Sequence record: LC768462.1
Length of the DNA: 64,000 nucleotides
Origin: Escherichia phage phiEc_1
Strand: one strand, 5' to 3'
Shown: positions 1-64,000 of the stretch, piece by piece
How positions within the stretch are numbered: position 1 is the first letter of the stretch
How the letters are laid out: each line of letters opens with the position of its first letter
Position numbers and translations under genes: made by a program
The notes under the pieces: model-generated
The model's input: the letters and a program-made list of their open reading frames with translations, nothing else
What the model was told of the DNA's origin: nothing
The model's database searches: none

Positions 1-180
1 GCACCAGCAGCATCTCCAGCCCCTGTCCCACCATTAGCAATAGGTACATTATCCAGAGTAGAAACACTTCCCAACCCTAGATTAGAACGAGCACCAGCAG
101 CATCTCCAGCCCCTGTCCCACCATTAGCAATAGGTACATTATCCAGAGTAGAAACACTTCCCAACCCTAGATTAGAACGA
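1..180. repeat. perfect tandem duplication (2 x 90 bp) inside tail fiber gene; diverged copies at ~181-215 and ~450-500
   Basis: bases 1-90 identical to 91-180; encodes repeated 30-aa fibre-repeat unit. Confidence 0.85.
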
Positions 181-1967
181 GCACTAGCAGCATTTTTAGC
201 TCCAGTGCCTCCTCTTTCAACACCTAGAGCCAAATCGCCAACTCTTCCAGGCGAGGTACTGTAACATCCCCACCCATTATTATCCACAAAGAGGTAGGTT
301 TCTTTGTTAGGAGATAGTAATCTACTCTCCCCAGAGGCTTGATCAACTCTATCTATAGATAAATTGGAACGAGCAGCATCAACAGTAGTTGCCCCTGTAC
401 CACCATTAGCTATAGGAATTGTGTTGAGTGTAGCTATGGAGCTTAGACCTAGATTAGAACGAGCACTAGCAGCGTCTTTAGCTCCAGTGCCTCCTTGTGT
501 GACAGACAGTGCTGTAGTGAGTCCCGTGAGGGATGTTATATCAGAGTTTGTACCAGAAGCGGCAGCACCTAAAATTGATCTGGAGATGTTCACATTACCA
601 GTAATCTCATCAGGAGCTTGGTTATTTACAGTAACAACATAAGGTTTCTGAGCCTGTACAGACCCATTGTACTGAGAGTCTTTATCAGAATCTGGTGCTC
701 TTATTGCCTCCCCTCCAGTCCAATCAGGAAGTCGAATGTTGATAAAATTAGTAGAATCTGCATCGGTAATACCATCTGCCAATTTACCCCAAGAGAAGTA
801 TTGTTTAGCCCCTGCTTGCCATTCAGTTTCAGAAACAACAGGAAGTTGTCCACTGACAAGGGATGGGCCTAAATCTGAAGCAGACTCTTTAGACACTAGA
901 CGACCATCGGCTGGAAGAACGCCCGGATAGGAGATATTCTTTGTTGGGTCATAAGGGAACATTACCATCTCACCAAGATATAGAGAAGGGTTTCCTGTTG
1001 GAATGGTAATGTCAATATTACCACTGGAGTCTGGAGAACGGGAATTAACAGTAAGAATTCTACCTTCAGTTTTAACAGGAGTTAATGTTTTGTTAGCAGC
1101 AACAGTATAAAATTCATACTTAGTAGCTTCCCAAACTAAGACCTTCTCACCAACTTGGCGATACTGAGCGTCAGCATCAGCTTCTGCTTTAGATTGATAT
1201 GTCTTGGTGGTTTTATCAAACTTGTCATTAATCTCTTGACGACTGTACTGAGCAACGTTCAGAACATTTCCTAAACCTACCGTCTCTTTGTTAAGCGTTA
1301 GAGCAACCTCTCCATCAAGAGCTGGACCGCCGTTAATAGAGACAGAACGGACAGATGGGATTAAATTAGCAATATTCTCTAGAGTGGTTTTGTGGACGGT
1401 ATTGTCATCTTTGTCAACATAGAAACCCAAGTCACCTAGCTCTGGAACACCGGTAGGTGCTGTATCCAAATCCTTAACAGAACCATCTTTTCCGGGATCG
1501 CCTTCTGGAATACCTAAAGATATTACACCAGTGTTAGGATTAAAAGAACCAGTAGCCGGAGTTCCTGGAGGAAGCGTAGTCACATTAACGGACATTCCCA
1601 ACAGAACATCAAGCTGATTCTGGACCTCAATGAGCTTCTGATTAATGAGAGCAACAGCATTGTTAGCATCAGAGACTGCTGCATTAGTCTGAGCAATCAA
1701 GCTCATCAGACGAGCATCTTGATCTTTAAAATCCTGCTTAAGATCTTCGATATCCTGCTTCATCAGAACACCTTGTTGATACAGACGTTCTACTTCAGCG
1801 ATCAAATCATCAATTGTACCAAACTTAGATTCTGCTAACAGTGCCCAATATTTGGAATCAGCTGCATATTCTGCTGCTTGCTTGTAAGCTCCGATAGAGC
1901 CTTCAGTAGCACCAAACTGCCCAACGTTATTCACTGCATCAGGTGCTTGGTTATTATAAACGATCAT
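1..1967 (-). CDS. tail fiber protein (partial; runs off window start)
   Basis: ATG at 1967 on minus strand preceded by AAGGAG; N-terminal side-tail-fiber-like region, collagen-like GDPGKDG, repeated GGTGA..AAxARSNLGL fibre-repeat motifs; no stop before window edge. Confidence 0.75.
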   Translation of the reverse strand, partial: MIVYNNQAPDAVNNVGQFGATEGSIGAYKQAAEYAADSKYWALLAESKFGTIDDLIAEVERLYQQGVLMKQDIEDLKQDFKDQDARLMSLIAQTNAAVSDANNAVALINQKLIEVQNQLDVLLGMSVNVTTLPPGTPATGSFNPNTGVISLGIPEGDPGKDGSVKDLDTAPTGVPELGDLGFYVDKDDNTVHKTTLENIANLIPSVRSVSINGGPALDGEVALTLNKETVGLGNVLNVAQYSRQEINDKFDKTTKTYQSKAEADADAQYRQVGEKVLVWEATKYEFYTVAANKTLTPVKTEGRILTVNSRSPDSSGNIDITIPTGNPSLYLGEMVMFPYDPTKNISYPGVLPADGRLVSKESASDLGPSLVSGQLPVVSETEWQAGAKQYFSWGKLADGITDADSTNFINIRLPDWTGGEAIRAPDSDKDSQYNGSVQAQKPYVVTVNNQAPDEITGNVNISRSILGAAASGTNSDITSLTGLTTALSVTQGGTGAKDAASARSNLGLSSIATLNTIPIANGGTGATTVDAARSNLSIDRVDQASGESRLLSPNKETYLFVDNNGWGCYSTSPGRVGDLALGVERGGTGAKNAASARSNLGLGSVSTLDNVPIANGGTGAGDAAGARSNLGLGSVSTLDNVPIANGGTGAGDAAG

Positions 1968-1976
1968 ATTATCTCC

Positions 1977-2729
1977 TTATACACGAGAAGTGCGAATACC
2001 ATAAATATCAGGCAAGCTGCTCTGAAGTCGAGTCATGTTATTCGGAATTGCGATAGGTGAACCTGAGTACTCTTGTTTCTTATTCTGTTCTACCATTTCA
2101 TCAAGGATAGCTTTCCCTAATGCTGACCATTTCTGAACACCATTATCATCTTGAACAAAGAGACAAGCATGACGTAGGGTGAAGTACAGAAGAAGTTCTG
2201 GTGCTATAGTAAGAATAGTACTAGTATCTGTATCTTCATGGAATTCCGGTGGGTCTGCATAATAGCTAAGAATCACTGAGTTTTCTGCTGGAATCAAAGG
2301 GCTTCCATCATCAGGGTAGTACGGAGTATCTGCTTCGATGCTAGGGTAGAAAATGAAACGACTACCGAAACGAGCAAAGTTGACAGGTTGGTTATTCCAG
2401 TGAGATGGGTTAATTGTTCCATGCTGTCTACGATAGCTAATCTCTTCAGGAGAGGTTACTTGGAAGATTGTGCCATCTTTGGCTCTCATCATCCATTGAG
2501 CTTCTAAGTAATCAGGAGGAATGTAAGCTACTCCATCTTTAATATCTAAATACACTTCTTTTTCCAGAGGAGGAATACGTAAGTTACGATAAATCTCTTT
2601 CTCTGCAAAGTTAATAAAGTTTGGAATTTGATTAACAAATTCGTCATCGTCCCTATCTGCCCAGAGGGCCACGGCCTTCTTTAGCCACCCATAGGTATTG
2701 ATGGGGTATTGAACATCTGGCATTGCCAT
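1977..2729 (-). CDS. virion-associated protein, function unknown
   Basis: 250-aa ORF with AAGGAGG SD, between capsid and tail fiber genes; no recognisable motif. Confidence 0.55.
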   Translation of the reverse strand: MAMPDVQYPINTYGWLKKAVALWADRDDDEFVNQIPNFINFAEKEIYRNLRIPPLEKEVYLDIKDGVAYIPPDYLEAQWMMRAKDGTIFQVTSPEEISYRRQHGTINPSHWNNQPVNFARFGSRFIFYPSIEADTPYYPDDGSPLIPAENSVILSYYADPPEFHEDTDTSTILTIAPELLLYFTLRHACLFVQDDNGVQKWSALGKAILDEMVEQNKKQEYSGSPIAIPNNMTRLQSSLPDIYGIRTSRV

Positions 2730-2762
2730 AGGTTGTCCTCCTTGTTATATGTAGACAAAGAA

Positions 2763-2771
2763 TATACATTA
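2763..2771 (-). promoter_or_regulatory. TAATGTATA motif (candidate phage-specific promoter element)
   Basis: exact 9-mer on minus strand 33 nt upstream of ATG at 2729, downstream of a terminator. Confidence 0.4.
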
Positions 2772-2799
2772 CACACTGGCTTGTATAGGTCTTAAAACG

Positions 2800-2823
2800 A
2801 AAAAACCCCGCCCGAAGGCAGGG
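2800..2823 (-). terminator. intrinsic terminator after capsid/Ig-like ORF
   Basis: minus-strand hairpin CCCUGCC-UUCG-GGCGGGG followed by U6. Confidence 0.6.
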
Positions 2824-2830
2824 TCTAGTT

Positions 2831-3343
2831 TTAAGCAGGTGTTACACCAGTAAAAGTGCATGTTGCATTGATGGATGGGTCAGCTGTCAAACTTGCTTGA
2901 ACAGTAACTTCGCCACTTGCAGCAGCATCTAAGGTTAACGCACCAGCGGCGCTTACTGTACCAGCTTCTGTAGGGGTTACAACAAACGTGTAATCCGCAG
3001 CAGTAGAATTAGTTACAGTAAACATGGTAGTGAAGTTAGTGGAAGAACCACCAGTTTTACCCGTAATTGGACCCTTAGCTACAATAGTAGGAGCAGGAGC
3101 AACAATTTCAGAAATGGTTGCTGTACCAGAAACACCTTCTAAAGTTGCAGTAATGGATACATCAGTGGATTGAGACGCACTCGGAGCAGTATACAAACCA
3201 GACTGAGTGATAGAACCACCTCCTGTCACTGACCAAGTAAAGCCAGTTGTTTCGGTAGAACCATCACTTTTCTCCGCGCTTGCAGTGAACTGCCGAGTAG
3301 CCCCTGTCTCTAGACTTGCTAAAGACGCAGGGCTAACAGTCAC
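2831..3343 (-). CDS. Ig-like (Big_2-type) domain, probably a C-terminal extension of the capsid protein via -1 frameshift
   Basis: S/T-rich Ig-like sequence (FTWSVTGGGSITQSGLYTAPS...TATI); frame open upstream into capsid 3' end; no SD before GTG 3343. Confidence 0.6.
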   Translation of the reverse strand: MTVSPASLASLETGATRQFTASAEKSDGSTETTGFTWSVTGGGSITQSGLYTAPSASQSTDVSITATLEGVSGTATISEIVAPAPTIVAKGPITGKTGGSSTNFTTMFTVTNSTAADYTFVVTPTEAGTVSAAGALTLDAAASGEVTVQASLTADPSINATCTFTGVTPA

Positions 3344-3354
3344 ACTGTCTACTG

Positions 3355-4413
3355 TTACGCCGCCACCTTTCCCGCGGCAGTGAACAGAACGCCGGAAGCG
3401 TACGGGTTGCGGTGACGCAGACCAACTTCCATTTCAATCATCCACTTCTCGTAAGAACCGTCTTTAGCCAGTTCAGTGCGTTTCGGAGCACGCAGAACCA
3501 TCTGAGTCCAGTCAGCGCTACGGAAGAAGTAAACTGCATCGGTAGGCATCCAACGGTTAACGATGATTTTGTAGCTCTGGCCCAGCGGGTCAGTGATGCT
3601 GTTAACTTCGTAGATGAACTGCTTGGTGTTCTCAAAGATACGCTTACGTGAACCCTGAGTATTTTCTTGCAGACCAGCGAAGATCTTAGCATGAGCCGGG
3701 TTAATCATGATGATATCTGCTTCAGAACCAGCGGTATACAGTTGCAGAGTCATATCAAAGATATCAGCTTCGTCAAAACCAATGTTAGTGGTCGGGTTAG
3801 AAGCATTCTGTGCAACTTTAACAGTTACTGCACCAGTATCCGGGTCAGCAGGACCATTCTTGGTCTTGTCAACAACGCCACCAGCAAGACCACCGTGAGC
3901 ACACAGGAACTGGAATGCACCAGTCTTACGAGCTGCATGAGTGTCGTTCAGACCAACAGTTGCAGGATCAGTTGCAGAGTTAGTCAGGTACTGATCAGCC
4001 AGAACGTCGGTACGAGCCTGACCGGACAGAAGGATTTTCTCGAGGTCACGCTTGATCTCTTTACCTTTCTTCTCCAGCTGATACATCAGTTCACGACCAC
4101 GACCGTAGTTAGCGGTGGTGTTAGCAGTATCAGAAACACGAACAACCTTACGCAGAATCTGAGTAACGTTAGATTTGATAATAGTCGGTTTCATTTCGCC
4201 GTCTTCAGCACGAGAGCCTTCGACGTGTGCGTTATTACCGTCAACGCTTGCCAGTGCATCGGTCTGCCAGCTAAAGATAGTCTGGTTGATAGACTCTTTA
4301 CCGGTCATAGATACGAACGGGGTATCCTGAGGGGACAGAACAGAAATCCAGTTAGCAAAAGAAAGTTTTTTACCATTCTGGTCATACGATACAAATAAAG
4401 TTGGATTAGCCAT
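3355..4413 (-). CDS. major capsid protein
   Basis: 352-aa ORF directly downstream of scaffold gene; strong SD; position and size typical. Confidence 0.8.
   Translation of the reverse strand: MANPTLFVSYDQNGKKLSFANWISVLSPQDTPFVSMTGKESINQTIFSWQTDALASVDGNNAHVEGSRAEDGEMKPTIIKSNVTQILRKVVRVSDTANTTANYGRGRELMYQLEKKGKEIKRDLEKILLSGQARTDVLADQYLTNSATDPATVGLNDTHAARKTGAFQFLCAHGGLAGGVVDKTKNGPADPDTGAVTVKVAQNASNPTTNIGFDEADIFDMTLQLYTAGSEADIIMINPAHAKIFAGLQENTQGSRKRIFENTKQFIYEVNSITDPLGQSYKIIVNRWMPTDAVYFFRSADWTQMVLRAPKRTELAKDGSYEKWMIEMEVGLRHRNPYASGVLFTAAGKVAA
3367..3373 (-). other. candidate -1 slippery heptamer G_GGA_AAG
   Basis: X_XXY_YYZ heptamer in capsid frame 6 codons before its stop; -1 frame continues into Ig-like ORF. 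Confidence 0.45.
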
Positions 4414-4454
4414 GTTATGTTAGCTCCTATACTATTAATAATTTAATTTGTCGA

Positions 4455-5531
4455 TTAATCTACGAGGAATTTGAATGCGTCTTCGTGACTAACGCGACCC
4501 TCTGCGAATGCCTTGGCAACCTTAGCGTTGTCGGGCTTATTGGAAGTGCGAGACTTTGCAGCATCAGACTTCACAACCTTGCGTGGAGCACCGGGACGTT
4601 TAATCTTAGCCATCACCTGTTGCTTACCTTTATCAAATTGGTATGCTTTGTGGAGAGCTAGGAAAATAGACGGACGGTTTTCCTTCAATACTTCTTCTTC
4701 AGTAGCACCTAAGTCAATTGCGTATTGCATTAAGTTTTGATATAAGTTTTCATCCCAATTTGGAATCTCACGTTTCAGAATATTAACACATTCAATACTC
4801 TTGGCTTGGAAAGCTTCCTGCTCTTTAGCTGCTGCTTCCTGCTTAATACGGACCTGAGCCTGTTCAAGCTGTTGACGGCGAGCTGTGTACTTCTCTAGGA
4901 AACGTTTGTTTTCAACATATGCTTGAGGATCTTCTACTGCAAGCTTGTCCCAATCAAAACCGTTATAATCTTCAATTACTCGGTCTGCTTCTAAAGACGC
5001 TAGTTCTAATACATCCTTCAAACCTACTACACGTTCCTCGAATGCTTCCATATGACGCTGAAGAGTTGATTCTCGTTCTGTCATATCAGCACCAGTAAGA
5101 TAGCCATTAGAAAGTTCTTCAATAGTCATCTCACGTCCATCAGGAAGGGTGATAACGGTTTCGTAGTCTACATCAAAGACTTCACCTTCACCGTCAGCAG
5201 AATCATCTTCATACTCTGCATCGCTTGAATCTTCTTCCTCTTGTTCTTCTGCTTCAGAGGATTCGTCTTCATCTTCTTCGACTTCGCCTTCCTCTTCACG
5301 ATCTTCCCAACCATCTTCATCTTCGAACTTAAGCTCATCGCTTTCACCGAGAAGGTCGGTATCAAAGTCGAAATCGTCACCGTCTTTTTCCGGGAACTCA
5401 TCGTCAATGTCCACTTCTGGTTCTTGTTCAGATTCTAATCGACCGAGTTCTTCTTTGAAAGAACCTTTCAGGTCATCCAGTTGGAGGAAAGATTTAAAAT
5501 CGTTCGGGTCAATATAATTATCTTGTGGCAT
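4455..5531 (-). CDS. scaffolding protein
   Basis: very acidic, coiled-coil rich, between portal and capsid genes. Confidence 0.65.
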   Translation of the reverse strand: MPQDNYIDPNDFKSFLQLDDLKGSFKEELGRLESEQEPEVDIDDEFPEKDGDDFDFDTDLLGESDELKFEDEDGWEDREEEGEVEEDEDESSEAEEQEEEDSSDAEYEDDSADGEGEVFDVDYETVITLPDGREMTIEELSNGYLTGADMTERESTLQRHMEAFEERVVGLKDVLELASLEADRVIEDYNGFDWDKLAVEDPQAYVENKRFLEKYTARRQQLEQAQVRIKQEAAAKEQEAFQAKSIECVNILKREIPNWDENLYQNLMQYAIDLGATEEEVLKENRPSIFLALHKAYQFDKGKQQVMAKIKRPGAPRKVVKSDAAKSRTSNKPDNAKVAKAFAEGRVSHEDAFKFLVD

Positions 5532-5767
5532 TATGAAACATCTCCTGCACTATTGATAGCAGCTTTTATGACCTCTTTTAAGCTACCAACCATTTTATAC
5601 TTTTGATAACAATCTTCGCGTTTCTTATTCTCATGAGGTTCTGTTTGAACTATCTCTGTCATGAGTCTTTCTTTCAATGCCTCTAATGCTGCGTCAAGAC
5701 TGCCGTTAAGGTTGAGAGCCGCCAAAGCGGCGGCGTGCTCTTTATTAAATTGATGTCTAATGTTCAT
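5531..5767 (-). CDS. hypothetical protein
   Basis: 78-aa ORF between portal and scaffold genes. Confidence 0.45.
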   Translation of the reverse strand: MNIRHQFNKEHAAALAALNLNGSLDAALEALKERLMTEIVQTEPHENKKREDCYQKYKMVGSLKEVIKAAINSAGDVS

Positions 5768-5776
5768 TCGACGTCC

Positions 5777-8020
5777 TTAGTTTTTACTTCCAAGACGTTT
5801 GCCTGGAATCCGTGAATCTTTGAGAGAAGCTTGTTGCTCTTTCTTAGTTACATTAGCTTCTTTCTTTTGGAGTTCCAAAGTTTTATCCTGAACACGAGCT
5901 TGCTGAACAATCTTCTCTTGGTCTACCTGATGAGACATAACCATCTGCAATTCTTTCAGTACAGATTCATACTGACGGACCTGCTGTTGCATAAGAGCTA
6001 ACTTGTGCTTAGCTTGTTCCAGAGTAGCATTGTTATCTTCTTTACGGTTTTCCAGAGTCATTGCATCTGCTGCATTTTCTTGCTTGAACTGCAACTCTTC
6101 CTGACGCAGACTTAATTCATCCGCAGCTTTCTGCTGTTCGAATGTAGTACGTTCACGTTGGTCGAATGCATCAGCAATCATCTTCTGAGAAGAAGCCTGT
6201 ACGTTCTCAACCTGTGCTTTAGTCATCTCGAGCTGGAGGATTTCCATCGGAGAAGGTTCTGGAGGCTGATACTGTTCCAGAGGCAGAAGGTATTTATGTG
6301 TGTCCTTAATGCCCATCAACTCAAAGATCTGTGCAGTCATGTAACGATCTTGCTCCAAACCAAAGAGAGGCGCTAACTGTGCATCTGCTGCAATCAGCTG
6401 TTTCAAGCTAATCAGTTTCTGTGCACGTTCTGCTTTCTCATTAGGAGAGATAGCTACAACAACTTGAAGATTGTGACGAGCTGGCAGTTGTTTTGGATTT
6501 ACCTGAATCATACCACGAGGGGTTTGTACCTCGATAGGAACTTCACCATTTTCTCTGATAAGGTTGTAAATACCACGCATCAATTCAACCATACCGTTGT
6601 GAGCAATGTTACGACATACCATACGGAGGCGGTTCTGTGCAGCATTCATCATCAAGCCTACAGTTGCATAAGCGTTATCATTCTTAAACACATCAGGGTT
6701 GATACCCATGCCTAGTTTGGTTACACCTGTACGTGTCTCTTTAAGCTCCTCAGACATGCCTAGGAGGCCGTCAATACCTTGAGGTAGGTTATGGTATGGG
6801 AACAGGTCAATAGCGTCCTGACGTTCCATTTCAACCACTCCACCGGGACGGTTATCAAGCAGAGAGCGACGGTCGTATGCACCAACAAGAGCTTTGTATC
6901 GACCATAGTTAGCATTGTTGACGTTATCAATATAACCACGAACTAACGCGGTACGTAAATCTTGAATATCTTTCGTAATGTCATAGACCGATTGACCATA
7001 GAAGGAGCCTGGAATCGGATACGGACAGAAGGTTACAAACGGAATGTGAGTTACTTCTTCAGTGTGAAGGATATGCTCACCAGCTTGAATAACCTGATAG
7101 AGTTTAGACTCTTTATTCTTATCTAGAACACCAGTACGAATGTAGTGCTCGTAAACCCAAACCATAGAAGCAATATCTTCGGTATCTGTACCAATATCAG
7201 CATCAATATCCTGACGCCAGTCAGTACGAGACCAAGCAACTGTAGATTGAGTAGTATCCATCGTGTCTGTCCAGTCGTTGAATGCTTCAATCTCGTCTTT
7301 AGGGAAGCCCATAGCAACCAGATCTTCTTTAGAACGACGAACACGATGACAGAAGTATTGTGCATCTGCAAAAGAGGTAGCATGTTCGTCAACAAAGATT
7401 TGCTCTGAAGGGACATATTCAACTTTCACACGTTTAACAGTTTGTTCGTAAGTAACTTTAACATCCACTGTACCATCTTCATTTTCTTCAGTGAAGATTT
7501 CCAGATTCTTGAGTCCACCAGCTTCTAATCCCTGAACATATGCAGCCAATGCTTCCGGTGGTACACCTTCAGCTTCTTCAGTTTGAGTAGAAGTTTGTTC
7601 ATCCCAATAATACTTGATAAAAGAGTTACGAGTAACTAGACATTCTTGTGCAGCAGAAGAGATAATATTGTATCCCGGATTATCACGCAGAAGAATTTGG
7701 TTAACTAGTTTAGTTGCTACATCAGCAGCATCAGAATCCTGTTGGTTGTCAGCTACGAAAGTAACTGCTTCATCACCAGAACAGAATACGTTAATAATAT
7801 CTTGCAATGTACCGTTAACAGATTCCCAAACAGTACGATCTACCCAACTAGAGCTGCCAGCAGTTACTGGTGCAGGTAAGTTACCATAGAAATATTCCCA
7901 AGCTTCACGAGCATAGCCCTTAACAGCCATGTCCACGTAACCTTGAGCGTAATTAAAACGACGTTGAAGGTCAACACGTAACTCGTCCAACACCTCTTCA
8001 CTATATTTTTGCTTAGCCAT
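5777..8020 (-). CDS. portal protein
   Basis: 747-aa ORF immediately downstream of terminase large subunit; C-terminal coiled coil. Confidence 0.7.
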   Translation of the reverse strand: MAKQKYSEEVLDELRVDLQRRFNYAQGYVDMAVKGYAREAWEYFYGNLPAPVTAGSSSWVDRTVWESVNGTLQDIINVFCSGDEAVTFVADNQQDSDAADVATKLVNQILLRDNPGYNIISSAAQECLVTRNSFIKYYWDEQTSTQTEEAEGVPPEALAAYVQGLEAGGLKNLEIFTEENEDGTVDVKVTYEQTVKRVKVEYVPSEQIFVDEHATSFADAQYFCHRVRRSKEDLVAMGFPKDEIEAFNDWTDTMDTTQSTVAWSRTDWRQDIDADIGTDTEDIASMVWVYEHYIRTGVLDKNKESKLYQVIQAGEHILHTEEVTHIPFVTFCPYPIPGSFYGQSVYDITKDIQDLRTALVRGYIDNVNNANYGRYKALVGAYDRRSLLDNRPGGVVEMERQDAIDLFPYHNLPQGIDGLLGMSEELKETRTGVTKLGMGINPDVFKNDNAYATVGLMMNAAQNRLRMVCRNIAHNGMVELMRGIYNLIRENGEVPIEVQTPRGMIQVNPKQLPARHNLQVVVAISPNEKAERAQKLISLKQLIAADAQLAPLFGLEQDRYMTAQIFELMGIKDTHKYLLPLEQYQPPEPSPMEILQLEMTKAQVENVQASSQKMIADAFDQRERTTFEQQKAADELSLRQEELQFKQENAADAMTLENRKEDNNATLEQAKHKLALMQQQVRQYESVLKELQMVMSHQVDQEKIVQQARVQDKTLELQKKEANVTKKEQQASLKDSRIPGKRLGSKN

Positions 8021-8044
8021 CGATTCTCTCCCTCGGTTGATAGC

Positions 8045-8076
8045 TTAAATAAAAGAAGGGAGGACAAACCTCCCCC
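8045..8076 (-). terminator. hairpin plus U-run after terminase gene
   Basis: GGGAGG/CCTCCC stem followed by U-rich run on minus strand. Confidence 0.45.
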
Positions 8077-8081
8077 TTACT

Positions 8082-9623
8082 TTAGTAACTCTGATTCCAT
8101 CTGCTTACGTTTGCCTCATACAGAGAAGCACTTCCGTAGCTAACGTCATGCTTAGAGCGACCACGATGTGTAACAGAGCACGCTGAATAGCGCATTGCAT
8201 CCATTAAGTCATCATGTTCTTTAATAATCTTACCAACCTTACGGTGATATCTAGCTTTCTCTTCGAATAGCTTAGCGTTAGCGGCTGTGTTAAAGATTTT
8301 AAAGCGTCCACTCATCATTCTTTCTCGGATATCTGTGATTCCCGGTTCTACAAAGAAGTTCTTTTTACCATCCATTCCAATTTTGTTGTAGAAGGTCTCA
8401 CTCTGTACGTTAACTCCTGCATTCTTATAGAATTGAGCAACAGATGAACCACTACCTTTCTCAATATTGTCCGCATCATGCGGTAGGATGACAGGAATCC
8501 ACTGACCACGACCATTAATAGCTGGAGCATGATACACTGGAGTAAAGCCACCTTCTTTATACGAGTCGTAAACATAGATAGTATCAGTGTTTGCATCGTA
8601 AGCTGTCCAAACAGCAGCAGTTGGGTGATCAATACCAATATCAATTGCACAGACACGTTTCCACGTATCAGGAATTTCGAATGGTTCACATTTAATTGTG
8701 TCATCCGATACATCATATATCAAACCACTTCCTAACAATGGCATACCTTTCGAACGCATCTCTAACTGCCACGCTGGAATACCTTCAGTCATATCTTTTA
8801 TATCTTGGTCAGTGATGTGTCCACCTAGGTCTGCATGAGCATCCCACCAAGAAGCATTCTGGAAATATAGAGAACCTGTGTTCTCATCCCCTTCACCTTT
8901 CATAAATTTATCTACCAGTTCAGTTAAACCGTTCTCTGGTGTAGCTGTAATTGTAACTAGACCTTTAGTTGTGAGTGTACGTGTGACGCACTGTGCGAAT
9001 ATAGCCATAGACTCGTATGGATCTTCTTCGTCTAACCAAATGTAGTCAACTGTTGCACCCATCAATGTGTGTTCACCCTGTTGGGTTGAACGGAATTCTA
9101 ATGTACTTAAACCGTCAAACTCTCCTCTTTCGTTTTGATGTTTGATTTGTACGATTTGAAGTTTGTTACCATCTCGTTCTATCGTGTCAATGACGATAGC
9201 ATCACGAGGAATGACACCTGTCCCTAATAAATTTGTATCCTTTCCGATAGGTGTACCAAACAACTCCTTTTGCAATACTTTCCTTGTGGAATCCCCTGTA
9301 ATACCAACTGCCCATGCTAAGATAGGTCTTTTAAATTTATACCCTGTCCACCAAGTTGGGTAGCGACCTGTGACATGACAAGCAAACTCGTATGCCTCGC
9401 TATAAGATTTACCAACACGGTTCGCTGCACACAAGAATCTAAAGCGATGCTTCAATCCTGCTGCATAAAATTTCTTTTGGAAGTCATACGCCTTGAAAGA
9501 CAAAATCCTATTATACTTCCTCCATTGGTCACGCTCTTTCAACATATTCAATAGTGCTTTCTTTTCATCTACACTAAGATTGTTACCAGTTAGAGCTTCA
9601 TAAATTTGTTTATCTAATGACAT
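8082..9623 (-). CDS. terminase large subunit
   Basis: 513 aa; Walker A-like CAANRVGKS; size and position upstream of portal. Confidence 0.85.
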   Translation of the reverse strand: MSLDKQIYEALTGNNLSVDEKKALLNMLKERDQWRKYNRILSFKAYDFQKKFYAAGLKHRFRFLCAANRVGKSYSEAYEFACHVTGRYPTWWTGYKFKRPILAWAVGITGDSTRKVLQKELFGTPIGKDTNLLGTGVIPRDAIVIDTIERDGNKLQIVQIKHQNERGEFDGLSTLEFRSTQQGEHTLMGATVDYIWLDEEDPYESMAIFAQCVTRTLTTKGLVTITATPENGLTELVDKFMKGEGDENTGSLYFQNASWWDAHADLGGHITDQDIKDMTEGIPAWQLEMRSKGMPLLGSGLIYDVSDDTIKCEPFEIPDTWKRVCAIDIGIDHPTAAVWTAYDANTDTIYVYDSYKEGGFTPVYHAPAINGRGQWIPVILPHDADNIEKGSGSSVAQFYKNAGVNVQSETFYNKIGMDGKKNFFVEPGITDIRERMMSGRFKIFNTAANAKLFEEKARYHRKVGKIIKEHDDLMDAMRYSACSVTHRGRSKHDVSYGSASLYEANVSRWNQSY

Positions 9624-9784
9624 ACTTCCTCCAGTTTAAAAATAGAAAAGGGAAAGTCCCTTCGTCAAAGAACCTCCCCTCTCCACTACAAGGGTACACT
9701 GCAAAAGAACATCGTGGCAATAAAAATATAACAATCCTCAGATTGCTAATCAGATGATCTTCGACAGCTCCCTGTTTCCTTTAA

Positions 9785-10258
9785 TTAACTCTCGTCCGCT
9801 TCCTCCCCCTTTTCAGCGTCCTCAGAGTCGTCTTCTTCTGGAGGCATAACGTCGATACCAAGTGCTCCAGTCAAGAAGTCCTTGATTTGTGCATTCAATG
9901 ATTCTTCGTTGATTACATTCTCTTCCTCAATCTTAACTTCAACAGAGGCCGCCTTAGGATATACCAGATCTGCAACTTTTGATGCAGCCTTGAATCTAAG
10001 ATCAGGTGGAATATTAGGATCTTCGTAAATTTGAATTAACACTTCATCAGGAGACAAATGACTTGCAGCAACACGGTCCAACATTAATTGTGTCAGTTTA
10101 CCTCTACTACCTCTGGGTCGTCCGAATTTATTTCCCTTTTGAAACTTCCCATTGCTTGGGTTCATACCGCGGCTTTCGAGTTCTTCCGTTACTCCGGGTA
10201 ATCTTCCTGTAATCTCAGCTACCTGTGCAGGCGTGAGTTCTCCGTTTTCTCCAAACAT
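9785..10258 (-). CDS. putative terminase small subunit / DNA-binding protein
   Basis: 157 aa, basic GRPRGSRGK segment and acidic tail; immediately upstream of large terminase. Confidence 0.45.
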   Translation of the reverse strand: MFGENGELTPAQVAEITGRLPGVTEELESRGMNPSNGKFQKGNKFGRPRGSRGKLTQLMLDRVAASHLSPDEVLIQIYEDPNIPPDLRFKAASKVADLVYPKAASVEVKIEEENVINEESLNAQIKDFLTGALGIDVMPPEEDDSEDAEKGEEADES

Positions 10259-10280
10259 TTTATACTCCTTCTACATTATC

Positions 10281-10309
10281 AACAACACAAAAAGCCTCCC
10301 AAGGGAGGC
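10281..10309 (-). terminator. hairpin plus U-run
   Basis: palindrome GCCTCCC..GGGAGGC followed by UUUUUGUG on minus strand. Confidence 0.5.
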
Positions 10310-10314
10310 AAACA

Positions 10315-10947
10315 TTACTTACAATCACCAACGGACAGGTTAAACATCTTACCTAGAGCAATCGTCTCACCTTCCCACGGAAGTTCTGCACCCTTCTCTT
10401 CCTCTAAAAGAATAGAGCCGTCGACCAAAAATTTTTCGTAGTCTCGCAGTGCGTCGTCTACTAGCTCACTCTTGTGAATCCACGTAATTGTTTCTGTACC
10501 ATCCTCTTCGATTCTAACATCACGATGCCATTCATCTTTGGAGGTAATATAATCATGGAGCATTTCGTATTCAGCTTCTTCAATCATCTCAATCATTGCA
10601 CGAGCATAGTCAGGGAGGTGATCATGTTTAGTAGATTCGTATTCAACTACTTCCAGAGTAGATGGTTGTGTTTTAGTTTTAGAATCAGGGCGAGTGGTAT
10701 GAATCAAATCTAACATGTTTTTGTTCTCCGTAATATTTGGTTTAAGAATACTTCCACTATATAAATCTTGTACAGCCAGTCCTGAAATATTTCCCATAGT
10801 TTCTAAATGCTGTAAGCTACAACCAGAGCAACATAGCTGTGAATTATAGTCAACCATGTCCATTGCTTTGATGTGGAAAGGAGAACCAGAAGGGAAACTA
10901 CCTCCATAAACACCTTCCATATTAACTGCGATTATTTGATTATTCAT
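10315..10947 (-). CDS. hypothetical protein
   Basis: 210-aa ORF. Confidence 0.55.
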   Translation of the reverse strand: MNNQIIAVNMEGVYGGSFPSGSPFHIKAMDMVDYNSQLCCSGCSLQHLETMGNISGLAVQDLYSGSILKPNITENKNMLDLIHTTRPDSKTKTQPSTLEVVEYESTKHDHLPDYARAMIEMIEEAEYEMLHDYITSKDEWHRDVRIEEDGTETITWIHKSELVDDALRDYEKFLVDGSILLEEEKGAELPWEGETIALGKMFNLSVGDCK

Positions 10948-11194
10948 CTGTCTCTCCCTTGCTGTAATCTTTGTATGTTTCTACTTTGTAAGTGCGGAAT
11001 GCTCTGAAGAAGAGCCAACCAAAACTACTTACATCAATTGTAATATCGAAATCTGTTTCATCATCTAAATCAACAAGACGACCTAAGCATGTAGCTTCCA
11101 TCACTTCTTCAGAGTCACTGTTGATTACAAAAGCGTATGTCTCCGTTCTGAACCGAGGCACCATCTCTGATAAAAAGTCTAATACTAAATTCAT
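10940..11194 (-). CDS. hypothetical protein
   Basis: 84-aa ORF overlapping previous by 8 nt. Confidence 0.35.
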   Translation of the reverse strand: MNLVLDFLSEMVPRFRTETYAFVINSDSEEVMEATCLGRLVDLDDETDFDITIDVSSFGWLFFRAFRTYKVETYKDYSKGETDE

Positions 11195-11214
11195 AATCCT
11201 TCTCCTCTGAATAA

Positions 11215-11435
11215 AAGTATAAAGGGCACATCATAAGACCTACCCGTAAAGGCCACCTCACATTAACACCCGTGAGAATACCTGTATTCATTTTCGTAGT
11301 CTTCTTCAGAGAAGCTACCGTATTCATCTTCTGTCATACATCCCTCTGATAAAGTTAAGACATAAAGGGGACGTCATCTTTGATGACTACTTCACATTAA
11401 GGCACCCCCATAAAGGCCATGTCACGTTAAGGCCT
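11215..11435. repeat. iteron-like repeats, at least 4 copies of TAAAGG(G/C)(C/G)AC.TCA
   Basis: copies at ~11220, 11246, 11362, 11410 in divergent intergenic region next to terminase genes. Confidence 0.5.
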
Positions 11436-12309
11436 ATCCATCCATGTGCTGTGTTTAAGCTTTCCACATTTACTACATCTCCAAGTGGACTTATAAAGGG
11501 TGTGAACTCTTTCATCCCCGTAAGCTTTGCGTATCCGATAGTACTCATGATCACATTTGAATTGCTTAATGATTAACTTAATTTTCCACATAAGTTCTCT
11601 TTCAACCTTATATATAAGAGTTTAAAATTCTGATTTGACCGAGTGGACCTAGCCGCTTCCCGCGTGTTTCCTAAAAAGGGGGAGTCCTCATTTAAAAAAG
11701 GGTTATTGGCAATGCCTTTAAGCCCATTCCCACGTTCCAACCTTTCCCCGTGCCTACTCCCCGTAATTATTCCCCCGTGTATACCATCCTATTCATTAGC
11801 TACCCGTTTATTTAGTTCCCCTTTAAAGAGTGAGAGAAAGGCCAGCACTGTACAGGCACTACCATAAGAGAGCTAATAATACCCATAAGTAATAGCTCAC
11901 ATCCCCCATAGTTACGTTGATAATAGTTTCAATAGTAATGATTATGAGTGCAATAATGATGTATGTATTAATTAAGTGGAAAGATTATGTTTGATGTTTA
12001 TTATATTCTTTTATTACTTTCTTTTTTCAGCGTTCTTTTATTCTTTTCTTTTAACGTTCGATGTGTATGAGTTTACATTAATAGTTAACTAATTATTTAA
12101 GTGGTATATTATTACCGCACTATCTTGCATGTTTCCCCGTGGTCTGTTCTGCGGTTGTTGTATCCCCGTTTGTCCTGGTCTGTTGGTCTGTTACCCGTAG
12201 TGTTATAAAGTAACAATATCTAGTAAGCTGATTCTCTGAGTATGGAAAGTTTAGTAAATTAAATTCCTTTAGTTTTCAGTGAGTTATAGGAAAGTTAGAA
12301 AATAAATGG

Positions 12310-12337
12310 TTGACAGCCTTTTCCTTTATTATATAGT
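12310..12337 (+). promoter_or_regulatory. sigma70-type early promoter
   Basis: TTGACA-16 nt-TATAGT with A-rich upstream, 45 nt before first early ORF. Confidence 0.65.
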
Positions 12338-12381
12338 TGCGATTGTAGTTTGTAGTTTTCATCAACCATAAGGAATATCAA

Positions 12382-13254
12382 ATGTCTAAAGTAGCAATTA
12401 ACCACTTGAACAAAGCAAACGAAAGCCTTTCCTCTTTAGGCTTAACCGTTGGTAGTCCTGATGCGTGGATGGAAAACGAAAGTGCACGTAAAGGATTCAA
12501 AAACTCAATCATGTTGGCTTGCTTGATCATCAATTCTACTGCGAACGCTTTACAGTGTGAAGATGAAAGCACGTTCAAAGAGAACGGTTTTACCGATATG
12601 CAGGACGCTATTAATTGCTACATTCAGGCTAATTTAGATAGCTGGAATCAGAAAGATTGGCCTGAGTCGTGCCGTGATGTGAAAGCTGAATTATCCCGCT
12701 TGTCTGTCATGGTTGAAGCATGGAACAAGAAAAACAAGAAACAGCCAATCAAGCCTACTGTTGCAAGTAAGATTATGAAGTCTGTTAATCTGGCAAGTTA
12801 TGCACTGGTTGCAGCTATTGGTGTTAGTGCACTGGTCACATCTCTTTCTGATAAGGCTATCGCTAGTCCTACTCCTGCAACTGATGCCGCTGATGTTTTC
12901 GCTAGTTCCATCAATAAGGGTTGGATGATTTGCAACGGTGCGGATAGTGATGGAAGTACTATTGTATTAAAAATGAAGTTTAGCAACGTAACTAATGATG
13001 GCGTTCTCTTTCAGTCTAAGACACTAGACAATCAGCCTAACAATGATCTAGTTCTCAAGCGCACCGATAGTGACTCGGATATGGTTACATTTGGCACTGT
13101 ACAACGTTACGAAGACGTTAAAGCTGTAACCAATCTAGTGAGTTATGGTCCGGTTAATGAGTCGATGATCGCCACTACCGTTTATAATAACGCTGATAAC
13201 GCTGTTTATACCGTTCACGTTAATTTAGCCAACTGCATTAAGGCTAGTAAGTAA
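12382..13254 (+). CDS. early protein, hypothetical
   Basis: 290-aa ORF after strong promoter; one hydrophobic segment. Confidence 0.7.
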   Translation: MSKVAINHLNKANESLSSLGLTVGSPDAWMENESARKGFKNSIMLACLIINSTANALQCEDESTFKENGFTDMQDAINCYIQANLDSWNQKDWPESCRDVKAELSRLSVMVEAWNKKNKKQPIKPTVASKIMKSVNLASYALVAAIGVSALVTSLSDKAIASPTPATDAADVFASSINKGWMICNGADSDGSTIVLKMKFSNVTNDGVLFQSKTLDNQPNNDLVLKRTDSDSDMVTFGTVQRYEDVKAVTNLVSYGPVNESMIATTVYNNADNAVYTVHVNLANCIKASK

Positions 13255-13278
13255 ATAACCTATTTTGGGAGTGTAAAA

Positions 13279-13545
13279 ATGGCTATCAAAGAAATTAAGT
13301 TATCTAATGGCTTTTCTTGTTTTGTTGGTGGAAGCTCTATCCTGTTTAATACACTTGATGGTCAGATAATCTTGCCTGTTATCACTTTTTGCAGGATGGA
13401 ATATCAGCCTCTTAAAGATTGGCTAGCCTTTGCTGATTTCGAAATTACCCGCGATGATTTCAGATCAATCTATATTGACGGTGATTTGTCGCTGGCTAAC
13501 CTGCTTAATCATGGTCTGATTGGGGATGATACCAATGGGAAATGA
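13279..13545 (+). CDS. hypothetical protein
   Basis: 88-aa ORF. Confidence 0.5.
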   Translation: MAIKEIKLSNGFSCFVGGSSILFNTLDGQIILPVITFCRMEYQPLKDWLAFADFEITRDDFRSIYIDGDLSLANLLNHGLIGDDTNGK

Positions 13546-13792
13546 AACTATCGCGCTAATTGATACGCATAATTACGGTGGCGTTACGTTATCCTTTGAT
13601 GAATCAGCCGACGTTGGCTATTTGTCTTTTCTTTCCAAAGGTGAGATACAAAATATACGCTTTCCTATTGTCTGTTTAGTGCAAGATTATATAACCGTTG
13701 GGAAGTATTTAGCCCAACGCGGGATTCTCCTGTCGCTGGAAGAAGTGGAACAGATTAGCGTAGCATTTTTTGGTGAGGATAGCAACCAATGA
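13520..13792 (+). CDS. hypothetical protein
   Basis: 90-aa ORF. Confidence 0.45.
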   Translation: MGMIPMGNETIALIDTHNYGGVTLSFDESADVGYLSFLSKGEIQNIRFPIVCLVQDYITVGKYLAQRGILLSLEEVEQISVAFFGEDSNQ

Positions 13793-13891
13793 TTCATGAT
13801 TATTTTTGGCGTTGCTTGTTCGTTGTTACAGTGGCGTTATTCGTCGCTGATATGCTTTATTCTTACATTCTCTAACTAAAGGTTTATTATC

Positions 13892-14257
13892 ATGGGTGTT
13901 ATCAAGTTTGTAGTGAAAGTATTTGTAGGCTTCTTTCTGGTTGTTCTCCTGTTAGGTGTCCTGCTGTCATCTATGGGTAGCGTTAAGGCTGCAACATTTT
14001 CCCCTGATACGGTTGACGGTTTACAGTGCACCTATTTGATAGAAAACTATGAAACTGGTAAAAAGTCACCTAAAGTTATTATTTTACATGTGAATGATTT
14101 CGAACATGTACAATCATACGATAAAACTATTCAACTGGTAAATGAAACTACCGGTAAACAAATTACGGTGGATCACTTGATGCGCTCATCGTTGACGCTC
14201 TTTGATGAGTCCATGAATGAAATGGCATCCGGTAACGGTCAATGTGTAAATCCATAG
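13892..14257 (+). CDS. membrane-anchored/secreted protein
   Basis: N-terminal hydrophobic segment FVGFFLVVLLLGVLL. Confidence 0.55.
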   Translation: MGVIKFVVKVFVGFFLVVLLLGVLLSSMGSVKAATFSPDTVDGLQCTYLIENYETGKKSPKVIILHVNDFEHVQSYDKTIQLVNETTGKQITVDHLMRSSLTLFDESMNEMASGNGQCVNP

Positions 14258-14516
14258 GCTTAATCTTTCTCCTGTATTGTGCCGTAGTCATGCCTATGGT
14301 CATAATTTATCTGATTCTCTAATCCTTCCTGTAAGCCTCCTAGTGAGGCTTTTCTCTTTTATGAGGTGATTGTATGCCTTACTCCCTTTTAGCTCGTTGT
14401 GATGCGTTTTAGGCCGCTAAATATCGCTTTACAAGCCGTTTTCTATGATGTATCGCGTGCGCCTGCTCTTTTACCTTCCTATAGTGAAAAAGTTTAAAAT
14501 AATTTGCTTTACCCTA

Positions 14517-14544
14517 TTGCAACCTCATCTGATTAGCGTATACT
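14517..14544 (+). promoter_or_regulatory. candidate sigma70 promoter
   Basis: TTGCAA-16 nt-TATACT. Confidence 0.45.
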
Positions 14545-14576
14545 TCATTTCATCGGGTACGATGTAAAACATACAA

Positions 14577-14605
14577 GGCAAGAAATTGCCCCGCTCTTTA
14601 AAAAT
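14577..14605 (+). promoter_or_regulatory. boxB-like hairpin + boxA-like element (antitermination site 1)
   Basis: GGCAA-GAAA-TTGCC hairpin then CGCTCTTTAAAAAT. Confidence 0.55.
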
Positions 14606-14641
14606 CAGGCTAGAAAGTGAAAATATTCTCAAAAAAGAGTA

Positions 14642-14670
14642 TTGACACCGGAAAAAGCCTGATATATAGT
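14642..14670 (+). promoter_or_regulatory. strong sigma70 promoter
   Basis: TTGACA-17 nt-TATAGT, A-rich UP-like element upstream. Confidence 0.7.
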
Positions 14671-14677
14671 GAGCATA

Positions 14678-14714
14678 GTCAGCGATGACTTAAAAAATCC
14701 CGCTCTTTAAAAAT
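14678..14714 (+). promoter_or_regulatory. boxB-like hairpin + boxA-like element (antitermination site 2)
   Basis: GTCA-GCGA-TGAC hairpin then CGCTCTTTAAAAAT. Confidence 0.6.
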
Positions 14715-14972
14715 ATGATTTGTCTTACGGGTGGCGGCGACGTCATTACTATAAGGCGCTCAGTTAATTGGTAGAATTGATTCCTGATTCATACGTGACG
14801 CAGGCGGACAATAAGCAATATCAATAAGCCTTATTTGTTCGATACTTTCAAAAGATTAATGCTTGAAAGCGCACTAGATTCCCTGAAAGACAAATCAGAC
14901 TTATCATCTTGCCCTTTCGCATAGATTCACGCGAGATAAGGGAAAGGAATTAAAAGAAGATGATAAAAAGAG

Positions 14973-15001
14973 TTGCAAACGTGGTTAAAGTAGTCCATAC
15001 T
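14973..15001 (+). promoter_or_regulatory. candidate sigma70 promoter
   Basis: TTGCAA-17 nt-CATACT. Confidence 0.4.
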
Positions 15002-15160
15002 AACCACAAGTTAGCAAAACATCGCTAACTAGTTCCCAAATCAACGTATCGCGGGAAAGGTGGCACATAGTGCAGCGATTAGTTCAGGTGTAGGCGGCCT
15101 GTTAATGAATCAGTAAGCCTTCAATGTGACAGTGATTAGCAGACACTTTAAAAGGCTAAA

Positions 15161-15174
15161 CGCTCTTTAACAAT
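15161..15174 (+). promoter_or_regulatory. boxA-like element (site 3)
   Basis: CGCTCTTTAACAAT, closest match to the rrn boxA core as I recall it. Confidence 0.5.
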
Positions 15175-15274
15175 ATGAGTCATAAGTTAAGCCTCACCGC
15201 TTAATCTTCAATCAAATAAAGCTGATTGATATATCCTCCCAATAGCGGGAACGACGAAAAAGATTAAAAAGCGG

Positions 15275-15303
15275 TTGACAGCGAAAACAACATGATTCAT
15301 AAT
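15275..15303 (+). promoter_or_regulatory. strong sigma70 promoter
   Basis: TTGACA-17 nt-CATAAT, A-rich upstream. Confidence 0.7.
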
Positions 15304-15364
15304 GAGCACTCACTAAGCAAATCATCGCTTCAGTGAAAAGCGTAACAACGGCTAACAGTTGCAT

Positions 15365-15407
15365 AGTGTGAGAAAGCACACTGATAGATTTACCGCTCTT
15401 TAATAAT
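15365..15407 (+). promoter_or_regulatory. boxB-like hairpin + boxA-like element (antitermination site 4)
   Basis: AGTGTG-AGAAAG-CACACT hairpin then CGCTCTTTAATAAT. Confidence 0.6.
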
Positions 15408-16226
15408 TTAAACATTCTCCTATATCGGTTGAATATGCTTGATGATAATAACCATCGGAAAGCATACCAGATAAAACGGCGTAAAACTCCCTAAATTATC
15501 AGGGTAAACAGTTTTACATTCCCTTACTGGAAACGTCACCATTGATAAACGGATTCATTGAGTACACGCAAAGACTTGAGCTAATCGCCCACGGTTAAGG
15601 GTAGCGGCGGTCATTGCTAACACGGTGCTACAGTGAAAGAAGTTAATCAGGGTAGGCAATCCCGACGAATTAACGCTCAATTGAGAGCGGCGGGGAGTGG
15701 TTAAAAAGTGGCAAATTGCTATTTAACAATAAGGTTTAGTGTGAACGTTTACAATGTGAACGGCTTGAGATTCATCTTATGATGAAAGTACATAGTCGGT
15801 TTATGTAGTAAACTTGCCGAAAGATATAAAACGTCGGAACATTAGACGGTCAATGACTCTTTCGCAATAGTATCCCGTAGTGGGCGATGACTAGCGATTG
15901 AGAGTTGATATAAAAGGATAGGCGAGAGCGAAAGCAAAGTAAACGATATTGCCGACGGTTACAATAACGTAACTAATTAGAGTCGGACGCACTGCCTTAT
16001 TGTGATGATTGATCATCGCTATCAGGTCGGCTTCGTTTATAGCGACTAATTAAAGATACCAGATGAAACATCACGGATAAGGGGGCGGCAAGGTTAACTC
16101 CTGATAAGACCGCCCCGCTTACCTATAACTACTTAACAACGAGTGGTTATAGTTAAGTTAATAGTGACTTAAACAAGCTCATAGAGAGCGGGGCAATAGC
16201 GCCCTTACAATTGAAAGGTGAATATT

Positions 16227-17126
16227 ATGGCTAAAATCTTTACTCTGGTTAACGAATCCGGTTTTAATGCTCTGGCTAACAACATTCGCAGTAATAACGC
16301 GGCGATCAAACAAGATGTTTCTAACTTCCTGTTAGGTCATTTGCAGCACTTTCGTAGCAACGGTAAGAAGTTAGATGTATTGCAGGCGGCGGTTGACTTC
16401 CTGTTAACCGAACGTTTCCGCGATATGGATGTTATTGCCACCGCGATTACTTTCTTAACTCCTATCAAGTTTAACACCGATGCGGCAAATGGTCGTAAAA
16501 AGTGGATTAATCTGGAAGGTGAGGCGAAAGCTAAAGAAGATGCGAAAGAAGCGCAAATTAAGGCCAAAATGGAACAAAACCGCGCTCGCTGGTCAAACGC
16601 TTTCGAAAACTTTGCATTAGGTCGTGCAATTGAAGTGGATAATCCTAACTTCTACAAAGGTTGCAATGACAACGTGGCGGCACACCTGCAAATTCCGGCG
16701 AAAAACAAGGAAGATTTTAATCAGGATATTTACGCTTTGGTTGAACGCTTGAATGCAATCCGTATTGAAGCCAAATTACTGGCTGATGAGCGCAACGGCG
16801 CAACCAGCGATAACACTATCGCCCTGAGTGAAGAAGTTGGGAAGGTTAAAAAGTCCTTTGATTCACTCATCAAGAAAATCACGGCCTCGACGGTAGCGAT
16901 CTCGGATGATTATCTGATGAACGCATCAAGCAAGGAATTAGAATCACTCGATTCATACGCTGATGAAATGGAAAAGACTGTTGCAGCTATGCAGGAGAAG
17001 TTAGAAAGTCTGCGCGGTCGTATCTCTTCAACGGTTGCTACCCGTAGCGAACAAGCGGCGAAAGCAGAAGAGGAAGAAGTATTGCGTAAAGCGGCTGAAA
17101 TTATGGCGGCACGTCAAGCGGCATAA
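16227..17126 (+). CDS. early protein, hypothetical
   Basis: ATG with GAAAGGTG SD (track start 16218 is GTG); 300 aa, coiled-coil C-terminus. Confidence 0.7.
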   Translation: MAKIFTLVNESGFNALANNIRSNNAAIKQDVSNFLLGHLQHFRSNGKKLDVLQAAVDFLLTERFRDMDVIATAITFLTPIKFNTDAANGRKKWINLEGEAKAKEDAKEAQIKAKMEQNRARWSNAFENFALGRAIEVDNPNFYKGCNDNVAAHLQIPAKNKEDFNQDIYALVERLNAIRIEAKLLADERNGATSDNTIALSEEVGKVKKSFDSLIKKITASTVAISDDYLMNASSKELESLDSYADEMEKTVAAMQEKLESLRGRISSTVATRSEQAAKAEEEEVLRKAAEIMAARQAA

Positions 17127-17150
17127 GTAAGACAATTTAAATAAACATAA

Positions 17151-17183
17151 GGCGCTATCTTAACGGGTAGCGCCTTTTCTTTT
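17151..17183 (+). terminator. intrinsic terminator
   Basis: GGCGCTA..TAGCGCC hairpin + TTTTCTTTT. Confidence 0.65.
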
Positions 17184-17228
17184 ATCAGTGCATTGATTCA
17201 GTGCATTAATCAAAGAATCTAATTAAAG

Positions 17229-17456
17229 GTGACGATCATGTTAATTACACATACCACGATCTATAGGAATCTTGTCAACGGTCAACATTACCGACTATCT
17301 AAAAAGTATGGCGTTGAATGTAAATGTGTTATTACCGGTGAATGGTATCCGTCGCCAATGAAGATTGAAACGTTGGAACGTGAAGCGATCAGCTATATTA
17401 TCACGCAAGAAACAACGTTAGGTCGTATCTTAAGAAAGTTGGGATTGAGAAAATGA
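17229..17456 (+). CDS. hypothetical protein
   Basis: 75-aa ORF with SD. Confidence 0.5.
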   Translation: MTIMLITHTTIYRNLVNGQHYRLSKKYGVECKCVITGEWYPSPMKIETLEREAISYIITQETTLGRILRKLGLRK

Positions 17457-17677
17457 TATTCAGTAGCAATTTTGGCAAGTGTCCTATTTGTGAGAAACAT
17501 CGCAGCACGGGAAACCATCGCAAATGTAGTAAGATATTACAGCGCCAACGTGATAACAAACATTGGGATACTGTACACACTAACCAGCGTAAAGAAGAAG
17601 TTAGGAAAATGGCTGTTAAAGCGTCATTTGCTCAATCCACCCGTATTGAACACATTCAAAGGTATCAAGCATTATGA
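17453..17677 (+). CDS. small basic Cys/His-containing protein
   Basis: CPICEKH...H..C pattern; overlapping start/stop with neighbours. Confidence 0.45.
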   Translation: MIFSSNFGKCPICEKHRSTGNHRKCSKILQRQRDNKHWDTVHTNQRKEEVRKMAVKASFAQSTRIEHIQRYQAL

Positions 17678-17883
17678 TCACTAACATTTCAGAATTTAAG
17701 AAAGCACCTTCCCGCTTGTTAGGCCGTCGTGTTGTATATCTTTACAGCAATAAAGGTAAATGTACAACTGGACGAATTACAACGGTGAGTAGTGCTAACA
17801 AGAAACTGTTAAAGTTATGCGTAGCTATGGATGACGGTACAATCCTGCTACGCAGTTGGAAATCGTTTAGTTTACTAGATTAA
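17674..17883 (+). CDS. hypothetical protein
   Basis: 69-aa ORF. Confidence 0.45.
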   Translation: MITNISEFKKAPSRLLGRRVVYLYSNKGKCTTGRITTVSSANKKLLKLCVAMDDGTILLRSWKSFSLLD

Positions 17884-17952
17884 GTTATTTGTTCAAGCCT
17901 ATCGCCTTGATGGGCTTGCCCGATATAACTTATCACTGAAAGGAATAAGATT

Positions 17953-18396
17953 GTGGCTAAATCTAAAATCAGCATGAAGGGCGGGCGTTGTTTTGCTATC
18001 TCTGAACTAGAGAAAGAGAAACCGAAGGCAACTAATCACGTTAGTAAGCGTAGTTTAAAACGTCGTGCTGCAAAGGCTGAGGCTGAATCCCATGTTCCTT
18101 CCAGTGTGGCAAAGCGTGTAGGCCATCGTGTCCATCGGGCTGATGCGTTGTTGTTGGCTGATCATAAACGTTCTTTGTTAAAGAGCGGGGGAGCTAAAAC
18201 AGAAGAGGAGAAGAAGTTAGAAATCTTCTGTAATGGTCGCACCCGTGGTAAACAGAAGTTTAAAGGTAGCACGAAAGACCCGCAGGCTTTCCCTAAGACA
18301 AGCCAGTGTGCACCTGATGTTTTCTACGCAGATAGTAAACACAAGTGGGGCGTTGAAAAATACATTGACCCCATCAAAGAGGCAAGGGTTAAGTAG
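17953..18396 (+). CDS. basic protein, hypothetical
   Basis: 147-aa lysine/arginine-rich ORF. Confidence 0.55.
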   Translation: MAKSKISMKGGRCFAISELEKEKPKATNHVSKRSLKRRAAKAEAESHVPSSVAKRVGHRVHRADALLLADHKRSLLKSGGAKTEEEKKLEIFCNGRTRGKQKFKGSTKDPQAFPKTSQCAPDVFYADSKHKWGVEKYIDPIKEARVK

Positions 18397-18476
18397 TAGG
18401 AATATAGCCCCCTCTTTTAGTACTATGACGCTCTTTCTGTAGCGTCGTGCCCTCTCCCCATTTGAAGCTTCCGCAT

Positions 18477-18499
18477 AGCCGCCTTTGAGCGGCTTTTTG
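18477..18499 (+). terminator. intrinsic terminator
   Basis: AGCCGC-cuuuga-GCGGCU + U5. Confidence 0.6.
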
Positions 18500-18561
18500 C
18501 GTTGCTGTAAGTGCATTTGCGAGTGTATTTATAGCAACGGTCATGTGTTGCTTTCAGGTTT

Positions 18562-18587
18562 GCCCCGGCTACGGCTGGGGCTTTTTT
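18562..18587 (+). terminator. intrinsic terminator/attenuator
   Basis: 8-bp GC-rich stem with UACG loop + U6, 27 nt before next ATG. Confidence 0.6.
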
Positions 18588-18613
18588 ATGTCTACTGTAT
18601 AGGAATCTATGAA

Positions 18614-19348
18614 ATGAAAGCAATTGTATTATCCTCAATCCTAGCTCTGTCCGTAATGGCATCGCCTGTTTTTGCTAAAAGTGGAAACAATGGCAATGGC
18701 AATGGAGGTTGTGGTGTAGGTCAATCTACCAATGGTTGCGGTATCGGAGATTGGTTTAAAGGTGAAAAAGGTGATCAGGGAGAGAAAGGCGACACTGGCG
18801 CTAATGGCATTGATGGTAAAGATGGCATTGATGGTAAAGATGGCATTGATGGTAAAGATGGCATTGATGGTAAAGATGGCATTGATGGAGAACAAGGCGC
18901 TCAAGGTGAAAAAGGTGATTCTGGTGCAGATGGTAAGAAAGGCGAAACTGGCCTAACTGGTGCAGCAGGTTTGAATGGCGTTGACGGATTAAATGGCAAA
19001 AACGGTAAAGATGCAGATATGTCTGCCGTTAATGCTAACGCCAAATCCATCAAAGCTCTGGAACAATCCACCAATAAACGTTTTGCTTCTTTGCAAAAAC
19101 AAGTAGACCGTAACCGTGATCATGCCTCTGCTGGTATTTCTGGCGTGGCTGCAATGGCTAACATCCCGCAAGTAAGTCAAGGATCTGCTTTCTCTGTTGG
19201 TGCTGGGGTAGGTGCTTACGATGGTGAATCTGCTCTTGCTATTGGTGTTAGTGCTCGTTTCAATGAAAACTTAGTAACTAAAGCATCAGTGGCAATGACT
19301 TCAGAGAGTGACGCTGTTCTGGGCGCTGGTGTAAGTTACGAGTGGTAA
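18614..19348 (+). CDS. secreted collagen-repeat protein with YadA-like C-terminal anchor (trimeric-autotransporter-like)
   Basis: signal peptide MKAIVLSSILALSVMASPVFA; Gly-X-Y repeats; C-terminal anchor-like region ending VSYEW. Confidence 0.65.
   Translation: MKAIVLSSILALSVMASPVFAKSGNNGNGNGGCGVGQSTNGCGIGDWFKGEKGDQGEKGDTGANGIDGKDGIDGKDGIDGKDGIDGKDGIDGEQGAQGEKGDSGADGKKGETGLTGAAGLNGVDGLNGKNGKDADMSAVNANAKSIKALEQSTNKRFASLQKQVDRNRDHASAGISGVAAMANIPQVSQGSAFSVGAGVGAYDGESALAIGVSARFNENLVTKASVAMTSESDAVLGAGVSYEW
18806..18877. repeat. 18-bp perfect tandem repeat x4 (GGCATTGATGGTAAAGAT), encodes GIDGKD
   Basis: read directly; fifth diverged unit follows. Confidence 0.9.
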
Positions 19349-19458
19349 GATAGTGCCTCTCCCGAAAGGGAGGGGTGTTTCTATAAGCATCTTTTCGAGG
19401 GTGTTTATTGAAACAACAAAACAGGAGGTAGCAAGTTCTGATAACAACGGCACAGCTA

Positions 19459-19848
19459 ATGTTGACATTGACTATTTATTATGAGGCAGGGAATCAGCCA
19501 ACCGCATGTAAGGCTTTAGTTGCGGATACCGTGATAAATAGAATGGCCCAACGAAAACTGACCGCTGAACAGGTGATAAGACAGAAGAACCAGTTTGAGT
19601 GGATTCCGGTACTATTAAAACAGGAGAAACCTTATAAACGTTATGTAAAGCTGATTCGTGATAAAAATCCGATGACTAAGCAAGCCATTGGAGAAAGCGA
19701 GCGACTTGCTAAACGTGCCCTTAAGAAGAATTATGTTCCGCTGTACAGTGGGACTTACTTTCAGAGTAAGAGCGAAGGGGTGCCAAAATGGTATGCCAAT
19801 CCTATGTATTGTGGTGATTTAGTGTTCGATAATAGCTCTAGGGAATAA
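19459..19848 (+). CDS. SleB/CwlJ-like cell wall hydrolase domain protein
   Basis: YYEAGNQP..VADTVINRM..QFEW motifs; weak SD so start uncertain. Confidence 0.5.
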   Translation: MLTLTIYYEAGNQPTACKALVADTVINRMAQRKLTAEQVIRQKNQFEWIPVLLKQEKPYKRYVKLIRDKNPMTKQAIGESERLAKRALKKNYVPLYSGTYFQSKSEGVPKWYANPMYCGDLVFDNSSRE

Positions 19849-20048
19849 TCACTAGTGCCAGATTTGACAAACTAAATTCCTTTATAAACCAACCACTTAG
19901 TAAATTTATCGAAAAAGATGGTAGTATTCTGGGACTATGGGTAATGCTCTGTATATAGACCCTTTGAAAATTTCTTAGAAAATAAGTTTACTAAATATAA
20001 CTTACTTAAATAATATTACTTTTAATCTCTGATAAAGGGTAAAATGAT

Positions 20049-20345
20049 ATGACTTTAGAAGTATATAAATTCCTTTTTGTAAGCTGTTTAACTATCAGCG
20101 TTATAGGATTTATTGTTCTCAGAAACAAAGCAGCAAGCTGGGAAAGAATGTATAAATCCCTAGTTCGAGTGGATGAGATGTATAATGAGAAAGTTAAAGT
20201 AACACTCAACGATCTTATTATGCAAGTTGAAGACAGAAATAAGCGTCTTCAGAACCTCAACCATGAAGTATTACGACTTGCTCGTGCTAATGAAGACTTA
20301 CGAGTGGCTATTGCTAAGCAGCAGGAGATTAACAGTGAAAGTTAA
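20049..20345 (+). CDS. membrane-anchored coiled-coil protein
   Basis: N-terminal hydrophobic segment then heptad-like region. Confidence 0.5.
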   Translation: MTLEVYKFLFVSCLTISVIGFIVLRNKAASWERMYKSLVRVDEMYNEKVKVTLNDLIMQVEDRNKRLQNLNHEVLRLARANEDLRVAIAKQQEINSES

Positions 20346-20571
20346 TATTAAATCCGATCGTACAATGCTTCGCTTAAATAACATGAAGCCGGGCGTTCTA
20401 TTTGAGCGTAAAGACTCTCTTTATATTAGAACCGACACACTATACGCAGATAACTATGTGAACTGTGTTGATGTGGTAACTGGAAAGCTCATGCCTTTTA
20501 AACGGGATGAAGTCTGCCAAGTACGTAGTGATCTTCACATAACCAACATAGAGGCTAAAGATGAAGATTGA
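20335..20571 (+). CDS. small paralog family member 1
   Basis: GTG start with AGGAG SD; shares MK..L..G.VF...V.L..G pattern with 7 other ORFs. Confidence 0.5.
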   Translation: MKVNIKSDRTMLRLNNMKPGVLFERKDSLYIRTDTLYADNYVNCVDVVTGKLMPFKRDEVCQVRSDLHITNIEAKDED

Positions 20572-20812
20572 TCTTGAGATGAAAGCTAAAGAATTGTGTG
20601 TGGGTGATTTGAAACTTGGTGATGTATTCCAAGTTAAGGCAACATGTATTGATTATTACATGATCGTTCAGTTATATACACCACATGTGTCAGAGACTGA
20701 TCTTCGGAATGGTTGTGTAGTGCTCAGTTTAAGCACCAATCAAGTAATGAAGCTAGATTCAAACTTACCTGTTTCAGTTATCCATGATGCAGTAATTACC
20801 AATCGGAAGTGA
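20561..20812 (+). CDS. small paralog family member 2
   Basis: paralog pattern (LKLGDVFQV...). Confidence 0.55.
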   Translation: MKIDLEMKAKELCVGDLKLGDVFQVKATCIDYYMIVQLYTPHVSETDLRNGCVVLSLSTNQVMKLDSNLPVSVIHDAVITNRK

Positions 20813-20814
20813 AT

Positions 20815-21027
20815 ATGAACATTGAAAAGAAGGTTGTTGACGAGGCTGTTCAGTTACGATCTCTTGAAACACATGATGTATTTGTGTGGGGAGGCAGTCT
20901 GTTTCAGAAATCTGCTTATGCTGTAGAGGGCGGGGTTCGTTGTTTTAATATCTTCAACAATGAGATGCAAATCCTTCCTAACTTCGCTCATGTTAATAAA
21001 CTTATCCACCTTTCTATATATCAATAA
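20815..21027 (+). CDS. small paralog family member 3
   Basis: paralog pattern (LETHDVFVW...). Confidence 0.5.
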   Translation: MNIEKKVVDEAVQLRSLETHDVFVWGGSLFQKSAYAVEGGVRCFNIFNNEMQILPNFAHVNKLIHLSIYQ

Positions 21028-21037
21028 GGGCAATTAG

Positions 21038-21256
21038 ATGGAAATTAAAGTAGTTGATTATCCTAAATATGCAAATGCAGAGGACGTTAAAGGTGGTGAT
21101 GTTTTCTCTTATGATAAACGTTTCTGGCTGATGCTAGAAGATAAAACCCCTGATGGTTTGTGTAAGGCTGCTAACTTGAGCAGTGGTTCTGTTGAAGTCT
21201 TCGGTCTATCAACCACTGTTATGCCACGACCTGATCTGTGTTTATCCCAAAAGTAA
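21038..21256 (+). CDS. small paralog family member 4
   Basis: paralog pattern (VKGGDVFSY...). Confidence 0.55.
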   Translation: MEIKVVDYPKYANAEDVKGGDVFSYDKRFWLMLEDKTPDGLCKAANLSSGSVEVFGLSTTVMPRPDLCLSQK

Positions 21257-21614
21257 CACCGACTTATAGCCCTTGTGTTTATCAGAGGGCTATGTGAGGG
21301 TGTTCCTCATTAACTTATTAATTCAGGCATATGCCACACCGCTAGGGAGAGCTTGCTCGAACATCCGGTGTTAGACTAAAACCTGTTAATTTTCGAAAGA
21401 CTTTCCGATATGTAGGGGTACGTATTGGTTTGGGATTCAGGAGACTTCCTAGGGGTAGGGAGTCTTCACCAGTTGGAATAAGAGATAGCTCTAGAACCTG
21501 AACTCTTAGGCAGAGAAGGTCGGCAATGAGTACGCGGTCAGGGTTAGTCTACTGACTAGGGCTATCCCTTATATCAACTGGCAATAATGCCTCCACTAAC
21601 AAAGAGAGATAGGT

Positions 21615-21755
21615 ATGAAAGTATCAACCAAACGTATGAACCGCCCTGAACGTATGGATGCAGTAGCTAATGGTGCTCTGAAACTGGAAGGCTTTTGGAT
21701 TCATGCAATGTCAGCCATCCGTAACAAGCAAGGTAATTGGACGTATAACAGTTAA
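21615..21755 (+). CDS. small hypothetical protein (46 aa)
   Basis: short ORF followed directly by a terminator. Confidence 0.35.
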   Translation: MKVSTKRMNRPERMDAVANGALKLEGFWIHAMSAIRNKQGNWTYNS

Positions 21756-21763
21756 TAAATAAA

Positions 21764-21794
21764 AGGCTGCCTTCGGGTGGCCTTTGTTGTTTTA
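21764..21794 (+). terminator. intrinsic terminator
   Basis: GGCUGCC-UUCG-GGUGGCC + U-rich tail. Confidence 0.6.
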
Positions 21795-21836
21795 ATTAAG
21801 GGACAACTCTTACTTAAACTAACAAGAGGTGCTTAT

Positions 21837-22190
21837 ATGAGACGCATGGTTAAAGATTGGGTCACTAAATCAGGTCTTCGTGCTGTGATTATGCACATGA
21901 ACGACTCCCATTTTTGTGGATATGTAGAGCTACCAGACAGCTTAAAACATAAAAACTTCACCGGATATAACGGAAAGGAAGAGGTTTGTTATGTAAGTGT
22001 TCATGGTGGTGTCACATGGCAAGACACCCTTGAAGAGATGGGTGGTTTAGATACAATCGGATTTGATTGTGCCCATGCAGGTGATAAGACACGGTTCAAC
22101 CCTAACGGGATACCAAGAACAGAAGAGTTCTGCGTTAATGAATGCGAACAATTGGCTGAACAACTAAGAGATCTAGAATCAAATGTCTAA
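21837..22190 (+). CDS. hypothetical protein
   Basis: ATG with AAGAGGTG SD; 117 aa. Confidence 0.55.
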   Translation: MRRMVKDWVTKSGLRAVIMHMNDSHFCGYVELPDSLKHKNFTGYNGKEEVCYVSVHGGVTWQDTLEEMGGLDTIGFDCAHAGDKTRFNPNGIPRTEEFCVNECEQLAEQLRDLESNV

Positions 22191-22359
22191 GCAAATAATC
22201 AAACATACGCAAGCTGGTTACTCTTATGTCAACTCTCCTTGCTGCGGTGCTCGTATTAGTCTGGTTAAGGAAGAGGTTCGTATTGTTCAGCGTGGCGCTA
22301 CTGTTGTTCGTTCATGCTGTGTCTGTGGTAATGACATTTTTATCAAAGGTAAAGTATGA
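22183..22359 (+). CDS. small Cys-rich protein
   Basis: 58 aa with CC..//..CCVC; start/stop overlaps with both neighbours. Confidence 0.4.
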   Translation: MSKQIIKHTQAGYSYVNSPCCGARISLVKEEVRIVQRGATVVRSCCVCGNDIFIKGKV

Positions 22360-22607
22360 AAAACTTCCAAGCTGCACCAATCACTAAAGTGATCGAAGTT
22401 GATGGTATAATGATGACTGTTCCTCTGAACACTCGTTACATTGCAATTGACAAGATGGGTTATGTATGGGCTTGGAAGATCAAGCCTAGTTATAACGCAT
22501 TGTTTGATGAGTTTGTTTGTACTGGAACTTACAGTCCCACATTCTTAGGTTTATTTGGAGAATTTGATGGTAAGCATAAAATCATCACACTCCCTGCTTG
22601 TGCTTGA
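22356..22607 (+). CDS. hypothetical protein (paralog of next gene)
   Basis: 83 aa; similar to 22615-22848. Confidence 0.5.
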   Translation: MKNFQAAPITKVIEVDGIMMTVPLNTRYIAIDKMGYVWAWKIKPSYNALFDEFVCTGTYSPTFLGLFGEFDGKHKIITLPACA

Positions 22608-22614
22608 GGTTAAT

Positions 22615-22848
22615 ATGAAAGGAAAAGAGGTTAAATATTTTGGCGAAGTTGTTAAAGTGGACAGCTCTATAAGATATTTAGCAACTGATAGCAACGGCGA
22701 GGTATATGGGTTTACCCATAAGCCAGAAATTCGTGGGTATGCTTGGGCACTTCCTTATGGGACTCCGTTCGAGACGGGAGGAGCTGTTTATCTTAACGAT
22801 AATGGACCTCTGTTTGCATGGAAAACATCTCTCGTTGAGGTGGTGTAA
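22615..22848 (+). CDS. hypothetical protein (paralog of previous gene)
   Basis: 78 aa. Confidence 0.5.
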   Translation: MKGKEVKYFGEVVKVDSSIRYLATDSNGEVYGFTHKPEIRGYAWALPYGTPFETGGAVYLNDNGPLFAWKTSLVEVV

Positions 22849-23022
22849 TTATGTTCAAGTGGTTTAAACGTCTATTCCATCTGCATGATTGGGAGACAAT
22901 AAAAGAAATTCGTTTACACATATATAATGAGATCGGTCAAATAGAAGACACAGGTACTCGTTATATACTTCGATGTAAAACATGTGGTCATATCACCAAA
23001 CGAGATATGATCTAAATCTTAT

Positions 23023-23095
23023 GCGCTCTTAGCTCAATGGATAGAGCAGTAGCCTTCTAAGCTATTGGTTACAGGTTCGAGTCCTGTAGGGCGCA
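23023..23095 (+). tRNA. tRNA-Arg (anticodon UCU); CCA encoded at 23096-23098
   Basis: hand-folded cloverleaf: 7-bp acceptor stem, D-arm, anticodon loop CU-UCU-AA, T-arm ACAGG-TTCGAGT-CCTGT. Confidence 0.9.
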
Positions 23096-23117
23096 CCAAA
23101 TCTAATAGGAGGTAATT

Positions 23118-23417
23118 ATGAGTTGGGGTGGTGTAATATCCTTAATCTGTATCTTCCTTGTCTGCATAGCCCTTACAGGCTGCGTACAGAGCCGTCCTGA
23201 TGGATGGTGTGCAGTAGCAGTGGAAGGTGTTTGTGTTTCTCGCTGGCATAAGGGTGAGAAGATTCCTTCTGGTGAAATTGATATGCGATGGAACGGAGCA
23301 ACCTGTTCTAATGCTAACCCTTCTATCAACGAAGAGAAGTCTACACCGGATAATGTTGTTATTGATACAGCATTGTGGTGTGGTGGCTCTACGATTACAA
23401 CCGGTAAGGAGTGGTGA
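23118..23417 (+). CDS. lipoprotein
   Basis: signal peptide with lipobox LTGC. Confidence 0.6.
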   Translation: MSWGGVISLICIFLVCIALTGCVQSRPDGWCAVAVEGVCVSRWHKGEKIPSGEIDMRWNGATCSNANPSINEEKSTPDNVVIDTALWCGGSTITTGKEW

Positions 23418-23418
23418 T

Positions 23419-23616
23419 ATGAATTACACATCTACAAAGGTGTTAATTGATTCGATTAATAACTCCTCAGAAACTGTACAGGAGCGTTTAATACAAGATG
23501 TTAGCAATGACATTAAGTTCTTTGTTAAGAGCCGCCTGTTAGGTTCTAAGGCTTATTACAGAGCTAAAGCAGAGCTTACAAAGAGGATGTTTCTTTTACA
23601 TGGTTTGGTATATTAA
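23419..23616 (+). CDS. hypothetical protein
   Basis: ATG with AAGGAG SD 7 nt upstream. Confidence 0.45.
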   Translation: MNYTSTKVLIDSINNSSETVQERLIQDVSNDIKFFVKSRLLGSKAYYRAKAELTKRMFLLHGLVY

Positions 23617-23625
23617 GGAACTTAT

Positions 23626-23847
23626 ATGAAACTAGACTCTAAGCAGTCACTTAAAACTGTTGAATTGTCCACGCTGCCAAACGGAAGTATTTTTGGTCAT
23701 GATAAACACTTCTGGATTAAAACAGACATCATAGACGATGGATATATCACCTGTGTCAATCTTTGGAACGGCTCAGTGGATGGCTATCGCCCTAGTGCAA
23801 AAGTAGTCCCTCAGCCTGATGCAAAGGCTACAGGTTTAGTTTACTAA
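23626..23847 (+). CDS. small paralog family member 5
   Basis: paralog pattern (LPNGSIFGH...). Confidence 0.5.
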   Translation: MKLDSKQSLKTVELSTLPNGSIFGHDKHFWIKTDIIDDGYITCVNLWNGSVDGYRPSAKVVPQPDAKATGLVY

Positions 23848-23856
23848 GGAGCCTGT

Positions 23857-24030
23857 ATGAGTTGTTTTGGTGGCGGTGAAGTAGATGACGATGATGACAT
23901 GGAATCCAACGGTACATGTCCTGATTGTGGATGTGAGACGTTTGATGGGGTGTCTGTTTATCCTGCCTGTAGTTACTCACCAGTGATCTGTAAAACATGT
24001 GGTGATCAGCCGTGTGACCAATCTTGTTAA
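23857..24030 (+). CDS. small acidic Cys-rich protein
   Basis: 57 aa, 9 Cys. Confidence 0.35.
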   Translation: MSCFGGGEVDDDDDMESNGTCPDCGCETFDGVSVYPACSYSPVICKTCGDQPCDQSC

Positions 24031-24182
24031 GAGAATCTTATGACTGAAGAATTTTTAGAGTGGTTTGGGAACACCTTCAAAGATTATCTATTCTCTCCAG
24101 AAGACTTTGAAGAACTGAAAACCTACACTTGGTTGGCTTGGAGAGATAGCCGACGAAAGTTGAACAAGTAAGAGACGATTAA

Positions 24183-24440
24183 ATGGGTTTACTTGATATT
24201 TTTATCTCAGTTTACTTTATTGGAGTATTCCTTTCTGTCTTAGTGATGAAACTGCTATACAAGAAAGGTCTACTAAAAGGGGTCATTACAACAGGGTCTA
24301 CCAGCTCTGAACCTGATGAGATGATGGTTGTTCTCTTAATTGTGTTGTGGCCTATCTCAATACTGTCAGGAGTTTTTTATCCAATAGGTTGGCTTCTGTT
24401 TAAAGCATATGATGCAGTTATGCATTTTATCTTTAAGTAA
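24183..24440 (+). CDS. small membrane protein
   Basis: 2-3 hydrophobic helices. Confidence 0.5.
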   Translation: MGLLDIFISVYFIGVFLSVLVMKLLYKKGLLKGVITTGSTSSEPDEMMVVLLIVLWPISILSGVFYPIGWLLFKAYDAVMHFIFK

Positions 24441-24730
24441 TATCGTGAAGGATTCTTACGAGAGTCCTTTGAGATAGGACTTCAGATCTCCTATCAAACT
24501 AACATTCATGTAACTAGCCCATAAGGGCGTTACCCTTTAATAACCCAGCCCACTAAGGGGGCGGGAGTTTAGTGCTGGATTAGCATAACGCTTATTCCTA
24601 CAAAGGCAACCGATTGTTAGATCTTACATGCAATATTAACTAATAGGATAAGGGAGGATTCGTCCCCTCCCCCTATTTTATTGAATCTTTATCTAAGCAA
24701 GTCTTATATAAACGTTTAATTGGAGGATGT

Positions 24731-25042
24731 ATGAAAGCACGAAGAACTATATGGACTCCGATGCAGATTGAAAATCTTCGGAGACTGATCAAAGAGTACT
24801 CGGTTCAAGAAGTTGCTCAGATTATGAATGTAACGGAGAATGCTGTTAACACAGCTTGCACTAAATTCGGAATATCAAGAGCTTCAATCCGAGTCAAGTG
24901 GTCTAAAGAAGAAGATCAGTTCCTTATCCGTAATGCCGGGTTTATGTCTATTCAGAGAATGGCTGACATGCTTGGTAGAAGTTATGCTGCTGTACAGAAC
25001 AGGGCATGTATGCACCTTAATATTAGCCTCAAACTTAAATAG
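24731..25042 (+). CDS. putative DNA-binding protein with tandem HTH-like repeats
   Basis: two ~45-aa repeats resembling sigma region-4 / Myb-like HTH. Confidence 0.45.
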   Translation: MKARRTIWTPMQIENLRRLIKEYSVQEVAQIMNVTENAVNTACTKFGISRASIRVKWSKEEDQFLIRNAGFMSIQRMADMLGRSYAAVQNRACMHLNISLKLK

Positions 25043-25050
25043 GAATCAAT

Positions 25051-25299
25051 ATGAAGATTACTCACAAGAAAGAAGAAGTGTCCACGGTTGATATCAACTC
25101 TCTTCCTAGTGGAGCAGTATTTAAATTCCCTGAGAGTTCTACTCTCTATGTCAAAGGGTCTGTGTCTGAAAGTCCTAATGTAACCGTTAACTCCGATCGA
25201 GCAATCACTCTTCGTCTATCTGATGGTAACGTAACAGCCCCTTCTATCTGGTGCCGAGTTGTCCCTGTATCGGCAGAACTTTTGGTGGATAATACATAA
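25051..25299 (+). CDS. small paralog family member 6
   Basis: paralog pattern (LPSGAVFKF...). Confidence 0.5.
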   Translation: MKITHKKEEVSTVDINSLPSGAVFKFPESSTLYVKGSVSESPNVTVNSDRAITLRLSDGNVTAPSIWCRVVPVSAELLVDNT

Positions 25300-25544
25300 T
25301 GAAAATCATCCCAAAGAAAAAGGATAATACGGTTCGATTGGAAACAATCATTCCCGGAAACCCCTTCGTAGTTCAGCACGGAAGTGCCTCTCCTCAGTAT
25401 TATATGAGGGTTGAAAATGCTTCTGGTAACATCCGTATAGCCAGTGGCTGGGTTCCTGTAGTAAATCTATCCACAGGTGCACTGTCTGTTAAAGGTCTTG
25501 ATGATCAGGTAGAAATGATTCGTATGTCTGTGGTTCAGGAGTGA
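25299..25544 (+). CDS. small paralog family member 7
   Basis: paralog pattern (IPGNPFVVQ...). Confidence 0.5.
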   Translation: MKIIPKKKDNTVRLETIIPGNPFVVQHGSASPQYYMRVENASGNIRIASGWVPVVNLSTGALSVKGLDDQVEMIRMSVVQE

Positions 25545-25792
25545 GAATGAGCACGATACATATTAAGGTTCACAACAAAGAAAAAAAGAAACTCTTTGTT
25601 AAAGATCTGTCAACCGCTGACATCTTTACTTTAAAAGATGATGACAGTCAGGTCATTTATTTGATGATGCCTCTATCTGGTGGATATCGCAGAGCAGTTA
25701 ATTTAGGTACAGGCGAACCTCGTCCTGTTTCTGACACTCTTGAAGTTGGCGAGAAGTTTGCCAAAGCAGAGATCATCTTAACTCCGATGTAA
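25541..25792 (+). CDS. small paralog family member 8
   Basis: paralog pattern (LSTADIFTL...). Confidence 0.5.
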   Translation: MRMSTIHIKVHNKEKKKLFVKDLSTADIFTLKDDDSQVIYLMMPLSGGYRRAVNLGTGEPRPVSDTLEVGEKFAKAEIILTPM

Positions 25793-26025
25793 GGGTAAGT
25801 AAGTGAAAACAAAAGCATATTCTTATGATGATATGATCAACCAGAAAGGCTTCGGTCAACGCCAGCCTGACGGTTCAATTATCTGGTTTGTAAACGGACA
25901 GAAAAAGGTAGCTAAATAAGCCCTCTTCTCTCCTCCTTTTAGTACTATGACGCCTCTCTGTGGGCGGCCCAATTTGCGTAGGGAATTCCCTCTACGCAGC
26001 CATGACTTTTTAAGGAATTTCCCCT

Positions 26026-26259
26026 ATGTCTAAAGTAAGTGCAATTGATGCAATCCGTCAACCGTTCCAGTTCCAATCCAAATCAACCCAAACCTTCAGC
26101 GAACCTAAGCAAATTCGCTTGGGTGGCACAGAGAAAACTGTGTTCGATCTGGCTAAAAACAAGAGCGTTACCGTAGTTGATGGTGGCACTCTGGTTAACG
26201 TTTCTCATCGCATCCGCACTGGCAAAACTGCCAAAGATCGTGCTAAGAAAGGCGAGTAA
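26026..26259 (+). CDS. hypothetical protein
   Basis: 77-aa ORF. Confidence 0.5.
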   Translation: MSKVSAIDAIRQPFQFQSKSTQTFSEPKQIRLGGTEKTVFDLAKNKSVTVVDGGTLVNVSHRIRTGKTAKDRAKKGE

Positions 26260-26474
26260 TGATAACACTTGTGTCGATCGTTTACAGAATACACTACCGT
26301 CTAGACAAAGGTAAGACCTATAAGTGCAAGAGTAAGACAGGCAATAGATGCTCTGTAGAAAACAACTCTGGTCAATGGGTGGATGTACCTTGTTGTTGGT
26401 TCAGGAAAGACTTGACTAACAAAGAAATTGACGAAATCCTTAGTGATGATTTTGTAAAATCAAGTGATTTTTAG
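26259..26474 (+). CDS. hypothetical protein
   Basis: 71-aa ORF. Confidence 0.45.
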   Translation: MITLVSIVYRIHYRLDKGKTYKCKSKTGNRCSVENNSGQWVDVPCCWFRKDLTNKEIDEILSDDFVKSSDF

Positions 26475-26665
26475 TTGTAGTAACGCCTATAGCCTTCTTC
26501 GGAGGGCTATGTGAGTTATTCTGACTCAACTAACCTAATCTTAATATATTTCCCGTATGGGGCCGATGCTAGGGAGAGGAACATTCCTCGAACATCCGTC
26601 GGATAGATATTTTAAGAGCAGGTTATCCACAGATATTGGGTAATATCTTTTTGTATTTAAAGCTT

Positions 26666-26690
26666 GACTCTTTTCGGAGAGTCCTTTTTT
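26666..26690 (+). terminator. intrinsic terminator
   Basis: GACUCU..AGAGUC hairpin + U6. Confidence 0.5.
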
Positions 26691-26709
26691 AAATTCAACG
26701 AGAGGAAAT

Positions 26710-26862
26710 ATGTCTAAATTAGATTTAAAACTGCTAGCAGCAGCGGTAGTGATTTGTGCACTAGCACTGGTAACGCAGAGAACATCTGGATTTATTCAGT
26801 GTTTCTTTTCTGGGCAATCCACTTATCAGTGGGTTATTGACGAGTGTAAACAACAGGAGTAA
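26710..26862 (+). CDS. small membrane protein (50 aa)
   Basis: hydrophobic core LLAAAVVICALALV. Confidence 0.35.
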   Translation: MSKLDLKLLAAAVVICALALVTQRTSGFIQCFFSGQSTYQWVIDECKQQE

Positions 26863-26864
26863 GT

Positions 26865-27227
26865 ATGAATACACGTCCCATCAAGGGCAACGTTAATATT
26901 GAAACTCTGAACAAGGTTGCATCAAACCTCGGTGGTATGTCCAACGAAGAGCTTGAGCAAGAACTTGCTTGGATTGCAAATGGTATCAAGGTTGCTAAAG
27001 GTAAGATTGCTCGTGAGCAAAGTAACATGAAAGCTCATAAGTATCTAATCCATCGTGCAAACGTGTTACCGGAGCGGGTTGTACATCTTGCCCGTAAAAA
27101 CTACGCAGAAGCAAAGAAAGCTCTGGAAGAAGCTGAGTTCCAGAAGCATCAATTTATGAACAACTATCGAAACTTCCGAGATATTCTTTATATTCGTAAG
27201 TCGATTGAGTTGATTAAAAACCAATAG
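26865..27227 (+). CDS. hypothetical protein
   Basis: 120 aa, coiled-coil. Confidence 0.55.
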   Translation: MNTRPIKGNVNIETLNKVASNLGGMSNEELEQELAWIANGIKVAKGKIAREQSNMKAHKYLIHRANVLPERVVHLARKNYAEAKKALEEAEFQKHQFMNNYRNFRDILYIRKSIELIKNQ

Positions 27228-27238
27228 AGGTTGGTATA

Positions 27239-28438
27239 ATGTTTCCAGTAACATTAGAAGATACTGAAGGTAATGTTTTAACAGTCAACCCTCCTTGTTA
27301 TGGGTTCCTTCAGCTTCGCAACTATAACGGTGGCGTTGATGAAGACGATGAAGAGTATGATGACTACTTCGACCCTAACATGTATGAGGCAACTCATGGA
27401 TGGAATATGCACGTTCGAGTGTGGCATGAAGAAGCTAACGTTCGTAGTGCTGATGGGGAAGAGTTCCTGTTAAGCCGAGAGATGGATATGTGTAAAATCA
27501 AGCATATCTGGAACTCTGGAACTCATATGAAGATGTTAGGTTTTAGACGTTGGCGTGATGAAAAGCATGTAGCTGAAGCTTTAAGTTGGTGTTCGTATGA
27601 AGATGAAGACACGCCCCCTAAGAACAACATCGAACGTTGGAACGACAAAAACCCTGAGCATCGAACCACACCTCGTGCTGTACTGGAAGCTATGGAAGCA
27701 TTTGTGGACAAAGATCGTCCCTCCTGTTTACGCTGGCACGATAAAGGTTTTATGGGGGTAGCAACTGAGAATATCCCTGCTGATCGTTGTCTGTTCTATT
27801 TGATGTTAGACCGAATCTTCTATTGTGAAGATGAAGAGAGTCAAGTTGAAACCTTCCTCCATAAATGGTTGGTTGAAGGCTGGACAATCCTTCAGGCTTA
27901 TGTTTACTCACGAATGGTTAGCACTTACACTAACCTCTTAGGGGAAACGAAAGCAACTCTGGTTGGTAATGATTGGGATGCTTGTATCTTCCCAGCGTCG
28001 CTGTTTACAGTTGGCATGGCTAATAAATACGCTGAAGCATTTCAAGTGCCTTGGCGTCAACAGTCATATAGAGATGGATGCGGTCATTTCCGTGATGAAG
28101 ACTTTAAGTGGATTCATTACGAGAATGATGAAACAGCAGAATTACGAGTTAACAACTCAATGTTCTTGCCAGTGATGCACCCCGATCTAGTAAAAGACGG
28201 GTCAGAGACACTTAAAGGTGATAATCTTTTGGTTAACTTTACCCGTCGCGTGTCTAAAAATGAGAAAACAGCTAACAGGTTAATCTACGGCATTCGTGCC
28301 GAGGCTAAAGACCTGTTCAACATCTACAACATCATTCAGCGATTTAGTAGTGGAACTCTGGACCAAAGTTCGGAGTATTCAGTGATTCCGTCCTCTGAGT
28401 GGGATGGTATTATGAGCGGATTATTTTTAGGAAAATAA
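27239..28438 (+). CDS. hypothetical protein, first gene of ligase/amidotransferase cluster
   Basis: 399 aa, acidic, no recognisable motif. Confidence 0.6.
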   Translation: MFPVTLEDTEGNVLTVNPPCYGFLQLRNYNGGVDEDDEEYDDYFDPNMYEATHGWNMHVRVWHEEANVRSADGEEFLLSREMDMCKIKHIWNSGTHMKMLGFRRWRDEKHVAEALSWCSYEDEDTPPKNNIERWNDKNPEHRTTPRAVLEAMEAFVDKDRPSCLRWHDKGFMGVATENIPADRCLFYLMLDRIFYCEDEESQVETFLHKWLVEGWTILQAYVYSRMVSTYTNLLGETKATLVGNDWDACIFPASLFTVGMANKYAEAFQVPWRQQSYRDGCGHFRDEDFKWIHYENDETAELRVNNSMFLPVMHPDLVKDGSETLKGDNLLVNFTRRVSKNEKTANRLIYGIRAEAKDLFNIYNIIQRFSSGTLDQSSEYSVIPSSEWDGIMSGLFLGK

Positions 28439-28448
28439 AAGGTTAGTT

Positions 28449-38827: not shown

Positions 38828-39378
38828 AGAAAAAGAAGAAAGTGTTTGCATTCGATATCGAGAGTAATGCACTATACGATGACATAACTAAAGTATGGTG
38901 TATTTATATCTTTGATGTTGAAACTGGTGAAAGGTGGGGCTATCGGCCTCACCAAATTGAAGACGGGATTCGTAAACTTACAGAAGCAGATGTACTAGTG
39001 GGTCATAATATTATTGACTTCGACTTACCTGCTCTGAAAAAGATGTATCCTTCTTTGATTAAATATAATTTTAACGTCTTTGACACTTTATGTCTTAGTC
39101 GATATCTTAAACCTGATCGTATTGGTGACAGTCCTGAGTATCCGAAAGGCGACCCTAGACGTGGCCCAAGAGGTCACGGCTTGAAGCAATGGGGTGAGTT
39201 CTTAGGGGAACTTAAAGGTGACTACGGTGAGCAAGAGGAAGCATGGGATGCTTTCACTGAAGATATGTTTACTTATTGTGAACAGGACGTTAACTTAACT
39301 GTTAAGGTTTATCTTTTCTTGTGTGAACTCACGGGATTTGACCCTTACGACCCACCTTCATTATATTGGAAAATGTAA
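38821..39378 (+). CDS. DNA polymerase 3'-5' exonuclease domain, separate polypeptide
   Basis: [27 protein letters not shown] match T7 DNA pol exo motifs; GTG start overlaps primase stop. Confidence 0.8.
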
Positions 39379-39379
39379 A

Positions 39380-40693
39380 ATGATTGTTATCCCGATTAAC
39401 CGAATTGAAGATAAGGTTGCTCAACAACCCGATATTACTGTTGGTCGTCACTTCATTGAACAATTAATTGACAACAACTTGATTCCAGACGGTATTTGTC
39501 CTATCATTACTGGTGGGGCTATTCGTGATGCTGTGCTTAATAATATAGCCCCACATGACATTGATATCTTTATTGTCAGAGGACAAACACCAAGAACTCA
39601 AAATACTTTCGTCCCAACTGAGCGATGGCAAATGCTTGGACGGGAGATTGAAAGTAACGTGAAGGAATGGCTTGAGTCACAAGATATTGAGTATTCATCT
39701 CTTCTTGCTGAGGCTACAAACGAGTCCTATGCTGGGAGTTCTCAATTAACATTCACTGATATTATTGAATTTCAGTGGAATGGAACCCGCATTCAATTCA
39801 TGTTTAACTATCCTACTTCTATTGAAGAGGTGTTGGATAATTTCCCTATGATGTGCCGTGGTGCGATGACTATTGATAACTTGTTCATGACCAACCATGG
39901 GTATTTGGCTATGACCGCCCCTTGTCCAGTGGTTGTTTCTAGTCGTGAAATCCGATATGTCCACAAGAAGTGGCCCAATTCTCAGGTATTGAGGTTTTCA
40001 TCTCCATCGGTTGCTCATCAATACATGGCCCAAACTCGATATCTTCCCACACCTCAACCAGTTAGCCAACTAGTCAACGAACGAGGTCAGGTTGCTCTTA
40101 TTGAGGATACAACAAGTGCTCAATATTGTGTTAACCGAGACATGAGTCTATTCTTTGGAATCCCTTATGAAGAGATTCTGTTAATGTCAAGCGTTCACGG
40201 GTCTGGTCAGATTCGTGCGTATTGGTCTGAAGGGTTAACAAACCTAACGACTAACACGGGTGGTGATCTGCTTGGTCGAGAAGAGGAGCCTAACCGACAC
40301 AATGCAATTGAAGGGGTGTTTGTAGCCCCTGCAATGCGTCGAGCACAAGAGTCACGAAGAGTAAGCCCTACTCGTAGAACATCTTTTGAAGAAGCTCTTG
40401 GTATCACAAGTGATTCTATGGAGAGATGGATGGCTAGTCCTTCTCGTGGTCGACCAAACGGCTTAACTATTAGCGCACGTCAGTTCTCTGGTCAGGGTTT
40501 TGCTGTTGGTGATATCAACGCCCCTTCTCGTGTTATCTGGACTGATGAAGGTATGGAACAAGATTTAGGAGATAGTCTCGCTGATCGCTTTATTGCTAAC
40601 AACCCTGAAGTATTAGAACCTCAAACCCGTACAGTTCGGTTTGCCGATGAAGCGGGTCGTGGAATCTCTTTTGACATGGAAACAAATAACTAA
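39380..40693 (+). CDS. nucleotidyltransferase (CCA-adding/poly(A) polymerase-like head domain)
   Basis: ITGGAIRDAVLN....HDIDIF matches GGxxRD...DxD; C-terminal 300 aa unrecognised. Confidence 0.45.
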   Translation: MIVIPINRIEDKVAQQPDITVGRHFIEQLIDNNLIPDGICPIITGGAIRDAVLNNIAPHDIDIFIVRGQTPRTQNTFVPTERWQMLGREIESNVKEWLESQDIEYSSLLAEATNESYAGSSQLTFTDIIEFQWNGTRIQFMFNYPTSIEEVLDNFPMMCRGAMTIDNLFMTNHGYLAMTAPCPVVVSSREIRYVHKKWPNSQVLRFSSPSVAHQYMAQTRYLPTPQPVSQLVNERGQVALIEDTTSAQYCVNRDMSLFFGIPYEEILLMSSVHGSGQIRAYWSEGLTNLTTNTGGDLLGREEEPNRHNAIEGVFVAPAMRRAQESRRVSPTRRTSFEEALGITSDSMERWMASPSRGRPNGLTISARQFSGQGFAVGDINAPSRVIWTDEGMEQDLGDSLADRFIANNPEVLEPQTRTVRFADEAGRGISFDMETNN

Positions 40694-40702
40694 GGAATAA
40701 GA

Positions 40703-41236
40703 ATGAGTTTACTAGGAAGTATTGAACTGCATGATGTAATTGACAATGGCTATCTGGATGCGGAGCATAAGTATGTTAACGCTGCTAGTGTGGATATCCG
40801 TATTGGTGATACTATCCTTGTTGAAGAACAGGCTGATGGCATCGTTGATATTGATGCGAAAGAGAATCTTCAGTGGAAGGAAGTAAAGATTCCTGAAGAG
40901 GGTTTGGTTATCACTCCGGGTCAGTTCTTCTTGGCTCACTCTATGGAGGAGTTTAATCTTCCAGATAACATCTCAAGTCTGTTTGTTCTGCGTTCGTCTA
41001 TGGCTCGTTGTGGTTTGAACCACCTTCACGCCGGTTGGGCAGATGCAGGATTTAATAGTAGTAAGCTGACATTTGAATTCCATAACGTAACCAAGCACCA
41101 CAGCTTACGAGTTCGTGCTGGTATGCGTGTTGGTCAGATGGTTATGTTTGAGCACTCTCATGCAGGGGAACATTCCTACGCAGTGAAGGGTCGTTATAAT
41201 AACTCTGAAGGTGTGGTTGCATCTAAAGGTGTGTAA
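40703..41236 (+). CDS. dCTP deaminase/dUTPase-family protein
   Basis: dUTPase-superfamily motifs (VDIRIGD..., RSSMARCGL). Confidence 0.6.
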   Translation: MSLLGSIELHDVIDNGYLDAEHKYVNAASVDIRIGDTILVEEQADGIVDIDAKENLQWKEVKIPEEGLVITPGQFFLAHSMEEFNLPDNISSLFVLRSSMARCGLNHLHAGWADAGFNSSKLTFEFHNVTKHHSLRVRAGMRVGQMVMFEHSHAGEHSYAVKGRYNNSEGVVASKGV

Positions 41237-41434
41237 ATGAAAAAGTGGATTGTTCGTGTACATGATAACACGACTGGAGAGTTAGTAGCTGTAGATTTTG
41301 TTAAGACTCGAGAACACGCACGTAGGGTCAAAAATCAATACAAGTCTACTTTTAGACTTAACAAGGTTACAATTGGAAAAGCTATTGTGAATAGCGAAGG
41401 TGCTTTTTTTGCCAACAGTAAGGTTTATTATTAA
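41237..41434 (+). CDS. small protein, tandem paralog 1 of 3
   Basis: 65 aa ending KVYY. Confidence 0.5.
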   Translation: MKKWIVRVHDNTTGELVAVDFVKTREHARRVKNQYKSTFRLNKVTIGKAIVNSEGAFFANSKVYY

Positions 41435-41643
41435 TGAGACCGATCACCATGAGACAATTTTGGTTAGCAAAGATTAAGTGGGCATCAGGTGGCATGACTA
41501 TGACTGCACTACCCACTCGCCAACAAGCTCGAGATTTTAAAAAGACTATGCTTACTGGTGACGTGGTTAATAGTATCAGTATCCATAAGGCCAAGGAGTA
41601 TTCTTCTGGTCGTGTTTATATCAGCGGAAAGGTACATTACTAA
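41434..41643 (+). CDS. small protein, tandem paralog 2 of 3
   Basis: 69 aa ending KVHY. Confidence 0.5.
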   Translation: MRPITMRQFWLAKIKWASGGMTMTALPTRQQARDFKKTMLTGDVVNSISIHKAKEYSSGRVYISGKVHY

Positions 41644-41852
41644 TGAAAAAGATGTGGGCTATTCATGTTGTTTGGGATCTTGAGCAACACATGAGAAAAG
41701 ATAACATCAAATTGTTTGATACTCGCAAAGAGGCTCGTATTGCTAAGAAACAGTTGAAGACTCTGGGCACAATAGTAAAAAGCGCTGACATACATCGCTG
41801 GTATGAAGACCCTAACACTGGTTCTTTTATGTCTAAAGTAATTTACTACTGA
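41643..41852 (+). CDS. small protein, tandem paralog 3 of 3
   Basis: 69 aa ending KVIYY. Confidence 0.5.
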   Translation: MKKMWAIHVVWDLEQHMRKDNIKLFDTRKEARIAKKQLKTLGTIVKSADIHRWYEDPNTGSFMSKVIYY

Positions 41853-41924
41853 TTGGTAGTAGATATGGTAACTCTCAAATGTATATAGAGTACAATAAGA
41901 ATTTGTATTTTACAGGAGAGAGTT

Positions 41925-42254
41925 ATGTTAGATTTGAGTAAAGTGGCCCCGCCCACTGAAGAGATTACAAAATCCAAGGTGATGCAACAGTTTTATCATC
42001 GTGATATGCTTGGTCGCTTTATCAAGAATCGTGATGTTGTTGCTTGGTCTATTGGTAATCAGGGATATCTGTTGAAGGTTCTTCAGGTTACAGGTTCAAC
42101 TGCTAAGCGAGTTAAGGTGTATGACCCTGAAATGGGGCGTTCTAAGTCAGTAGACCCACAGAACTGCATCGTAATTACCCAGCAGGTAATGGATAATATT
42201 GCACGTAACGTTGCTAACTCAGTTGAACTTGATGGAGAAAACCCAAATGCATAA
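41925..42254 (+). CDS. hypothetical protein
   Basis: 109-aa ORF with SD. Confidence 0.55.
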   Translation: MLDLSKVAPPTEEITKSKVMQQFYHRDMLGRFIKNRDVVAWSIGNQGYLLKVLQVTGSTAKRVKVYDPEMGRSKSVDPQNCIVITQQVMDNIARNVANSVELDGENPNA

Positions 42255-42810
42255 GAATGTCTTTGATTTACCTGAGATTGGTCGTGACAGCTATAGCATG
42301 TTAGACCGGTCTGATCTTTCAATCTCTCGCCTTGAAACAATGCAAGGCATGATTAGTGCAAACAGCCTAGAACACATCCTGAGCTGCTTACAAGCTAACA
42401 TGGAACTCTTGCATATCAAAGCTAAAAACTACCACTGGAACGTCTCTGGTGCAGGATTTCAGGGTGTTCATGGTATGTTTGATGAGCTGGAAGATTACGC
42501 ACGACAGGTAGGAGATCATATTGCTGAACGTATGCGTTACCACTGCGTTAAAGTGGACGCTACAGCAGCTAACTATCTTTCTCATGCTTGGTTCTCAGAG
42601 GGTAATGCTGACCTAGATATGGACGGTATGCTCTCTGATATGTGCATGACCTTGATGTGTATTATTGAGAAGATGGATGAGTTTGATGGTGATTTAGCCA
42701 CCTACCCTGTTGATCAGAGTATGCTTCAAGAAATTAATGAAGGTCTTGGCAAGTATTGCTACTTCGTCAAGAGCAACATGTCCCATTCAAGTGGTGACGT
42801 GTCTTACTAA
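42247..42810 (+). CDS. Dps/ferritin-like protein
   Basis: AKNYHWNVSGAGFQGVHGMFDELEDYARQVGDHIAERM matches Dps core. Confidence 0.7.
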   Translation: MHKNVFDLPEIGRDSYSMLDRSDLSISRLETMQGMISANSLEHILSCLQANMELLHIKAKNYHWNVSGAGFQGVHGMFDELEDYARQVGDHIAERMRYHCVKVDATAANYLSHAWFSEGNADLDMDGMLSDMCMTLMCIIEKMDEFDGDLATYPVDQSMLQEINEGLGKYCYFVKSNMSHSSGDVSY

Positions 42811-43059
42811 AACCTCCGCCCTGTCTCCTAACCCGAGGTGGGGCGAACTTATTTATAAGGATATAGATATATGTTATCAGCAATCGTATGGGGTATTTGG
42901 GCTATCTTTATTGGTGGTGGTATTTATTGGGCTTCTGGTAAGCTTATTGAAGAAACCCCTGATAAGAAAGGTGAGATTCAAACAGCATCAACTATCATGG
43001 TTATCGTAGCTGTTGTTATCCCATTCCTGCTTCACCTCCTGACTGCATAAGGATTTGAT

Positions 43060-43245
43060 ATGATTTCACTGATTGTGTGGGCCGTGTGGTCGTTAATAGT
43101 TGGTACTGTTATATATAAAGCTCGAAATTTAGCAATTAAAGAAAACCCAGCAGAAGAGGATGTTAAAGCTATCAAGCTAGGTAGTGTTGTTCTGGTACAT
43201 TTTGCTATAACACTACCTCTTGTTATTATTCTTTGTATGCTATAA
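43060..43245 (+). CDS. small membrane protein (paralog of unlisted ORF ~42871-43050)
   Basis: two hydrophobic helices; shared IVW..W....G..IY motif. Confidence 0.45.
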   Translation: MISLIVWAVWSLIVGTVIYKARNLAIKENPAEEDVKAIKLGSVVLVHFAITLPLVIILCML

Positions 43246-43435
43246 GGAATCCAAAGAGTGAAACTAAACCTACCTGAAGAATTACAAGCACATGCCATTA
43301 TCGTTAGTGGCTGTGTGATGGGTCTTGGTCAGACAAAGAAGATTGCTCATGACCTAGCAAAAGGTCAGTATAAATCTTTTATTGTTGTTCCTGCTACCCA
43401 GCGTCATATCAACCTGTTTATTAACAAGGAATAGA

Positions 43436-43711
43436 ATGAGTAAAGTAATTAAGTTTTATAGTGATCAGTGTGCTCCATGTAAAGCAATGGCTCCTACCTT
43501 TGAGAAGGTTGTTAAGGAGTTTGATGTAGAAGTGGAAGAGATTAACATCCTTGAAGGTGATGGTCGTGAGCAAGCTGTTAAGTATGGTGTACGAAGTATC
43601 CCTGCTTTCGTTGTGCCTGACCGTAACAGTGGTGCACACTATAGCCTCTCTGGTATGCAGACTGAAGCAAACCTGAAAGCATTTTTGGACACAGCCCTGA
43701 GCAATAAGTAA
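43436..43711 (+). CDS. thioredoxin/glutaredoxin-like protein
   Basis: CAPC active site, RSIPAFVV. Confidence 0.65.
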   Translation: MSKVIKFYSDQCAPCKAMAPTFEKVVKEFDVEVEEINILEGDGREQAVKYGVRSIPAFVVPDRNSGAHYSLSGMQTEANLKAFLDTALSNK

Positions 43712-43726
43712 TAAGGATATTCACGG

Positions 43727-44383
43727 ATGAATGAACAACTACAAGCAACATTAATCGAAGCTATGGGAAGTGATCGTAGCGTAGTAAACGCAGCTCGAGT
43801 TTCCTTTGGCGTAACCCGTGAAGGTGATTTAAATGAACGTGATGAACGTCTCATCAACTTCCTCGCAAGAGAGAAGCATGTTACCCCATTCCGACACCCG
43901 CAAGTCAGTTTCCGATGCAAAGCACCTATTGCAATTGCGAGACAGTTGGGCAAGCATCAGGTTGGATTCTCGTGGAACGAAATGTCCCGGCGGTATAAAG
44001 ATGGAGCAGTTGAAGTCTTCATCCCTAAAGAGATTTTTGCGAGACCTTCGGACCTCCATGCAGGTTCAGGGATTCAACTCATCGACGGAGAGCGAGCTGA
44101 AGCATTAATGCTGATTAACGATGCATATGAAGCTTCTCTAGCAGCATATGACAAGTTGATTGAATTTATTGCACCAGAGCAAGCTCGATTTGTTCTTCCT
44201 CAGGGGATGATCACTGAGTGGGTGTGGACCGGTTCTTTGTATGGCTGGTTTGAGTTGTGTCGTCAGCGACTCTCCTCTCACGCTCAATATGAAGTTCGAG
44301 TGTTTGCTAAATCTGTAGACGAAGAGATAGCTAAGATCTACCCAATCTCGTGGGCAGCTCTGAAGAAAACATTGGAGATTTAA
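43727..44383 (+). CDS. thyX: flavin-dependent thymidylate synthase ThyX homolog (variant RHR motif)
   Basis: aligns with ThyX; canonical RHR reads KHQ (43952-43960), SxRY conserved. Confidence 0.75.
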   Translation: MNEQLQATLIEAMGSDRSVVNAARVSFGVTREGDLNERDERLINFLAREKHVTPFRHPQVSFRCKAPIAIARQLGKHQVGFSWNEMSRRYKDGAVEVFIPKEIFARPSDLHAGSGIQLIDGERAEALMLINDAYEASLAAYDKLIEFIAPEQARFVLPQGMITEWVWTGSLYGWFELCRQRLSSHAQYEVRVFAKSVDEEIAKIYPISWAALKKTLEI

Positions 44384-44529
44384 TATTGGAAGAAGATGAC
44401 GACGTGTTCTGTACCAAGTGCGGAATGACAGTGGATGATGCATATGACCCAAGTGTAGAAATTTGTCCATGTTGCGGGGTATGTGAGTATTGCTGTTCTC
44501 ATAATCCAGAGGATTAGCAGGAATTTCTG

Positions 44530-44763
44530 ATGAAAATCAAACATATTACAGATATTCAGGAGGCATTTAGGATGCTTCCTCGAAGAGAGAAGGATAAGAT
44601 TAAAAAGCTTATTCAAGTTTATGGTCATACATCTAAAGATGATGTAGACTATATGCCTTCTACTTTCGTAGAGTGTGGGATTGCTCGCGGTTTCACATTC
44701 GACCATAAAGTGTTTCAGCAATTCGTTGACCACTGGAGAAAAGATGGAAAAGAAAATCTGTAG
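44530..44763 (+). CDS. hypothetical protein
   Basis: 77-aa ORF. Confidence 0.5.
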   Translation: MKIKHITDIQEAFRMLPRREKDKIKKLIQVYGHTSKDDVDYMPSTFVECGIARGFTFDHKVFQQFVDHWRKDGKENL

Positions 44764-44929
44764 CTTCTGTAAGAAAGAGAAACCTATCGCCAACTTCAAA
44801 CCTAACCCTGTAACCGGTCTGACCCATGTCATGTGCCACTCTTGCAGGATATATCTTGAAACAAAGCACACTATCAATAGGTTGCACTATTATCACCCAA
44901 CAACATTCAAATTTAAGGTTGTGAAATGA
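44744..44929 (+). CDS. small zinc-ribbon-like protein
   Basis: CSFC...CHSC. Confidence 0.45.
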   Translation: MEKKICSFCKKEKPIANFKPNPVTGLTHVMCHSCRIYLETKHTINRLHYYHPTTFKFKVVK

Positions 44930-45249
44930 TTGACAGTAATACATTTAGGACTTCAAATGGAAGTGAAATAAGTCCCGCTGAAGTAATCAATCGGCATAGA
45001 AGGCAATTGATCATCCATTCCTATTTGTATTACTGGTTGGATGACCCTATCTGGTCTGATGATAAATGGCAACAAGTTGCTAATGATCTAGTGGAGCTGC
45101 AAGCTCTGTATCCAGAACCTACTGGAGTCTTTGACAACGAGTTTAAAGATTGGGATGGTTCTACAGGTATGCATCTCCCACATAACGAAGCTGTTGCTTG
45201 TATGGCGACAGCTGTTTACAGACTTCATAAAGAGGTTAACGTCGCATGA
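44926..45249 (+). CDS. hypothetical protein
   Basis: 107-aa ORF. Confidence 0.5.
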   Translation: MIDSNTFRTSNGSEISPAEVINRHRRQLIIHSYLYYWLDDPIWSDDKWQQVANDLVELQALYPEPTGVFDNEFKDWDGSTGMHLPHNEAVACMATAVYRLHKEVNVA

Positions 45250-45446
45250 GCGTAGTTTATGTTCTAGAAAGATACGCTGAAGATCACAACAGTATTGTTG
45301 CCATATTTAAATATGCCCCGGATGTTGAGGACATTTTGAATGTGACTCACTTAACTGATGTTGATAAAATCAAAGACCTCATCAGGAATGACAATGCCCA
45401 CATAGGTGACTCTCTGTGGTCTCTTACTGAATGGACATTGTGGTGA
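45246..45446 (+). CDS. hypothetical protein
   Basis: 66-aa ORF. Confidence 0.45.
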   Translation: MSVVYVLERYAEDHNSIVAIFKYAPDVEDILNVTHLTDVDKIKDLIRNDNAHIGDSLWSLTEWTLW

Positions 45447-45628
45447 AGTGCTCTAAATGTGAAGGAACAAACCTTCACTTAAGTAACAAGGTTATCAGAG
45501 AGCTTGCCAAAGGCTCTCCAACCAAAGGGAAGAACAAACGATTTACTAACGTCAGGGTTTATACAGCAATCTGTAAAGACTGCTTAACTACTGAATGTCA
45601 TTACGAAGAAATTGGAGAGCGTAAATGA
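45431..45628 (+). CDS. small zinc-ribbon-like protein
   Basis: CSKC...CKDC. Confidence 0.45.
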   Translation: MDIVVKCSKCEGTNLHLSNKVIRELAKGSPTKGKNKRFTNVRVYTAICKDCLTTECHYEEIGERK

Positions 45629-46362
45629 GTCGTCGTCAATCACGGAAAGAATCACGGAAAGACCTTCGTCGAGAAGCACTTGTTACTCGTAAGGGTAAGC
45701 GAGAGTATGAAGAGGTGGTTTTAGCAAAGCCTGTAGTCCCTCAGAACCAGTTTCAGTCTGAGCTACTTAATGCTATCAAGACTAAACAAGTTGTGTTCAC
45801 AGACGCTCCTGCGGGCTGTGGTAAGACCTTTGTAATCACTTCCACGGTTATTGATGCACTGAAGAGTGGTAAGATTCAGAAGATCATCTTGAGTCGACCT
45901 TCAGTTGGCATGGGTAACTCTCTTGGGTTACTTCCGGGAGGGATGCGTGAGAAGTTTGAACCGTACCTTATGCCTATTATTGATGTTATTACTCAGCGAT
46001 ATGGTAAGGGGTTCTATGAATGCCAAATCGGAAATGGTAATATTGAATTTGTACCTCTGGAATATCTCCGTGGTCGTTCCTTCAATGATGCCATTGTTAT
46101 CGTGGATGAGTTCCAGAACACCACTAAAGAGGAAGCCTTCTCCATCATGACTCGATTGGGAGAAACCTCTCAGCTGTTCTGCATGGGTGATACAAACCAG
46201 CATGATATGCGTGGTCGTGAGAGTGGCCTCACTTGGGCTACTAACTTTATTGATGAACACGATCTGTATGAGTTTGCTGAGATTGTAGACGGTGAATCGG
46301 ATGATATTGTTCGTTCTGGTTTCTGTAAGGCGATTGTTAAAGCAATGGAAAAGAAAGCTTAA
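45625..46362 (+). CDS. phoH: PhoH-like ATPase
   Basis: Walker A APAGCGKTF, EYLRGRSF, VDEFQN. Confidence 0.8.
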   Translation: MSRRQSRKESRKDLRREALVTRKGKREYEEVVLAKPVVPQNQFQSELLNAIKTKQVVFTDAPAGCGKTFVITSTVIDALKSGKIQKIILSRPSVGMGNSLGLLPGGMREKFEPYLMPIIDVITQRYGKGFYECQIGNGNIEFVPLEYLRGRSFNDAIVIVDEFQNTTKEEAFSIMTRLGETSQLFCMGDTNQHDMRGRESGLTWATNFIDEHDLYEFAEIVDGESDDIVRSGFCKAIVKAMEKKA

Positions 46363-46373
46363 ACAGTAACTTA

Positions 46374-46382
46374 TAATGTATA
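46374..46382 (+). promoter_or_regulatory. TAATGTATA motif (candidate phage-specific promoter element)
   Basis: 37 nt upstream of ATG 46419. Confidence 0.45.
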
Positions 46383-46418
46383 CTCCTTAGTGTACACTGA
46401 TATATTAAGGAGTTCTAA

Positions 46419-46736
46419 ATGGCAGACCATGTAGGAAAGAGAGATTATGCACAAGAAAGACGTACCGCAATTGCCCGTGGTGAGACAGGCGTTGGGAGCA
46501 AGAGCGGAGATGCTCAGCGCCACCGTGCACGTCGCATCGTTGAAAAGCGCGATGGAAAAGCTGCTGTCAGAGGTAAAGATGTTGGACACAAACGAGCTGT
46601 CAAGTCTGGAGGCTCTAATGCGTCAAGCAACTTACGTGTTGAACCAGTCAGCTCAAACCGTTCAAACGGCGGCAAAAGTGGTGATCGCGCTGGAAAAGCA
46701 GCTGGAGCACGCAAAGGAGCTTTAAGCTCATCGTAA
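46419..46736 (+). CDS. basic low-complexity protein
   Basis: TAAGGAG SD; K/R/G/A-rich 105 aa; G-rich first codon position supports this frame. Confidence 0.5.
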   Translation: MADHVGKRDYAQERRTAIARGETGVGSKSGDAQRHRARRIVEKRDGKAAVRGKDVGHKRAVKSGGSNASSNLRVEPVSSNRSNGGKSGDRAGKAAGARKGALSSS

Positions 46737-46740
46737 TATG

Positions 46741-46770
46741 AGGCTGCCCACTTGGGTGGCCTTTTCTTTT
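46741..46770 (+). terminator. intrinsic terminator
   Basis: AGGCUGCCC..GGGUGGCCU hairpin + U-run. Confidence 0.6.
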
Positions 46771-46804
46771 ATATAAACCAAACTAAACTTCCTAGGTAAT
46801 AAAT

Positions 46805-47059
46805 ATGTCTATTGTAAAAATCGTAAATATCATTGATGTAACTCGTACCGGTAAAACTATCAGTTGGAAATTCACCAATAAGCATAGAGGTTCAGAGAAC
46901 ATCATTCGTTCTATGATTCAACAAAACCCAAATACAGCTCGCACTAACGTACTCCTTCGCGGAGCTGATGGAAAATTTATCTCTTATAAGAATAAGAACG
47001 TAGAAAAATCTTTCCGTGTTGCAGTAGAAAATCTCATCCCATTCACTAAAGGAGTTTAA
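46805..47059 (+). CDS. small protein, tandem paralog 1 of 2
   Basis: shares TART.V.LR...GKFISY...PF.KG with next ORF. Confidence 0.5.
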   Translation: MSIVKIVNIIDVTRTGKTISWKFTNKHRGSENIIRSMIQQNPNTARTNVLLRGADGKFISYKNKNVEKSFRVAVENLIPFTKGV

Positions 47060-47060
47060 T

Positions 47061-47345
47061 ATGAATAAGTTAGCTATGGTACAGATTCGAGATACATACC
47101 CCAACCGCCCGGAGCAGAAACCTCGTACTTGGTCCTATCTGCTAGTAGGGAGTAAGACTATTAATTCATGCTCTGTAGGAATTGATACTATCCCAACCAG
47201 TATCACTTTGCTTCCTCACAAAACAGCCAGAACCCATGTGATGTTACGTGACAGCAAAGGTAAGTTTATCTCTTATCGTGATTCACGAATTAATAACGAG
47301 ATTAAATCTGCTATGGAATTTTTGATGCCATTCCCAAAAGGTTAA
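47061..47345 (+). CDS. small protein, tandem paralog 2 of 2
   Basis: paralog motif. Confidence 0.5.
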   Translation: MNKLAMVQIRDTYPNRPEQKPRTWSYLLVGSKTINSCSVGIDTIPTSITLLPHKTARTHVMLRDSKGKFISYRDSRINNEIKSAMEFLMPFPKG

Positions 47346-47508
47346 ATAATGAAAGAATATGTTTACGTAGGACAGCGCTGGTTCGGTGACGAATGGGAAG
47401 GTGGGTACAATGTTGTGAAAGCTTTTAAGTCTGAAGAAGATGCCAAGGCATGGGTCTTAAAAGATGACGTTGGCGAGAGAACTTACATTGAAGTAGAGGT
47501 GGAGTAGA

Positions 47509-47922
47509 ATGCCATTACCAGCTAGACACCAAAACCGTTTCCTAGTTCTCAAGTGGGATGATATTGAAATGAATCTCACTGAACATGAACTGGACTTGTT
47601 TCATGAATTATTATCAGAAATTCGCTCTGGTATTCCTGAACGTCAGTATGTGGTTATAAGCGATAAGCACCCTCAAGAGTTTGAAGAAGCTTGGGGTATG
47701 AAACTGGCTTACATCCAAAGAGCTATTCGAGAAAGAGAAGAAGTTGCTAATCAAAGAGTTGTGGCTCATCTAGTCAGAGAACAGCCTCGTGAAGTTAGGT
47801 CTTCTTATTCTCCATCTACTTGGGCACAAACAAATGCAGCAATGAGAACATACGCTGTTGATTCCACATCCTTGGATGTAGTAGAAGATAACCAAGCATT
47901 TACAGATTTACTTTACCAATAA
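47509..47922 (+). CDS. hypothetical protein
   Basis: 137-aa ORF. Confidence 0.55.
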   Translation: MPLPARHQNRFLVLKWDDIEMNLTEHELDLFHELLSEIRSGIPERQYVVISDKHPQEFEEAWGMKLAYIQRAIREREEVANQRVVAHLVREQPREVRSSYSPSTWAQTNAAMRTYAVDSTSLDVVEDNQAFTDLLYQ

Positions 47923-47938
47923 TTTAAAGGAGTATAAA

Positions 47939-49783
47939 GTGAGCAACCCGGACGCTCTTCCATTTTTGACAGAGATGACTGTCGCTGATATAATCTCTAA
48001 GCAAGCAAAGCACGGAGTGAGTTTCAACCGAAGAAATGCTCGGTGGTATGTTCACCTCCTTAAAGAGATTATTGTTAATATTGACAGAGAGTTGATTCCT
48101 CTCTTACCTAAGATGAGATTAGATGGCTCTACTTACATGAAGCCGTTTAAGAAGTCTGGAGCTTTACAGAAGTGGCCTCAAGCCTATTGTGATAGGGTTG
48201 GGCTGAAGAGAGAAGACATTGGTGGAGCTTTCACCTGTGTCGAATACGTAGACTTTGACCCATCGAAAGATGCACGAGTTAAAGAAGCTCTTATGGATGA
48301 GGGCTTTCTTCCTCCAGAGTTTAACGTATCTAAGAAGCCTTGGAATACTTTCGAAATTAAGAAAGATATGAGAAAGTATGGAACATACCAAGCATGGTAT
48401 ACTGCTTGGATGCGAGGAAATGCTAAGCAGAAGCAGACAGCCGAGATGGTTGACGCTGATATTAAGAAGTTCTTAGAAAAGCATTTTAGGTTTAAAACTA
48501 AGAACTATATGAAGGCTTACGTATTTGGTTTGGGATTAAACCCGAATCGTCGTAATCCTGTAACGTTTGATGAGATTAAGAAAGCGCTAGCCACATCAAA
48601 CAAGTGGCCTACAGCTCCTACAAACCTCGAGGAGACTCTTGAAGAAGGGTTAGGGGGTGAGCTAGGGAGTGTCGGAAGTTTGCTTAAGAGACGCGTTGTA
48701 GCGGCTCACAGGCTAGGTCTTATCAGTGGACTTATAGCAAAGGAACGCGAAGATGGTAAACTTTCGGCAGAAGCTAACAGCTGCGCTACGCCGACTTTTC
48801 GATTCAAACATCGTATCGTTGTTAATATTCCCTCCCGTGGTTTGTTTGGTCATGAGTGTCGCAGTTTGTTTGAGTCTGACTATAACTCAGACAGTGATCA
48901 TTCTCGTCCTTTCGTTATTACTAACGTTGTTCCTGATGGTTGTTATATACGAAAAGGTACTAACGTAATTTACGAGAAAGGTAAGCCGGGGAAGAAAGAC
49001 AAACCTGTAGGTGCTTACAAATATTACATACCCGCTGGTAAAGAAGTATTCTTAGGGTATGATGGTTCTGGACTTGAACTTCGTATGCTCGCTCACTACC
49101 TCATTAAAGAGTGTAGGGATATGCTTGCTGAGGCTATCGAAGAGAACAACCCAGCTAAGAAAGCTCTGGCAGAACGTGGTTTAGCTTCTGCTATTATGTA
49201 TCGTGATATTCTCCTTGAAGGTGATATCCACTCCCACAACCAGAAACTTGCTGGTCTTCCTACTCGTGACAACGCTAAAACGTTTATCTATGCATTCAAC
49301 TACGGTGCTGGCGATGCTAAGCTTGGTTCAATTGTAGGTGGTGGGGCTGACGAAGGTTCAGTGATGCGAGCACGTTTCTTAGCAGAGAACCCATGTATTG
49401 CAATCCTCATTGATCGTATGACAGAGAAAGCTGCTCAAGGATACTTGATTGGAGTTGATGGTCGTAAGATTACAATGAGACGGGATGCCACTGGTAAGGT
49501 TATGGTTCATAAAGCCCTTAACACACTCCTGCAATGTGCTGGTGCTGTTGTTATGAAATATGCTATGATGTTCCTTAACAAGTGGATTGAGAAAGATAAG
49601 GTTCGTTGTGCTAAGGTAATTGATATGCACGATGAAGGTCAATTCTCAGTAAACCGTAATGATGTACAGAAACTCAAAGAGCACACCGAGCTTTGTGTTA
49701 AGAAGGCTGGTGAGTATTTGAACATGGAATGCCCTCTGGCTTCTGATTGTCAGATTGGACTTAACTGGATGCACACACACTAA
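47939..49783 (+). CDS. family-A DNA polymerase, polymerase-domain polypeptide
   Basis: motif A DGSGLELRMLAH, motif B RDNAKTFIYAFNYGAG, motif C HDEGQF; N-terminus aligns with T7 DNA pol just after exo domain. Confidence 0.85.
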   Translation: MSNPDALPFLTEMTVADIISKQAKHGVSFNRRNARWYVHLLKEIIVNIDRELIPLLPKMRLDGSTYMKPFKKSGALQKWPQAYCDRVGLKREDIGGAFTCVEYVDFDPSKDARVKEALMDEGFLPPEFNVSKKPWNTFEIKKDMRKYGTYQAWYTAWMRGNAKQKQTAEMVDADIKKFLEKHFRFKTKNYMKAYVFGLGLNPNRRNPVTFDEIKKALATSNKWPTAPTNLEETLEEGLGGELGSVGSLLKRRVVAAHRLGLISGLIAKEREDGKLSAEANSCATPTFRFKHRIVVNIPSRGLFGHECRSLFESDYNSDSDHSRPFVITNVVPDGCYIRKGTNVIYEKGKPGKKDKPVGAYKYYIPAGKEVFLGYDGSGLELRMLAHYLIKECRDMLAEAIEENNPAKKALAERGLASAIMYRDILLEGDIHSHNQKLAGLPTRDNAKTFIYAFNYGAGDAKLGSIVGGGADEGSVMRARFLAENPCIAILIDRMTEKAAQGYLIGVDGRKITMRRDATGKVMVHKALNTLLQCAGAVVMKYAMMFLNKWIEKDKVRCAKVIDMHDEGQFSVNRNDVQKLKEHTELCVKKAGEYLNMECPLASDCQIGLNWMHTH

Positions 49784-49788
49784 GGTGA

Positions 49789-50157
49789 GTGATGAAAGAA
49801 ACTAATATAATCTATAGAACACTTAGGTGTTTATTCAAGGAGAGAGGGATGGAAGATTTCCTCCTCCAGTATTATCATATAACTCAAACAGAAGAGTGTC
49901 CTCCTTGGTTTAACGAAGATCACGGACTATGCTTCAACTTCCGCTGTTATAAGAAGTATTATTATTTCACAAAACATCTAGACGTGGATGACATGAAGAA
50001 TATGTTTAACCAAGATAAATTCTCGGACCATACATACCCTTTTGGCTGTGACCAATATTTCAGAGATAGAGATAACAGATCACACCACAAGAACCAAAAA
50101 CGAATTACTTGGATTAAAGATACACTGAAAACTCTATATAATATTGAGGTTGAGTGA
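49789..50157 (+). CDS. hypothetical protein
   Basis: 122-aa ORF. Confidence 0.5.
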   Translation: MMKETNIIYRTLRCLFKERGMEDFLLQYYHITQTEECPPWFNEDHGLCFNFRCYKKYYYFTKHLDVDDMKNMFNQDKFSDHTYPFGCDQYFRDRDNRSHHKNQKRITWIKDTLKTLYNIEVE

Positions 50158-50348
50158 TGAGTGTTCGTGGTTATTATGAATCTTGGGCCGTCTTCAGCGG
50201 TGGCTCCACTCTCGTAGCATTAAATGGTCAACTGTGTATCTTTGAGACAGAGAACTTAGCAATAACCAAAGCAGCAGAGCTAGTTCGAAAGTTTCCAAAC
50301 AAGATATTCACAGTTAAACGGATAGAAGTACCTGCATTGGTAGAGTGA
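50154..50348 (+). CDS. hypothetical protein
   Basis: 64-aa ORF. Confidence 0.45.
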   Translation: MMSVRGYYESWAVFSGGSTLVALNGQLCIFETENLAITKAAELVRKFPNKIFTVKRIEVPALVE

Positions 50349-50531
50349 ATAAATAAGACGAATGAACTATTCTTATTGATTGGTTCATAACAAGGAGATT
50401 GAAGTGGAAGAGATGCCATCGGATTGGTGTTATCGTCAGAGCGCCATCTGTAATGAACAAGGTCGTCCTGATGAGGCTGAGTTCTATCTAGAGCTAGCCG
50501 AACTGTGGAAAGAGCGAGAGGAGAAAGAGTG

Positions 50532-50699
50532 ATGGAAGGTATTTACCGTAAGCCACCTCCGAAATATAACATCCTTTATACTGATGCAACAGGTGAGTTT
50601 AGAAGTGTGTTAGTTTACACGGATGAAGAACGAAACCAAATGGTTGCTGCTATTGAAGCCAATGGTGGTACAATCATGCGAATTTATAACATAACATAA
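50532..50699 (+). CDS. hypothetical protein
   Basis: short ORF; internal ATG chosen. Confidence 0.4.
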   Translation: MEGIYRKPPPKYNILYTDATGEFRSVLVYTDEERNQMVAAIEANGGTIMRIYNIT

Positions 50700-50890
50700 G
50701 GAATATCAATGACTGCTTCTGAATTAAAAGAAACCCTATCCACTGAAGAAGGTAAAGCTTTCTTCTTATCTCAAGTACACTCTATGGGTAAAGATGCCCT
50801 TCGCCAAGCAGTCGTTGAGCTTACTGGTGTAGTGATTGACTTGAGTATTGAAAACGAAACACTTGAAGCTAAAGTGAACAGTTAAATAAG

Positions 50891-50916
50891 AAGCTGCCTT
50901 CGGGCGGCTTTTCTTG
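50891..50916 (+). terminator. intrinsic terminator
   Basis: AGCUGCC-UUCG-GGCGGCU + U-rich tail. Confidence 0.6.
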
Positions 50917-50931
50917 TCTAAAGGATTTGAC

Positions 50932-51324
50932 ATGAATATTGGTTTAGATTATGATGACACTTACACAGCAGACAGACGACTGTGGAGAGATGTGATAGGC
51001 TTGATGAAAGGGTATGGGCATGATGTAAGATTCGTGACTTTCCGTTTCTCAGAGCCTAACGGTTATGATAACGTGGATATCTTCTATGATGCAGAGACCC
51101 TGCAAATCCCTGTCATCTTTTGTAATGGCGTACAGAAGGATGAGGTGTGTCGACAGTTAGGTTTCTTCGTCGATATCTGGATTGATGACTTCCCTGTTGG
51201 AATCCCCAAAAAGGATCACCTAGACGGTATGCTGAAGGGCGTAAGACTTAATGACCTTAGGGCAGCACCTCCTGTAGAAATAGCCGCTCCTGTGTACTCT
51301 GAAGAGCCTTTGGTGATTCGATGA
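50932..51324 (+). CDS. HAD-superfamily phosphatase, possibly NT5C-type deoxyribonucleotidase
   Basis: motif I LDYDDT near N-terminus, motif IV WIDDFP. Confidence 0.5.
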   Translation: MNIGLDYDDTYTADRRLWRDVIGLMKGYGHDVRFVTFRFSEPNGYDNVDIFYDAETLQIPVIFCNGVQKDEVCRQLGFFVDIWIDDFPVGIPKKDHLDGMLKGVRLNDLRAAPPVEIAAPVYSEEPLVIR

Positions 51325-51493
51325 AAAAGATAATCCTTTGGGCTTTAGGTATAGCTCTTTTCCTGTATCTGATTGATCTCGGAGGAGATGCCAGTAGAGA
51401 AGACTGTGAAGTGAGATTGTCTCAGGAATTTAAGTCAGAGACAAAGTGGGTTAACGGTCGATGCTATGTAAAAGATTGGGGAAGAACTTCTCG

Positions 51494-51661
51494 ATGAAAA
51501 AGTATAGTGTATGGTTTAACGAAGTAGAAGAAGGTTTTGATGAAGTTGGAGGATGGGTAAATATCCTAAACACTGACGACATAGAAGAGGCCGAGAAGTG
51601 CGCCCTAAACTACAACTCTGGGTATTATGAAAGAAATTGGGAATATGAGGAAGAGGTATGA
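51494..51661 (+). CDS. small acidic protein
   Basis: 55-aa ORF. Confidence 0.4.
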   Translation: MKKYSVWFNEVEEGFDEVGGWVNILNTDDIEEAEKCALNYNSGYYERNWEYEEEV

Positions 51662-51817
51662 TTTGGATTCACACTTATAAGATTGGAAAGAAAGAGATCA
51701 CCGTTGTACATCACTCTGAAGAAAGTGCAAATGCCTCTCAGGAAGTATTGAAAGGTGAAGTTAAAACATATGTTGAAGTAAAAGCTAAATCTTGGTCATA
51801 ATGATAGGGAGTGTAAA

Positions 51818-52033
51818 ATGGAATATATCGATAAATACTCAAGCGAAGACTCAACCAACGCTGAAGTTTTGTTCGTACTAAAAACAGACTGCCTCGAACA
51901 TGGTCAGCTCATTAACTTTATGGAGTTGGCAAAACTTAAAGAAGAGATTGATCAACTATACAGCGATGAGCAATCCAGATTACTTTCCCTGTCCCTGCTA
52001 GGTGACTTAACTTGTGATGGGTGTACTATCTAA
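51818..52033 (+). CDS. hypothetical protein
   Basis: 71-aa ORF with SD. Confidence 0.5.
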   Translation: MEYIDKYSSEDSTNAEVLFVLKTDCLEHGQLINFMELAKLKEEIDQLYSDEQSRLLSLSLLGDLTCDGCTI

Positions 52034-52042
52034 GAGGTCTTT

Positions 52043-52546
52043 ATGGCTGAAGTTTATTTTGCAGGAGATGGTCACTTAGGTCATCGCAACATCTGTAGTT
52101 TTCGTAAGCAATTTAAAACCATCGAAGAGCATGACAAAGCAATTCTAGCTGCATTTGATCATGTAACTAAGCGAGACAAAATCTTCTTTACCGGTGATTG
52201 GGTGTTTGAAAAGTATGCCCTTGATATCATCGCTGAAGTAAAAGGAGAGAAGCATCTAGTCTTAGGGAACCATGACAGGTTAGAACTTCTCCCTGATATG
52301 ATGAAAGTCTTCCGTAGAATCTCTGGTGATTATAAATATAAAGAGTTTTGGGTAACTCATATCCCTATTCACACTGATGAGATGAGAGGAAAGTTTAACA
52401 TTTATGCTCATACACACAACCATGTAATTGATGATTGGAGATATTTCTGTACATCAATGGAGCAAATTAACTATAAAGCTGTTTCTCTGCAAGAGATTAG
52501 GAAGGTCTTTGATGAAAGAAGAAAAGAACAAGATCTCGTTATTTAA
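52043..52546 (+). CDS. calcineurin-like metallophosphoesterase
   Basis: GDGHLGH, GDWVFE, GNHD motifs. Confidence 0.6.
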   Translation: MAEVYFAGDGHLGHRNICSFRKQFKTIEEHDKAILAAFDHVTKRDKIFFTGDWVFEKYALDIIAEVKGEKHLVLGNHDRLELLPDMMKVFRRISGDYKYKEFWVTHIPIHTDEMRGKFNIYAHTHNHVIDDWRYFCTSMEQINYKAVSLQEIRKVFDERRKEQDLVI

Positions 52547-52952
52547 AGAACCTGTAGTACATAAAGACTCTATCAGAGATCAATATAATGAGATGTTAAA
52601 GAAACAAGCTGATTCTAATCTTCGTTATCAGAGGATAGTAGAACAATCTAACTTTAAAGGTTTACTTGAATGGTAACTTATATTGTTTACTTCTTAGCTT
52701 TCTTAGGAATAATCTTTTTATCTATTCTTATTGAATTTGGTTTAAGTAAGTTAGTTAATTATTTAGGTAATAAGTAATTATTATTCTTTTAAATAGAGAA
52801 TCAAAGTCCCTAGGAGTCCCTACAACCTAAATCAAGGATTCCTTAATTCTCTATTTTTATCTCGCAGGTGGCTCCTGCCCTTCGGTACTTGCAAGGGATT
52901 CTGTGAATTGCCCAATATACAAGCCTGCAATAACTTTATCAGCTATACAATA

Positions 52953-52961
52953 TATACATTA
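52953..52961 (-). promoter_or_regulatory. TAATGTATA motif in inverted orientation
   Basis: forms inverted pair with copy at 53015. Confidence 0.35.
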
Positions 52962-53014
52962 CTAGTGTGTTATATCTACTACCAAAGATACTTATATTAT
53001 ATAGTACTCTTATC

Positions 53015-53023
53015 GGTATAAGC
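53015..53023 (+). promoter_or_regulatory. TAATGTATA motif (candidate phage-specific promoter element)
   Basis: 70 nt upstream of SSB ATG. Confidence 0.45.
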
Positions 53024-53092
53024 GTAATGTATACTATACATAACCGCTCAAAGAGAGCAACAATCTTTCAAATTAAATAAGGAAATTACAAT

Positions 53093-53839
53093 ATGTCTAT
53101 GATTCCAACTATCGCAACTGCTTCCCGTAAATCCAACTACGATGTAATCCCTGATGGTGAATACGAAGCACGTATCGTTCGTGTAGTAGGTTTGGGTGTT
53201 CACAATCGTGACCCTTGGATTGACCCGAAGACCAAAGCAGTAACTCCTAAGAATCCGGCTTTCCGTATGGATTTAGCTTTCGAGCTGATTGGTGTTGATG
53301 CTACTGGTAAAGATTCCGATGGTAAGGCATTAGAACCACGTCCGGCTTGCCAGTTCAAGAGCTATGATGTAAACCCACGAGCTAAAAACTCTGGTATTCT
53401 TGATCTTTGCAAAATGATTGACCCAAGTATTCAAGCACTGAAAGGTGATCTGTCTTGGTTCAAGGATGTTCTGTTAGGTCAGCCTGTTAACATTCTGGTT
53501 AACTCTTATACTAACAAAGCTGGTGAAGTTAAAAACTCCATCAAGACCATTTCTCCAATCCCAACCAAATATCGTGCAGCAGTTGGTGAAGCTCGTAGTC
53601 CTCTGGTATTCTTCGAACCGTATGCTGAAACCGATGAGAACGTAGCATCCTATCAACTGATGTTCCCGTTCCAGCGCAACCTGCTTACTCAAGCTAATGA
53701 CGCTAAGAACATGCCTCTGGCTGGTCGTGAAATTACTCGTGCTTCTGAAACAGAGCAGAAAGAAGCTACTCCTTCAATCCCTACGATTGATAAAGAGCCT
53801 GCTTCTACTTACGAAGACGACAACGATAGCCCATTCTAA
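53093..53839 (+). CDS. single-stranded DNA-binding protein
   Basis: 248 aa with acidic C-terminal tail ending DDNDSPF; inferred from tail and position. Confidence 0.65.
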   Translation: MSMIPTIATASRKSNYDVIPDGEYEARIVRVVGLGVHNRDPWIDPKTKAVTPKNPAFRMDLAFELIGVDATGKDSDGKALEPRPACQFKSYDVNPRAKNSGILDLCKMIDPSIQALKGDLSWFKDVLLGQPVNILVNSYTNKAGEVKNSIKTISPIPTKYRAAVGEARSPLVFFEPYAETDENVASYQLMFPFQRNLLTQANDAKNMPLAGREITRASETEQKEATPSIPTIDKEPASTYEDDNDSPF

Positions 53840-53860
53840 TAACTCTCCTTGTTATAGCTT

Positions 53861-53885
53861 AGCCACCTCCGGGTGGCTTTTTTCG
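53861..53885 (+). terminator. intrinsic terminator
   Basis: AGCCACC-UCCG-GGUGGCU + U5. Confidence 0.65.
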
Positions 53886-53896
53886 TTGGAGACAAC

Positions 53897-54247
53897 ATGC
53901 AAAACACATTAAGTGATAACTTAGGGTTTATCGTTTTCTCAGCTCTTGTATTCTTTGGTGGTATGAAGTTTAACGAATATCAAACAGACAGCAGTAATCT
54001 GGACAAAGAGAAGCACCAGCAAGAGTTAGAGATTGAAAGAAGTAGAGCAGCTGATGAAGTTGCTCAGAGAGTTCTTACCGGTTTATCTAACTGGAAGAAG
54101 AACACGGAAACCGTTTATAAAGAGATGCATTATGAGAAAACTAAACCAGTTTTTTATAATGTCTGCGCTAGTGATGAGTATGTCAGCTTGTTCAACGAGC
54201 GACAACAGCAGGCAATCAATGCCCTTACCAACAAACCTAAAAGCTGA
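53897..54247 (+). CDS. putative i-spanin
   Basis: N-terminal TM helix then coiled-coil; o-spanin-like lipoprotein ORF overlaps in +1 frame. Confidence 0.5.
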   Translation: MQNTLSDNLGFIVFSALVFFGGMKFNEYQTDSSNLDKEKHQQELEIERSRAADEVAQRVLTGLSNWKKNTETVYKEMHYEKTKPVFYNVCASDEYVSLFNERQQQAINALTNKPKS

Positions 54248-54391
54248 ATGTAGGGTTGACCTACCTCTTTTAGAAAGTGCTCAAGGAAAAGCACTAGCCA
54301 CTACGTTGGAGTGGTATCAGGACCAGTACACAGAATGTGCTGCTAATCACAATGGATTGTTAGAAGCTCTGAAAGAGCGTGGAATAGAATA

Positions 54392-54392
<1 letters not shown>
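54132..54392 (+). CDS. putative o-spanin (outer-membrane lipoprotein)
   Basis: starts inside previous gene in another frame; signal peptide with lipobox-like MSAC. Confidence 0.5.
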
Positions 54393-55878
<1,486 letters not shown>

Positions 55879-55888
<10 letters not shown>

Positions 55889-56778
55889 ATGAAGAGGTAA
55901 AAGCTTTAAAGAAAGCTCTTGCAATTAAAATCAAACATTTAAATTTCGTCAGAGATGAGTTGGAGGAGCTATCCAACTTATCAGGATATGAGTTACAGAA
56001 TGAGCTTGTAGAGTTTCAAATCAATATTGATGGCGGTAAATACGTAGAAACAACTAGAGCGATTTTACCTAAAGTTACTGGTAACAAAACTTCTCCAGTA
56101 GACTACTCACATGACCACACGGAGCAATTAGAAATGGCATCTCAAGGCAATCCAGCACTGACCAACATGGTGGGAGATTCCCATAATAAGCCTTTAGTAG
56201 TAATTCTTAATGGGCCTCCGGGTTGTGGTAAAGATACGATAGCCAATGCTTGGGTCAATGCCCATTCATACCATCACAATTATTCAACCAAATCCTTCAA
56301 GGAGCCAATGTACAAGGTAGCTGCTGCTGCAATAGGCATACCTCTAGAAAACTTTCTAGCACGCTATGAAGACCGTGAATGGAAAGAAAAACCTAGACCA
56401 GAATGGGGAGGGAAATCTGTAAGAGATTTGATGATTTCTACAAGTGAAGACTTCTTAAAACCTATGTTTGGCAACAGCCATATGGGGGATCTTGCTGTAA
56501 AAAGCATCAAACAAGAAGGGTTAGGTCAGGATGATATTGTCATGTTTACTGACGGAGGTTTTGATGCAGAGGTACGAGAACTAGAAAAGAATTTCCATGT
56601 CCAAGTTGTCCAAGTTCTTAGAGATGGTTGCTCTTTTGATGGAGACTCTCGCTCTTATATTGAAGGCGAACAGAGAAAAACATATCTACTGTTTAATGAC
56701 TCAACTATTGAATCAGCAGTATCAGATCTAGATTGGATTATTGCTCAAGCTCAGGATGATATTTATGGAAGAAGTTAA
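55879..56778 (+). CDS. deoxynucleoside monophosphate kinase-like (T4 gp1-type) with ~100-aa N-terminal extension
   Basis: P-loop ILNGPPGCGKDT and downstream blocks align with T4 dNMP kinase. Confidence 0.6.
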
Positions 56779-57583
56779 GCTCCCTGAAGTTGCTATAGTG
56801 GATGCTGACGTTCTTCGATATGAAGTGGGTGCTCTTACTCAGGAGCATCCCTTCCTTGACACAGGACGTGTTCCAGTTGATTACAATTTCATGATTGAAC
56901 GACTTCAGTACAAGATCGATACAATCATAGCTCGCTCGGGTTGTAGTAAGGTTGTATTCTACTTCAGCGAAGGTGGTAACTTTCGTTTCGATGTTGCTAA
57001 GCAACAAGACTACAAGGCAAATAGACCTCCCGGAGAAAGACCTTTTCACTGGCAAAACGTTGGTGATTATATTAAAGCCAAGTACGAATATATTGAGGTC
57101 TTTGGGAGAGAAGCTGATGATGCACTAGCTGAAAGACAACGTAGGGATAAGAATACTATCATCTGTACTAGAGACAAGGATTTGTTGATAACTCCCGGAT
57201 GGCATTATCGCTGGGCTTGTGGAGAAAGACAGAAAGAAGTCCCTCCTCACTATGTATCCGATTTAGTCTCATGGCAAAACTTCTTCTATCAAATGTTGAT
57301 TGGAGATGGTACGGATAATATCCCCGGATGTGGGGAACGTAAAGAAGTTATGTGGGGCGGTAAGCTTCAGCTTCGACGCCAAGGAATAGGGAAGAAGGCA
57401 GCAGCTAAATTACTAGCTGGTGTTACAGATAAGTGGACCATGTATCATATAGTACGAATGGAATATTATAAGAAGTTCGATACTGAAGATGAAGAGAAGA
57501 TGCTCGAGAATGCTCGGCTTCTCTTTGTTGGTCAGACTCCGGAAGACCTGTTCGACTGGACATGGTTAGATAAATCTTGGTAA
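56765..57583 (+). CDS. 5'-3' exonuclease / flap endonuclease
   Basis: AIVDADVLRY, EADDALA, TRDKDLL, GDGTDNIPG motifs. Confidence 0.7.
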   Translation: MEEVKLPEVAIVDADVLRYEVGALTQEHPFLDTGRVPVDYNFMIERLQYKIDTIIARSGCSKVVFYFSEGGNFRFDVAKQQDYKANRPPGERPFHWQNVGDYIKAKYEYIEVFGREADDALAERQRRDKNTIICTRDKDLLITPGWHYRWACGERQKEVPPHYVSDLVSWQNFFYQMLIGDGTDNIPGCGERKEVMWGGKLQLRRQGIGKKAAAKLLAGVTDKWTMYHIVRMEYYKKFDTEDEEKMLENARLLFVGQTPEDLFDWTWLDKSW

Positions 57584-57762
57584 TAAGGATATTATAATGG
57601 GTAAATTTGATTATCGTTCATATGATGAAAACTCCTCAAATCGTGAATCTCGTAAAGACCAAAAGATCAAGCATCAGCTGTTTGATCAGCGTACTGGTCG
57701 TATTCCTCGTGAGGGCAAAGTAAGTCATCGTGTAAACAAACGAGTTTGGGAAGAAGCTGATT

Positions 57763-58164
57763 ATGGCGAAGTCTGAGAAGACTCGCTGTAGTGGAATGTG
57801 GACTGAAGCTCGTTACAACTCTTTCATCAAGTCAGGGATTCGTTCTCTGACTAGAAAGTGGAAGCCCATGTTCGATGCACTAGCAGACGCCAAGACAGAG
57901 CAGAAGATTAATCCAAAGACAGGAAGACTGGCAATGCACTTTAAGTGTGCCATGTGTGGTTCTGACCACCCTGTAAAGGATATGGCTATTGACCACATAG
58001 AGCCTATAGTTCCCTTAGATCACGAAGCAACTTGGGATGAAATCATCTCTCGTGCCCTGTGTGAGAAAGAGGGTTTTCAGGTTCTGTGTAAAGACCCTTG
58101 TCATAAGATTAAAACTAAGATGGAAAATGATGCAAGAAAACAATTCAAAAAAGGAAATGAGTGA
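57763..58164 (+). CDS. HNH endonuclease
   Basis: CAMCG...AIDHIEPI...H motif arrangement. Confidence 0.6.
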   Translation: MAKSEKTRCSGMWTEARYNSFIKSGIRSLTRKWKPMFDALADAKTEQKINPKTGRLAMHFKCAMCGSDHPVKDMAIDHIEPIVPLDHEATWDEIISRALCEKEGFQVLCKDPCHKIKTKMENDARKQFKKGNE

Positions 58165-58384
58165 TGATCAAAAATCTACGCAACAAGTGCTTCGCTTTCG
58201 CTATCGCAATTGGAGAGGCGAGATTGCTGACCGGTCCGTTATTCCACTCCGAACCTCCGTTGCTAGCTCCCGTTTTCATAACGGTGGCAAACCTTGTTGG
58301 ATTATGACAGCAATTGATGTAGAGAAAGATGAGATTCGAGAGTTCAAACTCTCTGACATTATCCAGTATTACGATTTGATTTAG
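58157..58384 (+). CDS. hypothetical protein
   Basis: start ambiguous (ATGs at 58127 or 58157). Confidence 0.4.
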   Translation: MSDDQKSTQQVLRFRYRNWRGEIADRSVIPLRTSVASSRFHNGGKPCWIMTAIDVEKDEIREFKLSDIIQYYDLI

Positions 58385-58707
58385 GAAATAACATGATCAC
58401 ACAGTCAGATAAAAACAAACTCTTCGACTTAATCCATGACCTACTAGAAGCTCAGAGTTTTATTGACAACGCACACACTTGGGAGATGGAATCAGCTGGA
58501 AAAGCTTTTGATGAAAGTGAAGAGAAGCTTATTAATTTTATAAACACAATCTAGGGGGGTTATATGAATGAAGAAGTTGTTATTCTTGGCAGTAAATCAG
58601 ATTGGTTCTACGGAGGCATCTCAGGATGCTTTGAAGATGAACATCCAGACTTCTGAAGAGAATTGGGATGTATGACGAATTTGATGGTTTTTAAAACTTA
58701 GAAACAA

Positions 58708-58745
58708 ATAAAGCCCCTTCCTTTCGGTTGGGGCTTTTCTTTTAT
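58708..58745. terminator. bidirectional terminator between convergent gene blocks
   Basis: AGCCCC..GGGGCU hairpin flanked by A-run and U-run. Confidence 0.55.
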
Positions 58746-61700
58746 CACTCCTTAGGTCGAACTCTTACACGGAGTCTCGATTGACGCTTACTGCGTTCAA
58801 GCTTCTCTGACAATGAGCCACGTTTAATCTTAGGCTTCCCTTCGTCATTAAACTTCTCCAAGAACTGCAAGTACTCAGTACGATTCGTTGTCTTGTAAGA
58901 AGGAATCTTAATATCAGGGTTCTCTTCAATTACACGTCTCATCTTCGCTACATCATCCCTACCAAGCAACTTACTCTTAGCCTGTTCAGCTGTAGAACCA
59001 AAGATCTTCTCCAGTGCTCTGGATTTGTTACCACCTGCGGAAGAAGCACCAAGTTTAGCAATGGCAGAGTAATCATCAGCACTAAACCAAGCTACTGGAT
59101 TATCACCATACTTCTTCTTGTTTTCAGCAGCAGTCTGCAATGCACGTACAAAGCGACGGTTGTTACCAGCCTTATCTGCACCATGAACCCTGTCTAAAAC
59201 TTCAGCCACACTAGCCAACTCATCCAAGCTCTTCCCACTCAAGAAAGCTTTCTCTACTTTATCAGCAAAGACCTCTTCCTGTTGTTTAATGCTTTCCAAG
59301 ATATCAGAATTTGCTTGAGATCTTTCATCGTCAGGCAGAGCAGAACGAATCTTCTCCATCTCCAATTCTTCCTCTTGCAGTTTCTTAATATCAGAGTCAA
59401 CCTTCTGAGCTTCCTCAATAGCCTTCCTAGTATCCGCATCCAAGTTATCAAGCTTACCTTCAGTATCTCCAGTAACCTTAACAATCTCTTTCTCGATAGG
59501 GGTCATTGATTCGTACTTCTTAGCAAACTTCTCAACATCAGCTTCGATACGAGAACGAGCATTCTGATGTTCAGTAGGAGTCATAGGCTTCTCAAGAAGT
59601 GCATAACGGTTATCCATATAGGAACCAGCAAATGCTTCAGCATCCTCTCTAGATATGCCCTTATCTTCCATAGTACGCATCAGGCGGCGATGAATGTCAT
59701 CACGTTGACGTTGTACTGCCATAAGGTCATTCTCACGCTCTTGGGCCGCTTTAAGCTCTTCACTGCGCTTAACTCTCTTGTCCACATCAAACTTACGGTT
59801 CATTTCTTCCGCTTGCTCATACATCTTGTTCCACTTGGCCTGACGAGCGTCTTCCTCTGCATCAGTTAAACGACGCTGACGATCAAGGTAATCTGACTCG
59901 GCGTTGTGGATACGTTCAATGTAACTACGGAACTTCTCTGGAGGAACTGGAGAGTTCTTGTCATGGTGAGCAGCCAACTGTTTCAATGTACGAGATTCCT
60001 GAGCCTCACGAACAGGTTTAGGTAAACCTTCCATCATCTTCTCAATCTCACTCTTCTGAGCTGCAATAGCCTCTAGAGTTTTACGTTCATTCTCAACAGC
60101 AGCCTTAGCATCTGAACGAGCCTGAGCCTTTTTCCTGAGGGTAGCAAGACGTTCTTCACGAGCCTGTAAATGCTTAGCAGCAGCTTCGTACTGAGAGTTC
60201 TTGTTAGCTTTGTTGAAGGCATTCACTTCTCTGTTATAGGTGTTAATAAACCCATCCCAAATATCCTTCATCTGACCAACTTCCAAAGCCTCTTTCCTAC
60301 CAGCCTTCTCTGAAGATTTAAACTTCCCATCTACAAAGTCATTCATCAGCTTACGCATAGCATCTTTCTGAGCAGGACGTAAAGGTTCTGAATCAATCAA
60401 AGCATCAATCTCAGACTGAAGCTCTTTCTTCTGGTCAACCAGTTTAGGAGCATCTTTCTTATCGAAAGCTTTGTTCTCTTCTAGAGCTTGTTGATACAGT
60501 CTATCAAACTCATCCTCACGCTGCTTCTGATACAACCTTTCAGCACGACGTTTCAGACTATCCAAGTTAGTTACGTTCCCACCTAAACCTTTCTCTTCAG
60601 CACGTAATGCCTTAGTAGCAATGTCTTCTGGCAGACCACGTTCCTTAACCCATTCAGCAAAATTAGTTCGTACAGTGTTGTTCTTAGCAGTAGCAATACC
60701 TTGCTGAGAAGCCAGCTGGTTACGAGCCATTTCTTCATGACGTTCAGTGTTGATAGCATTGTCTTCCTGACGAATACGACGCATCAATTCCTTAGGATCA
60801 CCTTTATAAGCCAAGAAGTTTTCAGCAGTAGCTTTAGCCTTAGCAGCCTTAGAGTACAGAGAACGAGCAAAACGTTCTGCACGATCTTTAGTAGACTGAC
60901 GAGCAGCACTAGACATAGCAGCTAAACGTTCTACACCACTTGCCGGTTTAACGTCCTGTACAGCTTCCTTAGGAGCTTTAGGAGCACGGGCAGGTAATGG
61001 CTCAGCTTTGACTGTTGGTTCCTCTACAGTGGGTTCTGGAGCCTGTGCGGCCTCTTCTTGAGCACGTTGCTGTTCCATTGCACGACGCTCCTCTAAAGGG
61101 TTACGAGCAGGGAGAGGTTCAGCCTGTGGAGCTTGTTCGACTGGAGCTTCTTGAGCAGCAGCTGCCTCTTCTTCAGCGCGACGCTGTTCAGCCTGACGGA
61201 TAGCACGTCTTTGCGCAACTAAATCACGAGCTGTAAGAGGAGTTTCTTGAGGAGTAGAAGAAGGAAGATTTTCTTCCATCACAGTACTAGAAGAAGGCTC
61301 CCGAACCGGTTCGGTTTCCGCGTCATTTTGCGTCTTAAATTTAACGTCATCAACAACTGGTTCTTCTTCCATCTTAGCACGAGCTTCATCAGCAGTCGAC
61401 TTAGCACGAGCAACTTCCAAATCACCGCGAGCTAGAGAGCGGATAGCTTCACTGTTAGATTCTTGTTGCTTAACACGTTGAGAGCGAGCACGCTGAGAAG
61501 AGAAGCGATTCAGAGCATACTTAGCAGCACCGAGAGTGTTCATTACCAGACTAGGTGAAGAAGCCTCACGGAATCCATCATCAGTCAGGGAAGTCCAACC
61601 ACGATCTTGGTTGCTCATGAATTTAGCTGTATTGTTCAGAGTGTAAGCATCTTGGATAGGATTAAAACCTTCAGGCATACCTTTCAGTTTCTTCAACCCA

Positions 61701-63166
61701 CCGATAGCTTTCTTCATCTCTGGAGAAACATTATCAGCCATCTTCTGTAGTTCAGCAGCTTTCTCTACAAAGTTATTAAAGTCTTCACCATCACGAGCTT
61801 TGAATCGATTTGCTTCATTGTAGAAAGTCTTGTAAGCATCAATGAAATCACGGTCGGCTTGTGTACGGTTCTTAATATCAATCGGACTACCAGTAAAATC
61901 ACCAGAAGCTCGGAGAGAAGTTAATTCACGGTCTAGGTTATCTAGAACATCTGTAAGAGCTTTCGTATTGTCTTTGGTGTAATCAGCCATTGCATCCTTC
62001 ATAGCAACAGCCTGCTTCTGGTTGTGCTCGTTGTCAGCGAATGCTTTACCACGAGTCTTAGCAGGAGAAGCTAAAGGGTTGAGGCCCGGAATGTTGGAAT
62101 GTTCTTTCTGAACGGAAGCAGCTTTCTCAGCACGAGCTTGGTCAGTATTAAGAATACGCTGAGCAGCAGGGGAGTCTACAGCAACAGCATCTGTAATACG
62201 GAATCCATTCTCATCCAGAAGGTTCAGAGCAGAAGCAGCGTTAGCAGTTTCAGCTTTAGAGTAGGCTTCTTTCAGTTCATCAATATTCTTAGCACTGCGA
62301 ATTAGTTCGTCATCAGCAGCAATATCAGTCTTCGCATACTCTGGAGTATTCTTAAAGACAGTAGAGTCTGGACGGCTAATCAAACCATGAACCCCACCAA
62401 CTGCACCACCAAATGCAGCACCCATAGCACCTTCTTCGATAGCACCCTCTAATACATTAGCAAAGGTTGTACCATCTCCATGCTTGTTCTGAGCTTCAGC
62501 AGCACCTACAAGAGCGCCACCTTTAGCACCAGCCACTGCGTTACTAGCAACGTTCTGACCGATACGTCCAAGTGTGGACTCAGCTGTACCAACAGCACCC
62601 GGAAGGATTCTCTGAGCCGCATAGTTAGCACCACCAACTAAGGCTGCATCTAGAATAGATTTATCTTCCCCCTCTTCAGGGGTTTGGTCTGCATATGCAC
62701 GACCTGTCTCACGACCTGCGATGATAGCAGCAGCAGCCAATGGGTTAGCAACTGTCAAACCGATATCACCAGCAACGCCAGCATACTGACCGACAGTTTT
62801 ACCAATCCCATCCTCAATCTTATCCATACGTTCTTTAAGAAGGTTCTGAGAGTTCTCTTGGATACGCTTACCATAACTAGTTTGTGCTCCAGCTAGATTC
62901 TCACCAATCTCAACTAAACCACCAATACCTTTAGCAGCACTAGCTGCAATATTTGCACCACCAGATTGAAGAGCATTTGACACACCTTGAGCAAACTCAC
63001 CTATAGCACCACGTTCTTCTTGTTGTGGTTGTGCTACTGGCTGTTCCTCAGGAATAGAGCCACCTGCTGCCTTATATTGTTCTCTCATTTGAGCTTGTTG
63101 CTCCGGAGAGGCATTCAGATACGCAGGAGCTTTGGAAGCTTCTTCCCACGGTTTAATGTTAGCCAT
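58745..63166 (-). CDS. large virion internal/ejection or tape-measure-like protein
   Basis: about 1470 aa from ATG 63166 with AAGGAG SD; Gly/Ala-rich hydrophobic N-terminal region, long coiled-coil, internal AEPLPAR repeats. Confidence 0.6.
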   Translation of the reverse strand: MANIKPWEEASKAPAYLNASPEQQAQMREQYKAAGGSIPEEQPVAQPQQEERGAIGEFAQGVSNALQSGGANIAASAAKGIGGLVEIGENLAGAQTSYGKRIQENSQNLLKERMDKIEDGIGKTVGQYAGVAGDIGLTVANPLAAAAIIAGRETGRAYADQTPEEGEDKSILDAALVGGANYAAQRILPGAVGTAESTLGRIGQNVASNAVAGAKGGALVGAAEAQNKHGDGTTFANVLEGAIEEGAMGAAFGGAVGGVHGLISRPDSTVFKNTPEYAKTDIAADDELIRSAKNIDELKEAYSKAETANAASALNLLDENGFRITDAVAVDSPAAQRILNTDQARAEKAASVQKEHSNIPGLNPLASPAKTRGKAFADNEHNQKQAVAMKDAMADYTKDNTKALTDVLDNLDRELTSLRASGDFTGSPIDIKNRTQADRDFIDAYKTFYNEANRFKARDGEDFNNFVEKAAELQKMADNVSPEMKKAIGGLKKLKGMPEGFNPIQDAYTLNNTAKFMSNQDRGWTSLTDDGFREASSPSLVMNTLGAAKYALNRFSSQRARSQRVKQQESNSEAIRSLARGDLEVARAKSTADEARAKMEEEPVVDDVKFKTQNDAETEPVREPSSSTVMEENLPSSTPQETPLTARDLVAQRRAIRQAEQRRAEEEAAAAQEAPVEQAPQAEPLPARNPLEERRAMEQQRAQEEAAQAPEPTVEEPTVKAEPLPARAPKAPKEAVQDVKPASGVERLAAMSSAARQSTKDRAERFARSLYSKAAKAKATAENFLAYKGDPKELMRRIRQEDNAINTERHEEMARNQLASQQGIATAKNNTVRTNFAEWVKERGLPEDIATKALRAEEKGLGGNVTNLDSLKRRAERLYQKQREDEFDRLYQQALEENKAFDKKDAPKLVDQKKELQSEIDALIDSEPLRPAQKDAMRKLMNDFVDGKFKSSEKAGRKEALEVGQMKDIWDGFINTYNREVNAFNKANKNSQYEAAAKHLQAREERLATLRKKAQARSDAKAAVENERKTLEAIAAQKSEIEKMMEGLPKPVREAQESRTLKQLAAHHDKNSPVPPEKFRSYIERIHNAESDYLDRQRRLTDAEEDARQAKWNKMYEQAEEMNRKFDVDKRVKRSEELKAAQERENDLMAVQRQRDDIHRRLMRTMEDKGISREDAEAFAGSYMDNRYALLEKPMTPTEHQNARSRIEADVEKFAKKYESMTPIEKEIVKVTGDTEGKLDNLDADTRKAIEEAQKVDSDIKKLQEEELEMEKIRSALPDDERSQANSDILESIKQQEEVFADKVEKAFLSGKSLDELASVAEVLDRVHGADKAGNNRRFVRALQTAAENKKKYGDNPVAWFSADDYSAIAKLGASSAGGNKSRALEKIFGSTAEQAKSKLLGRDDVAKMRRVIEENPDIKIPSYKTTNRTEYLQFLEKFNDEGKPKIKRGSLSEKLERSKRQSRLRVRVRPKE

Positions 63167-63204
63167 AACGTCTCCTTTTATAAATAAAAATGTCCTACCC
63201 CCTA

Positions 63205-63213
63205 TATACATTA
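63205..63213 (-). promoter_or_regulatory. TAATGTATA motif (candidate phage-specific promoter element)
   Basis: 39 nt upstream of ATG 63166 on minus strand. Confidence 0.45.
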
Positions 63214-63233
63214 TAGAAGGCAGGACTTAGGTC

Positions 63234-64000
63234 TTATTGAGTAAACCAGCTAGTGTCTTCGACAGCTGATAAAGCACCATTAAGCTTAGGATTGGTTGCT
63301 GCACCACCAACTGCTTCTTCTGCTTGTTCAGAGAAAACACCTAGAGGGTCATAGAAACCACCAGAAGGGATTGCACGGTTAACCAATGCAGTAGCTCTCT
63401 TCTTATCCATACCAGAACCGATGTAAGCTTCAATCGTAGCTCTCTTAGCATCAGCAACACCTTTCATTGCAGAGGTGTGACCAACGTTAGCTTGCTTACG
63501 AGCATAAGCAAGAGCAGAATCAGTAGGACGCCATCCAGATTTCAGTGCAAACTTGTTGCCAACACGAATGAAGATTGATGGGTCTTCTGCAAAGTGCCCC
63601 AAGTCTTCTTCGGTAAGAGAACGAGTAGCACCGATTTCAGCCCTTGCGGAGTTCATGATAGCCTGCATGTAAGCAGAACGAGCTGTCTGATAGTCTTTAT
63701 CCTTAACAGCCTTATCAGCCAAATCCAAGTCTTTGTTAGACTGGTTAAACAGGCCACCTTTCTCTGCCCACTGCTTAGCAACCGTACCTTCAGCTGTATT
63801 CTGAGCAAGACGAACTTCTTTCGGGTTAAAGTTAAAACTCTGAGCAGCTTGTTCAGCACGTTCAGCCTTAACCTTATCACGATAACCAATCAACTCTTTC
63901 TGACGTTCAAAGTTCATGTTAGCCCTTTCTTCATCAGCACGACGAGTTTCATCAGCACGCTCACGCATAGTTTGCTCTTGAATCTGTTGACGTCTATCCC
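63234..64000 (-). CDS. virion-associated protein (partial; start beyond window end)
   Basis: ORF open to window edge; upstream of large virion protein gene. Confidence 0.5.
   Translation of the reverse strand, partial: DRRQQIQEQTMRERADETRRADEERANMNFERQKELIGYRDKVKAERAEQAAQSFNFNPKEVRLAQNTAEGTVAKQWAEKGGLFNQSNKDLDLADKAVKDKDYQTARSAYMQAIMNSARAEIGATRSLTEEDLGHFAEDPSIFIRVGNKFALKSGWRPTDSALAYARKQANVGHTSAMKGVADAKRATIEAYIGSGMDKKRATALVNRAIPSGGFYDPLGVFSEQAEEAVGGAATNPKLNGALSAVEDTSWFTQ

Follow-up and report, generated by a model that had tools for sequence, protein, structure and literature searches.

A probable miniature trimeric autotransporter with a collagen-like stalk, carried as optional early-region cargo by the virulent coliphage phiEc_1

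The presence of a gene for a YadA-like protein in virulent coliphages was already known. It was annotated in phiEco32 in 2008, a yadA homologue was named in print in 2013, and in N4-like viruses the gene was listed as 'auxiliary' in 2023. What an outer-membrane adhesin is good for in phages that kill their host within minutes is a puzzle. We found no paper testing its role in lytic infection, and our literature search did not turn up any localisation, expression or phenotype work on the protein or on any phage homologue. Adhesion or auto-agglutination is reportedly the function that the characterised trimeric autotransporters share (Linke et al. 2006). For tuning by stalk length, tested precedents exist among collagen-like surface proteins: the repeat number correlates with adhesion and aggregation in Legionella Lcl (PMC6460258), and it sets the filament length of BclA (Sylvestre 2003, as cited in PMC10470788).

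The DNA analysed here, called the window, is the whole stretch of 64,000 nucleotides from Escherichia phage phiEc_1 (LC768462.1). The source is a Kuravirus, i.e., a virulent, phiEco32-like coliphage, and the gene is optional cargo of its early region. Its features are compiled in Table 1. The product is very probably a trimeric autotransporter (type Vc secretion) in miniature, whose stalk is collagen-like. The complete explanation that we prefer, which combines this molecular identity with an adhesive role on the infected cell, is given a probability of roughly 0.5.

Table 1. Features of the adhesin gene and its surroundings (positions of the window)
Feature	Position	Strand	Remarks
First intrinsic-terminator-like hairpin	18477..18499	+	hairpin 18477-18494; dG -15.4 kcal/mol, z -3.2
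Second, stronger intrinsic terminator	18562..18587	+	left-hand boundary of the variable slot
Accessory cassette, 827 bp	18591..19417	+	junction alignments; SU10 has 'CCCGT' instead
Cassette 5' junction and translation-initiation region	18591..18613	+	TCTACTGTATAGGAAT
CDS	18614..19348	+	244 aa + stop; allele of phiEco32 phi32_119 'agglutinating adhesin'
Putative signal peptide, residues 1-21	18614..18676	+	MK, hydrophobic core, VFA/K cleavage motif; judged by inspection
N-terminal tip, residues 22-49	18677..18760	+	KSGNNGNGNGGCGVGQSTNGCGIGDWFK; 28 aa, Gly/Asn/Cys
Collagen-like region, residues 50-133	18761..19012	+	28 uninterrupted G-X-Y triplets
Perfect 18-bp tandem array	18804..18888	+	TRF: period 18, 4.7 copies, 100% matches, score 170
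Predicted alpha-helical stalk and pore-traversing helix, residues 134-184	19013..19165	+	AlphaFold; includes ASAG / GVAAMANIPQ motif
Predicted YadA-type membrane anchor	19166..19345	+	four beta-strands; C-terminal ...VSYEW
GC-rich hairpin at the cassette 3' end	19355..19376	+	dG -18.4, weak U-tract; 7 nt past the stop codon

The identity is best appreciated from the C-terminus backwards. Pfam YadA_anchor (PF03895) covers residues 185-244 with all of its profile (positions 1-60 of 60; 2.5e-19, 69.6 bits versus a cut-off of 22.7). Sequence searches of the PDB retrieved YadA (2LME, 6.4e-8; the match begins at residue 155) and Hia. The AlphaFold prediction, a monomer model, shows one helix (129-182, pLDDT about 74-86) and four antiparallel strands per protomer (193-202, 205-217, 220-229 and 234-242, pLDDT about 80-86), as is typical of type Vc anchors. 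The top five Foldseek matches of this model are Hia (3EMO, 2GR7 and 2GR8), AtaA (9VNJ) and YadA (2LME), with target TM-scores of 0.65-0.82 and rmsd values of 1.8-3.0 A. The protein ends in ...GAGVSYEW; the terminal aromatic residue of the beta-signal, W244, is invariant in our alignment A1, as is the stretch G177-V187. The helix displays a heptad pattern with hydrophobic residues at 3/4 spacing, as read from the sequence.

At the other end, the N-terminus MKAIVLSSILALSVMASPVFA, continued by KSG behind the presumed cleavage site, looks by inspection like the Sec signal peptide of a trimeric autotransporter: it has a basic start, a hydrophobic core of ~18 residues (mean Kyte-Doolittle score of residues 3-21, 2.1) and V-F-A at positions -3 to -1. 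The tip carries two Cys at a distance of nine residues. Its motif recurs in an otherwise 40% identical protein on a 72-kb viral contig (L022), and a diverged allele, B, likewise has two Cys ahead of its collagen run. The G-X-Y run itself is rich in K, D and E and devoid of proline, and it is recognised by Pfam Collagen (PF01391) with 8.6e-17 and 61.1 bits against a cut-off of 27.2. It is followed directly by the trimerising helix and the anchor, an arrangement that would fit the nucleation requirement of a triple helix, as judged from a monomer model in which tip and collagen regions have pLDDT values <50. Collagen and YadA_anchor were the sole Pfam matches up to an E-value of 1; a YadA head, neck or stalk passenger domain was not among them. 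The passenger is thus without a recognisable ligand-binding head and is collagen-like instead. The preliminary description had proposed a signal peptide, collagen repeats, a coiled-coil stalk and a YadA-like anchor. Pfam, PDB, AlphaFold and Foldseek bear it out, and the predicted autotransporter-type anchor fold, with which that proposal was to stand or fall, does appear in the model.

The collagen run contains the tandem repeat. Exact copies of GGCATTGATGGTAAAGAT begin at 18806, 18824, 18842 and 18860, and the run ends at 18877; the array is translated into four GIDGKD units and a final GIDGEQ. Four perfect repeats in just this place had been seen before, with the suggestion that they might expand or contract. 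Copy number indeed varies: near-identical phages have 0, 1, 2, 4, 5, 7, at least 6 or at least 9 GIDGKD units, for instance 4 in phiEc_1, 2 in phiEco32, 1 in EK5 and 7 in SkaterBoy. To judge from these sequences, the stalk is polymorphic in length among isolates. Wherever copies differ in length, they do so by multiples of 18 bp or, once, by 144 bp (a deletion in KM01). Every variant is in frame, and since the unit is 18 bp long, slippage cannot toggle the gene on and off, as in a contingency locus; it changes stalk length alone. The repeat also causes breaks or gaps in several published assemblies.

Where the gene begins deserves a comment. The list of open reading frames offers a frame from 18485 to 19348 that is opened by an upstream TTG, and the phiEco32 record also has its start further upstream, so that the frame reads through the terminator. 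The sensible start is the ATG at 18614, with the Shine-Dalgarno motif AGGA at 18601-18604, 9 nt ahead; it is better than the one annotated in phiEco32. Position 18562, from which the preliminary description had counted, is where the terminator stem begins and lies outside the true reading frame.

This second terminator is real, as had been claimed. Its 8-bp stem comprises seven G-C pairs (18562-18581) and is followed by T6 at 18582-18587, 26 nt before the ATG; with a dG of -18.6 kcal/mol (z -3.8), it was not equalled by any of 200 shuffled sequences. The regulated read-through attached to it is not supported, since SU10, with its empty slot, has this hairpin in the corresponding position, and a hairpin shared with phages lacking the gene is no evidence for gene-specific regulation. 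In the allele-B phages (EcM-vB1), a different hairpin with T6 takes its position. By these alignments, the terminator is an element of the backbone or of the cassette boundary. The first hairpin, identical in SU10, SGF2 and 172-1, is a backbone element outside the cassette, and the one at the 3' end is kept downstream of a different cargo in SGF2 and 172-1.

Within the 5' junction, a core TCTAYTRTATAGGAA is kept ahead of three different cargoes or alleles. Part of the junction, TACTGTATA (18593-18601), is one mismatch away from the gp36-type promoter consensus TAATGTATA. Such matches occur at chance frequency in the window (19 observed versus 19.9 expected), the mismatch affects the core, ATGTA, and TATTGTATA and TATTATATA are what stands here in the two other cassettes. 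TACTGTATA is a conserved junction without explanation, no more. A promoter scan did not reveal a sigma-70 promoter near the gene; neither an anti-termination signal nor any other promoter for it was found. The conserved intergenic region yielded sub-threshold matches only to known RNA elements (MicX, 22.7 bits versus a gathering score of 75). Strong sigma-70 early promoters are located 3-4 kb upstream, at 14642 and 15275. Most likely, the gene is transcribed from these by read-through of three terminators, and its expression would be early but attenuated.

The slot belongs to the early region (the early cluster, according to the SU10 paper). Its content is optional: the adhesin gene is found in about 14 of 99 related records, about 85% being without it, and most Kuraviruses lack it. 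In SU10 the slot is empty, in SGF2 and 172-1 an HTH_37 gene with shared junctions has overwritten the adhesin, and in KM01 the adhesin is partly deleted. A moron-like cassette is recognised by just this, its presence in some phages and absence from others at one site flanked by conserved genes. The neighbouring cell-wall hydrolase (Hydrolase_2) is found in every relative, with or without the adhesin, and a functional link between the two, which would have pointed to a role in lysis, was discarded on these grounds.

Nor is phiEc_1 an isolated case. A search of 50,697 phage records revealed YadA-anchor reading frames in 102, which mostly belong to known virulent groups (Kuravirus and the N4-like, T4-like, jumbo and 7-11-like phages). 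With these numbers, and with the phiEco32 copy annotated since 2008, such a gene can no longer be called unexpected in a virulent phage, as it first had been. The same combination of collagen and anchor recurs in unrelated virulent phages. It is not exclusive to phages either; chromosomal cases exist in Yokenella and in P0166, the latter adjoining the arc operon and valS. A blastn search in 5,426 complete E. coli genomes retrieved no match, and the lack of a close source gene there implies that the adhesin was not acquired recently from the host.

How might the protein work? By analogy with the known trimeric autotransporters, the precursor would be exported by Sec and cleaved after VFA21. BAM would insert three chains as a 12-strand barrel, and the passenger would exit via the pore, C-terminus first. 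The coiled coil would form and set the register, and the collagen triple helix would zip up toward the N-terminus. The Cys-containing tip may thus come to stand roughly 25-30 nm above the outer membrane, if 84 residues at 0.286 nm each and about 5 nm of helix are assumed. Each 18-bp unit would add about 1.7 nm to the stalk, and slippage or unequal recombination could create lineages with collagen stalks from about 10 nm to >30 nm. The fibre might coat the infected cell and make it stick to surfaces or to cells nearby; by such adhesion or auto-aggregation, the burst would be held near fresh hosts. Stalk length may match the depth of O-antigen or capsule that the tip has to clear.

We infer a surface-fibre function on the infected cell, be it adhesion or aggregation or surface masking. 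An adhesive or aggregative role of the fibre on the infected cell, suggested by analogy, is our tentative choice, at somewhat less than even odds. The gene is dispensable, it has two strong terminators directly upstream, no promoter was found, and its product lacks a recognisable ligand-binding head; all this counts against such a role. It is conjectural that aggregation would pay for a phage whose hosts are lysed in tens of minutes.

The strongest competitor is superinfection exclusion or receptor masking, which is possible rather than probable. A layer of fibres, first on the infected cell and afterwards on the debris, would hinder the adsorption of competing phages; the progeny might also be kept from wasting itself on O-antigen and LPS receptors. 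The purpose would be analogous to that of the T5 lipoprotein Llp, which blocks FhuA. Exclusion genes of virulent phages, such as T5 llp or T4 imm and sp, typically reside in the early region, which is also the home of this accessory gene. Its repeated capture by unrelated virulent phages is in line with exclusion, and so is the alternation with a small regulatory gene (HTH_37), as expected of a locus that deals with hosts or competitors. A fibre layer of 10-30 nm would be of the same order as the O-antigen layer, and Kuraviruses require O-antigen as receptor (PMC11990801). However, the adhesin matched none of the PADLOC defence models, and with three terminators ahead of the gene it is uncertain that its product would be abundant enough to cover an entire cell. 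Moreover, we know of no characterised trimeric autotransporter that excludes phages.

Alternatively, the phage could have picked up a bacterial adhesin gene not long ago and be carrying it as a neutral passenger, little expressed behind two terminators and of no benefit, the repeat variation being mutational noise. Its patchy distribution, its replacement or partial deletion in some relatives and the failure to find a promoter would all agree with that. The idea is nevertheless improbable. The frame is open in every complete copy, even after repeat changes and the 144-bp deletion of KM01; both diverged N-terminal alleles keep the signal peptide, two Cys and then collagen; N4-like phages retain the collagen-plus-anchor plan at 65% identity; and the E. 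coli genomes offer no close source gene. Judged by intact copies, in-frame changes and recurring architecture, the gene appears to be maintained rather than decaying.

Still less probable is that the fibre guards the infected cell against grazers or the animal host until the latent period is over, by complement or serum resistance or by immunoglobulin binding. YadA and Eib give serum resistance, complement regulators are targets of bacterial collagen-like proteins, Scl1 among them, and the anchor is homologous to those of EibA and EibD of temperate phages (34% identity). Yet an Eib- or YadA-type passenger domain is missing, the passenger consisting almost entirely of collagen repeats; the isolates come from sewage and water; and the latent period is short, which would make the benefit small.

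RefSeq, PHROG, some GenBank records and the BASEL annotations treat the protein as part of the virion, naming it a tail fibre or 'tail protein'. This is hardly credible. PHROG 26246 ('tail protein') is indeed hit with 2.9e-105, and many collagen-like PHROG matches are tail fibres, but the sequence predicts export with loss of a signal peptide and a beta-barrel that anchors the protein in the outer membrane, the gene lies in the early cluster, distant from the late structural module, it is missing from most phages that share the virion design, including SU10, whose solved virion has two sets of tail fibres (BASEL paper), the N4-like homologue is also outside the tail module (as PMC3728262 notes, too), and similarity of collagen repeats is the simplest reason for the PHROG label. 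The RefSeq label is a mislabel.

In phage therapy, an adhesin gene may cause a candidate to be flagged for a virulence factor. As a generalisation, albeit a rather unlikely one, collagen-stalk mini-autotransporters could be a phage-adapted class of surface fibres that remodel the infected-cell surface from non-structural regions, the repeat letting the phage population tune their length to the thickness of the O-antigen or capsule of the host. If so, unrelated virulent phages (Kuravirus, N4-like and others) would use fibres for the exclusion of competing phages or for clumping with fresh hosts, which for a lytic phage would amount to an extended phenotype of a new kind. Fortunately, the Kuravirus copy is a convenient system: the protein is small, near-isogenic natural variants range from 0 to at least 9 units, and natural 'empty' and 'replaced' alleles are available. 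At least one of the carriers, SkaterBoy (Bas90), can be plated on E. coli K-12 whose O-antigen has been restored.

How, then, does the protein compare with known systems? The same gene in the same slot is phi32_119 of phiEco32 (ABY52920.1), flanked by homologues of phi32_120 and phi32_117 as in phiEc_1, together with the alleles of EK5, SkaterBoy (Bas90_0117) and EcM-vB1 ('YadA-like protein'). The DNA of the region is 98-99.9% identical among Kuravirus alleles, the C-terminal 112 aa are 97-100% identical, and repeat number is the only difference from phiEco32, EK5 and SkaterBoy.

Collagen-stalk autotransporters also occur in the N4-like Salmonella phages FSL SP-058, SP-076 and TR2 and on some chromosomes of Enterobacterales (Yokenella regensburgei locus L097; P0166). 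They likewise have a signal peptide, a small Cys-containing N-terminal part, a helix and an anchor. In the phages, the anchor is 65% identical to that of phiEc_1 and the genes are also in a non-structural region, in FSL SP-058 between those for RNA polymerase and dUTPase. The chromosomal counterparts lie among housekeeping genes. These N4-like and chromosomal proteins share G-X-Y repeats rich in GKDG and GIDG with phiEc_1, but are longer (290-390 aa) and have a head of ~55 aa (...ISQCAS...NCNN...) instead of the GNNGNGNGGCG tip.

The classical trimeric autotransporters YadA (2LME), Hia (2GR7, 3EMO) and AtaA (9VNJ) have in common with the phage protein a signal peptide, a pore helix, a four-strand anchor and a C-terminal aromatic residue; the phage protein lacks their beta-roll head, neck and long coiled-coil stalk. 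With 244 aa it is short, the median of the 147 nearest cluster representatives being 419 aa. The Eib proteins of temperate coliphages (P-EibA, P-EibD) are also phage-encoded trimeric autotransporters with a homologous anchor, of only 34% identity. They are, however, prophage-borne and display a large YadA-like, immunoglobulin-binding passenger, whereas phiEc_1 is virulent and its passenger is collagen-like. Lcl, BclA of Bacillus anthracis and the streptococcal Scl1 and Scl2, finally, resemble the phage protein in their G-X-Y stalk beside a trimerising domain and in the in-frame tandem-repeat polymorphism among strains. They do not belong to one family with it, as its NCBIfam scores far below the family cut-offs reveal, and they are anchored differently: Lcl by type II secretion and peripheral attachment, BclA via exosporium BxpB and Scl via LPXTG.

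The window was placed in the genus Kuravirus (phiEco32-like, Gordonclarkvirinae), its best megablast matches being EK5 (99.9%) and phiEco32 (98.6%). Its adhesin ORF is an allele of phi32_119 of phiEco32, which was named 'agglutinating adhesin' in the 2008 record and appears as 'YadA-like protein', 'adhesin', 'tail protein' or 'hypothetical protein' in later ones. phiEco32 has also been listed among the phages with yadA homologues (Moreno Switt et al. 2013, PMC3728262), and among the virulence-associated auxiliary genes listed for N4-like viruses, those with a YadA anchor were the most abundant (Zheng et al. 2023, PMC10654107). The gene has thus been both annotated and noted in print. In the literature searched we found no functional test of it, nor any description of stalk-length polymorphism or cassette exchange; its function and these two phenomena make up the residual interest.

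The mechanical ORF listing of the window starts at a TTG (18485-19348). This start was rejected, because the 5' extension runs across a terminator hairpin. Direct reading reveals an in-frame ATG at 18614, preceded by AGGA (18601-18604), and a product of 244 aa. The elements listed in the preliminary description were all found in their places, except for the ORF start: 18562 is the beginning of the terminator. Pfam profiles exceeded their curated cut-offs for YadA_anchor (2.5e-19, across the full profile) and Collagen (8.6e-17).

Features of the adhesin slot and its surroundings (window coordinates)
Feature	Residues	Position	Remarks
phi32_120 homologue		17953-18396	upstream neighbour
Second terminator		18477-18494	
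Strong terminator		18562-18587	8-bp stem, 7 G-C pairs, then T6; dG -18.6 kcal/mol, z -3.8
Insertion relative to SU10		18591-19417	827 bp
Signal peptide	1-21	18614-18676	MKAIVLSSILALSVMASPVFA, cleavage before KSG
Gly/Asn-rich tip	22-49	18677-18760	KSGNNGNGNGGCGVGQSTNGCGIGDWFK, two Cys
Collagen run	50-133	18761-19012	28 G-X-Y triplets, uninterrupted
15-bp direct repeat GGTGAAAAAGGTGAT		18761-18775, 18905-18919	codes for GEKGD
18-bp unit GGCATTGATGGTAAAGAT		18806-18877	exactly four copies
Helical segment	134-184	19013-19165	
Anchor	185-244	19166-19345	C-terminus GAGVSYEW
GTG ORF, phi32_118		19353-19484	43 aa
GC hairpin		19355-19376	poor U-tract, 3' of the adhesin stop codon
phi32_117 homologue		19459-19848	129 aa; downstream neighbour

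Among PDB sequences, phmmer matched residues 155-244 to the YadA anchor 2LME (6.4e-8) and also hit the Hia structures 2GR8, 3EMO and 2GR7, the other matches being collagens. An AlphaFold2 model, a monomer built from a 19-sequence alignment, predicts a helix (129-182) and four strands (193-202, 205-217, 220-229, 234-242) with pLDDT of about 80-86; the tip and the collagen part stay below 50, which is no surprise in a chain whose folding requires the trimer. Only five matches of the model in the PDB had an E of 1e-3 or better in Foldseek: Hia (3EMO, 2GR7, 2GR8), AtaA (9VNJ) and YadA (2LME), with target TM-scores of 0.65-0.82. Since model and Foldseek lead to these anchors, structure prediction does not refute the proposed autotransporter-type barrel. 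Domains, PDB sequence matches and structural neighbours thus bear out the core of the interpretation, and the adhesin is very probably (about 0.9) a collagen-stalked autotransporter of type Vc. Judging from its families, it would be exported via Sec, inserted by BAM and would pass its passenger C-to-N, the coiled coil nucleating the collagen triple helix.

According to the SU10 paper (PMC4281155), the whole arm (SU10 CDS 69-125) is of the early class and is driven by sigma-70 promoters located in the spacer that precedes the phi32_124 homologue. Two of these promoters, both near-consensus, were found in the window at 14642 and 15275, within about 1.6 kb (14600-16220) that lack a convincing ORF. 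A motif, CGCTCTTTAA(A/C)AATATGA, recurs about 50-100 nt downstream of each early promoter (14704, 15164, 15395-like). Three terminators (17149, 18477, 18562) lie between the early promoters and the adhesin ATG; between 18588 and 18613 the promoter scan detected no sigma-70 promoter, nor was a convincing gp36 promoter seen. Early expression by attenuated read-through appears likeliest. The strong terminator announced in the preliminary description is indeed there; that it implies regulated read-through of the adhesin does not follow, because phages with an empty slot have the same terminators, which therefore say nothing specific on this gene.

In SU10, a related phage with an empty slot, ATGCCCGT comes after the two terminators and leads straight into the hydrolase leader (AAAACAGGAGG...), hence the insertion in the window. 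SGF2 and 172-1 have a 99-aa HTH_37 protein in the slot. Both ends of their insert agree with the adhesin cassette: the junction on the 5' side (TCTATTGTATAGGAAT) and the 3' part, which includes the hairpin as well as the final 21 nt of the adhesin ORF in decayed form (GGTGTAAGTTACAAATAGTAA). From this it follows that the HTH gene overwrote an adhesin cassette. In a diverged allele B (EcM-vB1, EcK-vB, ShigP1), signal peptide, tip (HSDKCSHSKQC...) and the upstream hairpin plus T6 differ from the window; it retains the junction core TATAGGAA and a layout in which two Cys precede the collagen run. The anchor is found at 95% identity or more in about 14 of 99 related phage records.

Directly 3' of a hairpin and T-run, the junction TCTAYTRTATAGGAA is conserved ahead of three distinct cargoes or alleles, including cases in which the hairpin has another sequence (window 18591-18606; comparison locus L007, about 2262-2280; the junctions of L009 and of L010, i.e., phage 172-1). 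RBS context, recombination site and weak promoter are candidate roles; the arrangement resembles the T4-type promoter/stem-loop modules bordering shuffled ORFs. Phage 172-1 has an extra insertion between the two backbone terminators (L010 1621-1743; window about 18500-18560), coding for a hydrophobic peptide of 40 aa, 1721_11. There are thus at least two points of insertion in the intergenic region, each beside a hairpin.

The phi32_117 homologue, a conserved neighbour, contains a SleB-type cell-wall hydrolase domain (Hydrolase_2, 1.7e-7, Pfam). It has no obvious signal peptide, its early-region location is odd for a lysin, and its role may be other than end-of-cycle lysis. The GTG ORF in the 3' untranslated part of the cassette, annotated as phi32_118 in phiEco32, EK5 and SkaterBoy, begins within the hairpin and runs into the 5' end of the hydrolase gene; SU10 lacks its first 65 nt, and it is probably not a gene.

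The 18-bp array, which TRF widens to 18804-18888 (4.7 copies, 100% identity), differs between isolates, as had been surmised. Units, triplets and lengths were counted by script on extracted homologous ORFs.

Repeat number and stalk length of the adhesin in related phages
Phage	GIDGKD units	G-X-Y triplets	Length (aa)	Remarks
KM01	0	12	196	144-bp deletion
EK5	1	22	226	
phiEco32	2	22	226	
phiEc_1 (window)	4	28	244	
EcM-vB1 / EcK-vB	4	37	258	allele B
Ec3-ASingh	5	30	250	
SkaterBoy	7	34	262	
MN03	at least 6			record stops within array
PGN6866	at least 9			record stops within array

The flanks of the variants compared are 98-100% identical, so the changes must be recent, and all of them keep the reading frame, which means length variation, not on/off switching. 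Exactly the 144 bp absent from KM01 are bracketed by the GGTGAAAAAGGTGAT copies; this fits recombination between them, a putative second way to shorten the stalk besides array slippage. Several Kuravirus deposits stop, are split or have a run of N within the array (MN03, PGN6866, FS2B as MW929182 and MW929183, ShigP1), and their copy numbers, coming from incomplete arrays, are not true counts. In ShigP1 the run of N marks an assembly gap; the repeat disrupts short-read assembly in several Kuravirus genomes.

That such an adhesin is unexpected in a virulent phage could not be upheld. By tblastn, its C-terminal 112 aa matched 102 phage records: Kuravirus; the N4-like Salmonella phages FSL SP-058, SP-076, TR2, UTK0002 and SP154 (65% identity); Erwinia S6 and Pantoea LIET2; the jumbo phages GAP32, fHe-Yen9-04, Munch, PHA46, XbC2 and the Aeromonas D3/D6 group; the T4-like SKML-39, phiR1-RT, TG1 and PM2; 7-11-like Proteus and Cronobacter phages; and the temperate P-EibA and P-EibD (34%). 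In an exhaustive HMMER search, 2,352 cluster representatives reached an E of 1e-3 or better; 17 of the 147 nearest have at least 8 G-X-Y triplets. IMG/VR contigs of about 72 kb share this plan, from signal peptide and small Cys-containing head through collagen and helix to the anchor. One of them (IMGVR_UViG_3300047160_001842, 72 kb, 3920-4681) carries the exact tip motif GNNGNGNGGCGVGQ(S/T)TNGCG and the same tip GNNGNGNGGCGVGQTTNGCG as the window, but has proline-rich triplets and a divergent anchor. That the tip is kept while the remainder is only 40% identical argues for a tip function and suggests a module that is either mobile or conserved. Phages are not alone in having this architecture: it also occurs in a Yokenella chromosomal gene, presumably between thiM-like and crcB-like ORFs by our reading of the translations, and in the chromosomal homologue P0166, which adjoins the arc operon and valS. 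No DNA relative was found in 5,426 E. coli genomes.

Adhesion and auto-agglutination are what the characterised members of both parent families do. For this reason, and because repeat number tunes the same traits in Lcl, we lean tentatively, at less than even odds, towards a fibre on the infected cell that serves adhesion or aggregation. The main rival, superinfection exclusion or the masking of receptors, is rather unlikely. Neutral carriage is possible, yet disfavoured by the strictly conserved frame and the recurrence of the gene in other phage lineages. A virion component it is very unlikely to be; the FSL SP-058 homologue lies between the genes of an RNA polymerase subunit and dUTPase, outside the tail genes.

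Standard collagen geometry (0.286 nm per residue) gives a calculated length of about 1.7 nm per 18-bp unit; the collagen part would range from about 10 nm in the shortest variant to over 30 nm. Experimentally tested precedents for an effect of repeat number on traits or length are Lcl, where binding, sedimentation and biofilm scale with it (PMC6460258), and BclA, where it sets the length of the exosporium filaments, as Sylvestre 2003 is cited in PMC10470788.

Follow-up and report, generated by a model that had tools for sequence, protein, structure and literature searches.

phiEco32 gp79, N4 gp8, PaP3 gp70.1 and LUZ24 gp4 (Mip) are small early phage proteins that occupy the same genomic niche as the genes described here. 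N4 gp8 binds the clamp loader. The targets of the other three are RNA polymerase/sigma for phiEco32 gp79, RpoS for PaP3 gp70.1 and MvaT for LUZ24 gp4 (PMC12276001, PMC5035744, PMC4635203). When 13 early proteins of LUZ24 were screened, four were growth-inhibitory, and gp7, which was included in the screen, was not among them (PMC4635203, Table S2). In phiEco32, the cluster from phi32_95 to phi32_115 is early by experiment (PMC8948821, PMC9965538, PMC4281155) and has been called the 'host takeover' region (PMC8948821). The Gordonclarkvirinae are reported to show remarkable resistance to restriction-modification (RM) and other defence systems, by a mechanism that is not known (PMC11990801). Whereas the characterised early inhibitors are single genes, we describe here a multigene family in Escherichia phage phiEc_1. 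The window, the whole stretch of 64,000 nucleotides that was analysed (LC768462.1), belongs to a phiEco32-like (Kuravirus) coliphage according to its annotation and gene block.

Eight small genes in a predicted early cluster

A sequence-only reading of the window had pointed to eight + strand ORFs as a family of small early proteins. All eight are real protein-coding genes, arranged in groups of four, one and three, and the starts of two were adjusted:

20335 to 20571, + strand: member 1, 78 aa, subfamily SF4, phi32_115 orthologue, own PHROG 16423
20561 to 20812, + strand: member 2, 83 aa, SF5, phi32_114 orthologue, own PHROG 9955
20815 to 21027, + strand: member 3, 70 aa, sporadic SF9, own PHROG 33163
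21038 to 21256, + strand: member 4, 72 aa, SF6, phi32_113 orthologue, PHROG 6570
23626 to 23847, + strand: member 5, 73 aa, SF1, phi32_104 orthologue, PHROG 6570
25051 to 25299, + strand: member 6, 82 aa, SF7, phi32_97 orthologue, PHROG 7832
25299 to 25544, + strand: member 7, 81 aa, SF2, phi32_96 orthologue, PHROG 7431, universal in Gordonclarkvirinae
25547 to 25792, + strand: member 8, 81 aa, SF3, phi32_95 orthologue, PHROG 12612, universal in Gordonclarkvirinae

Shine-Dalgarno-like motifs are present, and the gene overlaps are typical of translational coupling. Member 1 starts with GTG at 20335, 7 nt downstream of an AGGAG, and overlaps member 2 by 11 nt, while the start codon of member 7 and the stop codon of member 6 share sequence (TAATG). 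For member 8, the ATG at 25547 is, from the sequence, a more likely start than the GTG at 25541 given earlier, since AGGAG lies 5 nt upstream of the former and the latter overlaps the preceding stop codon. Member 6 lies directly 3' of a helix-turn-helix (HTH) regulator gene (24731-25042) that is HTH / sigma-region-4-like.

By orthology and synteny, seven of the eight genes have counterparts among phi32_95-97, 104 and 113-115; SF9, the subfamily of member 3, occurred in just three of 10 genomes, namely those of the window phage, Bas90 and NJ01. Member 5 was present in every sampled Gordonclarkvirinae genome and has a homologue with 71% identity in Salmonella phage PKM.Hi.22.6. Conservation of the genes extends over >70 phage records. 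For members having diverged orthologues, dN/dS was 0.04-0.36 (member 1, 0.05-0.17; member 2, 0.09-0.25; member 4, 0.05-0.16; member 6, 0.07-0.36). As these pairwise, whole-gene values are well below 1, they give no sign of an arms race inside orthologous groups.

The family genes lie downstream of three strong sigma-70-type promoters:

12310 to 12337, + strand: sigma-70-type promoter match (11/12) at the start of the early cluster, putative early promoter
14642 to 14670, + strand: sigma-70-type promoter match (11/12) in a long non-coding spacer, putative early promoter
15275 to 15303, + strand: sigma-70-type promoter match (11/12) in the same spacer, putative early promoter

Their positions agree with the layout published for SU10 and phiEco32 (PMC4281155), and no phage-sigma (gp36) promoter motif was found on the + strand before 46374. 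Terminator-like hairpins at 17149, 18562, 21762 and 24652 lie between these promoters and the family and may count against its early expression. Orthology and synteny with the phiEco32 early cluster, the upstream promoters and the phiEco32 literature together place the eight genes in the probable early class, in line with the original proposal of an early region.

The eight proteins are ancient paralogues

Pairwise significance was confined to a core of four ORFs, at 21038, 23626, 20335 and 25051 (E = 5e-9 for 21038-23626, 1.4e-4 for 20335-23626 and 9e-4 for 23626-25051). A profile of this core then recruited the ORFs at 25299 (1e-5), 20561 (1.5e-3) and 20815 (9e-3), and that at 25541 joined one round later in the iterative search (2e-3). 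Exactly these eight were recovered from the 394 six-frame ORFs of the window, no other falling below 0.01. An external profile of 94 sequences matched the eight members at E = 1.3e-17 to 1.9e-9, including member 7 at 2.3e-14, member 2 at 9.8e-13 and member 3 at 1.9e-9; the next-best window ORF scored 4.5e-3. A weak match at 36353-36817 is a homologue of gamma-glutamyl cyclotransferase and spurious as a member. Neither a ninth copy nor a remnant of one was found in the window, and tblastn detected no remnants of absent subfamilies there.

Each member matched one PHROG over its full length (E = 1e-27 to 1e-53), and independent PHROG profiles joined all eight in a single graph, with cross-matches of member 1 to 6570, 7832 and 7431, of member 2 to 8365 and 12612, and of member 3 to 6570 (2.5e-3). 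Metagenomic intermediates matched up to eight of the members' PHROGs at once. PHROGs 6570, 7832, 16423, 7431, 9955, 33163, 12612 and 8365 thus comprise the same proteins, all labelled 'unknown function'; the database keeps these families separate, whereas the cross-matches and intermediates unite them as one superfamily. With the profile, PHROG and external-profile searches all significant, the claim of a diversified paralogous family held, and these results show that the eight ORFs are ancient paralogues of one small soluble domain of ~70-83 aa. The description 'tandem' fits only in part: the copies form three groups, and the closest paralogues, at 21038 and 23626, are non-adjacent, which marks the family as old rather than as the product of recent tandem duplication.

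None of the eight members had a Pfam match at E <0.1, and distant family members likewise lacked one. In NCBIfam, the proteins from 21038, 23626, 25299 and 25541 had no match <0.01 and all were far under curated cut-offs, and no PDB sequence was matched by a broad family profile at E <= 1, so that the Pfam, NCBIfam, PHROG and PDB searches yielded no named relative. A word-indexed protein search returned close orthologues only, and we found no description of the family in the literature.

The domain is predicted to form an SH3/Tudor-like barrel

The conserved positions comprise an N-terminal M-K-I, a G-(D)-V-F turn, a (Y/F)-(M/I)-K-T strand, a V-N-L-x-T-G turn, and a single F and V in the last strands, which we read, judging by the pattern, as barrel core and tight turns. 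Within the signature motifs, MK(I/V), the G-(D/E)-(V/I)-F turn and the (V)-N-L-x-(T/N)-G turn, the family alignments show an invariant F and two G positions conserved at 94-95%; member 3 carries H-D-V-F and member 8 A-D-I-F in place of G-D-V-F. The paralogues differ at the remaining strand positions and in the loops, and an insertion that varies in length separates strands 2 and 3. The motif first proposed was borne out in MK(I/V), L..L..G(D)VF, V(N)L.(T)G and the V that follows, but its final 'V.P' is confined to roughly half of the sequences.

Models of members 5 and 8 (pLDDT 82 and 86) had common structural neighbours and predict a five-stranded SH3/Tudor-like beta-barrel, so that structure prediction, too, agreed with a single family. 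BFVD matches to N4 gp21 and other family members had TM 0.7-0.9. Neighbours among SH3-like small beta-barrels were the uL2 C-terminal domain, EF-P domain I, KOW, Tudor, the DtxR/IdeR C-terminal domain, FeoA and the VapX antitoxin. The models are thus similar in fold to Tudor, KOW and classical SH3 domains; no member matched the corresponding Pfam models at E <= 1. The barrel fold is generic, and other families use it for nucleic-acid binding and oligomerisation. Net charge was -2.5 to +1.7 for the window members, and among 132 family representatives the median pI was 5.0, with 89% having pI <7.

Relatives, spread and copy number

N4 gp21, LUZ24 gp7 and PaP3 ORF.65, each 74-79 aa long and made of a single domain, are homologues (family-profile E = 1e-9 to 8e-20; BFVD TM 0.71-0.77; 38 bits for LUZ24 gp7). 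Each of these phages has a single copy, versus eight in the window. LUZ24 gp7 and PaP3 ORF.65 lie in early regions, as the window members do, while the position of N4 gp21, downstream of the RNAPII genes, presumably makes it a middle gene. LUZ24 gp7 is the sole family member with a growth test, which was run in P. aeruginosa. The family profile did not match N4 gp8, phiEco32 gp79 or PaP3 gp70.1, nor LUZ24 gp4, gp6, gp9 or gp11.

The same domain, with L-x-x-G-D-x-F and N-L-x-T-G, forms the C-terminal repeats of a SprT-like protease from a Tenacibaculum MAG (P0122), where five very basic copies follow the protease domain (pI 9.7). As these repeats are strongly basic, their role there is probably different, such as DNA or substrate tethering, and their sequence suggests that the domain may bind DNA in this context by means of basic tandem copies. 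The giant phage proteins P0132 and P0165, unlike the window genes, carry the domain as tandem repeats in one polypeptide. Three other large matches look spurious: P0123, P0128 (a repeat protein, judged by sequence alone) and P0142 (Big_5 repeats).

At 50% identity the superfamily falls into 1092 clusters, most of them of acidic proteins with a single domain. Within the Gordonclarkvirinae, 14 subfamilies were distinguished, of which only SF1, SF2 and SF3 are universal, and copy number ranged from 3 (LAMP) to 11 (EP335). WFI101126, in which the copy of member 6 is affected, and XT18 have shortened copies, and alleles have been swapped between related phages. These comparisons show that related phages gain, lose, truncate and swap copies. 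The first 30 kb of G7C contained no family member. In the other phage contigs examined, members always lay within arrays of small ORFs of unknown function, with one distant pair 3' of a sigma factor gene. A general link between the family and sigma/HTH genes, suggested by the window and L005, failed in five other contexts.

Proposed function and alternatives

We tentatively propose, with a probability of roughly 45%, that the eight paralogues use one barrel scaffold in the early cluster to bind different partners, as dispensable and non-lethal modulators. Early in infection, each would bind a macromolecular partner of its own, most probably a protein of the host, and would be an individually dispensable modulator of host physiology or host defence rather than a general shut-off toxin or a nucleic-acid binder. 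Binding to protein rather than nucleic acid is suggested by the near-neutral window members and the acidic family at large. The copy-number range, the few universal subfamilies and the shortened copies argue for an accessory role, and the LUZ24 screen, in which gp7 fell outside the four toxic proteins (PMC4635203), argues against toxicity.

Similarity arising by chance or composition, or from non-coding ORFs, is effectively refuted. The low identities (mostly 17-30%, with several pairs non-significant alone) would have allowed it, but the profile, PHROG and external-profile results agree, two models share a fold, and the genes are under purifying selection in >70 phage records. Nucleic-acid binding is a better founded but still unlikely alternative, in which Tudor/KOW/Sm-type-like barrels would have the DNA or RNA of phage or host as their target and might, for instance, modulate transcription or translation or shield phage DNA. 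The fold neighbours include uL2, EF-P, KOW and PWWP domains, the SprT-like protease with its five basic repeats has relatives that act on DNA, and the third gene group and the distant pair follow HTH / sigma-region-4-like and sigma factor genes, respectively. However, single-domain members are mostly acidic and the window members near neutral, and adjacency to sigma/HTH genes is not general. Slightly less likely still is assembly of the paralogues, as homo- or hetero-oligomers of the sort that many small beta-barrels form, into one multi-subunit early complex. Translational coupling and naturally fused proteins, in which 2, 5 or many copies stand in tandem, are consistent with such a complex; protein P0145 has two domains, with the 25541 type as the best match of its C-terminal half (5e-7) and the 25299 type as a weak match of its N-terminal half (4e-3), mirroring the order of these adjacent universal genes, although at 4e-3 the N-terminal match supports this fusion correspondence only weakly. 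Free variation of copy sets among phages, with most subfamilies dispensable, would be unexpected for one complex, and many phages, such as N4 and LUZ24, have a single copy.

That the proteins are host shut-off toxins of the N4 gp8 or T7 Gp2 kind, which inhibit machinery essential to the host, is improbable. They are small and early and lie in the cluster named for host takeover (PMC8948821), yet LUZ24 gp7 was not growth-inhibitory when screened (PMC4635203), three copies suffice for LAMP, and N4 gp8, phiEco32 gp79 and PaP3 gp70.1 are outside the family. We consider it very improbable that the family provides substrates or adaptors for the downstream block of amidoligase / ATP-grasp / glutamine-amidotransferase peptide ligases. 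The enzyme block and the family are both common to phiEco32-like phages and the PaP3/LUZ24 group, and EF-P domain I, a fold neighbour, is a target of amino-acid ligation. Against this, members occur in the N4 stretch examined, a T4-like contig and other phage contigs without such genes in the flanks examined, and C-termini differ between paralogues.

Significance

The family makes up ~6-9% of genes in a common, therapeutically used group of coliphages, and belongs to a superfamily of >1000 sequence clusters without a Pfam entry. Uniting scattered 'hypothetical proteins' and at least eight PHROGs under one SH3-like domain provides a common experimental handle on many phages, among them N4, LUZ24/PaP3 and T4-like phages, and natural variants are at hand in LAMP with 3 copies and EP335 with 11. 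As the Gordonclarkvirinae reportedly withstand most of the defence systems tested, with no known reason (PMC11990801), the family offers a concrete set of candidates. A further reading, which we regard as speculative and unlikely, is that the 14 or more subfamilies on one SH3-like scaffold, at 3-11 copies per genome, constitute an arsenal in which each member would neutralise a different host defence or factor, and that this would be a main reason for the resistance of the Gordonclarkvirinae to RM and other systems. If this were true, the family of >1000 clusters would represent a major class of counter-defence modules in phages that has gone unrecognised.

Eight small ORFs form a single divergent family

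The sequence-only reading had proposed that eight ORFs in the early region of the window are diversified paralogues, and all eight are present on the + strand.

Members of the family in the window (70–83 aa)
Gene 1: start GTG at 20335, +, AGGAG upstream
Gene 2: 20561, +
Gene 3: 20815, +
Gene 4: 21038, +
Gene 5: 23626, +
Gene 6: 25051, +
Gene 7: 25299, +
Gene 8: start ATG at 25547 (AGGAG 5 nt upstream) more probable than GTG at 25541, +

The alternative GTG start of gene 8 (25541) shares sequence with the TGA that ends gene 7. Genes 6 and 7 have a one-base overlap (TAATG), and several family genes overlap their neighbours by 1–11 nt. A purine-rich SD-like motif lies ahead of every member's start, and dN/dS was 0.04–0.36 for every member with diverged orthologues (Nei-Gojobori; orthologues from nine other genomes). 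Judged by these coding signatures, the members are real genes.

Relatedness within the window was evaluated among its 394 six-frame ORFs of at least 40 aa. Single-sequence phmmer searches linked 21038 with 23626 (E = 5e-9), 20335 with 23626 (E = 1.4e-4) and 23626 with 25051 (E = 9e-4); significant links were confined to this core, and the remaining members ranked top without significance. When the four core members were combined into a profile, it detected 25299 (1e-5), 20561 (1.5e-3) and 20815 (9e-3), 25541 joined in the next round (E = 2e-3), and no further ORF of the 394 then scored below 0.01. Each member has its own PHROG (phage protein family), and cross-hits link all eight into one connected graph: phrog_6570 connects 20335, 20815, 21038, 23626 and 25051, phrog 7431 connects 20335 and 25299, phrog 8365 connects 25299 and 20561, and phrog 12612 connects 20561 and 25541. 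Unrelated metagenomic proteins, such as P0129, match eight of the family's PHROGs simultaneously. A profile of 94 external sequences, none with a BLASTP match of at least 35% identity over at least 40 residues to the window members, recovered the eight at 1.3e-17 to 1.9e-9, with the next ORF at 4.5e-3. A profile of the eight had served to fetch the external sequences, which makes this test partly circular; the PHROG evidence is not circular. Searches with tblastn, using members of subfamilies missing from the window, found no remnants of these there. The similarity is thus significant at the profile level, the three lines of evidence agree, and chance resemblance is extremely improbable. Together with the tblastn result, they bear out the proposed family, and we conclude from these searches that the window holds exactly eight copies.

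The family is predicted to adopt an SH3-like fold

The AlphaFold2 model of member 5, built from an 84-sequence alignment, is confident and has five strands (pLDDT 82, pTM 0.67). Member 8, the most divergent, was modelled with its strands in the same order and, in addition, with N- and C-terminal strands that pair (pLDDT 86, pTM 0.74). Assignment of the family to the SH3-like small beta-barrel class, and to nothing more specific, is well supported at the level of predicted structure. No match came from profile searches against PDB sequences, Pfam or NCBIfam. Foldseek searches of BFVD returned uncharacterised phage proteins only, including N4 Gp21 and PaP3 ORF.65; further matches came from phages of several kinds, T4-like and N4-like among them, with Proteus, Klebsiella, Yersinia, Erwinia, Vibrio, Serratia, Aeromonas and Morganella as hosts.

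Columns conserved across the family are M1, I3, two hydrophobic positions ahead of G20, D21, V22 and the invariant F23, followed by (Y/F)30, K32, T33, V44-N45-L46, G49, F54 and V60; other positions and the loop joining strands 2 and 3 vary. Numbered as in member 5, D21, K32, N45 and T48 are polar residues that are conserved. From this pattern, we read most of the conserved columns as probable barrel core and a pair of tight turns.

Across 1.84 billion cluster representatives, exhaustive HMMER searching found 1092 proteins at E ≤ 1e-3, and the best 150 of these are nearly all 65–86 aa long and align end to end. Single-domain members are acidic (median pI 5.0, 89% below 7), with the window members near neutral. 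Distant single-domain members always lie in arrays of small unknown ORFs on phage contigs, including one T4-like contig. The wider family also includes a few two-domain proteins, a SprT-like metalloprotease from a Tenacibaculum MAG with five very basic tandem copies after its protease domain (3583–5019 of the locus; repeat pI 9.7), and giant proteins of 1920 and 2667 aa with many copies each, the larger encoded on a 123-kb phage-like contig (10001–18004) and lacking any Pfam domain. Some large matches were spurious repeat proteins.

Copy number varies among Gordonclarkvirinae

Megablast of window 20000–26000 matched 144 phage records, mostly ~77-kb Escherichia phages, among them Ec3-ASingh (96% coverage, 98% identity) and vB_EcoP_DE5 and SkaterBoy (Bas90) (92% coverage, 97% identity). 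Bas90 can be grown on an O16-antigen-bearing E. coli K-12 host. Annotated relatives include phiEco32, NJ01, WFI101126 and YF01, all Gordonclarkvirinae/Kuravirus. Downstream of the family, genes for an amidoligase, a glutamine amidotransferase, a COOH-NH2 ligase and a RimK-like protein form a block characteristic of phiEco32, which supports a phiEco32-like relationship. PaP3/LUZ24-type Pseudomonas podoviruses share with phiEco32-like phages a block of amidoligase, class-II glutamine amidotransferase, COOH-NH2 ligase, RimK-like ATP-grasp and gamma-glutamyl cyclotransferase genes (PaP3 32292–37655 vs window ~28400–36800), and also carry the family, as one copy upstream of the block. No member was found within the first 30 kb of G7C.

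Copies per genome, counted with the family profile in ten Gordonclarkvirinae genomes
Window: 8
Bas90: 10
phiEco32: 9 (gp95-98, 104, 109, 113-115)
NJ01: 10
WFI101126: 8, one truncated
XT18: 9, one truncated
YF01: 7
Ptacy1479: 10
EP335: 11
LAMP (68.5 kb): 3

The truncated copies in WFI101126 (56 aa; locus 7120–7290) and XT18 (61 aa; locus 6841–7026) lack the domain's second half; they have the appearance of pseudogenes and would point to ongoing gene death. Clustering the ten genomes' copies at 45% identity gave 14 subfamilies, three universal (23626, 25299 and 25541 types), four near-universal and seven sporadic, the window's 20815 type being sporadic. Some subfamilies comprise two allelic types, ~57–70% identical, whose distribution departs from overall genome similarity: Bas90 is otherwise ~97% identical to the window, yet has the other member 8 allele. 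Since the closest window paralogues, 21038 and 23626 (~30–40% identical), are not neighbours, the family is old and shuffled by recombination, rather than a product of recent tandem duplication. Salmonella phage PKM.Hi.22.6 (Grimontviridae) carries six copies (locus 1746–7671), one of which shares 71% identity with member 5, suggesting that family genes have passed horizontally between phage families.

Expression class and neighbouring genes

Orthology or synteny ties the family genes to the phiEco32 right-end cluster, which was placed experimentally in the early class, an assignment extended to SU10 and YF01 (PMC8948821, PMC4281155, PMC9965538). Sigma-70 matches (11/12) at window 12310, 14642 and 15275 agree with the published promoter layout, and the phage-sigma motif TAATGTATA has no exact occurrence on the + strand of 12000–46374. 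Because terminator-like hairpins separate these promoters from the family, we only infer early expression of its genes in the window.

Other features of the early region
18611–19348, +: ORF with hydrophobic N-terminus, collagen triple-helix repeats (GIDGKD x5; PF01391, E 8.8e-17) and YadA-like outer-membrane anchor (PF03895, E 2.5e-19)
19459–19848, +: ORF with a match to PF07486 (SleB-type Cell Wall Hydrolase; E 1.7e-7)
22183–22359, 22851–23015 and 23857–24030, +: Cys-rich ORFs (58, 54 and 57 aa) with paired CxxC-type motifs, among the family genes
22356–22607 and 22612–22848, +: ORFs with 31% identity over 35 aa (BLASTP, single comparison, E 2e-4)
23023–23098, +: tRNA-Arg (anticodon TCT), inside the early cluster, in the interval from the first family cluster to member 5
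23118–23417: small lipoprotein gene (lipobox LTGC), next after the tRNA
24731–25042, +: protein of 103 aa, both halves HTH-like (Sigma70_r4_2, E 1.6e-7; also a Myb-like match), directly upstream of genes 6–8

The 18611–19348 product looks like a phage-encoded trimeric-autotransporter-like protein, and its relatives (phiEco32 gene phi32_119) are annotated 'tail protein'. The early region is an unusual site for a wall hydrolase, and the three Cys-rich ORFs look like zinc ribbons. The two ORFs in 22356–22848 possibly form a further pair of small paralogues, without relation to the main family; phiEco32, NJ01 and XT18 have a family member (phi32_109 type) in this slot instead. Relatives of the HTH-like protein are annotated 'D5-like transcriptional regulator', and Bas90, WFI101126 and Ptacy1479 carry an additional family member between its gene and the gene-6 orthologue.

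Possible function of the family

LUZ24 gp7 (77 aa) is a clear family member (38 bits vs the external profile) and provides the sole experimental datum for any member. When 13 LUZ24 early proteins, including gp7, were expressed in P. aeruginosa, only gp4, gp6, gp9 and gp11 inhibited growth (PMC4635203, Table S2). This result argues against the members being toxins, as does LAMP, which shows that most copies are dispensable, and we regard toxicity as improbable. Dispensability, acidic-to-neutral charge, a conserved core with variable loops and other positions, and an early accessory niche together disfavour both a general shut-off toxin and nucleic-acid binding, which the acidic-to-neutral single-domain members render unlikely. 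These same properties favour protein-binding modules, individually dispensable, that would modulate host factors or defences. We give this accessory model a probability of about 0.45, as a reasonable guess. The reported resistance of Gordonclarkvirinae to restriction-modification and other defence systems (PMC11990801) leaves room for a counter-defence role, though only circumstantially.

A hetero-oligomeric assembly of family members, for which naturally occurring tandem fusions and the weak correspondence of the two-domain protein P0145 to adjacent genes 25299 and 25541 can be cited, seems slightly less likely still than nucleic-acid binding. That members serve as substrates or adaptors of the amidoligase block, which is common to the window and PaP3/LUZ24, is very improbable.

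The characterised small early inhibitors phiEco32 gp79, N4 gp8, PaP3 gp70.1 and LUZ24 gp4 are not family members. Databases already list the family proteins as hypothetical, spread over at least eight PHROGs of unknown function, and the literature searched contained no description of them as one family. Multigene families whose small, early accessory products have a common fold are of a familiar kind; what is new is that these proteins are united into one SH3-like superfamily, how large it is, and that it has expanded in Gordonclarkvirinae.

Follow-up and report, generated by a model that had tools for sequence, protein, structure and literature searches.

The early operon of Escherichia phage phiEc_1 (LC768462.1) raises the question of whether two similar intergenic stretches are copies of one functional RNA and, if so, what that RNA does. 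The window analysed here, the whole 64,000 nt stretch of DNA, represents a Kuravirus (phiEco32-like) genome, and both stretches, copies A and B, lie on the sense strand of its sigma70-driven early operon. An earlier note had described them as two copies of one element and this was confirmed, as the window contains each of three conserved blocks exactly two times, in the same order and always on the + strand: window searches placed GCTAGGGAGAG at 21341 (A) and 26568 (B), CTCGAACATCCG at 21356 (A) and 26587 (B), and GGGCTATGTGAG at 21287 (A) and 26504 (B). Single 11-12-mer blocks are not rare in the window when two mismatches are permitted; the exact, ordered triple is far beyond chance. A covariance model built from B-type copies only (R1) and then run on the window found copy A at 21253-21375 (51.2 bits, E ~1e-8 to 1e-12) and scored copy B at 158.7 bits, with no credible match in the window beyond these two, whilst a second model (R2) gave 98.3 bits for A and 139.9 bits for B. 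The two copies are thus diverged paralogs of one RNA domain of ~125 nt, arranged as follows.

21253..21375, + strand: copy A core domain (covariance-model matches, pair counts)
21253-21257, + strand: copy A 5' GUAAC; its UAA (21254-21256) doubles as the upstream ORF's stop codon
21265-21273 with 21286-21294, + strand: copy A P2
21295-21299 with 21305-21309, + strand: copy A P3
21310-21325, + strand: copy A AU-rich linker
21326-21335, + strand: copy A P4
21336-21341 with 21366-21371, + strand: copy A P5
21342-21348 (CUAGGGA) and 21359-21365 (GAACAUC), + strand: copy A internal loop
21349-21358, + strand: copy A P6
21372-21375, + strand: copy A tail UAGA
26480..26607, + strand: copy B core domain (covariance-model matches, minimum-free-energy fold)
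26480-26484, + strand: copy B 5' GUAAC
26488-26511, + strand: copy B P2 with UUCG loop
26512-26528, + strand: copy B P3
26529-26551, + strand: copy B linker
26552-26561, + strand: copy B P4
26563-26568 with 26597-26602, + strand: copy B P5
26569-26575 (CUAGGGA) and 26590-26596 (GAACAUC), + strand: copy B internal loop
26576-26589, + strand: copy B P6
26603-26607, + strand: copy B tail AUAGA

The earlier note had placed the element correctly but drawn its extents slightly short, the actual limits enclosing 123 nt in A and 128 nt in B. From the first conserved block to the second, a distance the note had put at ~50 nt, there are 42 nt in A and 52 nt in B. Its other particulars stood: each copy follows a stop codon, A beginning on the TAA of ORF 21038-21256 and B 6 nt past the stop of ORF 26259-26474; and each precedes a small gene (ORFs at 21615 and 26710). 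The first hairpin has a 12-nt loop in A where B has a UUCG tetraloop, and the inner hairpin differs between identical flanks (GAG-CUUG-CUC vs GAGGA-ACAU-UCCUC). Helices P3, P4 and P5, a 240-nt structured extension past A, and a DnaA box and terminator past B were absent from that description.

The domain is composed of five helices, P2-P6, in which the adjacent hairpins P2 and P3 are followed by an AU-rich linker, the 3-bp mini-hairpin P4, and then P5/P6, where P5 encloses a 7x7 internal loop (CUAGGGA/GAACAUC) that is purine-rich, strictly conserved and capped by the variable hairpin P6. It is very probable that this fold is real and under selection. The proposal of a functional RNA structure with compensatory changes is supported by 37 distinct sequences, in whose model-fitted alignment standard pairs fill 97.9% of cells (35-46% in controls with the 3' partners slid), changes on both sides occur in 20 of 29 pairs, and none of 500 shuffles equalled the observed pairing and covariation values; plain MAFFT alignments also display covariation in P4, P5 and P6. 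Compensatory changes therefore maintain the helices across homologs, as expected of a conserved structured RNA, and in the L074 member wholly different P2, P3 and P5 sequences still pair whilst the internal loop is retained. Beside P6 the combinations A.G, C.A and A.A occur and C-G never, a non-Watson-Crick covariation which suggests a structured loop and not a spacer; the P6 loops themselves vary freely (CUUG, ACAU, AACU, UAAG, ACUAUA). The sense strand is favoured, with conserved G-U pairs compatible with the + strand only and a folding z-score for copy B of -2.0 on + and +0.1 on -, and the minimum-free-energy fold of copy B is the consensus structure.

The 5' edge of conservation is sharp, lying exactly at (G/A)UAAC, and the genes upstream differ between phages; the domain is always intercistronic and begins at, or a few bases from, the preceding gene's stop codon. 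Some GenBank records annotate a 33-aa ORF within copy A, and this ORF, together with the mosaic gene content upstream, could be taken to mean that the locus has no RNA function and is a duplicated DNA segment, a recombination linker or a short protein-coding ORF. However, the indels between A and B are not multiples of three, substitutions cluster in compensatory pairs, and sequence-unrelated stems still pair in L074, Klyazma and PJNS034; covariation strongly disfavours such an explanation, which is hardly credible.

Conservation in related genomes, the lack of which the earlier note had named as grounds for rejecting the element, was looked for and is clear. About 100 Kuravirus records carry the element, as does the Salmonella 7-11 group, and Citrovirus-like phages have a divergent version. 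Kuravirus genomes have two copies each and Moazamivirus only B; Citrovirus phages, Escherichia phage PJNS034 and one phage contig from a metagenome have a single, divergent copy. Flanking genes on both sides are not conserved between phage lineages. Rfam 15 at gathering thresholds matched only a tRNA-Arg in the whole window, and permissive E-value scans (21000-27000, 21240-21630 and 26470-26710) left both core domains unmatched; the sole permissive match on the element strand was a 13-bit Enterococcus small RNA at 26594-26700 (the B tail plus flank), the 6-kb scan otherwise giving chance-level matches only. The domain is a new, previously undescribed RNA family in phiEco32-like and several other enterobacterial phages. 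Neither copy was called as a tRNA or tmRNA by ARAGORN, whose sole call across the window was the tRNA-Arg at 23023-23098.

Variable stems combined with conserved unpaired nucleotides form the usual pattern of riboswitches, and a terminator lies within the leader following B, so the domain might be read as a riboswitch or protein-dependent attenuator with the conserved internal loop and junctions as its aptamer. This is quite improbable, given that Rfam is unmatched even at permissive thresholds, that the B terminator is 60 nt off and no competing or alternative pairing overlapping the domain, as an expression platform would have, was found, and that a terminator close by is lacking in A-type copies. 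From one lineage to another the genes downstream are unrelated and thus suggest no common metabolite.

The sigma70 early promoters lie ~6 and ~11 kb upstream of the elements (about 5-11 kb) and the operon is transcribed by host RNA polymerase; a promoter scan found no promoter belonging to the A/B domain, and the upstream sequences vary between phages. The terminator scan detected at least seven terminator-like sites along the stretch of the window that leads from the early promoters to the middle one, and in the SU10 map promoters are absent between the early ones and a middle promoter 26 kb further on (PMC4281155, Table S2). The study of phage 7-11 states that an antitermination strategy 'remains to be defined' (PMC8948821). 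An intrinsic terminator, predicted as a GC-containing hairpin followed by a U tract, is found 3' of each copy, ~390 nt past A and 60 nt past B.

The earlier note had proposed no mechanism. Our best guess, to which we give a probability of roughly 0.3, is that the domain acts in cis, in the manner of nut or put, to control read-through at the terminators behind it. Within the long early transcript it would act as a cis-acting signal akin to lambda nut or HK022 put; once transcribed, its conserved internal loop might bind either the elongating polymerase or a small phage protein, for which the product of the gene adjoining A, phi32_112, is the obvious candidate, and transcription would then proceed past the downstream terminators, allowing timed expression of distal early genes. 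Terminators 3' of both copies (21762 and 26666), the pairing of the latter kept in Moazamivirus, and a promoter-poor stretch that nevertheless holds so many terminator-like sites are consistent with this. However, the sites at 17149, 18477, 18562 and 19356 all come after the early promoters but before copy A, so that A cannot account for read-through there; in Moazamivirus, too, terminator-like sites are found upstream of the sole copy.

A candidate partner protein is encoded in the region past copy A.

21376..21614, + strand: structured non-coding extension of A, forming the next gene's leader
21615..21755, + strand: phi32_112-like ORF, 46 aa, basic N-terminus MKVSTKRMNRPER... (translation, PHROG 13305)
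21762..21795, + strand: intrinsic-terminator-like hairpin and T-rich tail, past A and its ORF (terminator scan)

Copy A opens a 360-nt structured leader before the gene of this 46-aa basic protein, and the terminator behind it is kept in other Kuravirus genomes. RNAfold predicts two long hairpins in the extension (21405-21428 and 21440-21467), each with a UA-GGGG-UA tetraloop as its cap, and similar GGGG-loop hairpins are predicted in Klyazma, Asterion, L074 and PJNS034; it also holds a 57-nt variable insert, ends 3' in the ribosome-binding region ACUAACAAAGAGAGAU, and is kept among Kuravirus genomes with compensatory changes and an indel. The extension has no Rfam match, and no similarity to E. 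coli was found for it or for copy A. Homologs of phi32_112 occur in Kuravirus and Moazamivirus only, a range coinciding with that of the CUAGGG.GAG/CUC.AACAUC version of the loop, and the protein has no Pfam match. By inference only, phi32_112 is a candidate partner of the domain. Against the antitermination explanation, the domain of the Citrovirus phages, PJNS034 and L074 has different genes downstream, and these phages have no detectable phi32_112 homolog.

The region past copy B bears on two further explanations.

26612..26631, + strand: perfect double DnaA box TTAAGAGCA-GG-TTATCCACA; consensus box, a perfect 9-mer, at 26623-26631
26632..26652, + strand: AT-rich hairpin GAUAUU-GGGU-AAUAUC, then UUUUU (from sequence)
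26666..26690, + strand: intrinsic terminator GACUCU-UUUCG-GAGAGUC and U tract (terminator scan)
26710..26862, + strand: first gene past B, 50 aa, phi32_90-like (ORF list, PHROG 13048)

The B terminator has a homolog in 7-11 (Moazamivirus), GGCUCUG-GAAA-CAGAGUC, which shows compensatory changes and is an annotated terminator in NC_015938, whereas the AT-rich hairpin is not conserved in the 7-11 group. A terminator conserved straight after B suits a terminated stable RNA equally well, and it is possible, if tentative, that the domain is the body of such a non-coding RNA, cut or terminated from the early transcript and acting in trans, either as a sponge for a protein or by base-pairing. The B-RNA would run from ~26480 to the terminator at ~26690 (~210 nt) and the A-RNA, with its GGGG-loop hairpins, would measure ~360 nt. 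A structured 5' domain, a single-stranded stretch, a terminator hairpin and a U tail are the layout of 3'-UTR-derived small RNAs, and B shares it; the sharp onset of conservation at (G/A)UAAC also favours this explanation. Furthermore, the single strand that links the B domain to its terminator is antisense to the host nrdD leader: in 5423 of 5426 E. coli genomes the region directly upstream of nrdD is 86-95% identical to 42 nt of the phage (26610-26651), which match the complement of the nrdD 5' leader and end 1 nt before its Shine-Dalgarno, and an 18-nt complementarity persists between phage 7-11 and the nrdD leader of Salmonella. The core AGGTTATCCACAG is retained 3' of B in the 7-11 group. 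However, what is invariant in the nrdD-like stretch coincides exactly with the DnaA-box consensus and its GG spacer, which is fully covered at the DNA level; the nrdD site tTTAAGAACAggTTATCCACAg is a DnaA site in ChIP-seq (PMC11317965). The element has no promoter of its own, and copy A lacks a nearby terminator and host similarity. In addition, the gene at 26710..26862 has no space for its own promoter after the terminator, and as the genes beyond B lack one, substantial read-through must occur.

The predicted DnaA site, with the consensus TTATCCACA and a weaker second box 2-3 bp upstream, has the double-box pattern of Table 1 of PMC11317965. It directly adjoins the 3' end of B, has been conserved in the two genera, and is followed by an AT-rich region and the terminator, which raises the idea that B belongs to a replication origin or DnaA-controlled checkpoint whose RNA fold serves a DNA-level event, the structured transcript forming a primer or R-loop, or DnaA at 26612-26631 blocking or modulating transcription by the AT-rich stretch. 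In ColE1-type origins, too, a DnaA box accompanies a structured primer RNA. This is nonetheless unlikely: the box is missing from copy A and from all Citrovirus, PJNS034 and L074 members, only one other perfect DnaA box exists in the window, the phage has its own primase-helicase gene, and GC skew in the window merely tracks transcription direction.

The unpaired AU-rich linker of 16-23 nt, flanked on both sides by stable hairpins that include the 10-bp UUCG-capped P2 of copy B, would also suit an intercistronic processing or stability module, functionally equivalent to the T7 RNase III sites, in which RNase E would cleave between P3 and P4, P2/P3 would shield the 3' end of the upstream segment and P4-P6 the 5' end of the downstream one. 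A position always between cistrons, from the stop codon onward, and unconserved flanking genes are in keeping with such a generic transcript-level role, and a processing or reverse-transcriptase stop has been mapped in 7-11, at a different intergenic hairpin (PMC8948821). However, the strict 7x7 loop, the invariant base sequence of P2 and the non-Watson-Crick covariation exceed the needs of a simple stabiliser and all the helices are too short for RNase III, leaving this explanation doubtful.

Among known systems, T7 RNase III sites and mRNA stabilisers resemble the domain as conserved structured intercistronic elements of a long early polycistronic transcript, with capped stable hairpins around an AU-rich single strand, but the former have a long double-stranded stem which is absent here, and the latter do not need so strictly conserved an internal loop. 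The 3'-UTR small RNAs are like B in ending in a terminator. For the E. coli nrdD double DnaA box (also datA, DARS and the oriC R4 type), tTTAAGAGCAggTTATCCACAg after B matches tTTAAGAACAggTTATCCACAg in the boxes, 2-nt spacer and flanks, although the phage site is in an early operon, on the transcribed strand and in the opposite orientation, and belongs to copy B only, not to the whole RNA family. HK022 putL/putR share with the domain two copies per genome, a folded RNA, two directly adjacent stem-loops (here P2/P3) and transcription by host RNA polymerase; in contrast, put is ~70 nt long and promoter-proximal (within a few hundred nt), acts on RNA polymerase without a protein, has no sequence or structural homology to the phage domain, and, as a factor-independent antiterminator, is hard to square with the conserved terminator right after B.

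The lambda nutL/nutR sites, used with N, consist of boxA and a 15-nt boxB hairpin with a conserved GNRA-like pentaloop, unlike the five-helix 125-nt domain here, among whose invariant columns there is no block of the boxA consensus CGCUCUUA and whose P6 loops are unconserved; the domain also lies 5-11 kb from the promoters, and related phages carry the RNA without phi32_112. No N-family arginine-rich protein was recognised nearby: phi32_112 is small and basic, but similarity to lambda N was not detected (hhalign probability 0.6%). The arrangement, on the other hand, is that of lambda, with two diverged RNA signals in early transcripts, each before an intrinsic terminator: B resembles nutR-tR1, being intercistronic and just ahead of a terminator that is conserved in 7-11, and A resembles nutL-N-tL1, lying in a long leader that precedes the gene of a small basic protein with a terminator behind it.

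The earlier note had described a two-copy repeat, and this was borne out: GCTAGGGAGAG, CTCGAACATCCG and GGGCTATGTGAG each have exactly two mismatch-free occurrences in the window, at 21287, 21341 and 21356 and again at 26504, 26568 and 26587, with their order kept and both sets on the + strand. Covariance models place the limits of the two copies as follows:

21253-21375, + strand, copy A
26480-26607, + strand, copy B

The same note had placed both copies after a stop codon and before a small gene, which also holds. According to the sequence and the ORF map, copy A opens on the TAA stop of ORF 21038-21256 and copy B opens 6 nt past the stop of ORF 26259-26474, and small ORFs begin at 21615 (after A) and 26710 (after B). 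As in copy A, the UAA within the first five bases of the element is the stop of the upstream ORF in two copies from Moazamivirus (the Salmonella phage 7-11 group) and in Escherichia phage PJNS034; ahead of copy B, window 26472-26483 reads TAG-TTG-TAG-TAA, three in-frame stops of which the final one lies within GUAAC. A covariance model trained on 12 B-type copies only recovered all A-type copies (E 1e-8 to 1e-12) and gave no credible third match over the whole window; thus A and B are homologous, and they are the only two copies in the window. Neither has a promoter of its own, as no conserved -10/-35 elements were found upstream of A or B, where the sequences vary among phages, and the phi32_gp36 promoter motif TAATGTATA is absent near either copy.

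The interpretation of the element as a functional RNA structure is supported by compensatory changes across homologs, which are already visible when 20 distinct copies are simply aligned with MAFFT. Of the five helices of the domain (P2 to P6), P3 occurs as UGAGG/CCUCA, UGAGU/ACUCA or UGAGC/GCUCA, P4 as GGC/GCC, CCC/GGG or GCC/GGC, and P5 as ACACCG/CGGUGU, UCACCG/CGGUGA, CCGAUG/CGUCGG or UUCGGUG/CGCCGAA, and the fourth pair of P6 is G-C, C-G or A-U. In a model-guided alignment of 37 distinct sequences, 97.9% of cells are paired and 20 of 29 pairs have changed on both sides, statistics reached by none of 500 shuffles, with slid controls pairing at 35-46%; two other such alignments gave 98.1% (11/29 both-side changes) and 97.8% (17/29). 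As model-guided alignments lean towards the model, weight is placed instead on the agreement with MAFFT and on the divergent members of the family. The minimum-free-energy folds of copy B and of the 7-11 copy equal the consensus structure. Folding of B against shuffles gave z = -2.0 on the + strand and z = +0.1 on the - strand, and conserved U-G pairs would turn into C-A mismatches if the opposite strand were the RNA, so that the structure belongs to the sense RNA. The two paralogs therefore share an RNA fold which is under selection on the sense strand, and an absence of any RNA function is scarcely credible.

P5 and P6 enclose an invariant 7x7 internal loop, CUAGGGA opposite GAACAUC. Beside P6, columns 121 and 136 of A5, an alignment of family copies (window 21348/21359 and 26575/26590), covary in a non-Watson-Crick manner: the 5' base is A or C and the 3' base G or A, with A.G, C.A and A.A seen and C-G never, a pattern which would suit a non-Watson-Crick pair in an ordered loop. 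As judged by eye, the consensus of the loop does not fit a kink-turn, a loop-E motif, a T-loop or a boxA. A closing helix or pseudoknot formed from the 5' GUAAC was also rejected. In copy A, pairing of AACAYC with the P3 loop GRUGUU is possible and has one covariation, and the pseudoknot geometry would then have no connecting loop; in copy B it is with P3 that the proposed partner covaries (U-A to C-G in ECBP2), and in one divergent member, L074, GUAAC is wholly absent. We treat GUAAC as partly a stop-codon context.

By blastn, copy A is found in 98 phage records and copy B in 103, among them six Salmonella phages of the 7-11 group at approximately 72% identity; this group has the B type alone, and downstream of it come first a terminator, then the endolysin gene. 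A pattern scan of metagenomes added 21 further members, all of them Kuravirus-like or Moazamivirus-like, and a scan of a genome collection two real ones, whose host bins in public MAGs are probably binning errors. L082 (CALKAR010000070.1), binned as Peptococcaceae, carries a Kuravirus-like B-type copy scoring 149 bits. L074 (JBOFGJ010000684.1), a 48.7-kb contig binned as Flavobacterium sp., is a Citrovirus-like phage contig with proteins resembling those of Citrobacter phage CVT22 (Citrovirus, Zobellviridae); at L074:3020-3141 the sequences of P2, P3 and P5 are unrelated to the others yet still pair, and the internal loop is identical. Exact-pattern matches in the viral contigs L010, L011, L014 and L015, and most of those in the genome collection, are chance matches, mostly within coding sequence, which fail the covariance model. 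A second covariance model that included L074 detected one copy in each of four more phages.

Further family members detected with the covariance model including L074
Klebsiella phage Asterion, single copy, 40 bits, E 6e-7
Escherichia phage PJNS034, single copy, 38 bits, E 1e-6
Klebsiella phage Klyazma, single copy, 32 bits, E 4e-5
Citrobacter phage CVT22, single copy (weak), 23 bits, E 0.004

Inspected by eye, these four retain P2, P3, the linker, P4, P5 and the outer CUA/AUC of the loop; the inner loop differs and P6 is longer. Across the wider family the loop nucleotides adjoining P5 are always CUA opposite AUC. For Privateervirus, Libingvirus, Crifsvirus and Erwinia phage Pecta, the covariance models found no copy in the parts of the early regions that were scanned. 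No Rfam family fits either copy, even at permissive thresholds, and ARAGORN calls neither; the domain constitutes a new family of RNA, found in a group of phages that is well studied. That this covarying fold is a riboswitch appears very unlikely.

Copy A is followed by 240 nt of conserved non-coding sequence (21376-21614), with a 57-nt indel between Kuravirus lineages and no similarity to the host. In this extension, long hairpins form at 21405-21428 and 21440-21467, each with a UA-GGGG-UA tetraloop as its cap; they are two of only three such hairpins on the + strand of the whole window. Since Klyazma, Asterion, L074 and PJNS034 likewise have GGGG-loop hairpins of a related kind after the element, the A type looks like the older, larger form of the RNA, and is probably much larger than its 123-nt core. 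The extension leads into a small gene:

21615-21755, + strand, phi32_112, 46 aa with a basic N-terminus (KRMNRP...NGALK)
21762, + strand, terminator after phi32_112 (terminator scan)

Homologs of phi32_112 are found only in Kuravirus and Moazamivirus, the two genera which share the CUAGGG.GAG/CUC.AACAUC loop, and in Citrovirus, PJNS034 and L074 the element is followed by genes that bear no relation to phi32_112. No Pfam family matches the protein; a relationship to lambda N was discarded for want of similarity. Elsewhere among related phages, the early regions of Salmonella phage pSal-SNUABM-01 (L018, 8708-9436) and Aeromonas phage BUCT695 (L023, 7135-7470) encode an annotated ProQ/FinO-family protein and an 'RNA chaperone', which are possible candidate RNA partners. 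Salmonella phage 7-11 itself (L009) has an unannotated 700-nt intergenic region past gp135 (7047-7757) containing two tRNA-like stretches, GGTTCGAATCC and GGTTCGACTCC, neither called by ARAGORN, and, at 7320-7464, a match to the Rfam permuted tmRNA model that stays below the gathering score (29.6 bits against 47, E 4.5e-4); the region closes with ACTAACAAAGAGAGAT, a ribosome-binding context identical to that of the Kuravirus A leader.

A perfect double DnaA box, TTAAGAGCA-GG-TTATCCACA, lies at 26612-26631, 4 nt past copy B, and the 42 nt of window 26610-26651 match, at 86-95% identity, an unannotated spot immediately upstream of nrdD in 5423 of 5426 complete E. coli genomes. This spot is a DnaA site by ChIP-seq, with the double box tTTAAGAACAggTTATCCACAg (PMC11317965). 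The core AGGTTATCCACAG is retained after B in the Salmonella 7-11 group, and the Salmonella nrdD leader retains the same box. An origin-linked or DnaA-linked role for copy B would draw on these boxes, and is unlikely as an account of the domain. The orientation of the stretch on the phage is such that its transcript would be antisense to the nrdD leader. One of the main rivals to the reading favoured below, and somewhat less probable than it, is a non-coding RNA that is stable or processed and may carry an anti-nrdD arm. As the unchanging positions coincide exactly with the DnaA consensus, a role in DNA (DnaA binding) and one in RNA (antisense) are not told apart. A more elaborate and improbable version would make B the structured body of a phage-made RNA whose host-captured, single-stranded 3' arm is antisense to the leader of nrdD (anaerobic ribonucleotide reductase), the same DNA being a high-affinity DnaA site; copy A together with its GGGG-loop extension would give another RNA of the family, larger and likewise acting in trans. 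With one 210-nt module the phage would, if this is true, adjust the dNTP supply of the host through RNA and, through DNA, sense or titrate DnaA, the initiator of replication. An AT-rich hairpin comes next, then a terminator at 26666 which compensatory changes conserve in 7-11; the promoter scan gave no fitting promoter between it and the next gene.

The favoured reading of the domain is a nut- or put-like read-through signal. The window is a Kuravirus (phiEco32-like podophage) genome; over region 20500-27500 it shares 98.5% identity with phage Ec3-ASingh and 93-98% with SkaterBoy_Bas90, DE5, MN03 and NJ01, and WFI101126 is classified as Kuravirus. Early and middle genes occupy the + strand from approximately 12.3 kb to 58 kb, with late genes on the - strand in the flanks. 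The promoter scan of the window gave three sigma70 promoters of consensus quality:

12310, early promoter
14642, early promoter
15275, early promoter

These correspond to the early promoters of SU10, in which the next predicted promoter is 26 kb downstream (PMC4281155, Table S2), and hence both copies lie inside a long early polycistronic unit made by host RNA polymerase. Phages of this group have their own sigma factor and no polymerase, and it is acknowledged as an open problem by what means they get an early operon of 26-35 kb transcribed when intrinsic terminators are scattered along it (PMC8948821). At least eight terminator-like hairpins lie on the + strand of window 14333-26683 (14333, 17149, 18477, 18562, 19356, 21762, 24652 and 26666), all except 14333 inside the early unit, where the SU10 map runs for 26 kb without a predicted internal promoter; this implies either weak termination or some antitermination system. 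A third long intergenic region (24441-24730, 290 nt) also looks structured and is outside the A/B family; it closes with a terminator, GGGAGGAUUCGUCCCCUCCC + CCUAUUUUAU, with a clear homolog in phage 7-11 (L009:8908-8926, AGGCGGCUCGUCCCCGCCU + CCCUAUUUUA).

Terminators stand downstream of both copies in an operon which must be read through several of them. A module for RNase E processing and stability is another of the main rivals; we regard it as rather doubtful. For the nut/put-like signal, to which we assign a probability of roughly 0.3, the domain would govern read-through at the terminators after A and B. In its favour, the conserved terminator directly after B is most readily understood as a point of regulated read-through, and the literature states a need for antitermination in this phage group. 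However, four terminator-like sites already lie upstream of A, the copies are far from the promoters, and some relatives have the RNA without phi32_112.

PhiEco32 and 7-11 are model phages for the takeover of transcription by way of host RNA polymerase, and a covariation-backed domain that has a strictly conserved internal loop and lies before terminators and beside the gene of a small basic protein offers a concrete, easily mutated candidate for the missing control step. Should its function prove to be another, it would still be a new phage non-coding RNA family in at least four lineages infecting E. coli, Salmonella, Klebsiella and Citrobacter. The double DnaA box of B, almost identical to the host nrdD site, is a separate lead on coupling to the replication state of the host, in phages which are therapeutic candidates. 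Compared with the known systems, the defining features of nut (lambda, acting with N) and put (HK022) are absent from the A/B domain, which counts against the nut/put-like reading, and the layout speaks for it: copy A, phi32_112 and its terminator mirror nutL-N-tL1 of lambda, and copy B with its terminator mirrors nutR-tR1.

Follow-up and report, generated by a model that had tools for sequence, protein, structure and literature searches.

An early Kuravirus lipoprotein of the Rtp45 family as a candidate LptDE-locking superinfection-exclusion factor

RESULTS

The lipoprotein gene and its surroundings

The window analysed here is a stretch of 64,000 nucleotides from Escherichia phage phiEc_1 (LC768462.1), a Kuravirus (phiEco32-like) whose genome is about 98% identical to those of Bas90, DE5 and Ec3-ASingh. 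The gene of interest is a + strand ORF of 99 codons, and an earlier sequence-only reading had placed it correctly, with the ATG exactly at 23118 and the stop codon TGA at 23415-23417. There is no longer N-terminus for this ORF, because an in-frame TAG lies at 23106-23108. Orthologs are found in phiEco32 (phi32_106), SU10 (annotated as a 'putative lipoprotein'), LAMP (gp106) and Bas90 (Bas90_0100). Against four orthologs the dN/dS ratio is 0.05-0.30, and we show that the gene is genuine and evolves under purifying selection.

The same reading had located the gene in the early region, immediately downstream of a tRNA-Arg gene, which agrees with our annotation of the locus (Table 1). The order of tRNA-Arg and lipoprotein gene is conserved in the Kuraviruses phiEco32, Bas90 and LAMP, with phi32_106 at the same place behind its tRNA-Arg. 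The tRNA gene is context here and lies outside the mechanism discussed below. The lipoprotein gene itself belongs to a long series of small + strand ORFs downstream of three sigma-70-like promoters, from which it is presumably transcribed. A motif scan for the phage-sigma promoter motif TAATGTATA gave no + strand copy before 46374, where the first one occurs. In the SU10 genome paper the early genes are CDS 69-125, a block that contains the phi32_106 position. We assign the gene to the early class because of its position, the promoter motifs and the SU10 paper, and from these we infer early transcription in phiEc_1 itself.

Table 1. Features of the lipoprotein locus and of the spanin genes, in positions of the window
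Feature	Position	Strand	Basis
Three near-consensus sigma-70-like promoters	12310-12337, 14642-14670, 15275-15303 (region 12310..15303)	+	Consensus scan, 11/12 matches each
tRNA-Arg, anticodon TCT	23023..23098	+	ARAGORN; 19 nt upstream of the lipoprotein gene
Shine-Dalgarno AGGAGG	23107..23112	+	Read from sequence; ATG 5 nt downstream
CDS, 99-aa prolipoprotein (stop included)	23118..23417	+	ORF list, Pfam, PHROG, PDB match, orthologs, dN/dS
Predicted type II signal peptide, residues 1-21	23118..23180	+	Hydropathy scan; near-identical in Kuravirus orthologs
Lipobox L19-T20-G21-C22, Cys22 the predicted lipidated mature N-terminus	23172..23183	+	Family conservation
Conserved core, residues 26-60 (RPDGWCAVAVEGVCVSRWHKGEKIPSGEIDMRWNG)	23193..23297	+	phmmer to 9RPS_D, MAFFT, AF2 strands
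Variable podovirus-specific insertion between Cys63 and Cys88	23304..23381	+	Alignments; pLDDT about 50-65 for residues 61-90
C-terminal strand GGSTITTGKEW	23382..23414	+	Alignments; AF2 strand 87-98, pLDDT about 88
i-spanin, Rz-like	53897-54247		phrog_1152, E=2.7e-37
o-spanin, lipobox MSAC	54132-54392		phrog_2425; overlaps the Rz-like gene

A predicted outer-membrane lipoprotein

The N-terminal sequence of the protein reads MSWGGVISLICIFLVCIALTGC and continues with VQSRPDGW. The signal sequence and LTGC lipobox pointed out earlier are borne out: a hydrophobic core spans residues 6-19, with Kyte-Doolittle means of up to 3.5 in 11-residue windows, and among 20 representatives of the PF24052 family Cys22 is invariant, with L19 and G21 conserved in at least 90%. 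The n-region of the signal peptide carries no Lys or Arg, in contrast to Rtp45 and most family members. Lipid modification is a prediction from the sequence. According to the Lol rule of E. coli, lipoproteins with a residue other than Asp at position +2 are sorted to the outer membrane. The +2 residue here is Val, and outer-membrane sorting is therefore predicted; we would expect the mature protein to be both lipidated and anchored there.

Family membership and fold

The protein is a further member of an already known lipoprotein family, PF24052 (E=7.4e-35; 119.2 bits, where the cutoff is 27; all 80 profile positions covered), and it also matches phrog_4281 (E=1.6e-33). Both profiles are shared by Rtp45 of phage Rtp, SE_Oeko of phage Oekolampad and the lipoproteins of Webervirus. 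NCBIfam gave no match, either for the lipoprotein or for the gp19 protein introduced below. In a phmmer search of the PDB the protein matches 9RPS chain D, which is Rtp45, with E=8.9e-14 and a conserved block RPDGWCA..GVCV..W..G..P.GE.D.R..G. The phiEc_1 protein and Rtp45 share only about 44% identity over 55 residues, in the N-terminal half only. The family is colinear in alignments from the lipobox through the C-terminal KEW, the end of a family-wide motif sG.v...[KR]EW. In a MAFFT alignment of the 20 cluster representatives C22, G29, C31, G37, C39 and G60 are invariant, and Cys31 and Cys39 fall on the Cys30/Cys38 disulfide pair of Rtp45. Designed armadillo-repeat proteins also appeared among the PDB matches, with whole-sequence E-values down to 7e-7. 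These were rejected as repeat-summed noise, since they cover the variable C-terminal part only and contain no single significant stretch.

The AF2 model has a moderate pLDDT of 75.5 and places strands at residues 31-35, 38-44, 47-50, 52-64 and 87-98. When this model was compared with the PDB by Foldseek, 9rps_D was the top match (E=1.7e-3, probability 1.00, target-normalised TM 0.73) and the sole credible one, every other match having E>=4. These results establish that the protein belongs to the family, is homologous to Rtp45 and resembles it in fold. The likeness extends to the elements of Rtp45 that are described as touching LptD: in the alignment, the Rtp45 strand paired with LptD 318-323 falls on residues 31-36, and the β-hairpin that follows corresponds to the element that extends up the LptD lumen.

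The most variable part of the protein is the insertion between Cys63 and Cys88, two residues that probably form a second disulfide. This Cys-bounded segment of 15-30 residues is missing from the siphovirus members, and its length varies by Kuravirus allele, giving proteins of 93, 99 and 108 amino acids. P0011, seen on contigs of about 0.6 kb, is a relative with the insertion.

A partner gene for an LptD-binding receptor-binding protein

In siphoviruses, the PF24052 homologs adjoin a gene for a DUF6453 receptor-binding protein (RBP), convergent with gpJ, and in the examined genomes the PF24052 members lie beside a DUF6453 gene or at least in the same genome. The phages carrying this module of lipoprotein and RBP are exactly those that lptD mutants resist (PMC8594841). 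In Kuraviruses the two genes are not adjacent, the lipoprotein gene lying in the early block and the DUF6453 gene in the late tail module. The two genes are separated in Webervirus as well, so that a neighbouring position is typical without being universal.

The Kuravirus RBP homolog is exemplified by Bas90_0015, the equivalent of SU10 gp19, which matches DUF6453 with E=9.7e-24 and phrog_1265 with E=9.5e-109. Its sole match in the PDB is 9RPT_C, the LptD-bound RBP of Oekolampad (E=1.9e-9). The gene is found in the nearest full genomes, Ec3-ASingh, Bas90 and SU10; in Ec3-ASingh, the closest of them, it lies about 3.8 kb past the point where the window ends. A tblastn search with the Rogue1 RBP gave no DUF6453 gene in the 64-kb window, which omits about 13 kb of the late region. 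The partner RBP homolog does occur, then, in close relatives of phiEc_1. More widely, reciprocal tblastn links about 90 Gordonclarkvirinae records with about 210 siphovirus records.

DISCUSSION

A candidate blocker of LptDE

The founding member of the family is Rtp45. By cryo-EM it is bound on the periplasmic face of the LPS exporter LptDE, from inside, and it pushes the extracellular loop 4 (EL4) of LptD outward, which prevents the phage RBP from binding (PMC12685063). In the passages covered here, that paper gives a structural description of Rtp45, without an in vivo exclusion assay. By analogy with Rtp45, we propose with a probability of about 0.7 that the phiEc_1 protein is an early, outer-membrane-anchored superinfection-exclusion lipoprotein of the same family that locks LptDE. 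The sequence-only reading had suggested a superinfection-exclusion or receptor-blocking factor, and this idea now has computational support in the PF24052 and phrog_4281 membership shared with Rtp45, the match to 9RPS_D, the AF2 fold and the RBP homolog of Kuraviruses. Both LptDE binding and the exclusion phenotype would be expected on the same analogy.

The mechanism, modelled on the Rtp45-LptDE(M) complex, might be as follows. The prolipoprotein would be exported, lipidated at Cys22 and Lol-sorted to the inner leaflet of the outer membrane. The mature lipoprotein, of roughly 8 kDa, would dock on the LPS translocon LptDE at its periplasmic rim, where the strand past Cys31 would pair with the base of an LptD barrel strand while the Cys31-Cys39 disulfide braces the fold. 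The β-hairpin would then extend up the lumen of the LptD barrel, extracellular loop 4 would be pushed out and LptD kept closed, and the LptD-binding RBP of a phage could not engage. Infected cells, as well as the envelope fragments left after lysis, would cease to adsorb LptD-using phages. The outcome would be protection from superinfection and from progeny loss.

Is the blocked receptor also the one that the phage itself uses? We consider it most likely the phage's own terminal receptor, because Kuraviruses encode the DUF6453 RBP homolog beside the tail-needle gene; LptD would then be the Kuravirus receptor. It is unlikely, in our view, that the lipoprotein locks LptDE simply to bar competing LptD-dependent siphoviruses, with the Kuravirus itself not using LptD and gp19 serving in some other role. 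Shotgun proteomics of SU10 virions detected gp11-13, gp16-18 and gp20-24 and did not detect gp19, and the SU10 cryo-EM paper nowhere mentions gp19, which is absent from its virion model; these observations fit such a role, as does the lack of genomic linkage between the lipoprotein and gp19 genes. The alleles of the two genes (93, 99 and 108 aa for the lipoprotein; classes of 100, 71, 62 and 46% for gp19) likewise show no co-variation, for example in Bas90, MN05, CHD5UKE1, ECBP2 and EK010. This could count on the same side, although it carries no weight either way if they bind LptD on opposite sides. Against the idea that only competitors are excluded, the DUF6453 gene is part of the late structural operon, where it is flanked by the tail-needle gene and the genes for the ejection proteins, and gp19 aligns colinearly with the LptD-binding RBPs from end to end. 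Furthermore, both genes are present in at least 12 Gordonclarkvirinae genomes, each of them occurs in about 90 records and in every allele class, and the lipoprotein and gp19 share their nearest relatives, the Webervirus versions.

A second alternative keeps the fold and changes the target: the Kuraviruses may be a diverged branch whose lipoprotein, carrying the additional Cys-bounded loop, blocks a different outer-membrane protein or site. The restriction of the 44% identity with Rtp45 to the N-terminal half and the lineage-specific insertion leave room for this, and gp19 is just 24-28% identical to the RBPs of proven LptD specificity. However, those LptD-specific RBPs share just 33% identity among themselves, and the LptD-contacting parts of Rtp45 (strand 30-35 and the hairpin), as described in PMC12685063, form the best-conserved block. 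The examined PF24052 members also accompany a DUF6453 gene, whereas T1, the one FhuA-dependent phage checked, has neither. We regard a different target as improbable, somewhat more so than exclusion of competitors alone.

It is also conceivable that occupation of the LptD lumen mainly halts the insertion of LPS and O-antigen, or weakens the outer membrane, with exclusion as a by-product. The gene does lie among early, presumed host-takeover genes, and in Rtp45 the hairpin fills the LptD lumen, the passage for the LPS sugars (PMC12685063). But Rtp45 was co-overexpressed with LptDE, and the portions of that paper drawn on here report no toxicity. Moreover, the fixed genomic association of the family is with receptor-binding proteins, and O-antigen already present on the surface would be expected to stay unaffected within one lytic cycle. 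A takeover function of this kind is very improbable.

A lysis role, as an o-spanin, a unimolecular spanin or another envelope-disrupting lipoprotein, is hardly credible: the protein is small, a lipoprotein and predicted to reach the outer membrane, and no spanin is annotated beside the holin-endolysin cassette of relatives, but it belongs to a different lipoprotein family and its gene is in the early block. The outer-membrane subunit of a two-component spanin (Rz1-like) was rejected, there being no i-spanin near 23118 and a canonical overlapped Rz/Rz1 pair at 53897-54392. So was a unimolecular spanin of the T1 gp11 type, as the protein has no C-terminal membrane segment (hydropathy below 0.8 in C-terminal 11-residue windows). 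The possibility, raised by the sequence-only reading, of a spanin-independent envelope effector finds no support in view of that Rz/Rz1 pair, the lack of a C-terminal membrane segment and the position of the gene outside any lysis cassette.

Implications for Kuravirus receptor use

Kuraviruses are common E. coli phages with a broad host range, and ES17 is among those that have been investigated in the gut. Published work describes them as strictly O-antigen dependent, proposes the short tail fibres as a second receptor-binding step, and in its models of the step after O-antigen binding invokes these fibres together with the tail needle. Within the searchable literature we found no paper that links Kuravirus, phiEco32 or SU10 with LptD, or that makes this connection through DUF6453 or PF24052. 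Our results show that Kuraviruses encode both halves of the siphovirus LptD module, which provides a concrete candidate for the terminal receptor.

Taking the two genes together, we can put forward a wider proposal whose chances seem to us evenly balanced. LptDE would be the terminal receptor of Kuraviruses. Once the long fibres have bound O-antigen, it would be engaged by an overlooked RBP with DUF6453, equivalent to SU10 gp19 and carried at the tail needle, and the early lipoprotein would be the cognate exclusion factor. The LptD module of RBP plus blocker would have been exchanged between siphoviruses and prolate podoviruses, with its genes split into late and early classes and the blocker gaining a disulfide-closed variable loop.

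If true, this would assign a function to two genes that about 90 genomes label 'hypothetical' or 'membrane protein'. It would also mean that exclusion lipoproteins can occur away from receptor-binding loci, and it predicts cross-exclusion among unrelated phage families with a common receptor. LptD is essential and conserved, and the proposal is therefore relevant to the evolution of resistance and to 'phage steering' ideas. Without the link to LptD, the gene would simply be one more member of a small family of phage lipoproteins.

Comparison with known systems

Cor, which blocks FhuA in T1, phi80 and N15, is also a small exclusion lipoprotein, and it is encoded at a T1-like receptor-binding locus. 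The phiEc_1 protein does not match the Cor family phrog_1119 and so belongs to a separate family. With BLASTP, T1 Cor had no significant match to the phiEc_1 protein, and its matches to members of the PF24052 family were short N-terminal stretches only. T5 Llp is likewise a small, early, outer-membrane lipoprotein on the periplasmic face of a phage receptor, where it alters the extracellular loops (PMC12685063). Its target is FhuA and its effect is described as long-range allostery, whereas Rtp45 displaces the loop physically (PMC12685063). Membership in the Llp family was rejected too, since no Llp chain came up among the PDB sequences matched at E up to 10, only 9RPS_D and spurious designed repeat proteins.

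The nearest relatives outside the podoviruses are in Webervirus (Klebsiella Drexlerviridae), for both proteins: FZ10 gp31 for the lipoprotein (E=4e-17) and FZ10 gp23 for the RBP homolog with DUF6453 (E=4e-21). The C-terminus of the Webervirus lipoprotein, TVTTTGKEW, is near-identical to that of the phiEc_1 protein, and its gene is also set apart from the RBP gene, among replication genes. Unlike in Kuravirus, the Webervirus lipoprotein has no Cys-bounded insertion and the RBP gene follows a gpJ-like tail-tip gene. The evidence on the Webervirus receptor is one lptD missense mutation that arose in Klebsiella mutants resistant to such a phage (PMC11234896).

Rtp45 (UniProt Q333D9, 9RPS chain D) and SE_Oeko differ from the phiEc_1 protein in several ways. 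Their phages are siphoviruses rather than a podovirus with a prolate head, and their genes stand beside the RBP gene, whereas the Kuravirus gene belongs to the early block and is separated from the RBP homolog by about 40 kb. The phiEc_1 protein, known from sequence and a model, adds the Cys-bounded insertion and has a signal peptide free of Lys and Arg. What they have in common is the Pfam and PHROG family, the colinearity from lipobox to KEW, the disulfide pair, the blocks RPDGWC and VP[AS]GE[IV]D[MIV]R, and a predicted fold that fits the solved chain. The Rtp and Oekolampad genomes also encode the DUF6453 partner, as do the nearest full Kuravirus genomes.

The lipoprotein gene and its surroundings

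Our analysis points to an LptDE-directed exclusion lipoprotein encoded in the window, a reading to which we assign a probability of about 0.7. The sequence-only reading had described a lipoprotein gene with a lipobox (LTGC) after a hydrophobic signal sequence, directly downstream of tRNA-Arg, and all of this is confirmed, the coordinates exactly. The start codon is fixed by an in-frame TAG just ahead of an AGGAGG, which by our reading of the sequence lies 5 nt ahead of the ATG. In the N-terminus, MSWGGVISLICIFLVCIALTGC, a strongly hydrophobic core is followed by L-T-G-C; the sole atypical feature of this signal peptide is that no Lys or Arg precedes the core. In E. coli, the residue after the lipobox Cys determines outer-membrane sorting (the Lol rule). 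Here it is Val, and outer-membrane sorting is therefore predicted. The next ORF (ATG 23419) begins 1 nt past the stop codon, so the gene lies within a tight array of small plus-strand genes. An opposite-strand 109-aa ORF (23102-23431) was rejected as a shadow of the lipoprotein gene.

The spacer between tRNA and lipoprotein gene is 19 nt in the window (23099-23117) versus 143 nt in Bas90 (L001:10098-10240), a ~120-nt indel in a region that is otherwise 98.8% identical. Two neighbouring early ORFs on the plus strand are cysteine-rich, 23857-24030 (57 aa, CPDCGC...CKTCGDQPCDQSC) and 22851-23015 (54 aa, CKTCGH, phrog_8294), and could encode zinc-binding host-takeover proteins.

Coordinates of the features discussed; positions refer to the window unless a record is named
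Feature	Position	Strand	Details
Head genes	1-11 kb	-	
Early and middle genes	~12-57.6 kb	+	
End of late cluster	from 58.7 kb	-	
Sigma-70-like promoters	12310, 14642, 15275		three, near-consensus
Phage-sigma motif copies	2763 (-), 46374 (+), 52953 (-), 53025 (+), 63205 (-)		
tRNA-Arg	23023-23098		anticodon TCT; 19 nt upstream of lipoprotein gene
Lipoprotein ORF	23118-23417	+	ATG 23118, TGA end 23417, 99 codons
i-spanin	53897-54247	+	phrog_1152, E=2.7e-37
o-spanin	54132-54392	+	starts MRKLNQFFIMSALVMSMSAC, with lipobox
Bas90_0015	L007:18137-19168		343 aa; DUF6453 E=9.7e-24; phrog_1265 E=9.5e-109
gp19 gene, Ec3-ASingh	L014:8250-9278	-	
gp19 gene, SU10	NC_027395 20058-21086		

The window region is 96-99% identical to phiEco32-like E. 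coli podoviruses (Kuravirus, subfamily Gordonclarkvirinae), among them Ec3-ASingh, DE5, SkaterBoy/Bas90 and MN03. Some 13 kb of late region lies beyond the window and carries the tail fibres, holin, endolysin, nozzle, tail needle and first ejection proteins. Five copies of the phage-sigma promoter motif TAATGTATA, against 0.64 expected, are present in the window and likely mark middle and late transcription starts; in the window scan none lies on the plus strand before 46374. The phiEco32 ortholog, phi32_106, is likewise placed after tRNA-Arg, and its position falls inside the early block (CDS 69-125) of the SU10 genome paper. The lipoprotein gene is thus probably early, a class well supported by position. 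At window 1-213, inside the long-tail-fibre gene, ~200 bases align twice to one ~105-123-nt stretch of Ec3-ASingh, which suggests a tandem duplication relative to that phage.

Conservation and family membership

The lipoprotein gene is real and conserved. It is found in phiEco32, SU10, LAMP, ES17 and Bas89-Bas94, with the tRNA adjacent wherever inspected, and in about 90 Gordonclarkvirinae records; dN/dS is 0.05-0.30 over the alignable parts. Alleles come in three lengths (93, 99 and 108 aa) that differ in the central segment between two cysteines.

Over its full length the window protein belongs to Pfam PF24052 ('Phage lipoprotein family', E=7.4e-35), and it also falls in phrog_4281. It joins a known, recently characterised family, and in phiEco32 the annotation 'putative phage lipoprotein' is of long standing. 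The family is small, with 15 clusters (50% identity) at E<=1e-3 among 1.84 billion representatives. All but one of these are proteins of 73-109 aa that carry a lipobox; the exception, a 476-aa repeat protein, looks like a spurious match. The lipobox Cys, two more Cys and three Gly are invariant in 20 family representatives.

Searching the PDB by sequence gave one real match, Rtp45 of phage Rtp (9RPS chain D, E=8.9e-14, residues 6-66), whose Cys30-Cys38 disulfide aligns with Cys31/Cys39 of the window protein. The confidence of an AF2 model based on the family alignment is moderate (pLDDT 75.5): residues 31-60 and 90-99 score high, the insertion scores low. For this model 9rps_D is the sole credible Foldseek match in the PDB (probability 1.00, target-normalised TM 0.73; next E=4).

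A 50-kb Logan contig closest in type to the GAP52/A24 prolate podoviruses (SRR28250349_233, L017:8001-8285) encodes a 94-aa PF24052 lipoprotein that shares 43% identity with the window protein; auxiliary genes (KilA-N, TerB/C/D, NAMPT, PRPP synthetase) surround it. It has the same Cys-bounded insertion, and the insertion-bearing subtype therefore seems to predate the genus Kuravirus.

Rtp45 and the siphovirus module

Dunbar et al. (PNAS 2025, PMC12685063) solved the structure of LptDE(M) with Rtp45; the lipoprotein is lodged between LptE and LptM, on the periplasmic rim of the LptD barrel. Rtp45 residues 30-35 and LptD 318-323 form one sheet, and a long hairpin goes up the LptD lumen. Extracellular loop 4 is displaced, by as much as 20 angstroms, and in this state the phage receptor-binding protein (RBP) cannot bind; the text consulted describes no in vivo exclusion assay for Rtp45. 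The Oekolampad RBP (PDB 9RPT) binds the extracellular face of open LptD. Maffei et al. (PMC8594841) found that lptD loop deletions confer resistance to exactly those small siphoviruses, seven in number, that share this RBP module. In Rogunavirus (Rogue1), Dhillonvirus (bov11C2, Oekolampad) and Tunavirus Sfin-5, a ~320-aa gene comes directly after the lipoprotein gene, and both are oriented convergently to gpJ. This neighbour belongs to the LptD-binding RBP family (9RPT_C E=8.7e-67, Pfam DUF6453, phrog_1265).

The superinfection-exclusion or receptor-blocking role first guessed for the window protein gains support from this homology to PF24052 and Rtp45 and becomes specific, with LptDE as the probable target.

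Three 47-50-kb records labelled as Campylobacter jejuni phages (A131/A120/A118; MG065665, MG065671, MG065675) carry a T1-like LptD module of lipoprotein and DUF6453 genes that resembles E. coli Drexlerviridae, and their host label looks doubtful.

A receptor-binding protein homolog in Kuravirus

With the Rogue1 RBP as a tblastn query, Gordonclarkvirinae genomes matched across ~94% of the query length. The gene, gp19 in SU10 and Bas90_0015 in Bas90, is annotated 'membrane protein / moron' and is a DUF6453 homolog of the Oekolampad LptD-binding RBP. The only PDB match of Bas90_0015 is 9RPT_C (E=1.9e-9). It is colinear with the siphovirus RBPs except in its first 30 residues, which diverge; in siphoviruses this end would point towards the tail. 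The reciprocal search recovered siphovirus records (about 210) as well as Gordonclarkvirinae ones (about 90). The gene lies between the tail-needle gene of SU10 (7z4b_EA, E=1.7e-210), which it directly follows, and those for the transglycosylase and the ejection proteins. Ec3-ASingh, the closest complete relative, has it ~3.8 kb past the window end. There are at least four allele classes (100, 71, 62 and 46% identity). Both genes were seen in 12 genomes: Bas90, Bas93, Bas94, SU10, LAMP, ECBP2, EK010, MN05, CHD5UKE1, FH3, EP335 and PE006.

In the searchable literature we found no link between Kuravirus and LptD, no recognition of gp19 as a DUF6453 RBP homolog and no idea of a podovirus module split between temporal classes. 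The LptD implication can be tested directly with existing strains and phages.

Proposed mechanism and alternatives

We propose that the lipoprotein would be produced early, exported, lipidated at Cys22 and brought to the inner leaflet of the outer membrane, where it would occupy LptDE from the periplasm, like Rtp45. The strand that pairs with LptD, the disulfide and the hairpin in the lumen would all come from its conserved core (residues 26-60); the Cys63-Cys88 loop may, speculatively, contact LptE, LptM or the jellyroll domain. In each cell LptDE, at a quoted few hundred copies, would be closed to LptD-binding phage tips before lysis, preventing superinfection and the loss of progeny on debris.

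Whether LptD is also Kuravirus's own terminal receptor we rate at even odds. The gp19 product went undetected in SU10 shotgun proteomics, which detected every neighbouring structural product, and is unmentioned in the SU10 cryo-EM study. That study's map of the tail needle reaches no better than 15 angstroms, under imposed threefold symmetry; such a map could hide a single-copy tip protein, which is an excuse and not evidence. BASEL-2 reports all Gordonclarkvirinae as strictly O16-dependent, proposes short fibres for the second step and argues that virulent phages dependent on O-antigen would not invest in exclusion. Because lptD is essential, O-antigen loss is the easy route to resistance, and an LptD requirement could therefore have been missed so far. 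Lipoprotein and gp19 alleles do not co-vary.

Cross-exclusion of competing siphoviruses by a Kuravirus that does not itself use LptD is the strongest alternative, though an unlikely one. A target diverged from that of Rtp45 is somewhat less probable still, and inhibition of LPS export as the primary purpose of occupying LptDE is quite improbable. A lysis role is contradicted by the data, and the spanin-independent envelope effector of the sequence-only reading is not supported either: the window has a canonical overlapped Rz/Rz1 pair (53897-54392), and the lipoprotein has no C-terminal membrane segment. This two-component pair adjoins the gene for the phage sigma factor (54852-55499) and is distant from the holin-endolysin cassette. 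The o-spanin annotations in Bas94 and LAMP start at a Met further downstream (MPLPTN...) and lack signal peptide and lipobox.

Comparison with known systems

FhuA-dependent T1 has no trace of the PF24052 or DUF6453 family. Its locus differs from the siphovirus LptD module in carrying N15 gp22/23-like genes and Cor, and Cor belongs to a separate PHROG.

In Klebsiella phage FZ10 the 75-aa Webervirus PF24052 lipoprotein (gp31, L010:11995-12222) is encoded ~10 kb away from gp23, the DUF6453 gene. Its annotation there reads 'PDDEXK-like family protein', and in F20 the gene is annotated as overlapping a methyltransferase; this looks like an annotation error. A Webervirus training study (PMC11234896) reported an lptD missense mutation in resistant Klebsiella. 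The Klebsiella Webervirus versions are the most similar to both Kuravirus proteins (lipoprotein E=4e-17, gp19 E=4e-21), and in Webervirus, too, the lipoprotein gene lies apart from the RBP gene, among replication genes.

Follow-up and report, generated by a model that had tools for sequence, protein, structure and literature searches.

What does a nucleotidyltransferase bearing the catalytic signature of the CCA-adding enzymes do when its gene lies among the replication genes of a phage? The question is raised by a protein of Escherichia phage phiEc_1 (sequence record LC768462.1), of which a stretch of 64,000 nucleotides, referred to here as the window, was analysed. A sequence-only reading of the window had placed this protein with the class II tRNA nucleotidyltransferases and poly(A) polymerases and had proposed that it repairs tRNA 3' ends or adds tails to RNA. 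Here, we describe it as a stripped-down relative of the CCA- and poly(A)-adding enzymes, in which the nucleotide- and metal-binding core is kept and the parts that define tRNA CCA addition are gone. RefSeq, PHROGs and papers of 2014 and 2025 already list the gene as a nucleotidyltransferase. Positions 38000-42000 of the window are 100% identical to Escherichia phage MN03 (Kuravirus), and the protein is likewise 100% identical to MN03 gp081, which is labelled 'nucleotidyltransferase'. The orthologue from phage SU10 has been seen by mass spectrometry, by one peptide, among the early gene products (PMC4281155). Literature searches returned no measured activity for any member of the Kuravirus-type clade or of the Autographiviridae clade discussed below.

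The extent of the gene depends on its start codon. The list of open reading frames extends it to 39323-40693 by way of an upstream GTG. We regard the ATG at 39380 as the real start because the residue encoded there begins an M-I/L-x-I/V-P N-terminus in 33 of 33 family members, because the RefSeq start of gp081 is the same ATG, and because this codon lies 1 nt past the TAA that ends the preceding exonuclease gene. The features of the gene and its surroundings are collected in Table 1.

Table 1. Positions in the window of the nucleotidyltransferase gene, its parts and related genes.
Feature	Position	Strand	Evidence or remark
tRNA-Arg(UCU), 3' CCA encoded in gene	23023..23098	+	16 kb from the nucleotidyltransferase gene
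Primase-helicase (Toprim + DnaB_C), first gene of conserved four-gene block	37037..38827	+	Pfam, synteny
PolA-type 3'-5' exonuclease subunit, upstream neighbour	38821..39378	+	DNA_pol_A_exo1 E = 1.3e-8; PHROG 38876 and 403
Nucleotidyltransferase ORF, complete (437 aa + stop)	39380..40693	+	Orthologue of MN03 gp081, SU10 CDS74 and Bas90_0070; PHROG 12715 E = 3.6e-241
Residues 1-220, conserved core of catalytic type with a class II-like head domain and two further helices	39380..40039	+	
Motif A ITGGAIRDAVLNNIAPHDIDIF, residues 43-64	39506..39571	+	G45, G46, R49, D50, D60 and D62 invariant in family
Gln139, family-invariant	39794..39796	+	Column of invariant Asp ('VDhh' strand) in Autographiviridae relatives
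Pro156, family-invariant	39845..39847	+	Column of motif-B Asp (FD in Autographiviridae relatives, RRD in class II)
Family-specific helix motif [RT][DE]xxYxxKK (REIRYVHKK)	39944..39970	+	Y193 and K197 invariant
Residues 241-290, a helical module of weak conservation that closes with aromatic-S/T-x-G (YWSEGL)	40100..40249	+	dN/dS 0.17-0.21
Residues 291-437, variable tail with many R, S, G and E	40250..40690	+	pLDDT 22-43 (shallow-alignment, Kuravirus-only AlphaFold model); indels; dN/dS 0.37-0.45
dCTP deaminase-like gene, downstream neighbour	40703..41236	+	Pfam DCD E = 3.6e-34
ThyX gene	43727..44383		
PolA polymerase-domain gene	47939..49783	+	Pfam DNA_pol_A E = 2.5e-23

The assignment to the class II enzymes begins with motif A, which in these enzymes binds the NTP and two metal ions. 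A GGx[VI]RD sequence followed by DxD is found in all 33 family members, down to 23% identity, and GGxVRD with DxD some 10-14 residues further on is found in all eight class II controls; the head signature pointed out in the sequence-only reading is confirmed and a chance match is ruled out. The Pfam PolyA_pol head model (PF01743) matches the protein with E = 0.0044 and 17.8 bits, below its gathering cut-off of 23. Five family members scored singly all fall under the same cut-off (17.8-21.9 bits), and 18 of 26 members match at E<=1, the best with E = 2.5e-4. The profile of the family matches a solved CCA-adding enzyme with E = 0.003, and its profile-profile comparison with aligned class II enzymes reaches E = 6.7e-6, motif A being the only part that aligns confidently with class II in these comparisons. 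When the single protein was used as the query, NCBIfam and PADLOC gave no match and a PDB sequence search gave chance matches only. The core evolves under strong purifying selection (dN/dS ~0.1), and its invariant GGxxRD and DxD residues are predicted to hold NTP and Mg2+ in the way known from the class II group.

Structure prediction leads to the same group of enzymes. A first AlphaFold model, built on a shallow, Kuravirus-only alignment, reached a pLDDT of 45.6 and was judged unusable; a second one, which covers residues 1-235 and is based on an alignment of 33 diverse sequences, has a pLDDT of 88. The best 40 Foldseek matches of this second model are all class II enzymes, and its best viral matches are head-only nucleotidyltransferases of Autographiviridae. 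By fold search, the predicted structure is that of a class II tRNA nucleotidyltransferase or poly(A) polymerase head, and by Pfam, profile and fold searches alike the nearest relatives are the class II tRNA nucleotidyltransferases and poly(A) polymerase I, as had been proposed. The classification of the protein as a nucleotidyltransferase of the polymerase-beta superfamily is thus supported. A long inserted helix with a WLE motif occupies residues 80-100.

The other class II motifs are missing from nearly all of the family. Motif B recognizes the ribose 2'-OH in the class II enzymes, and in motif D the amino acids themselves act as the template for choosing CTP and ATP. The RRD of motif B is found in one of the 33 members and the full RRDxxxN in none, against all eight class II controls; motif D ([ED]DxxRxxR) is present in 0/33 members and 8/8 controls, and motif E (ERxxxE) in 1/33 members and 7/8 controls. 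Region 120-235, compared by itself with the class II profile, gave no similarity (E>0.2), and neither a Pfam search for RNA-binding and neck domains, nor conservation, nor the model revealed a neck, body or tail domain. Judged solely from the order of secondary-structure elements, the family-specific [RT][DE]xxYxxKK helix may sit at the position of class II motif D. With motifs B and D missing, the protein would be expected to select sugars and bases differently from the CCA and poly(A) enzymes.

These absences bear directly on tRNA repair. A genuine CCA-adding enzyme or poly(A) polymerase that restores nuclease-attacked tRNA 3' ends would explain why motif A and the head fold are of the class II CCA/poly(A) polymerase type. 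It would also agree with the single tRNA carried by the phage, the tRNA-Arg that had been noted earlier and was found here to be tRNA-Arg(UCU), and with the name 'class II CCA-adding enzyme-like' given to orthologues in some database entries. However, the motifs described above are missing and the body and tail domains are absent, the CCA end of the tRNA-Arg is already encoded in the genome, and a CCA enzyme is supplied by the host itself. The annotation of one curated relative lists neither an RNA ligase nor a repair partner of the Pnkp type, and no Kuravirus is among the listed matches of a tblastn search with E. coli CCA (E<=1e-5). That genuine phage CCA-adding enzymes exist is clear from 477 phage records, and the 30 listed are mostly from large genomes of ~120-540 kb. 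An Rfam search for a candidate RNA substrate matched the tRNA only. Since the protein is without the tRNA-measuring body or tail, it would not qualify as a canonical enzyme of tRNA CCA addition or repair; the earlier proposal of CCA repair or of a poly(A) polymerase of known kind is not supported, and we consider such a function distinctly improbable.

The remainder of the protein was described earlier as ~300 unrecognizable residues, which holds in part. Residues 1 to ~220 form one recognizable domain, whereas for residues 221-437 no relatives were detected beyond the family, and the modelling there is of low confidence. The tail, which is missing from family members of 275-320 residues, is probably disordered. 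Several members end in W, F or Y; an aromatic C-terminal 'tether' motif was considered and rejected, as this ending is not general.

The closest relatives by profile are the head-only nucleotidyltransferases of Autographiviridae (LKD16 ORF16, LIMEzero gp22 and Aquamicrobium phage P14 gp22), which form a sister clade. They align with residues 24-156 by hhalign (96.3%, E = 1.5e-9); Pantoea phage LIMEzero gp22 by itself gives E = 8.9e-5 and PHROG 1614 gives E = 2.1e-7. These relatives keep the invariant Asp of the 'VDhh' strand and a motif-B-like FDxNhNQ, whereas the Kuravirus family has Gln139 and Pro156 in their place. No third invariant carboxylate is evident in the family alignment. Owing to these replacements and to the lack of a third carboxylate, catalysis could be altered or lost. 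The roles proposed here for Q139, P156, Y193 and K197 are putative and are read from alignments.

The protein could then be a nucleotide-binding pseudoenzyme or regulatory replisome subunit, in which the NTP motif is kept, transfer is lost and the tail tethers partners. Besides the two substitutions and the missing carboxylate, the start codon tightly coupled to the exonuclease subunit gene and the variable, low-confidence and less constrained tail are in keeping with such a role. On the other hand, the metal-binding aspartates and GGxxRD are invariant over deep divergence, which would be unusual for a dead enzyme, and in class II enzymes the two motif-A carboxylates are described as the catalytic ones. 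We regard a pseudoenzyme as unlikely and nucleotidyl transfer to some nucleic-acid end as possible.

The family is rare, phage-only and confined to Gordonclarkvirinae-like genomes. An exhaustive search of 1.84 billion representative proteins returned 34 matches, three of which, giant repeat proteins (subtilase, Calx-beta and cadherin), are spurious. The gene order primase-helicase, polymerase exonuclease subunit, nucleotidyltransferase, dCTP deaminase is kept down to 25-30% identity in phage contigs of 76-90 kb. The sequence-only reading had located the gene between the polymerase halves; this is loosely right in that the exonuclease subunit and the polymerase domain flank it, but the two are separated by ~8.5 kb and some 25 ORFs. 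No Shine-Dalgarno sequence precedes the nucleotidyltransferase ATG, and shuffled sequence yields promoter-like and terminator-like matches at least as often as the block does. In the sister clade, the gene abuts that of a primase, helicase or DNA polymerase in seven of the eight genera inspected, and in the eighth, Foturvirus, one small ORF lies between it and the primase gene. A Rosetta-stone search for fusions in this clade found 11 proteins, none of them fused.

The Kuravirus and Autographiviridae enzymes might be accessory factors of T7-type replisomes, acting either as terminal transferases on DNA ends or RNA primers or in a nucleotide or DNA modification coupled to dCTP deaminase, and might in this way aid the restriction resistance of Gordonclarkvirinae. 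Deoxynucleotides or non-canonical substrates would fit, since the ribose-sensing and base-templating motifs are lost. We hold this proposal to be rather improbable.

A related proposal concerns the dCTP deaminase next door. The nucleotidyltransferase would belong with it to a DNA-modification or nucleotide-pool pathway that gives Gordonclarkvirinae their resistance to restriction, and the authors of the BASEL collection have speculated that this pair of genes are restriction-resistance candidates (PMC11990801). The two genes are strictly adjacent inside the replication block, the loss of motif B may be compatible with the use of dNTPs, and these phages are reported to be remarkably resistant to restriction-modification without a known modification pathway (PMC11990801). 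However, dCTP deaminase and ThyX together make up an ordinary route to dTTP, which argues against dU-DNA, and the literature consulted on these phages reports no modified base. Since ThyX is encoded, uracil-containing DNA was not retained as the simplest interpretation. We know of no polymerase-beta-type nucleotidyltransferase that modifies DNA bases, and consider this pathway quite unlikely.

The explanation that we prefer, tentatively and at slightly short of an even chance, is a stand-alone, class II-type nucleotidyltransferase of a small phage-only family that acts on nucleic-acid 3' ends and is expressed with the replication genes. Its architecture combines a ~220-residue core of the CCA/poly(A) polymerase I head type with a helical module, which is short, and a tail, which is long and variable. 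Judging from the gene arrangement, it would be produced at the same time as the replication proteins, its translation probably being coupled to that of the exonuclease subunit; adjacency to replisome genes may, however, reflect just a common timing of expression. Its activity would most likely be the template-free transfer of nucleotides to the 3'-OH of an RNA or DNA end.

Gordonclarkvirinae, which infect a broad range of E. coli hosts, are common phages and have been employed in studies of phage therapy. They are reported to withstand restriction and the majority of the defence systems tried, with no mechanism known (PMC11990801). The gene is one of few enzyme-like candidates in their replication block, and its position is conserved over deep divergence; more than 300 podophage records (97 + 207) carry a Kuravirus-type or related head-only nucleotidyltransferase beside replisome genes. 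Its substrate would show what the catalytic head of a CCA enzyme does when freed from tRNA, and might bring to light an accessory step that is new to phage replication or counter-defence. The finding would be an ordinary one should the protein do no more than add tails, or be an inactive remnant.

Comparison with other known nucleotidyltransferases clarifies the position of the family. The MNT-like phage enzymes (Bacillus phage BCP1 and phage Av05) are also small, phage-encoded members of the polymerase-beta superfamily, and they make competitor cyclic dinucleotides; by analogy, the Kuravirus protein could make a small nucleotide product, for instance a linear or cyclic oligonucleotide, that disturbs immune signalling in the host. 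We consider this very unlikely. The MNT-like enzymes form a separate clade defined by GS-x-AY[GAN]T-x4-SDxD and a downstream NPxhh[DE], motifs that are absent from the Kuravirus sequence, which has GGAIRD...HDIDIF instead. In addition, the class II RNA-end enzymes are clearly nearest in fold, the defence-system nucleotidyltransferases (CD-NTases and MenT/AbiEii toxins) are neither a PADLOC match nor the closest fold, and the gene lies among replication genes, outside any anti-defence island.

Class II and poly(A) polymerase structures are exemplified by those of a bacterial poly(A) polymerase (3aql), the B. stearothermophilus CCA enzyme (1miv), and the T. maritima (3h37) and human (1ou5) enzymes. 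Relative to these, the Kuravirus protein is without motifs B, D and E and without neck, body and tail, but adds the residue 80-100 helix and a variable, low-confidence tail of ~150 residues. A bacterial stand-alone CCA-enzyme head domain, Streptococcus pneumoniae NP_344798.1 (PDB 2la3), is less similar in fold than class II enzymes of full length are, and sequence comparison detected no relationship to it. The genuine phage CCA enzymes (Aeromonas phage Aeh1 gp308, Vibrio phage KVP40 and Salmonella phage SSE121) are likewise class II and phage-encoded; they are 350-470 residues long, have all motifs A-E and share 30-55% identity with E. coli CCA, and just motif A is common to them and the Kuravirus protein. 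The Autographiviridae relatives, such as Pseudomonas phage LKD16 ORF16, are tail-less, phage-only proteins of 180-230 residues that lack the [RT][DE]xxYxxKK motif of the Kuravirus family. Nevertheless, the long WxE helix is common to both groups, and members of both carry the same precomputed Pfam label, PF26128 (PF26128.2).

Residues 1 to ~220 of the Kuravirus nucleotidyltransferase form a head domain of the type found in class II tRNA nucleotidyltransferases and poly(A) polymerase I, with the NTP- and metal-binding motif intact and under strong purifying selection. Searching 1.84 billion representative proteins exhaustively with HMMER returned only ~30 genuine family members; an AlphaFold model of residues 1–235 built with these reached a pLDDT of 88 and a pTM of 0.83 (pLDDT 45.6 for the shallow-alignment model). 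The fold matches of this model, with their scores, are bacterial poly(A) polymerase (3aql, 11.3), the CCA enzymes of B. stearothermophilus (1miv, 10.1), human (1ou5, 9.4) and plant (9kma, 8.1), another CCA enzyme (3h37, 9.6) and two tRNA-processing enzymes (4wby, 9.9; 3wfo, 8.3); thus, the structural guess of the sequence-only reading is correct over the first ~220 residues. The peptide quoted in that reading corresponds to residues 43–64, and its CCA/poly(A) signature is more than a chance resemblance. The Pfam PolyA_pol head profile matches the protein below its gathering score (E = 0.0044), with similar sub-threshold matches in 18 of 26 family members, and the family profile finds a solved CCA-adding enzyme through the GGaVRD...DiD stretch (E = 0.003). 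An hhalign comparison with an eight-enzyme class II alignment (E. coli CCA, PcnB and six CCA- or PAP-type genes from phage-collection records) gave E = 6.7e-6. GGx[VI]RD followed by DxD occurs in all 33 aligned Kuravirus-family members, some with just 23% identity, and no carboxylates besides D50, D60 and D62 are invariant in the family.

The defining features of class II enzymes are motifs A–E and a head–neck–body–tail architecture. When motif patterns were counted in the 33 family members and the eight class II controls, motif A (GGx[VI]RD...DxD) was universal (33/33 and 8/8), whereas the RRD of motif B (1/33 versus 8/8), full motif B (0/33 versus 8/8), motif D ([ED]DxxRxxR; 0/33 versus 8/8) and motif E (ERxxxE; 1/33 versus 7/8) were largely confined to the controls. 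In profile comparison, residues 120–235 did not resemble the part of class II enzymes that holds motifs B–E (E > 0.2). The family has its own helix motif, [RT][DE]xxYxxKK, in which Y193 and K197 are invariant; from the order of secondary-structure elements, this helix might occupy the class II motif D position. Conservation stops near residue 220; beyond it come a helical module of weak conservation (~241–290) and an R/S/G/E-rich tail (291–437) with many indels, which is missing in the 275–320-residue members and has a pLDDT of 22–43 in the shallow-alignment model. Since dN/dS rises from 0.08–0.12 in the core to 0.37–0.45 in the tail, the tail is translated and loosely constrained, as expected of a disordered region. 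Separately, comparison with three orthologues gives a dS of only 0.16–0.38 for the tail (40250–40690) and of 0.57–0.73 for the core despite the faster evolution of the tail protein, which could reflect recombination or overlapping nucleotide-level constraint.

With motifs B, D and E and the body and tail architecture missing, and with CCA already encoded in the gene of the sole phage tRNA (Arg-UCU), the earlier proposal of tRNA repair or CCA addition is without support. Rfam detected no other structured RNA, and Bas90, a carefully annotated relative, has neither an RNA ligase nor a Pnkp-type repair gene. Genuine tRNA CCA repair, for which motif A and the head fold alone speak, is distinctly improbable. 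True phage CCA enzymes (477 records, mostly large genomes among the records listed) share 30–55% identity with E. coli CCA; judged by sequence, the Kuravirus protein is not a CCA-adding enzyme of known kind.

The open reading frame is genuine. MN03 gp081, 'nucleotidyltransferase', is annotated with the same start, the ATG at 39380, which also matches the N-terminus conserved in every homologue. The SU10 orthologue has been seen by mass spectrometry, i.e. the protein is expressed (PMC4281155). Over positions 38000–42000 the window and Escherichia phage MN03 (Gordonclarkvirinae) share 100% identity, and identity to numerous further phages of E. coli and Shigella is 94–97%; the source is a Kuravirus. 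The ATG lies 1 nt past the TAA of the upstream gene with no Shine–Dalgarno sequence, and no promoter-like or terminator-like signals above chance separate the gene from its neighbours; it is probably translationally coupled to the enclosing replication operon. The window is collinear with MN03 (NC_070990) up to ThyX and, across 44383–47939, departs from that RefSeq record: relative to MN03-predicted coordinates PhoH lies ~130 nt later and PolA ~181 nt earlier. Positions below ~18800, moreover, would overrun the linear MN03 sequence. Hence the genome from which the window derives is permuted or differs slightly.

Features of the window around the nucleotidyltransferase gene
Feature	Position	Strand	Remark
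tRNA-Arg (UCU)	23023-23098		
Large gene cluster	~27430-36817	+	upstream of replication block
Toprim/DnaB primase-helicase	37037-38827	+	
PolA-type 3'-5' exonuclease subunit	38821-39378	+	
Nucleotidyltransferase	39380-40693	+	437 aa
dCTP deaminase	40703-41236	+	
Three head-to-tail ORFs	41237-41852	+	65/69/69 aa; annotated hypothetical proteins
Ferritin/Dps-like protein	42199-42810	+	replication/nucleotide block
Two adjacent ORFs	42871-43245	+	59 and 61 aa
Phage thioredoxin	ends 43711	+	replication/nucleotide block
ThyX	43727-44383	+	replication/nucleotide block
PolA polymerase domain	47939-49783	+	separate gene

In cultured phages, the gene occurs in 97 records only, all E. coli/Shigella Gordonclarkvirinae, whichever family member serves as query; metagenomes hold further divergent members on 76–90 kb phage contigs. 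All of them preserve the order primase-helicase, exonuclease, nucleotidyltransferase, dCTP deaminase, down to 25–30% identity. DNA modification was proposed because these phages resist restriction (PMC11990801); a role in modification or the nucleotide pool together with dCTP deaminase is nevertheless quite unlikely, as the phage ThyX makes the deaminase an ordinary dTTP-supply enzyme. The cluster upstream of the replication block, kept in a distant relative (L002), encodes COOH-NH2 ligase, Amidoligase_2, class II glutamine amidotransferase, a RimK-type ATP-grasp enzyme and a gamma-glutamyl cyclotransferase-like (GGACT) protein; it is another candidate source of an unusual metabolite or modification in these restriction-resistant phages. 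The three ORFs directly 3' of the deaminase gene are mutually paralogous (local alignment z 8.8 and 7.8 for neighbouring pairs) and share a TRxxAR...SKVxYY pattern. The two adjacent ORFs are clear paralogues (z 16.1) whose products, mainly hydrophobic stretches flanking a charged central segment, look like small membrane proteins. The thioredoxin is encoded next to a T7-type split polymerase and may serve as the processivity factor of that enzyme.

We tentatively favour, at somewhat less than an even chance, a replication-operon-encoded enzyme with a class II-type head, which would bind NTP and Mg2+ as class II enzymes do and transfer a nucleotide to the 3'-OH of a nucleic-acid end (RNA, primer or DNA), with sugar and base selectivity unlike that of CCA and poly(A) enzymes and with no tRNA-measuring step. 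Synthesis of a small signalling mimic has a precedent in another family, the MNT-like phage nucleotidyltransferases, but is very improbable here, as the signature of that family is absent from the Kuravirus protein. The protein would be notable only if it turned out to act as a replisome accessory factor or in DNA protection.

Identification as a nucleotidyltransferase is not new, and the conserved gene position was remarked in the 2025 BASEL paper (PMC11990801). What is new is a head-only, motif-A-only derivative with a long, variable, low-confidence tail, family-specific replacement of two otherwise invariant aspartates and a sister relation to a large Autographiviridae clade, together with the lack of support for tRNA repair. 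After an orthologue, the top viral fold matches are Autographiviridae proteins of 167–230 residues, labelled 'PolyA_pol head domain' or 'nucleotidyltransferase'; for one of this group, LIMEzero gp22, 207 phage records contain relatives. Of eight Autographiviridae genera inspected, seven have the small gene directly beside genes for primase, helicase or DNA polymerase, in varied arrangements; Foturvirus, the eighth, has one small ORF between it and the primase gene. Profile comparison indicates that the two groups are homologous (hhalign probability 96.3%, E = 1.5e-9, residues 24–156), and many members of both carry the precomputed Pfam label PF26128 (PF26128.2). Their merged alignment shows invariant Gln139 and Pro156 in the Kuravirus family where the Autographiviridae group has two invariant aspartates, that of the 'VDhh' strand and that of 'FD' (the motif B Asp), respectively. 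These replacements would suit a nucleotide-binding pseudoenzyme or replisome subunit, an unlikely alternative to the favoured active transferase. The Autographiviridae group itself is plainly a relative of class II (97.4%, E = 9e-12) and retains a motif-B-like FDxNhNQ aligned with class II RRDFTINA. The long WxE-motif helix, which falls within the aligned residues 24–156, is common to both phage groups and absent from cellular class II enzymes.
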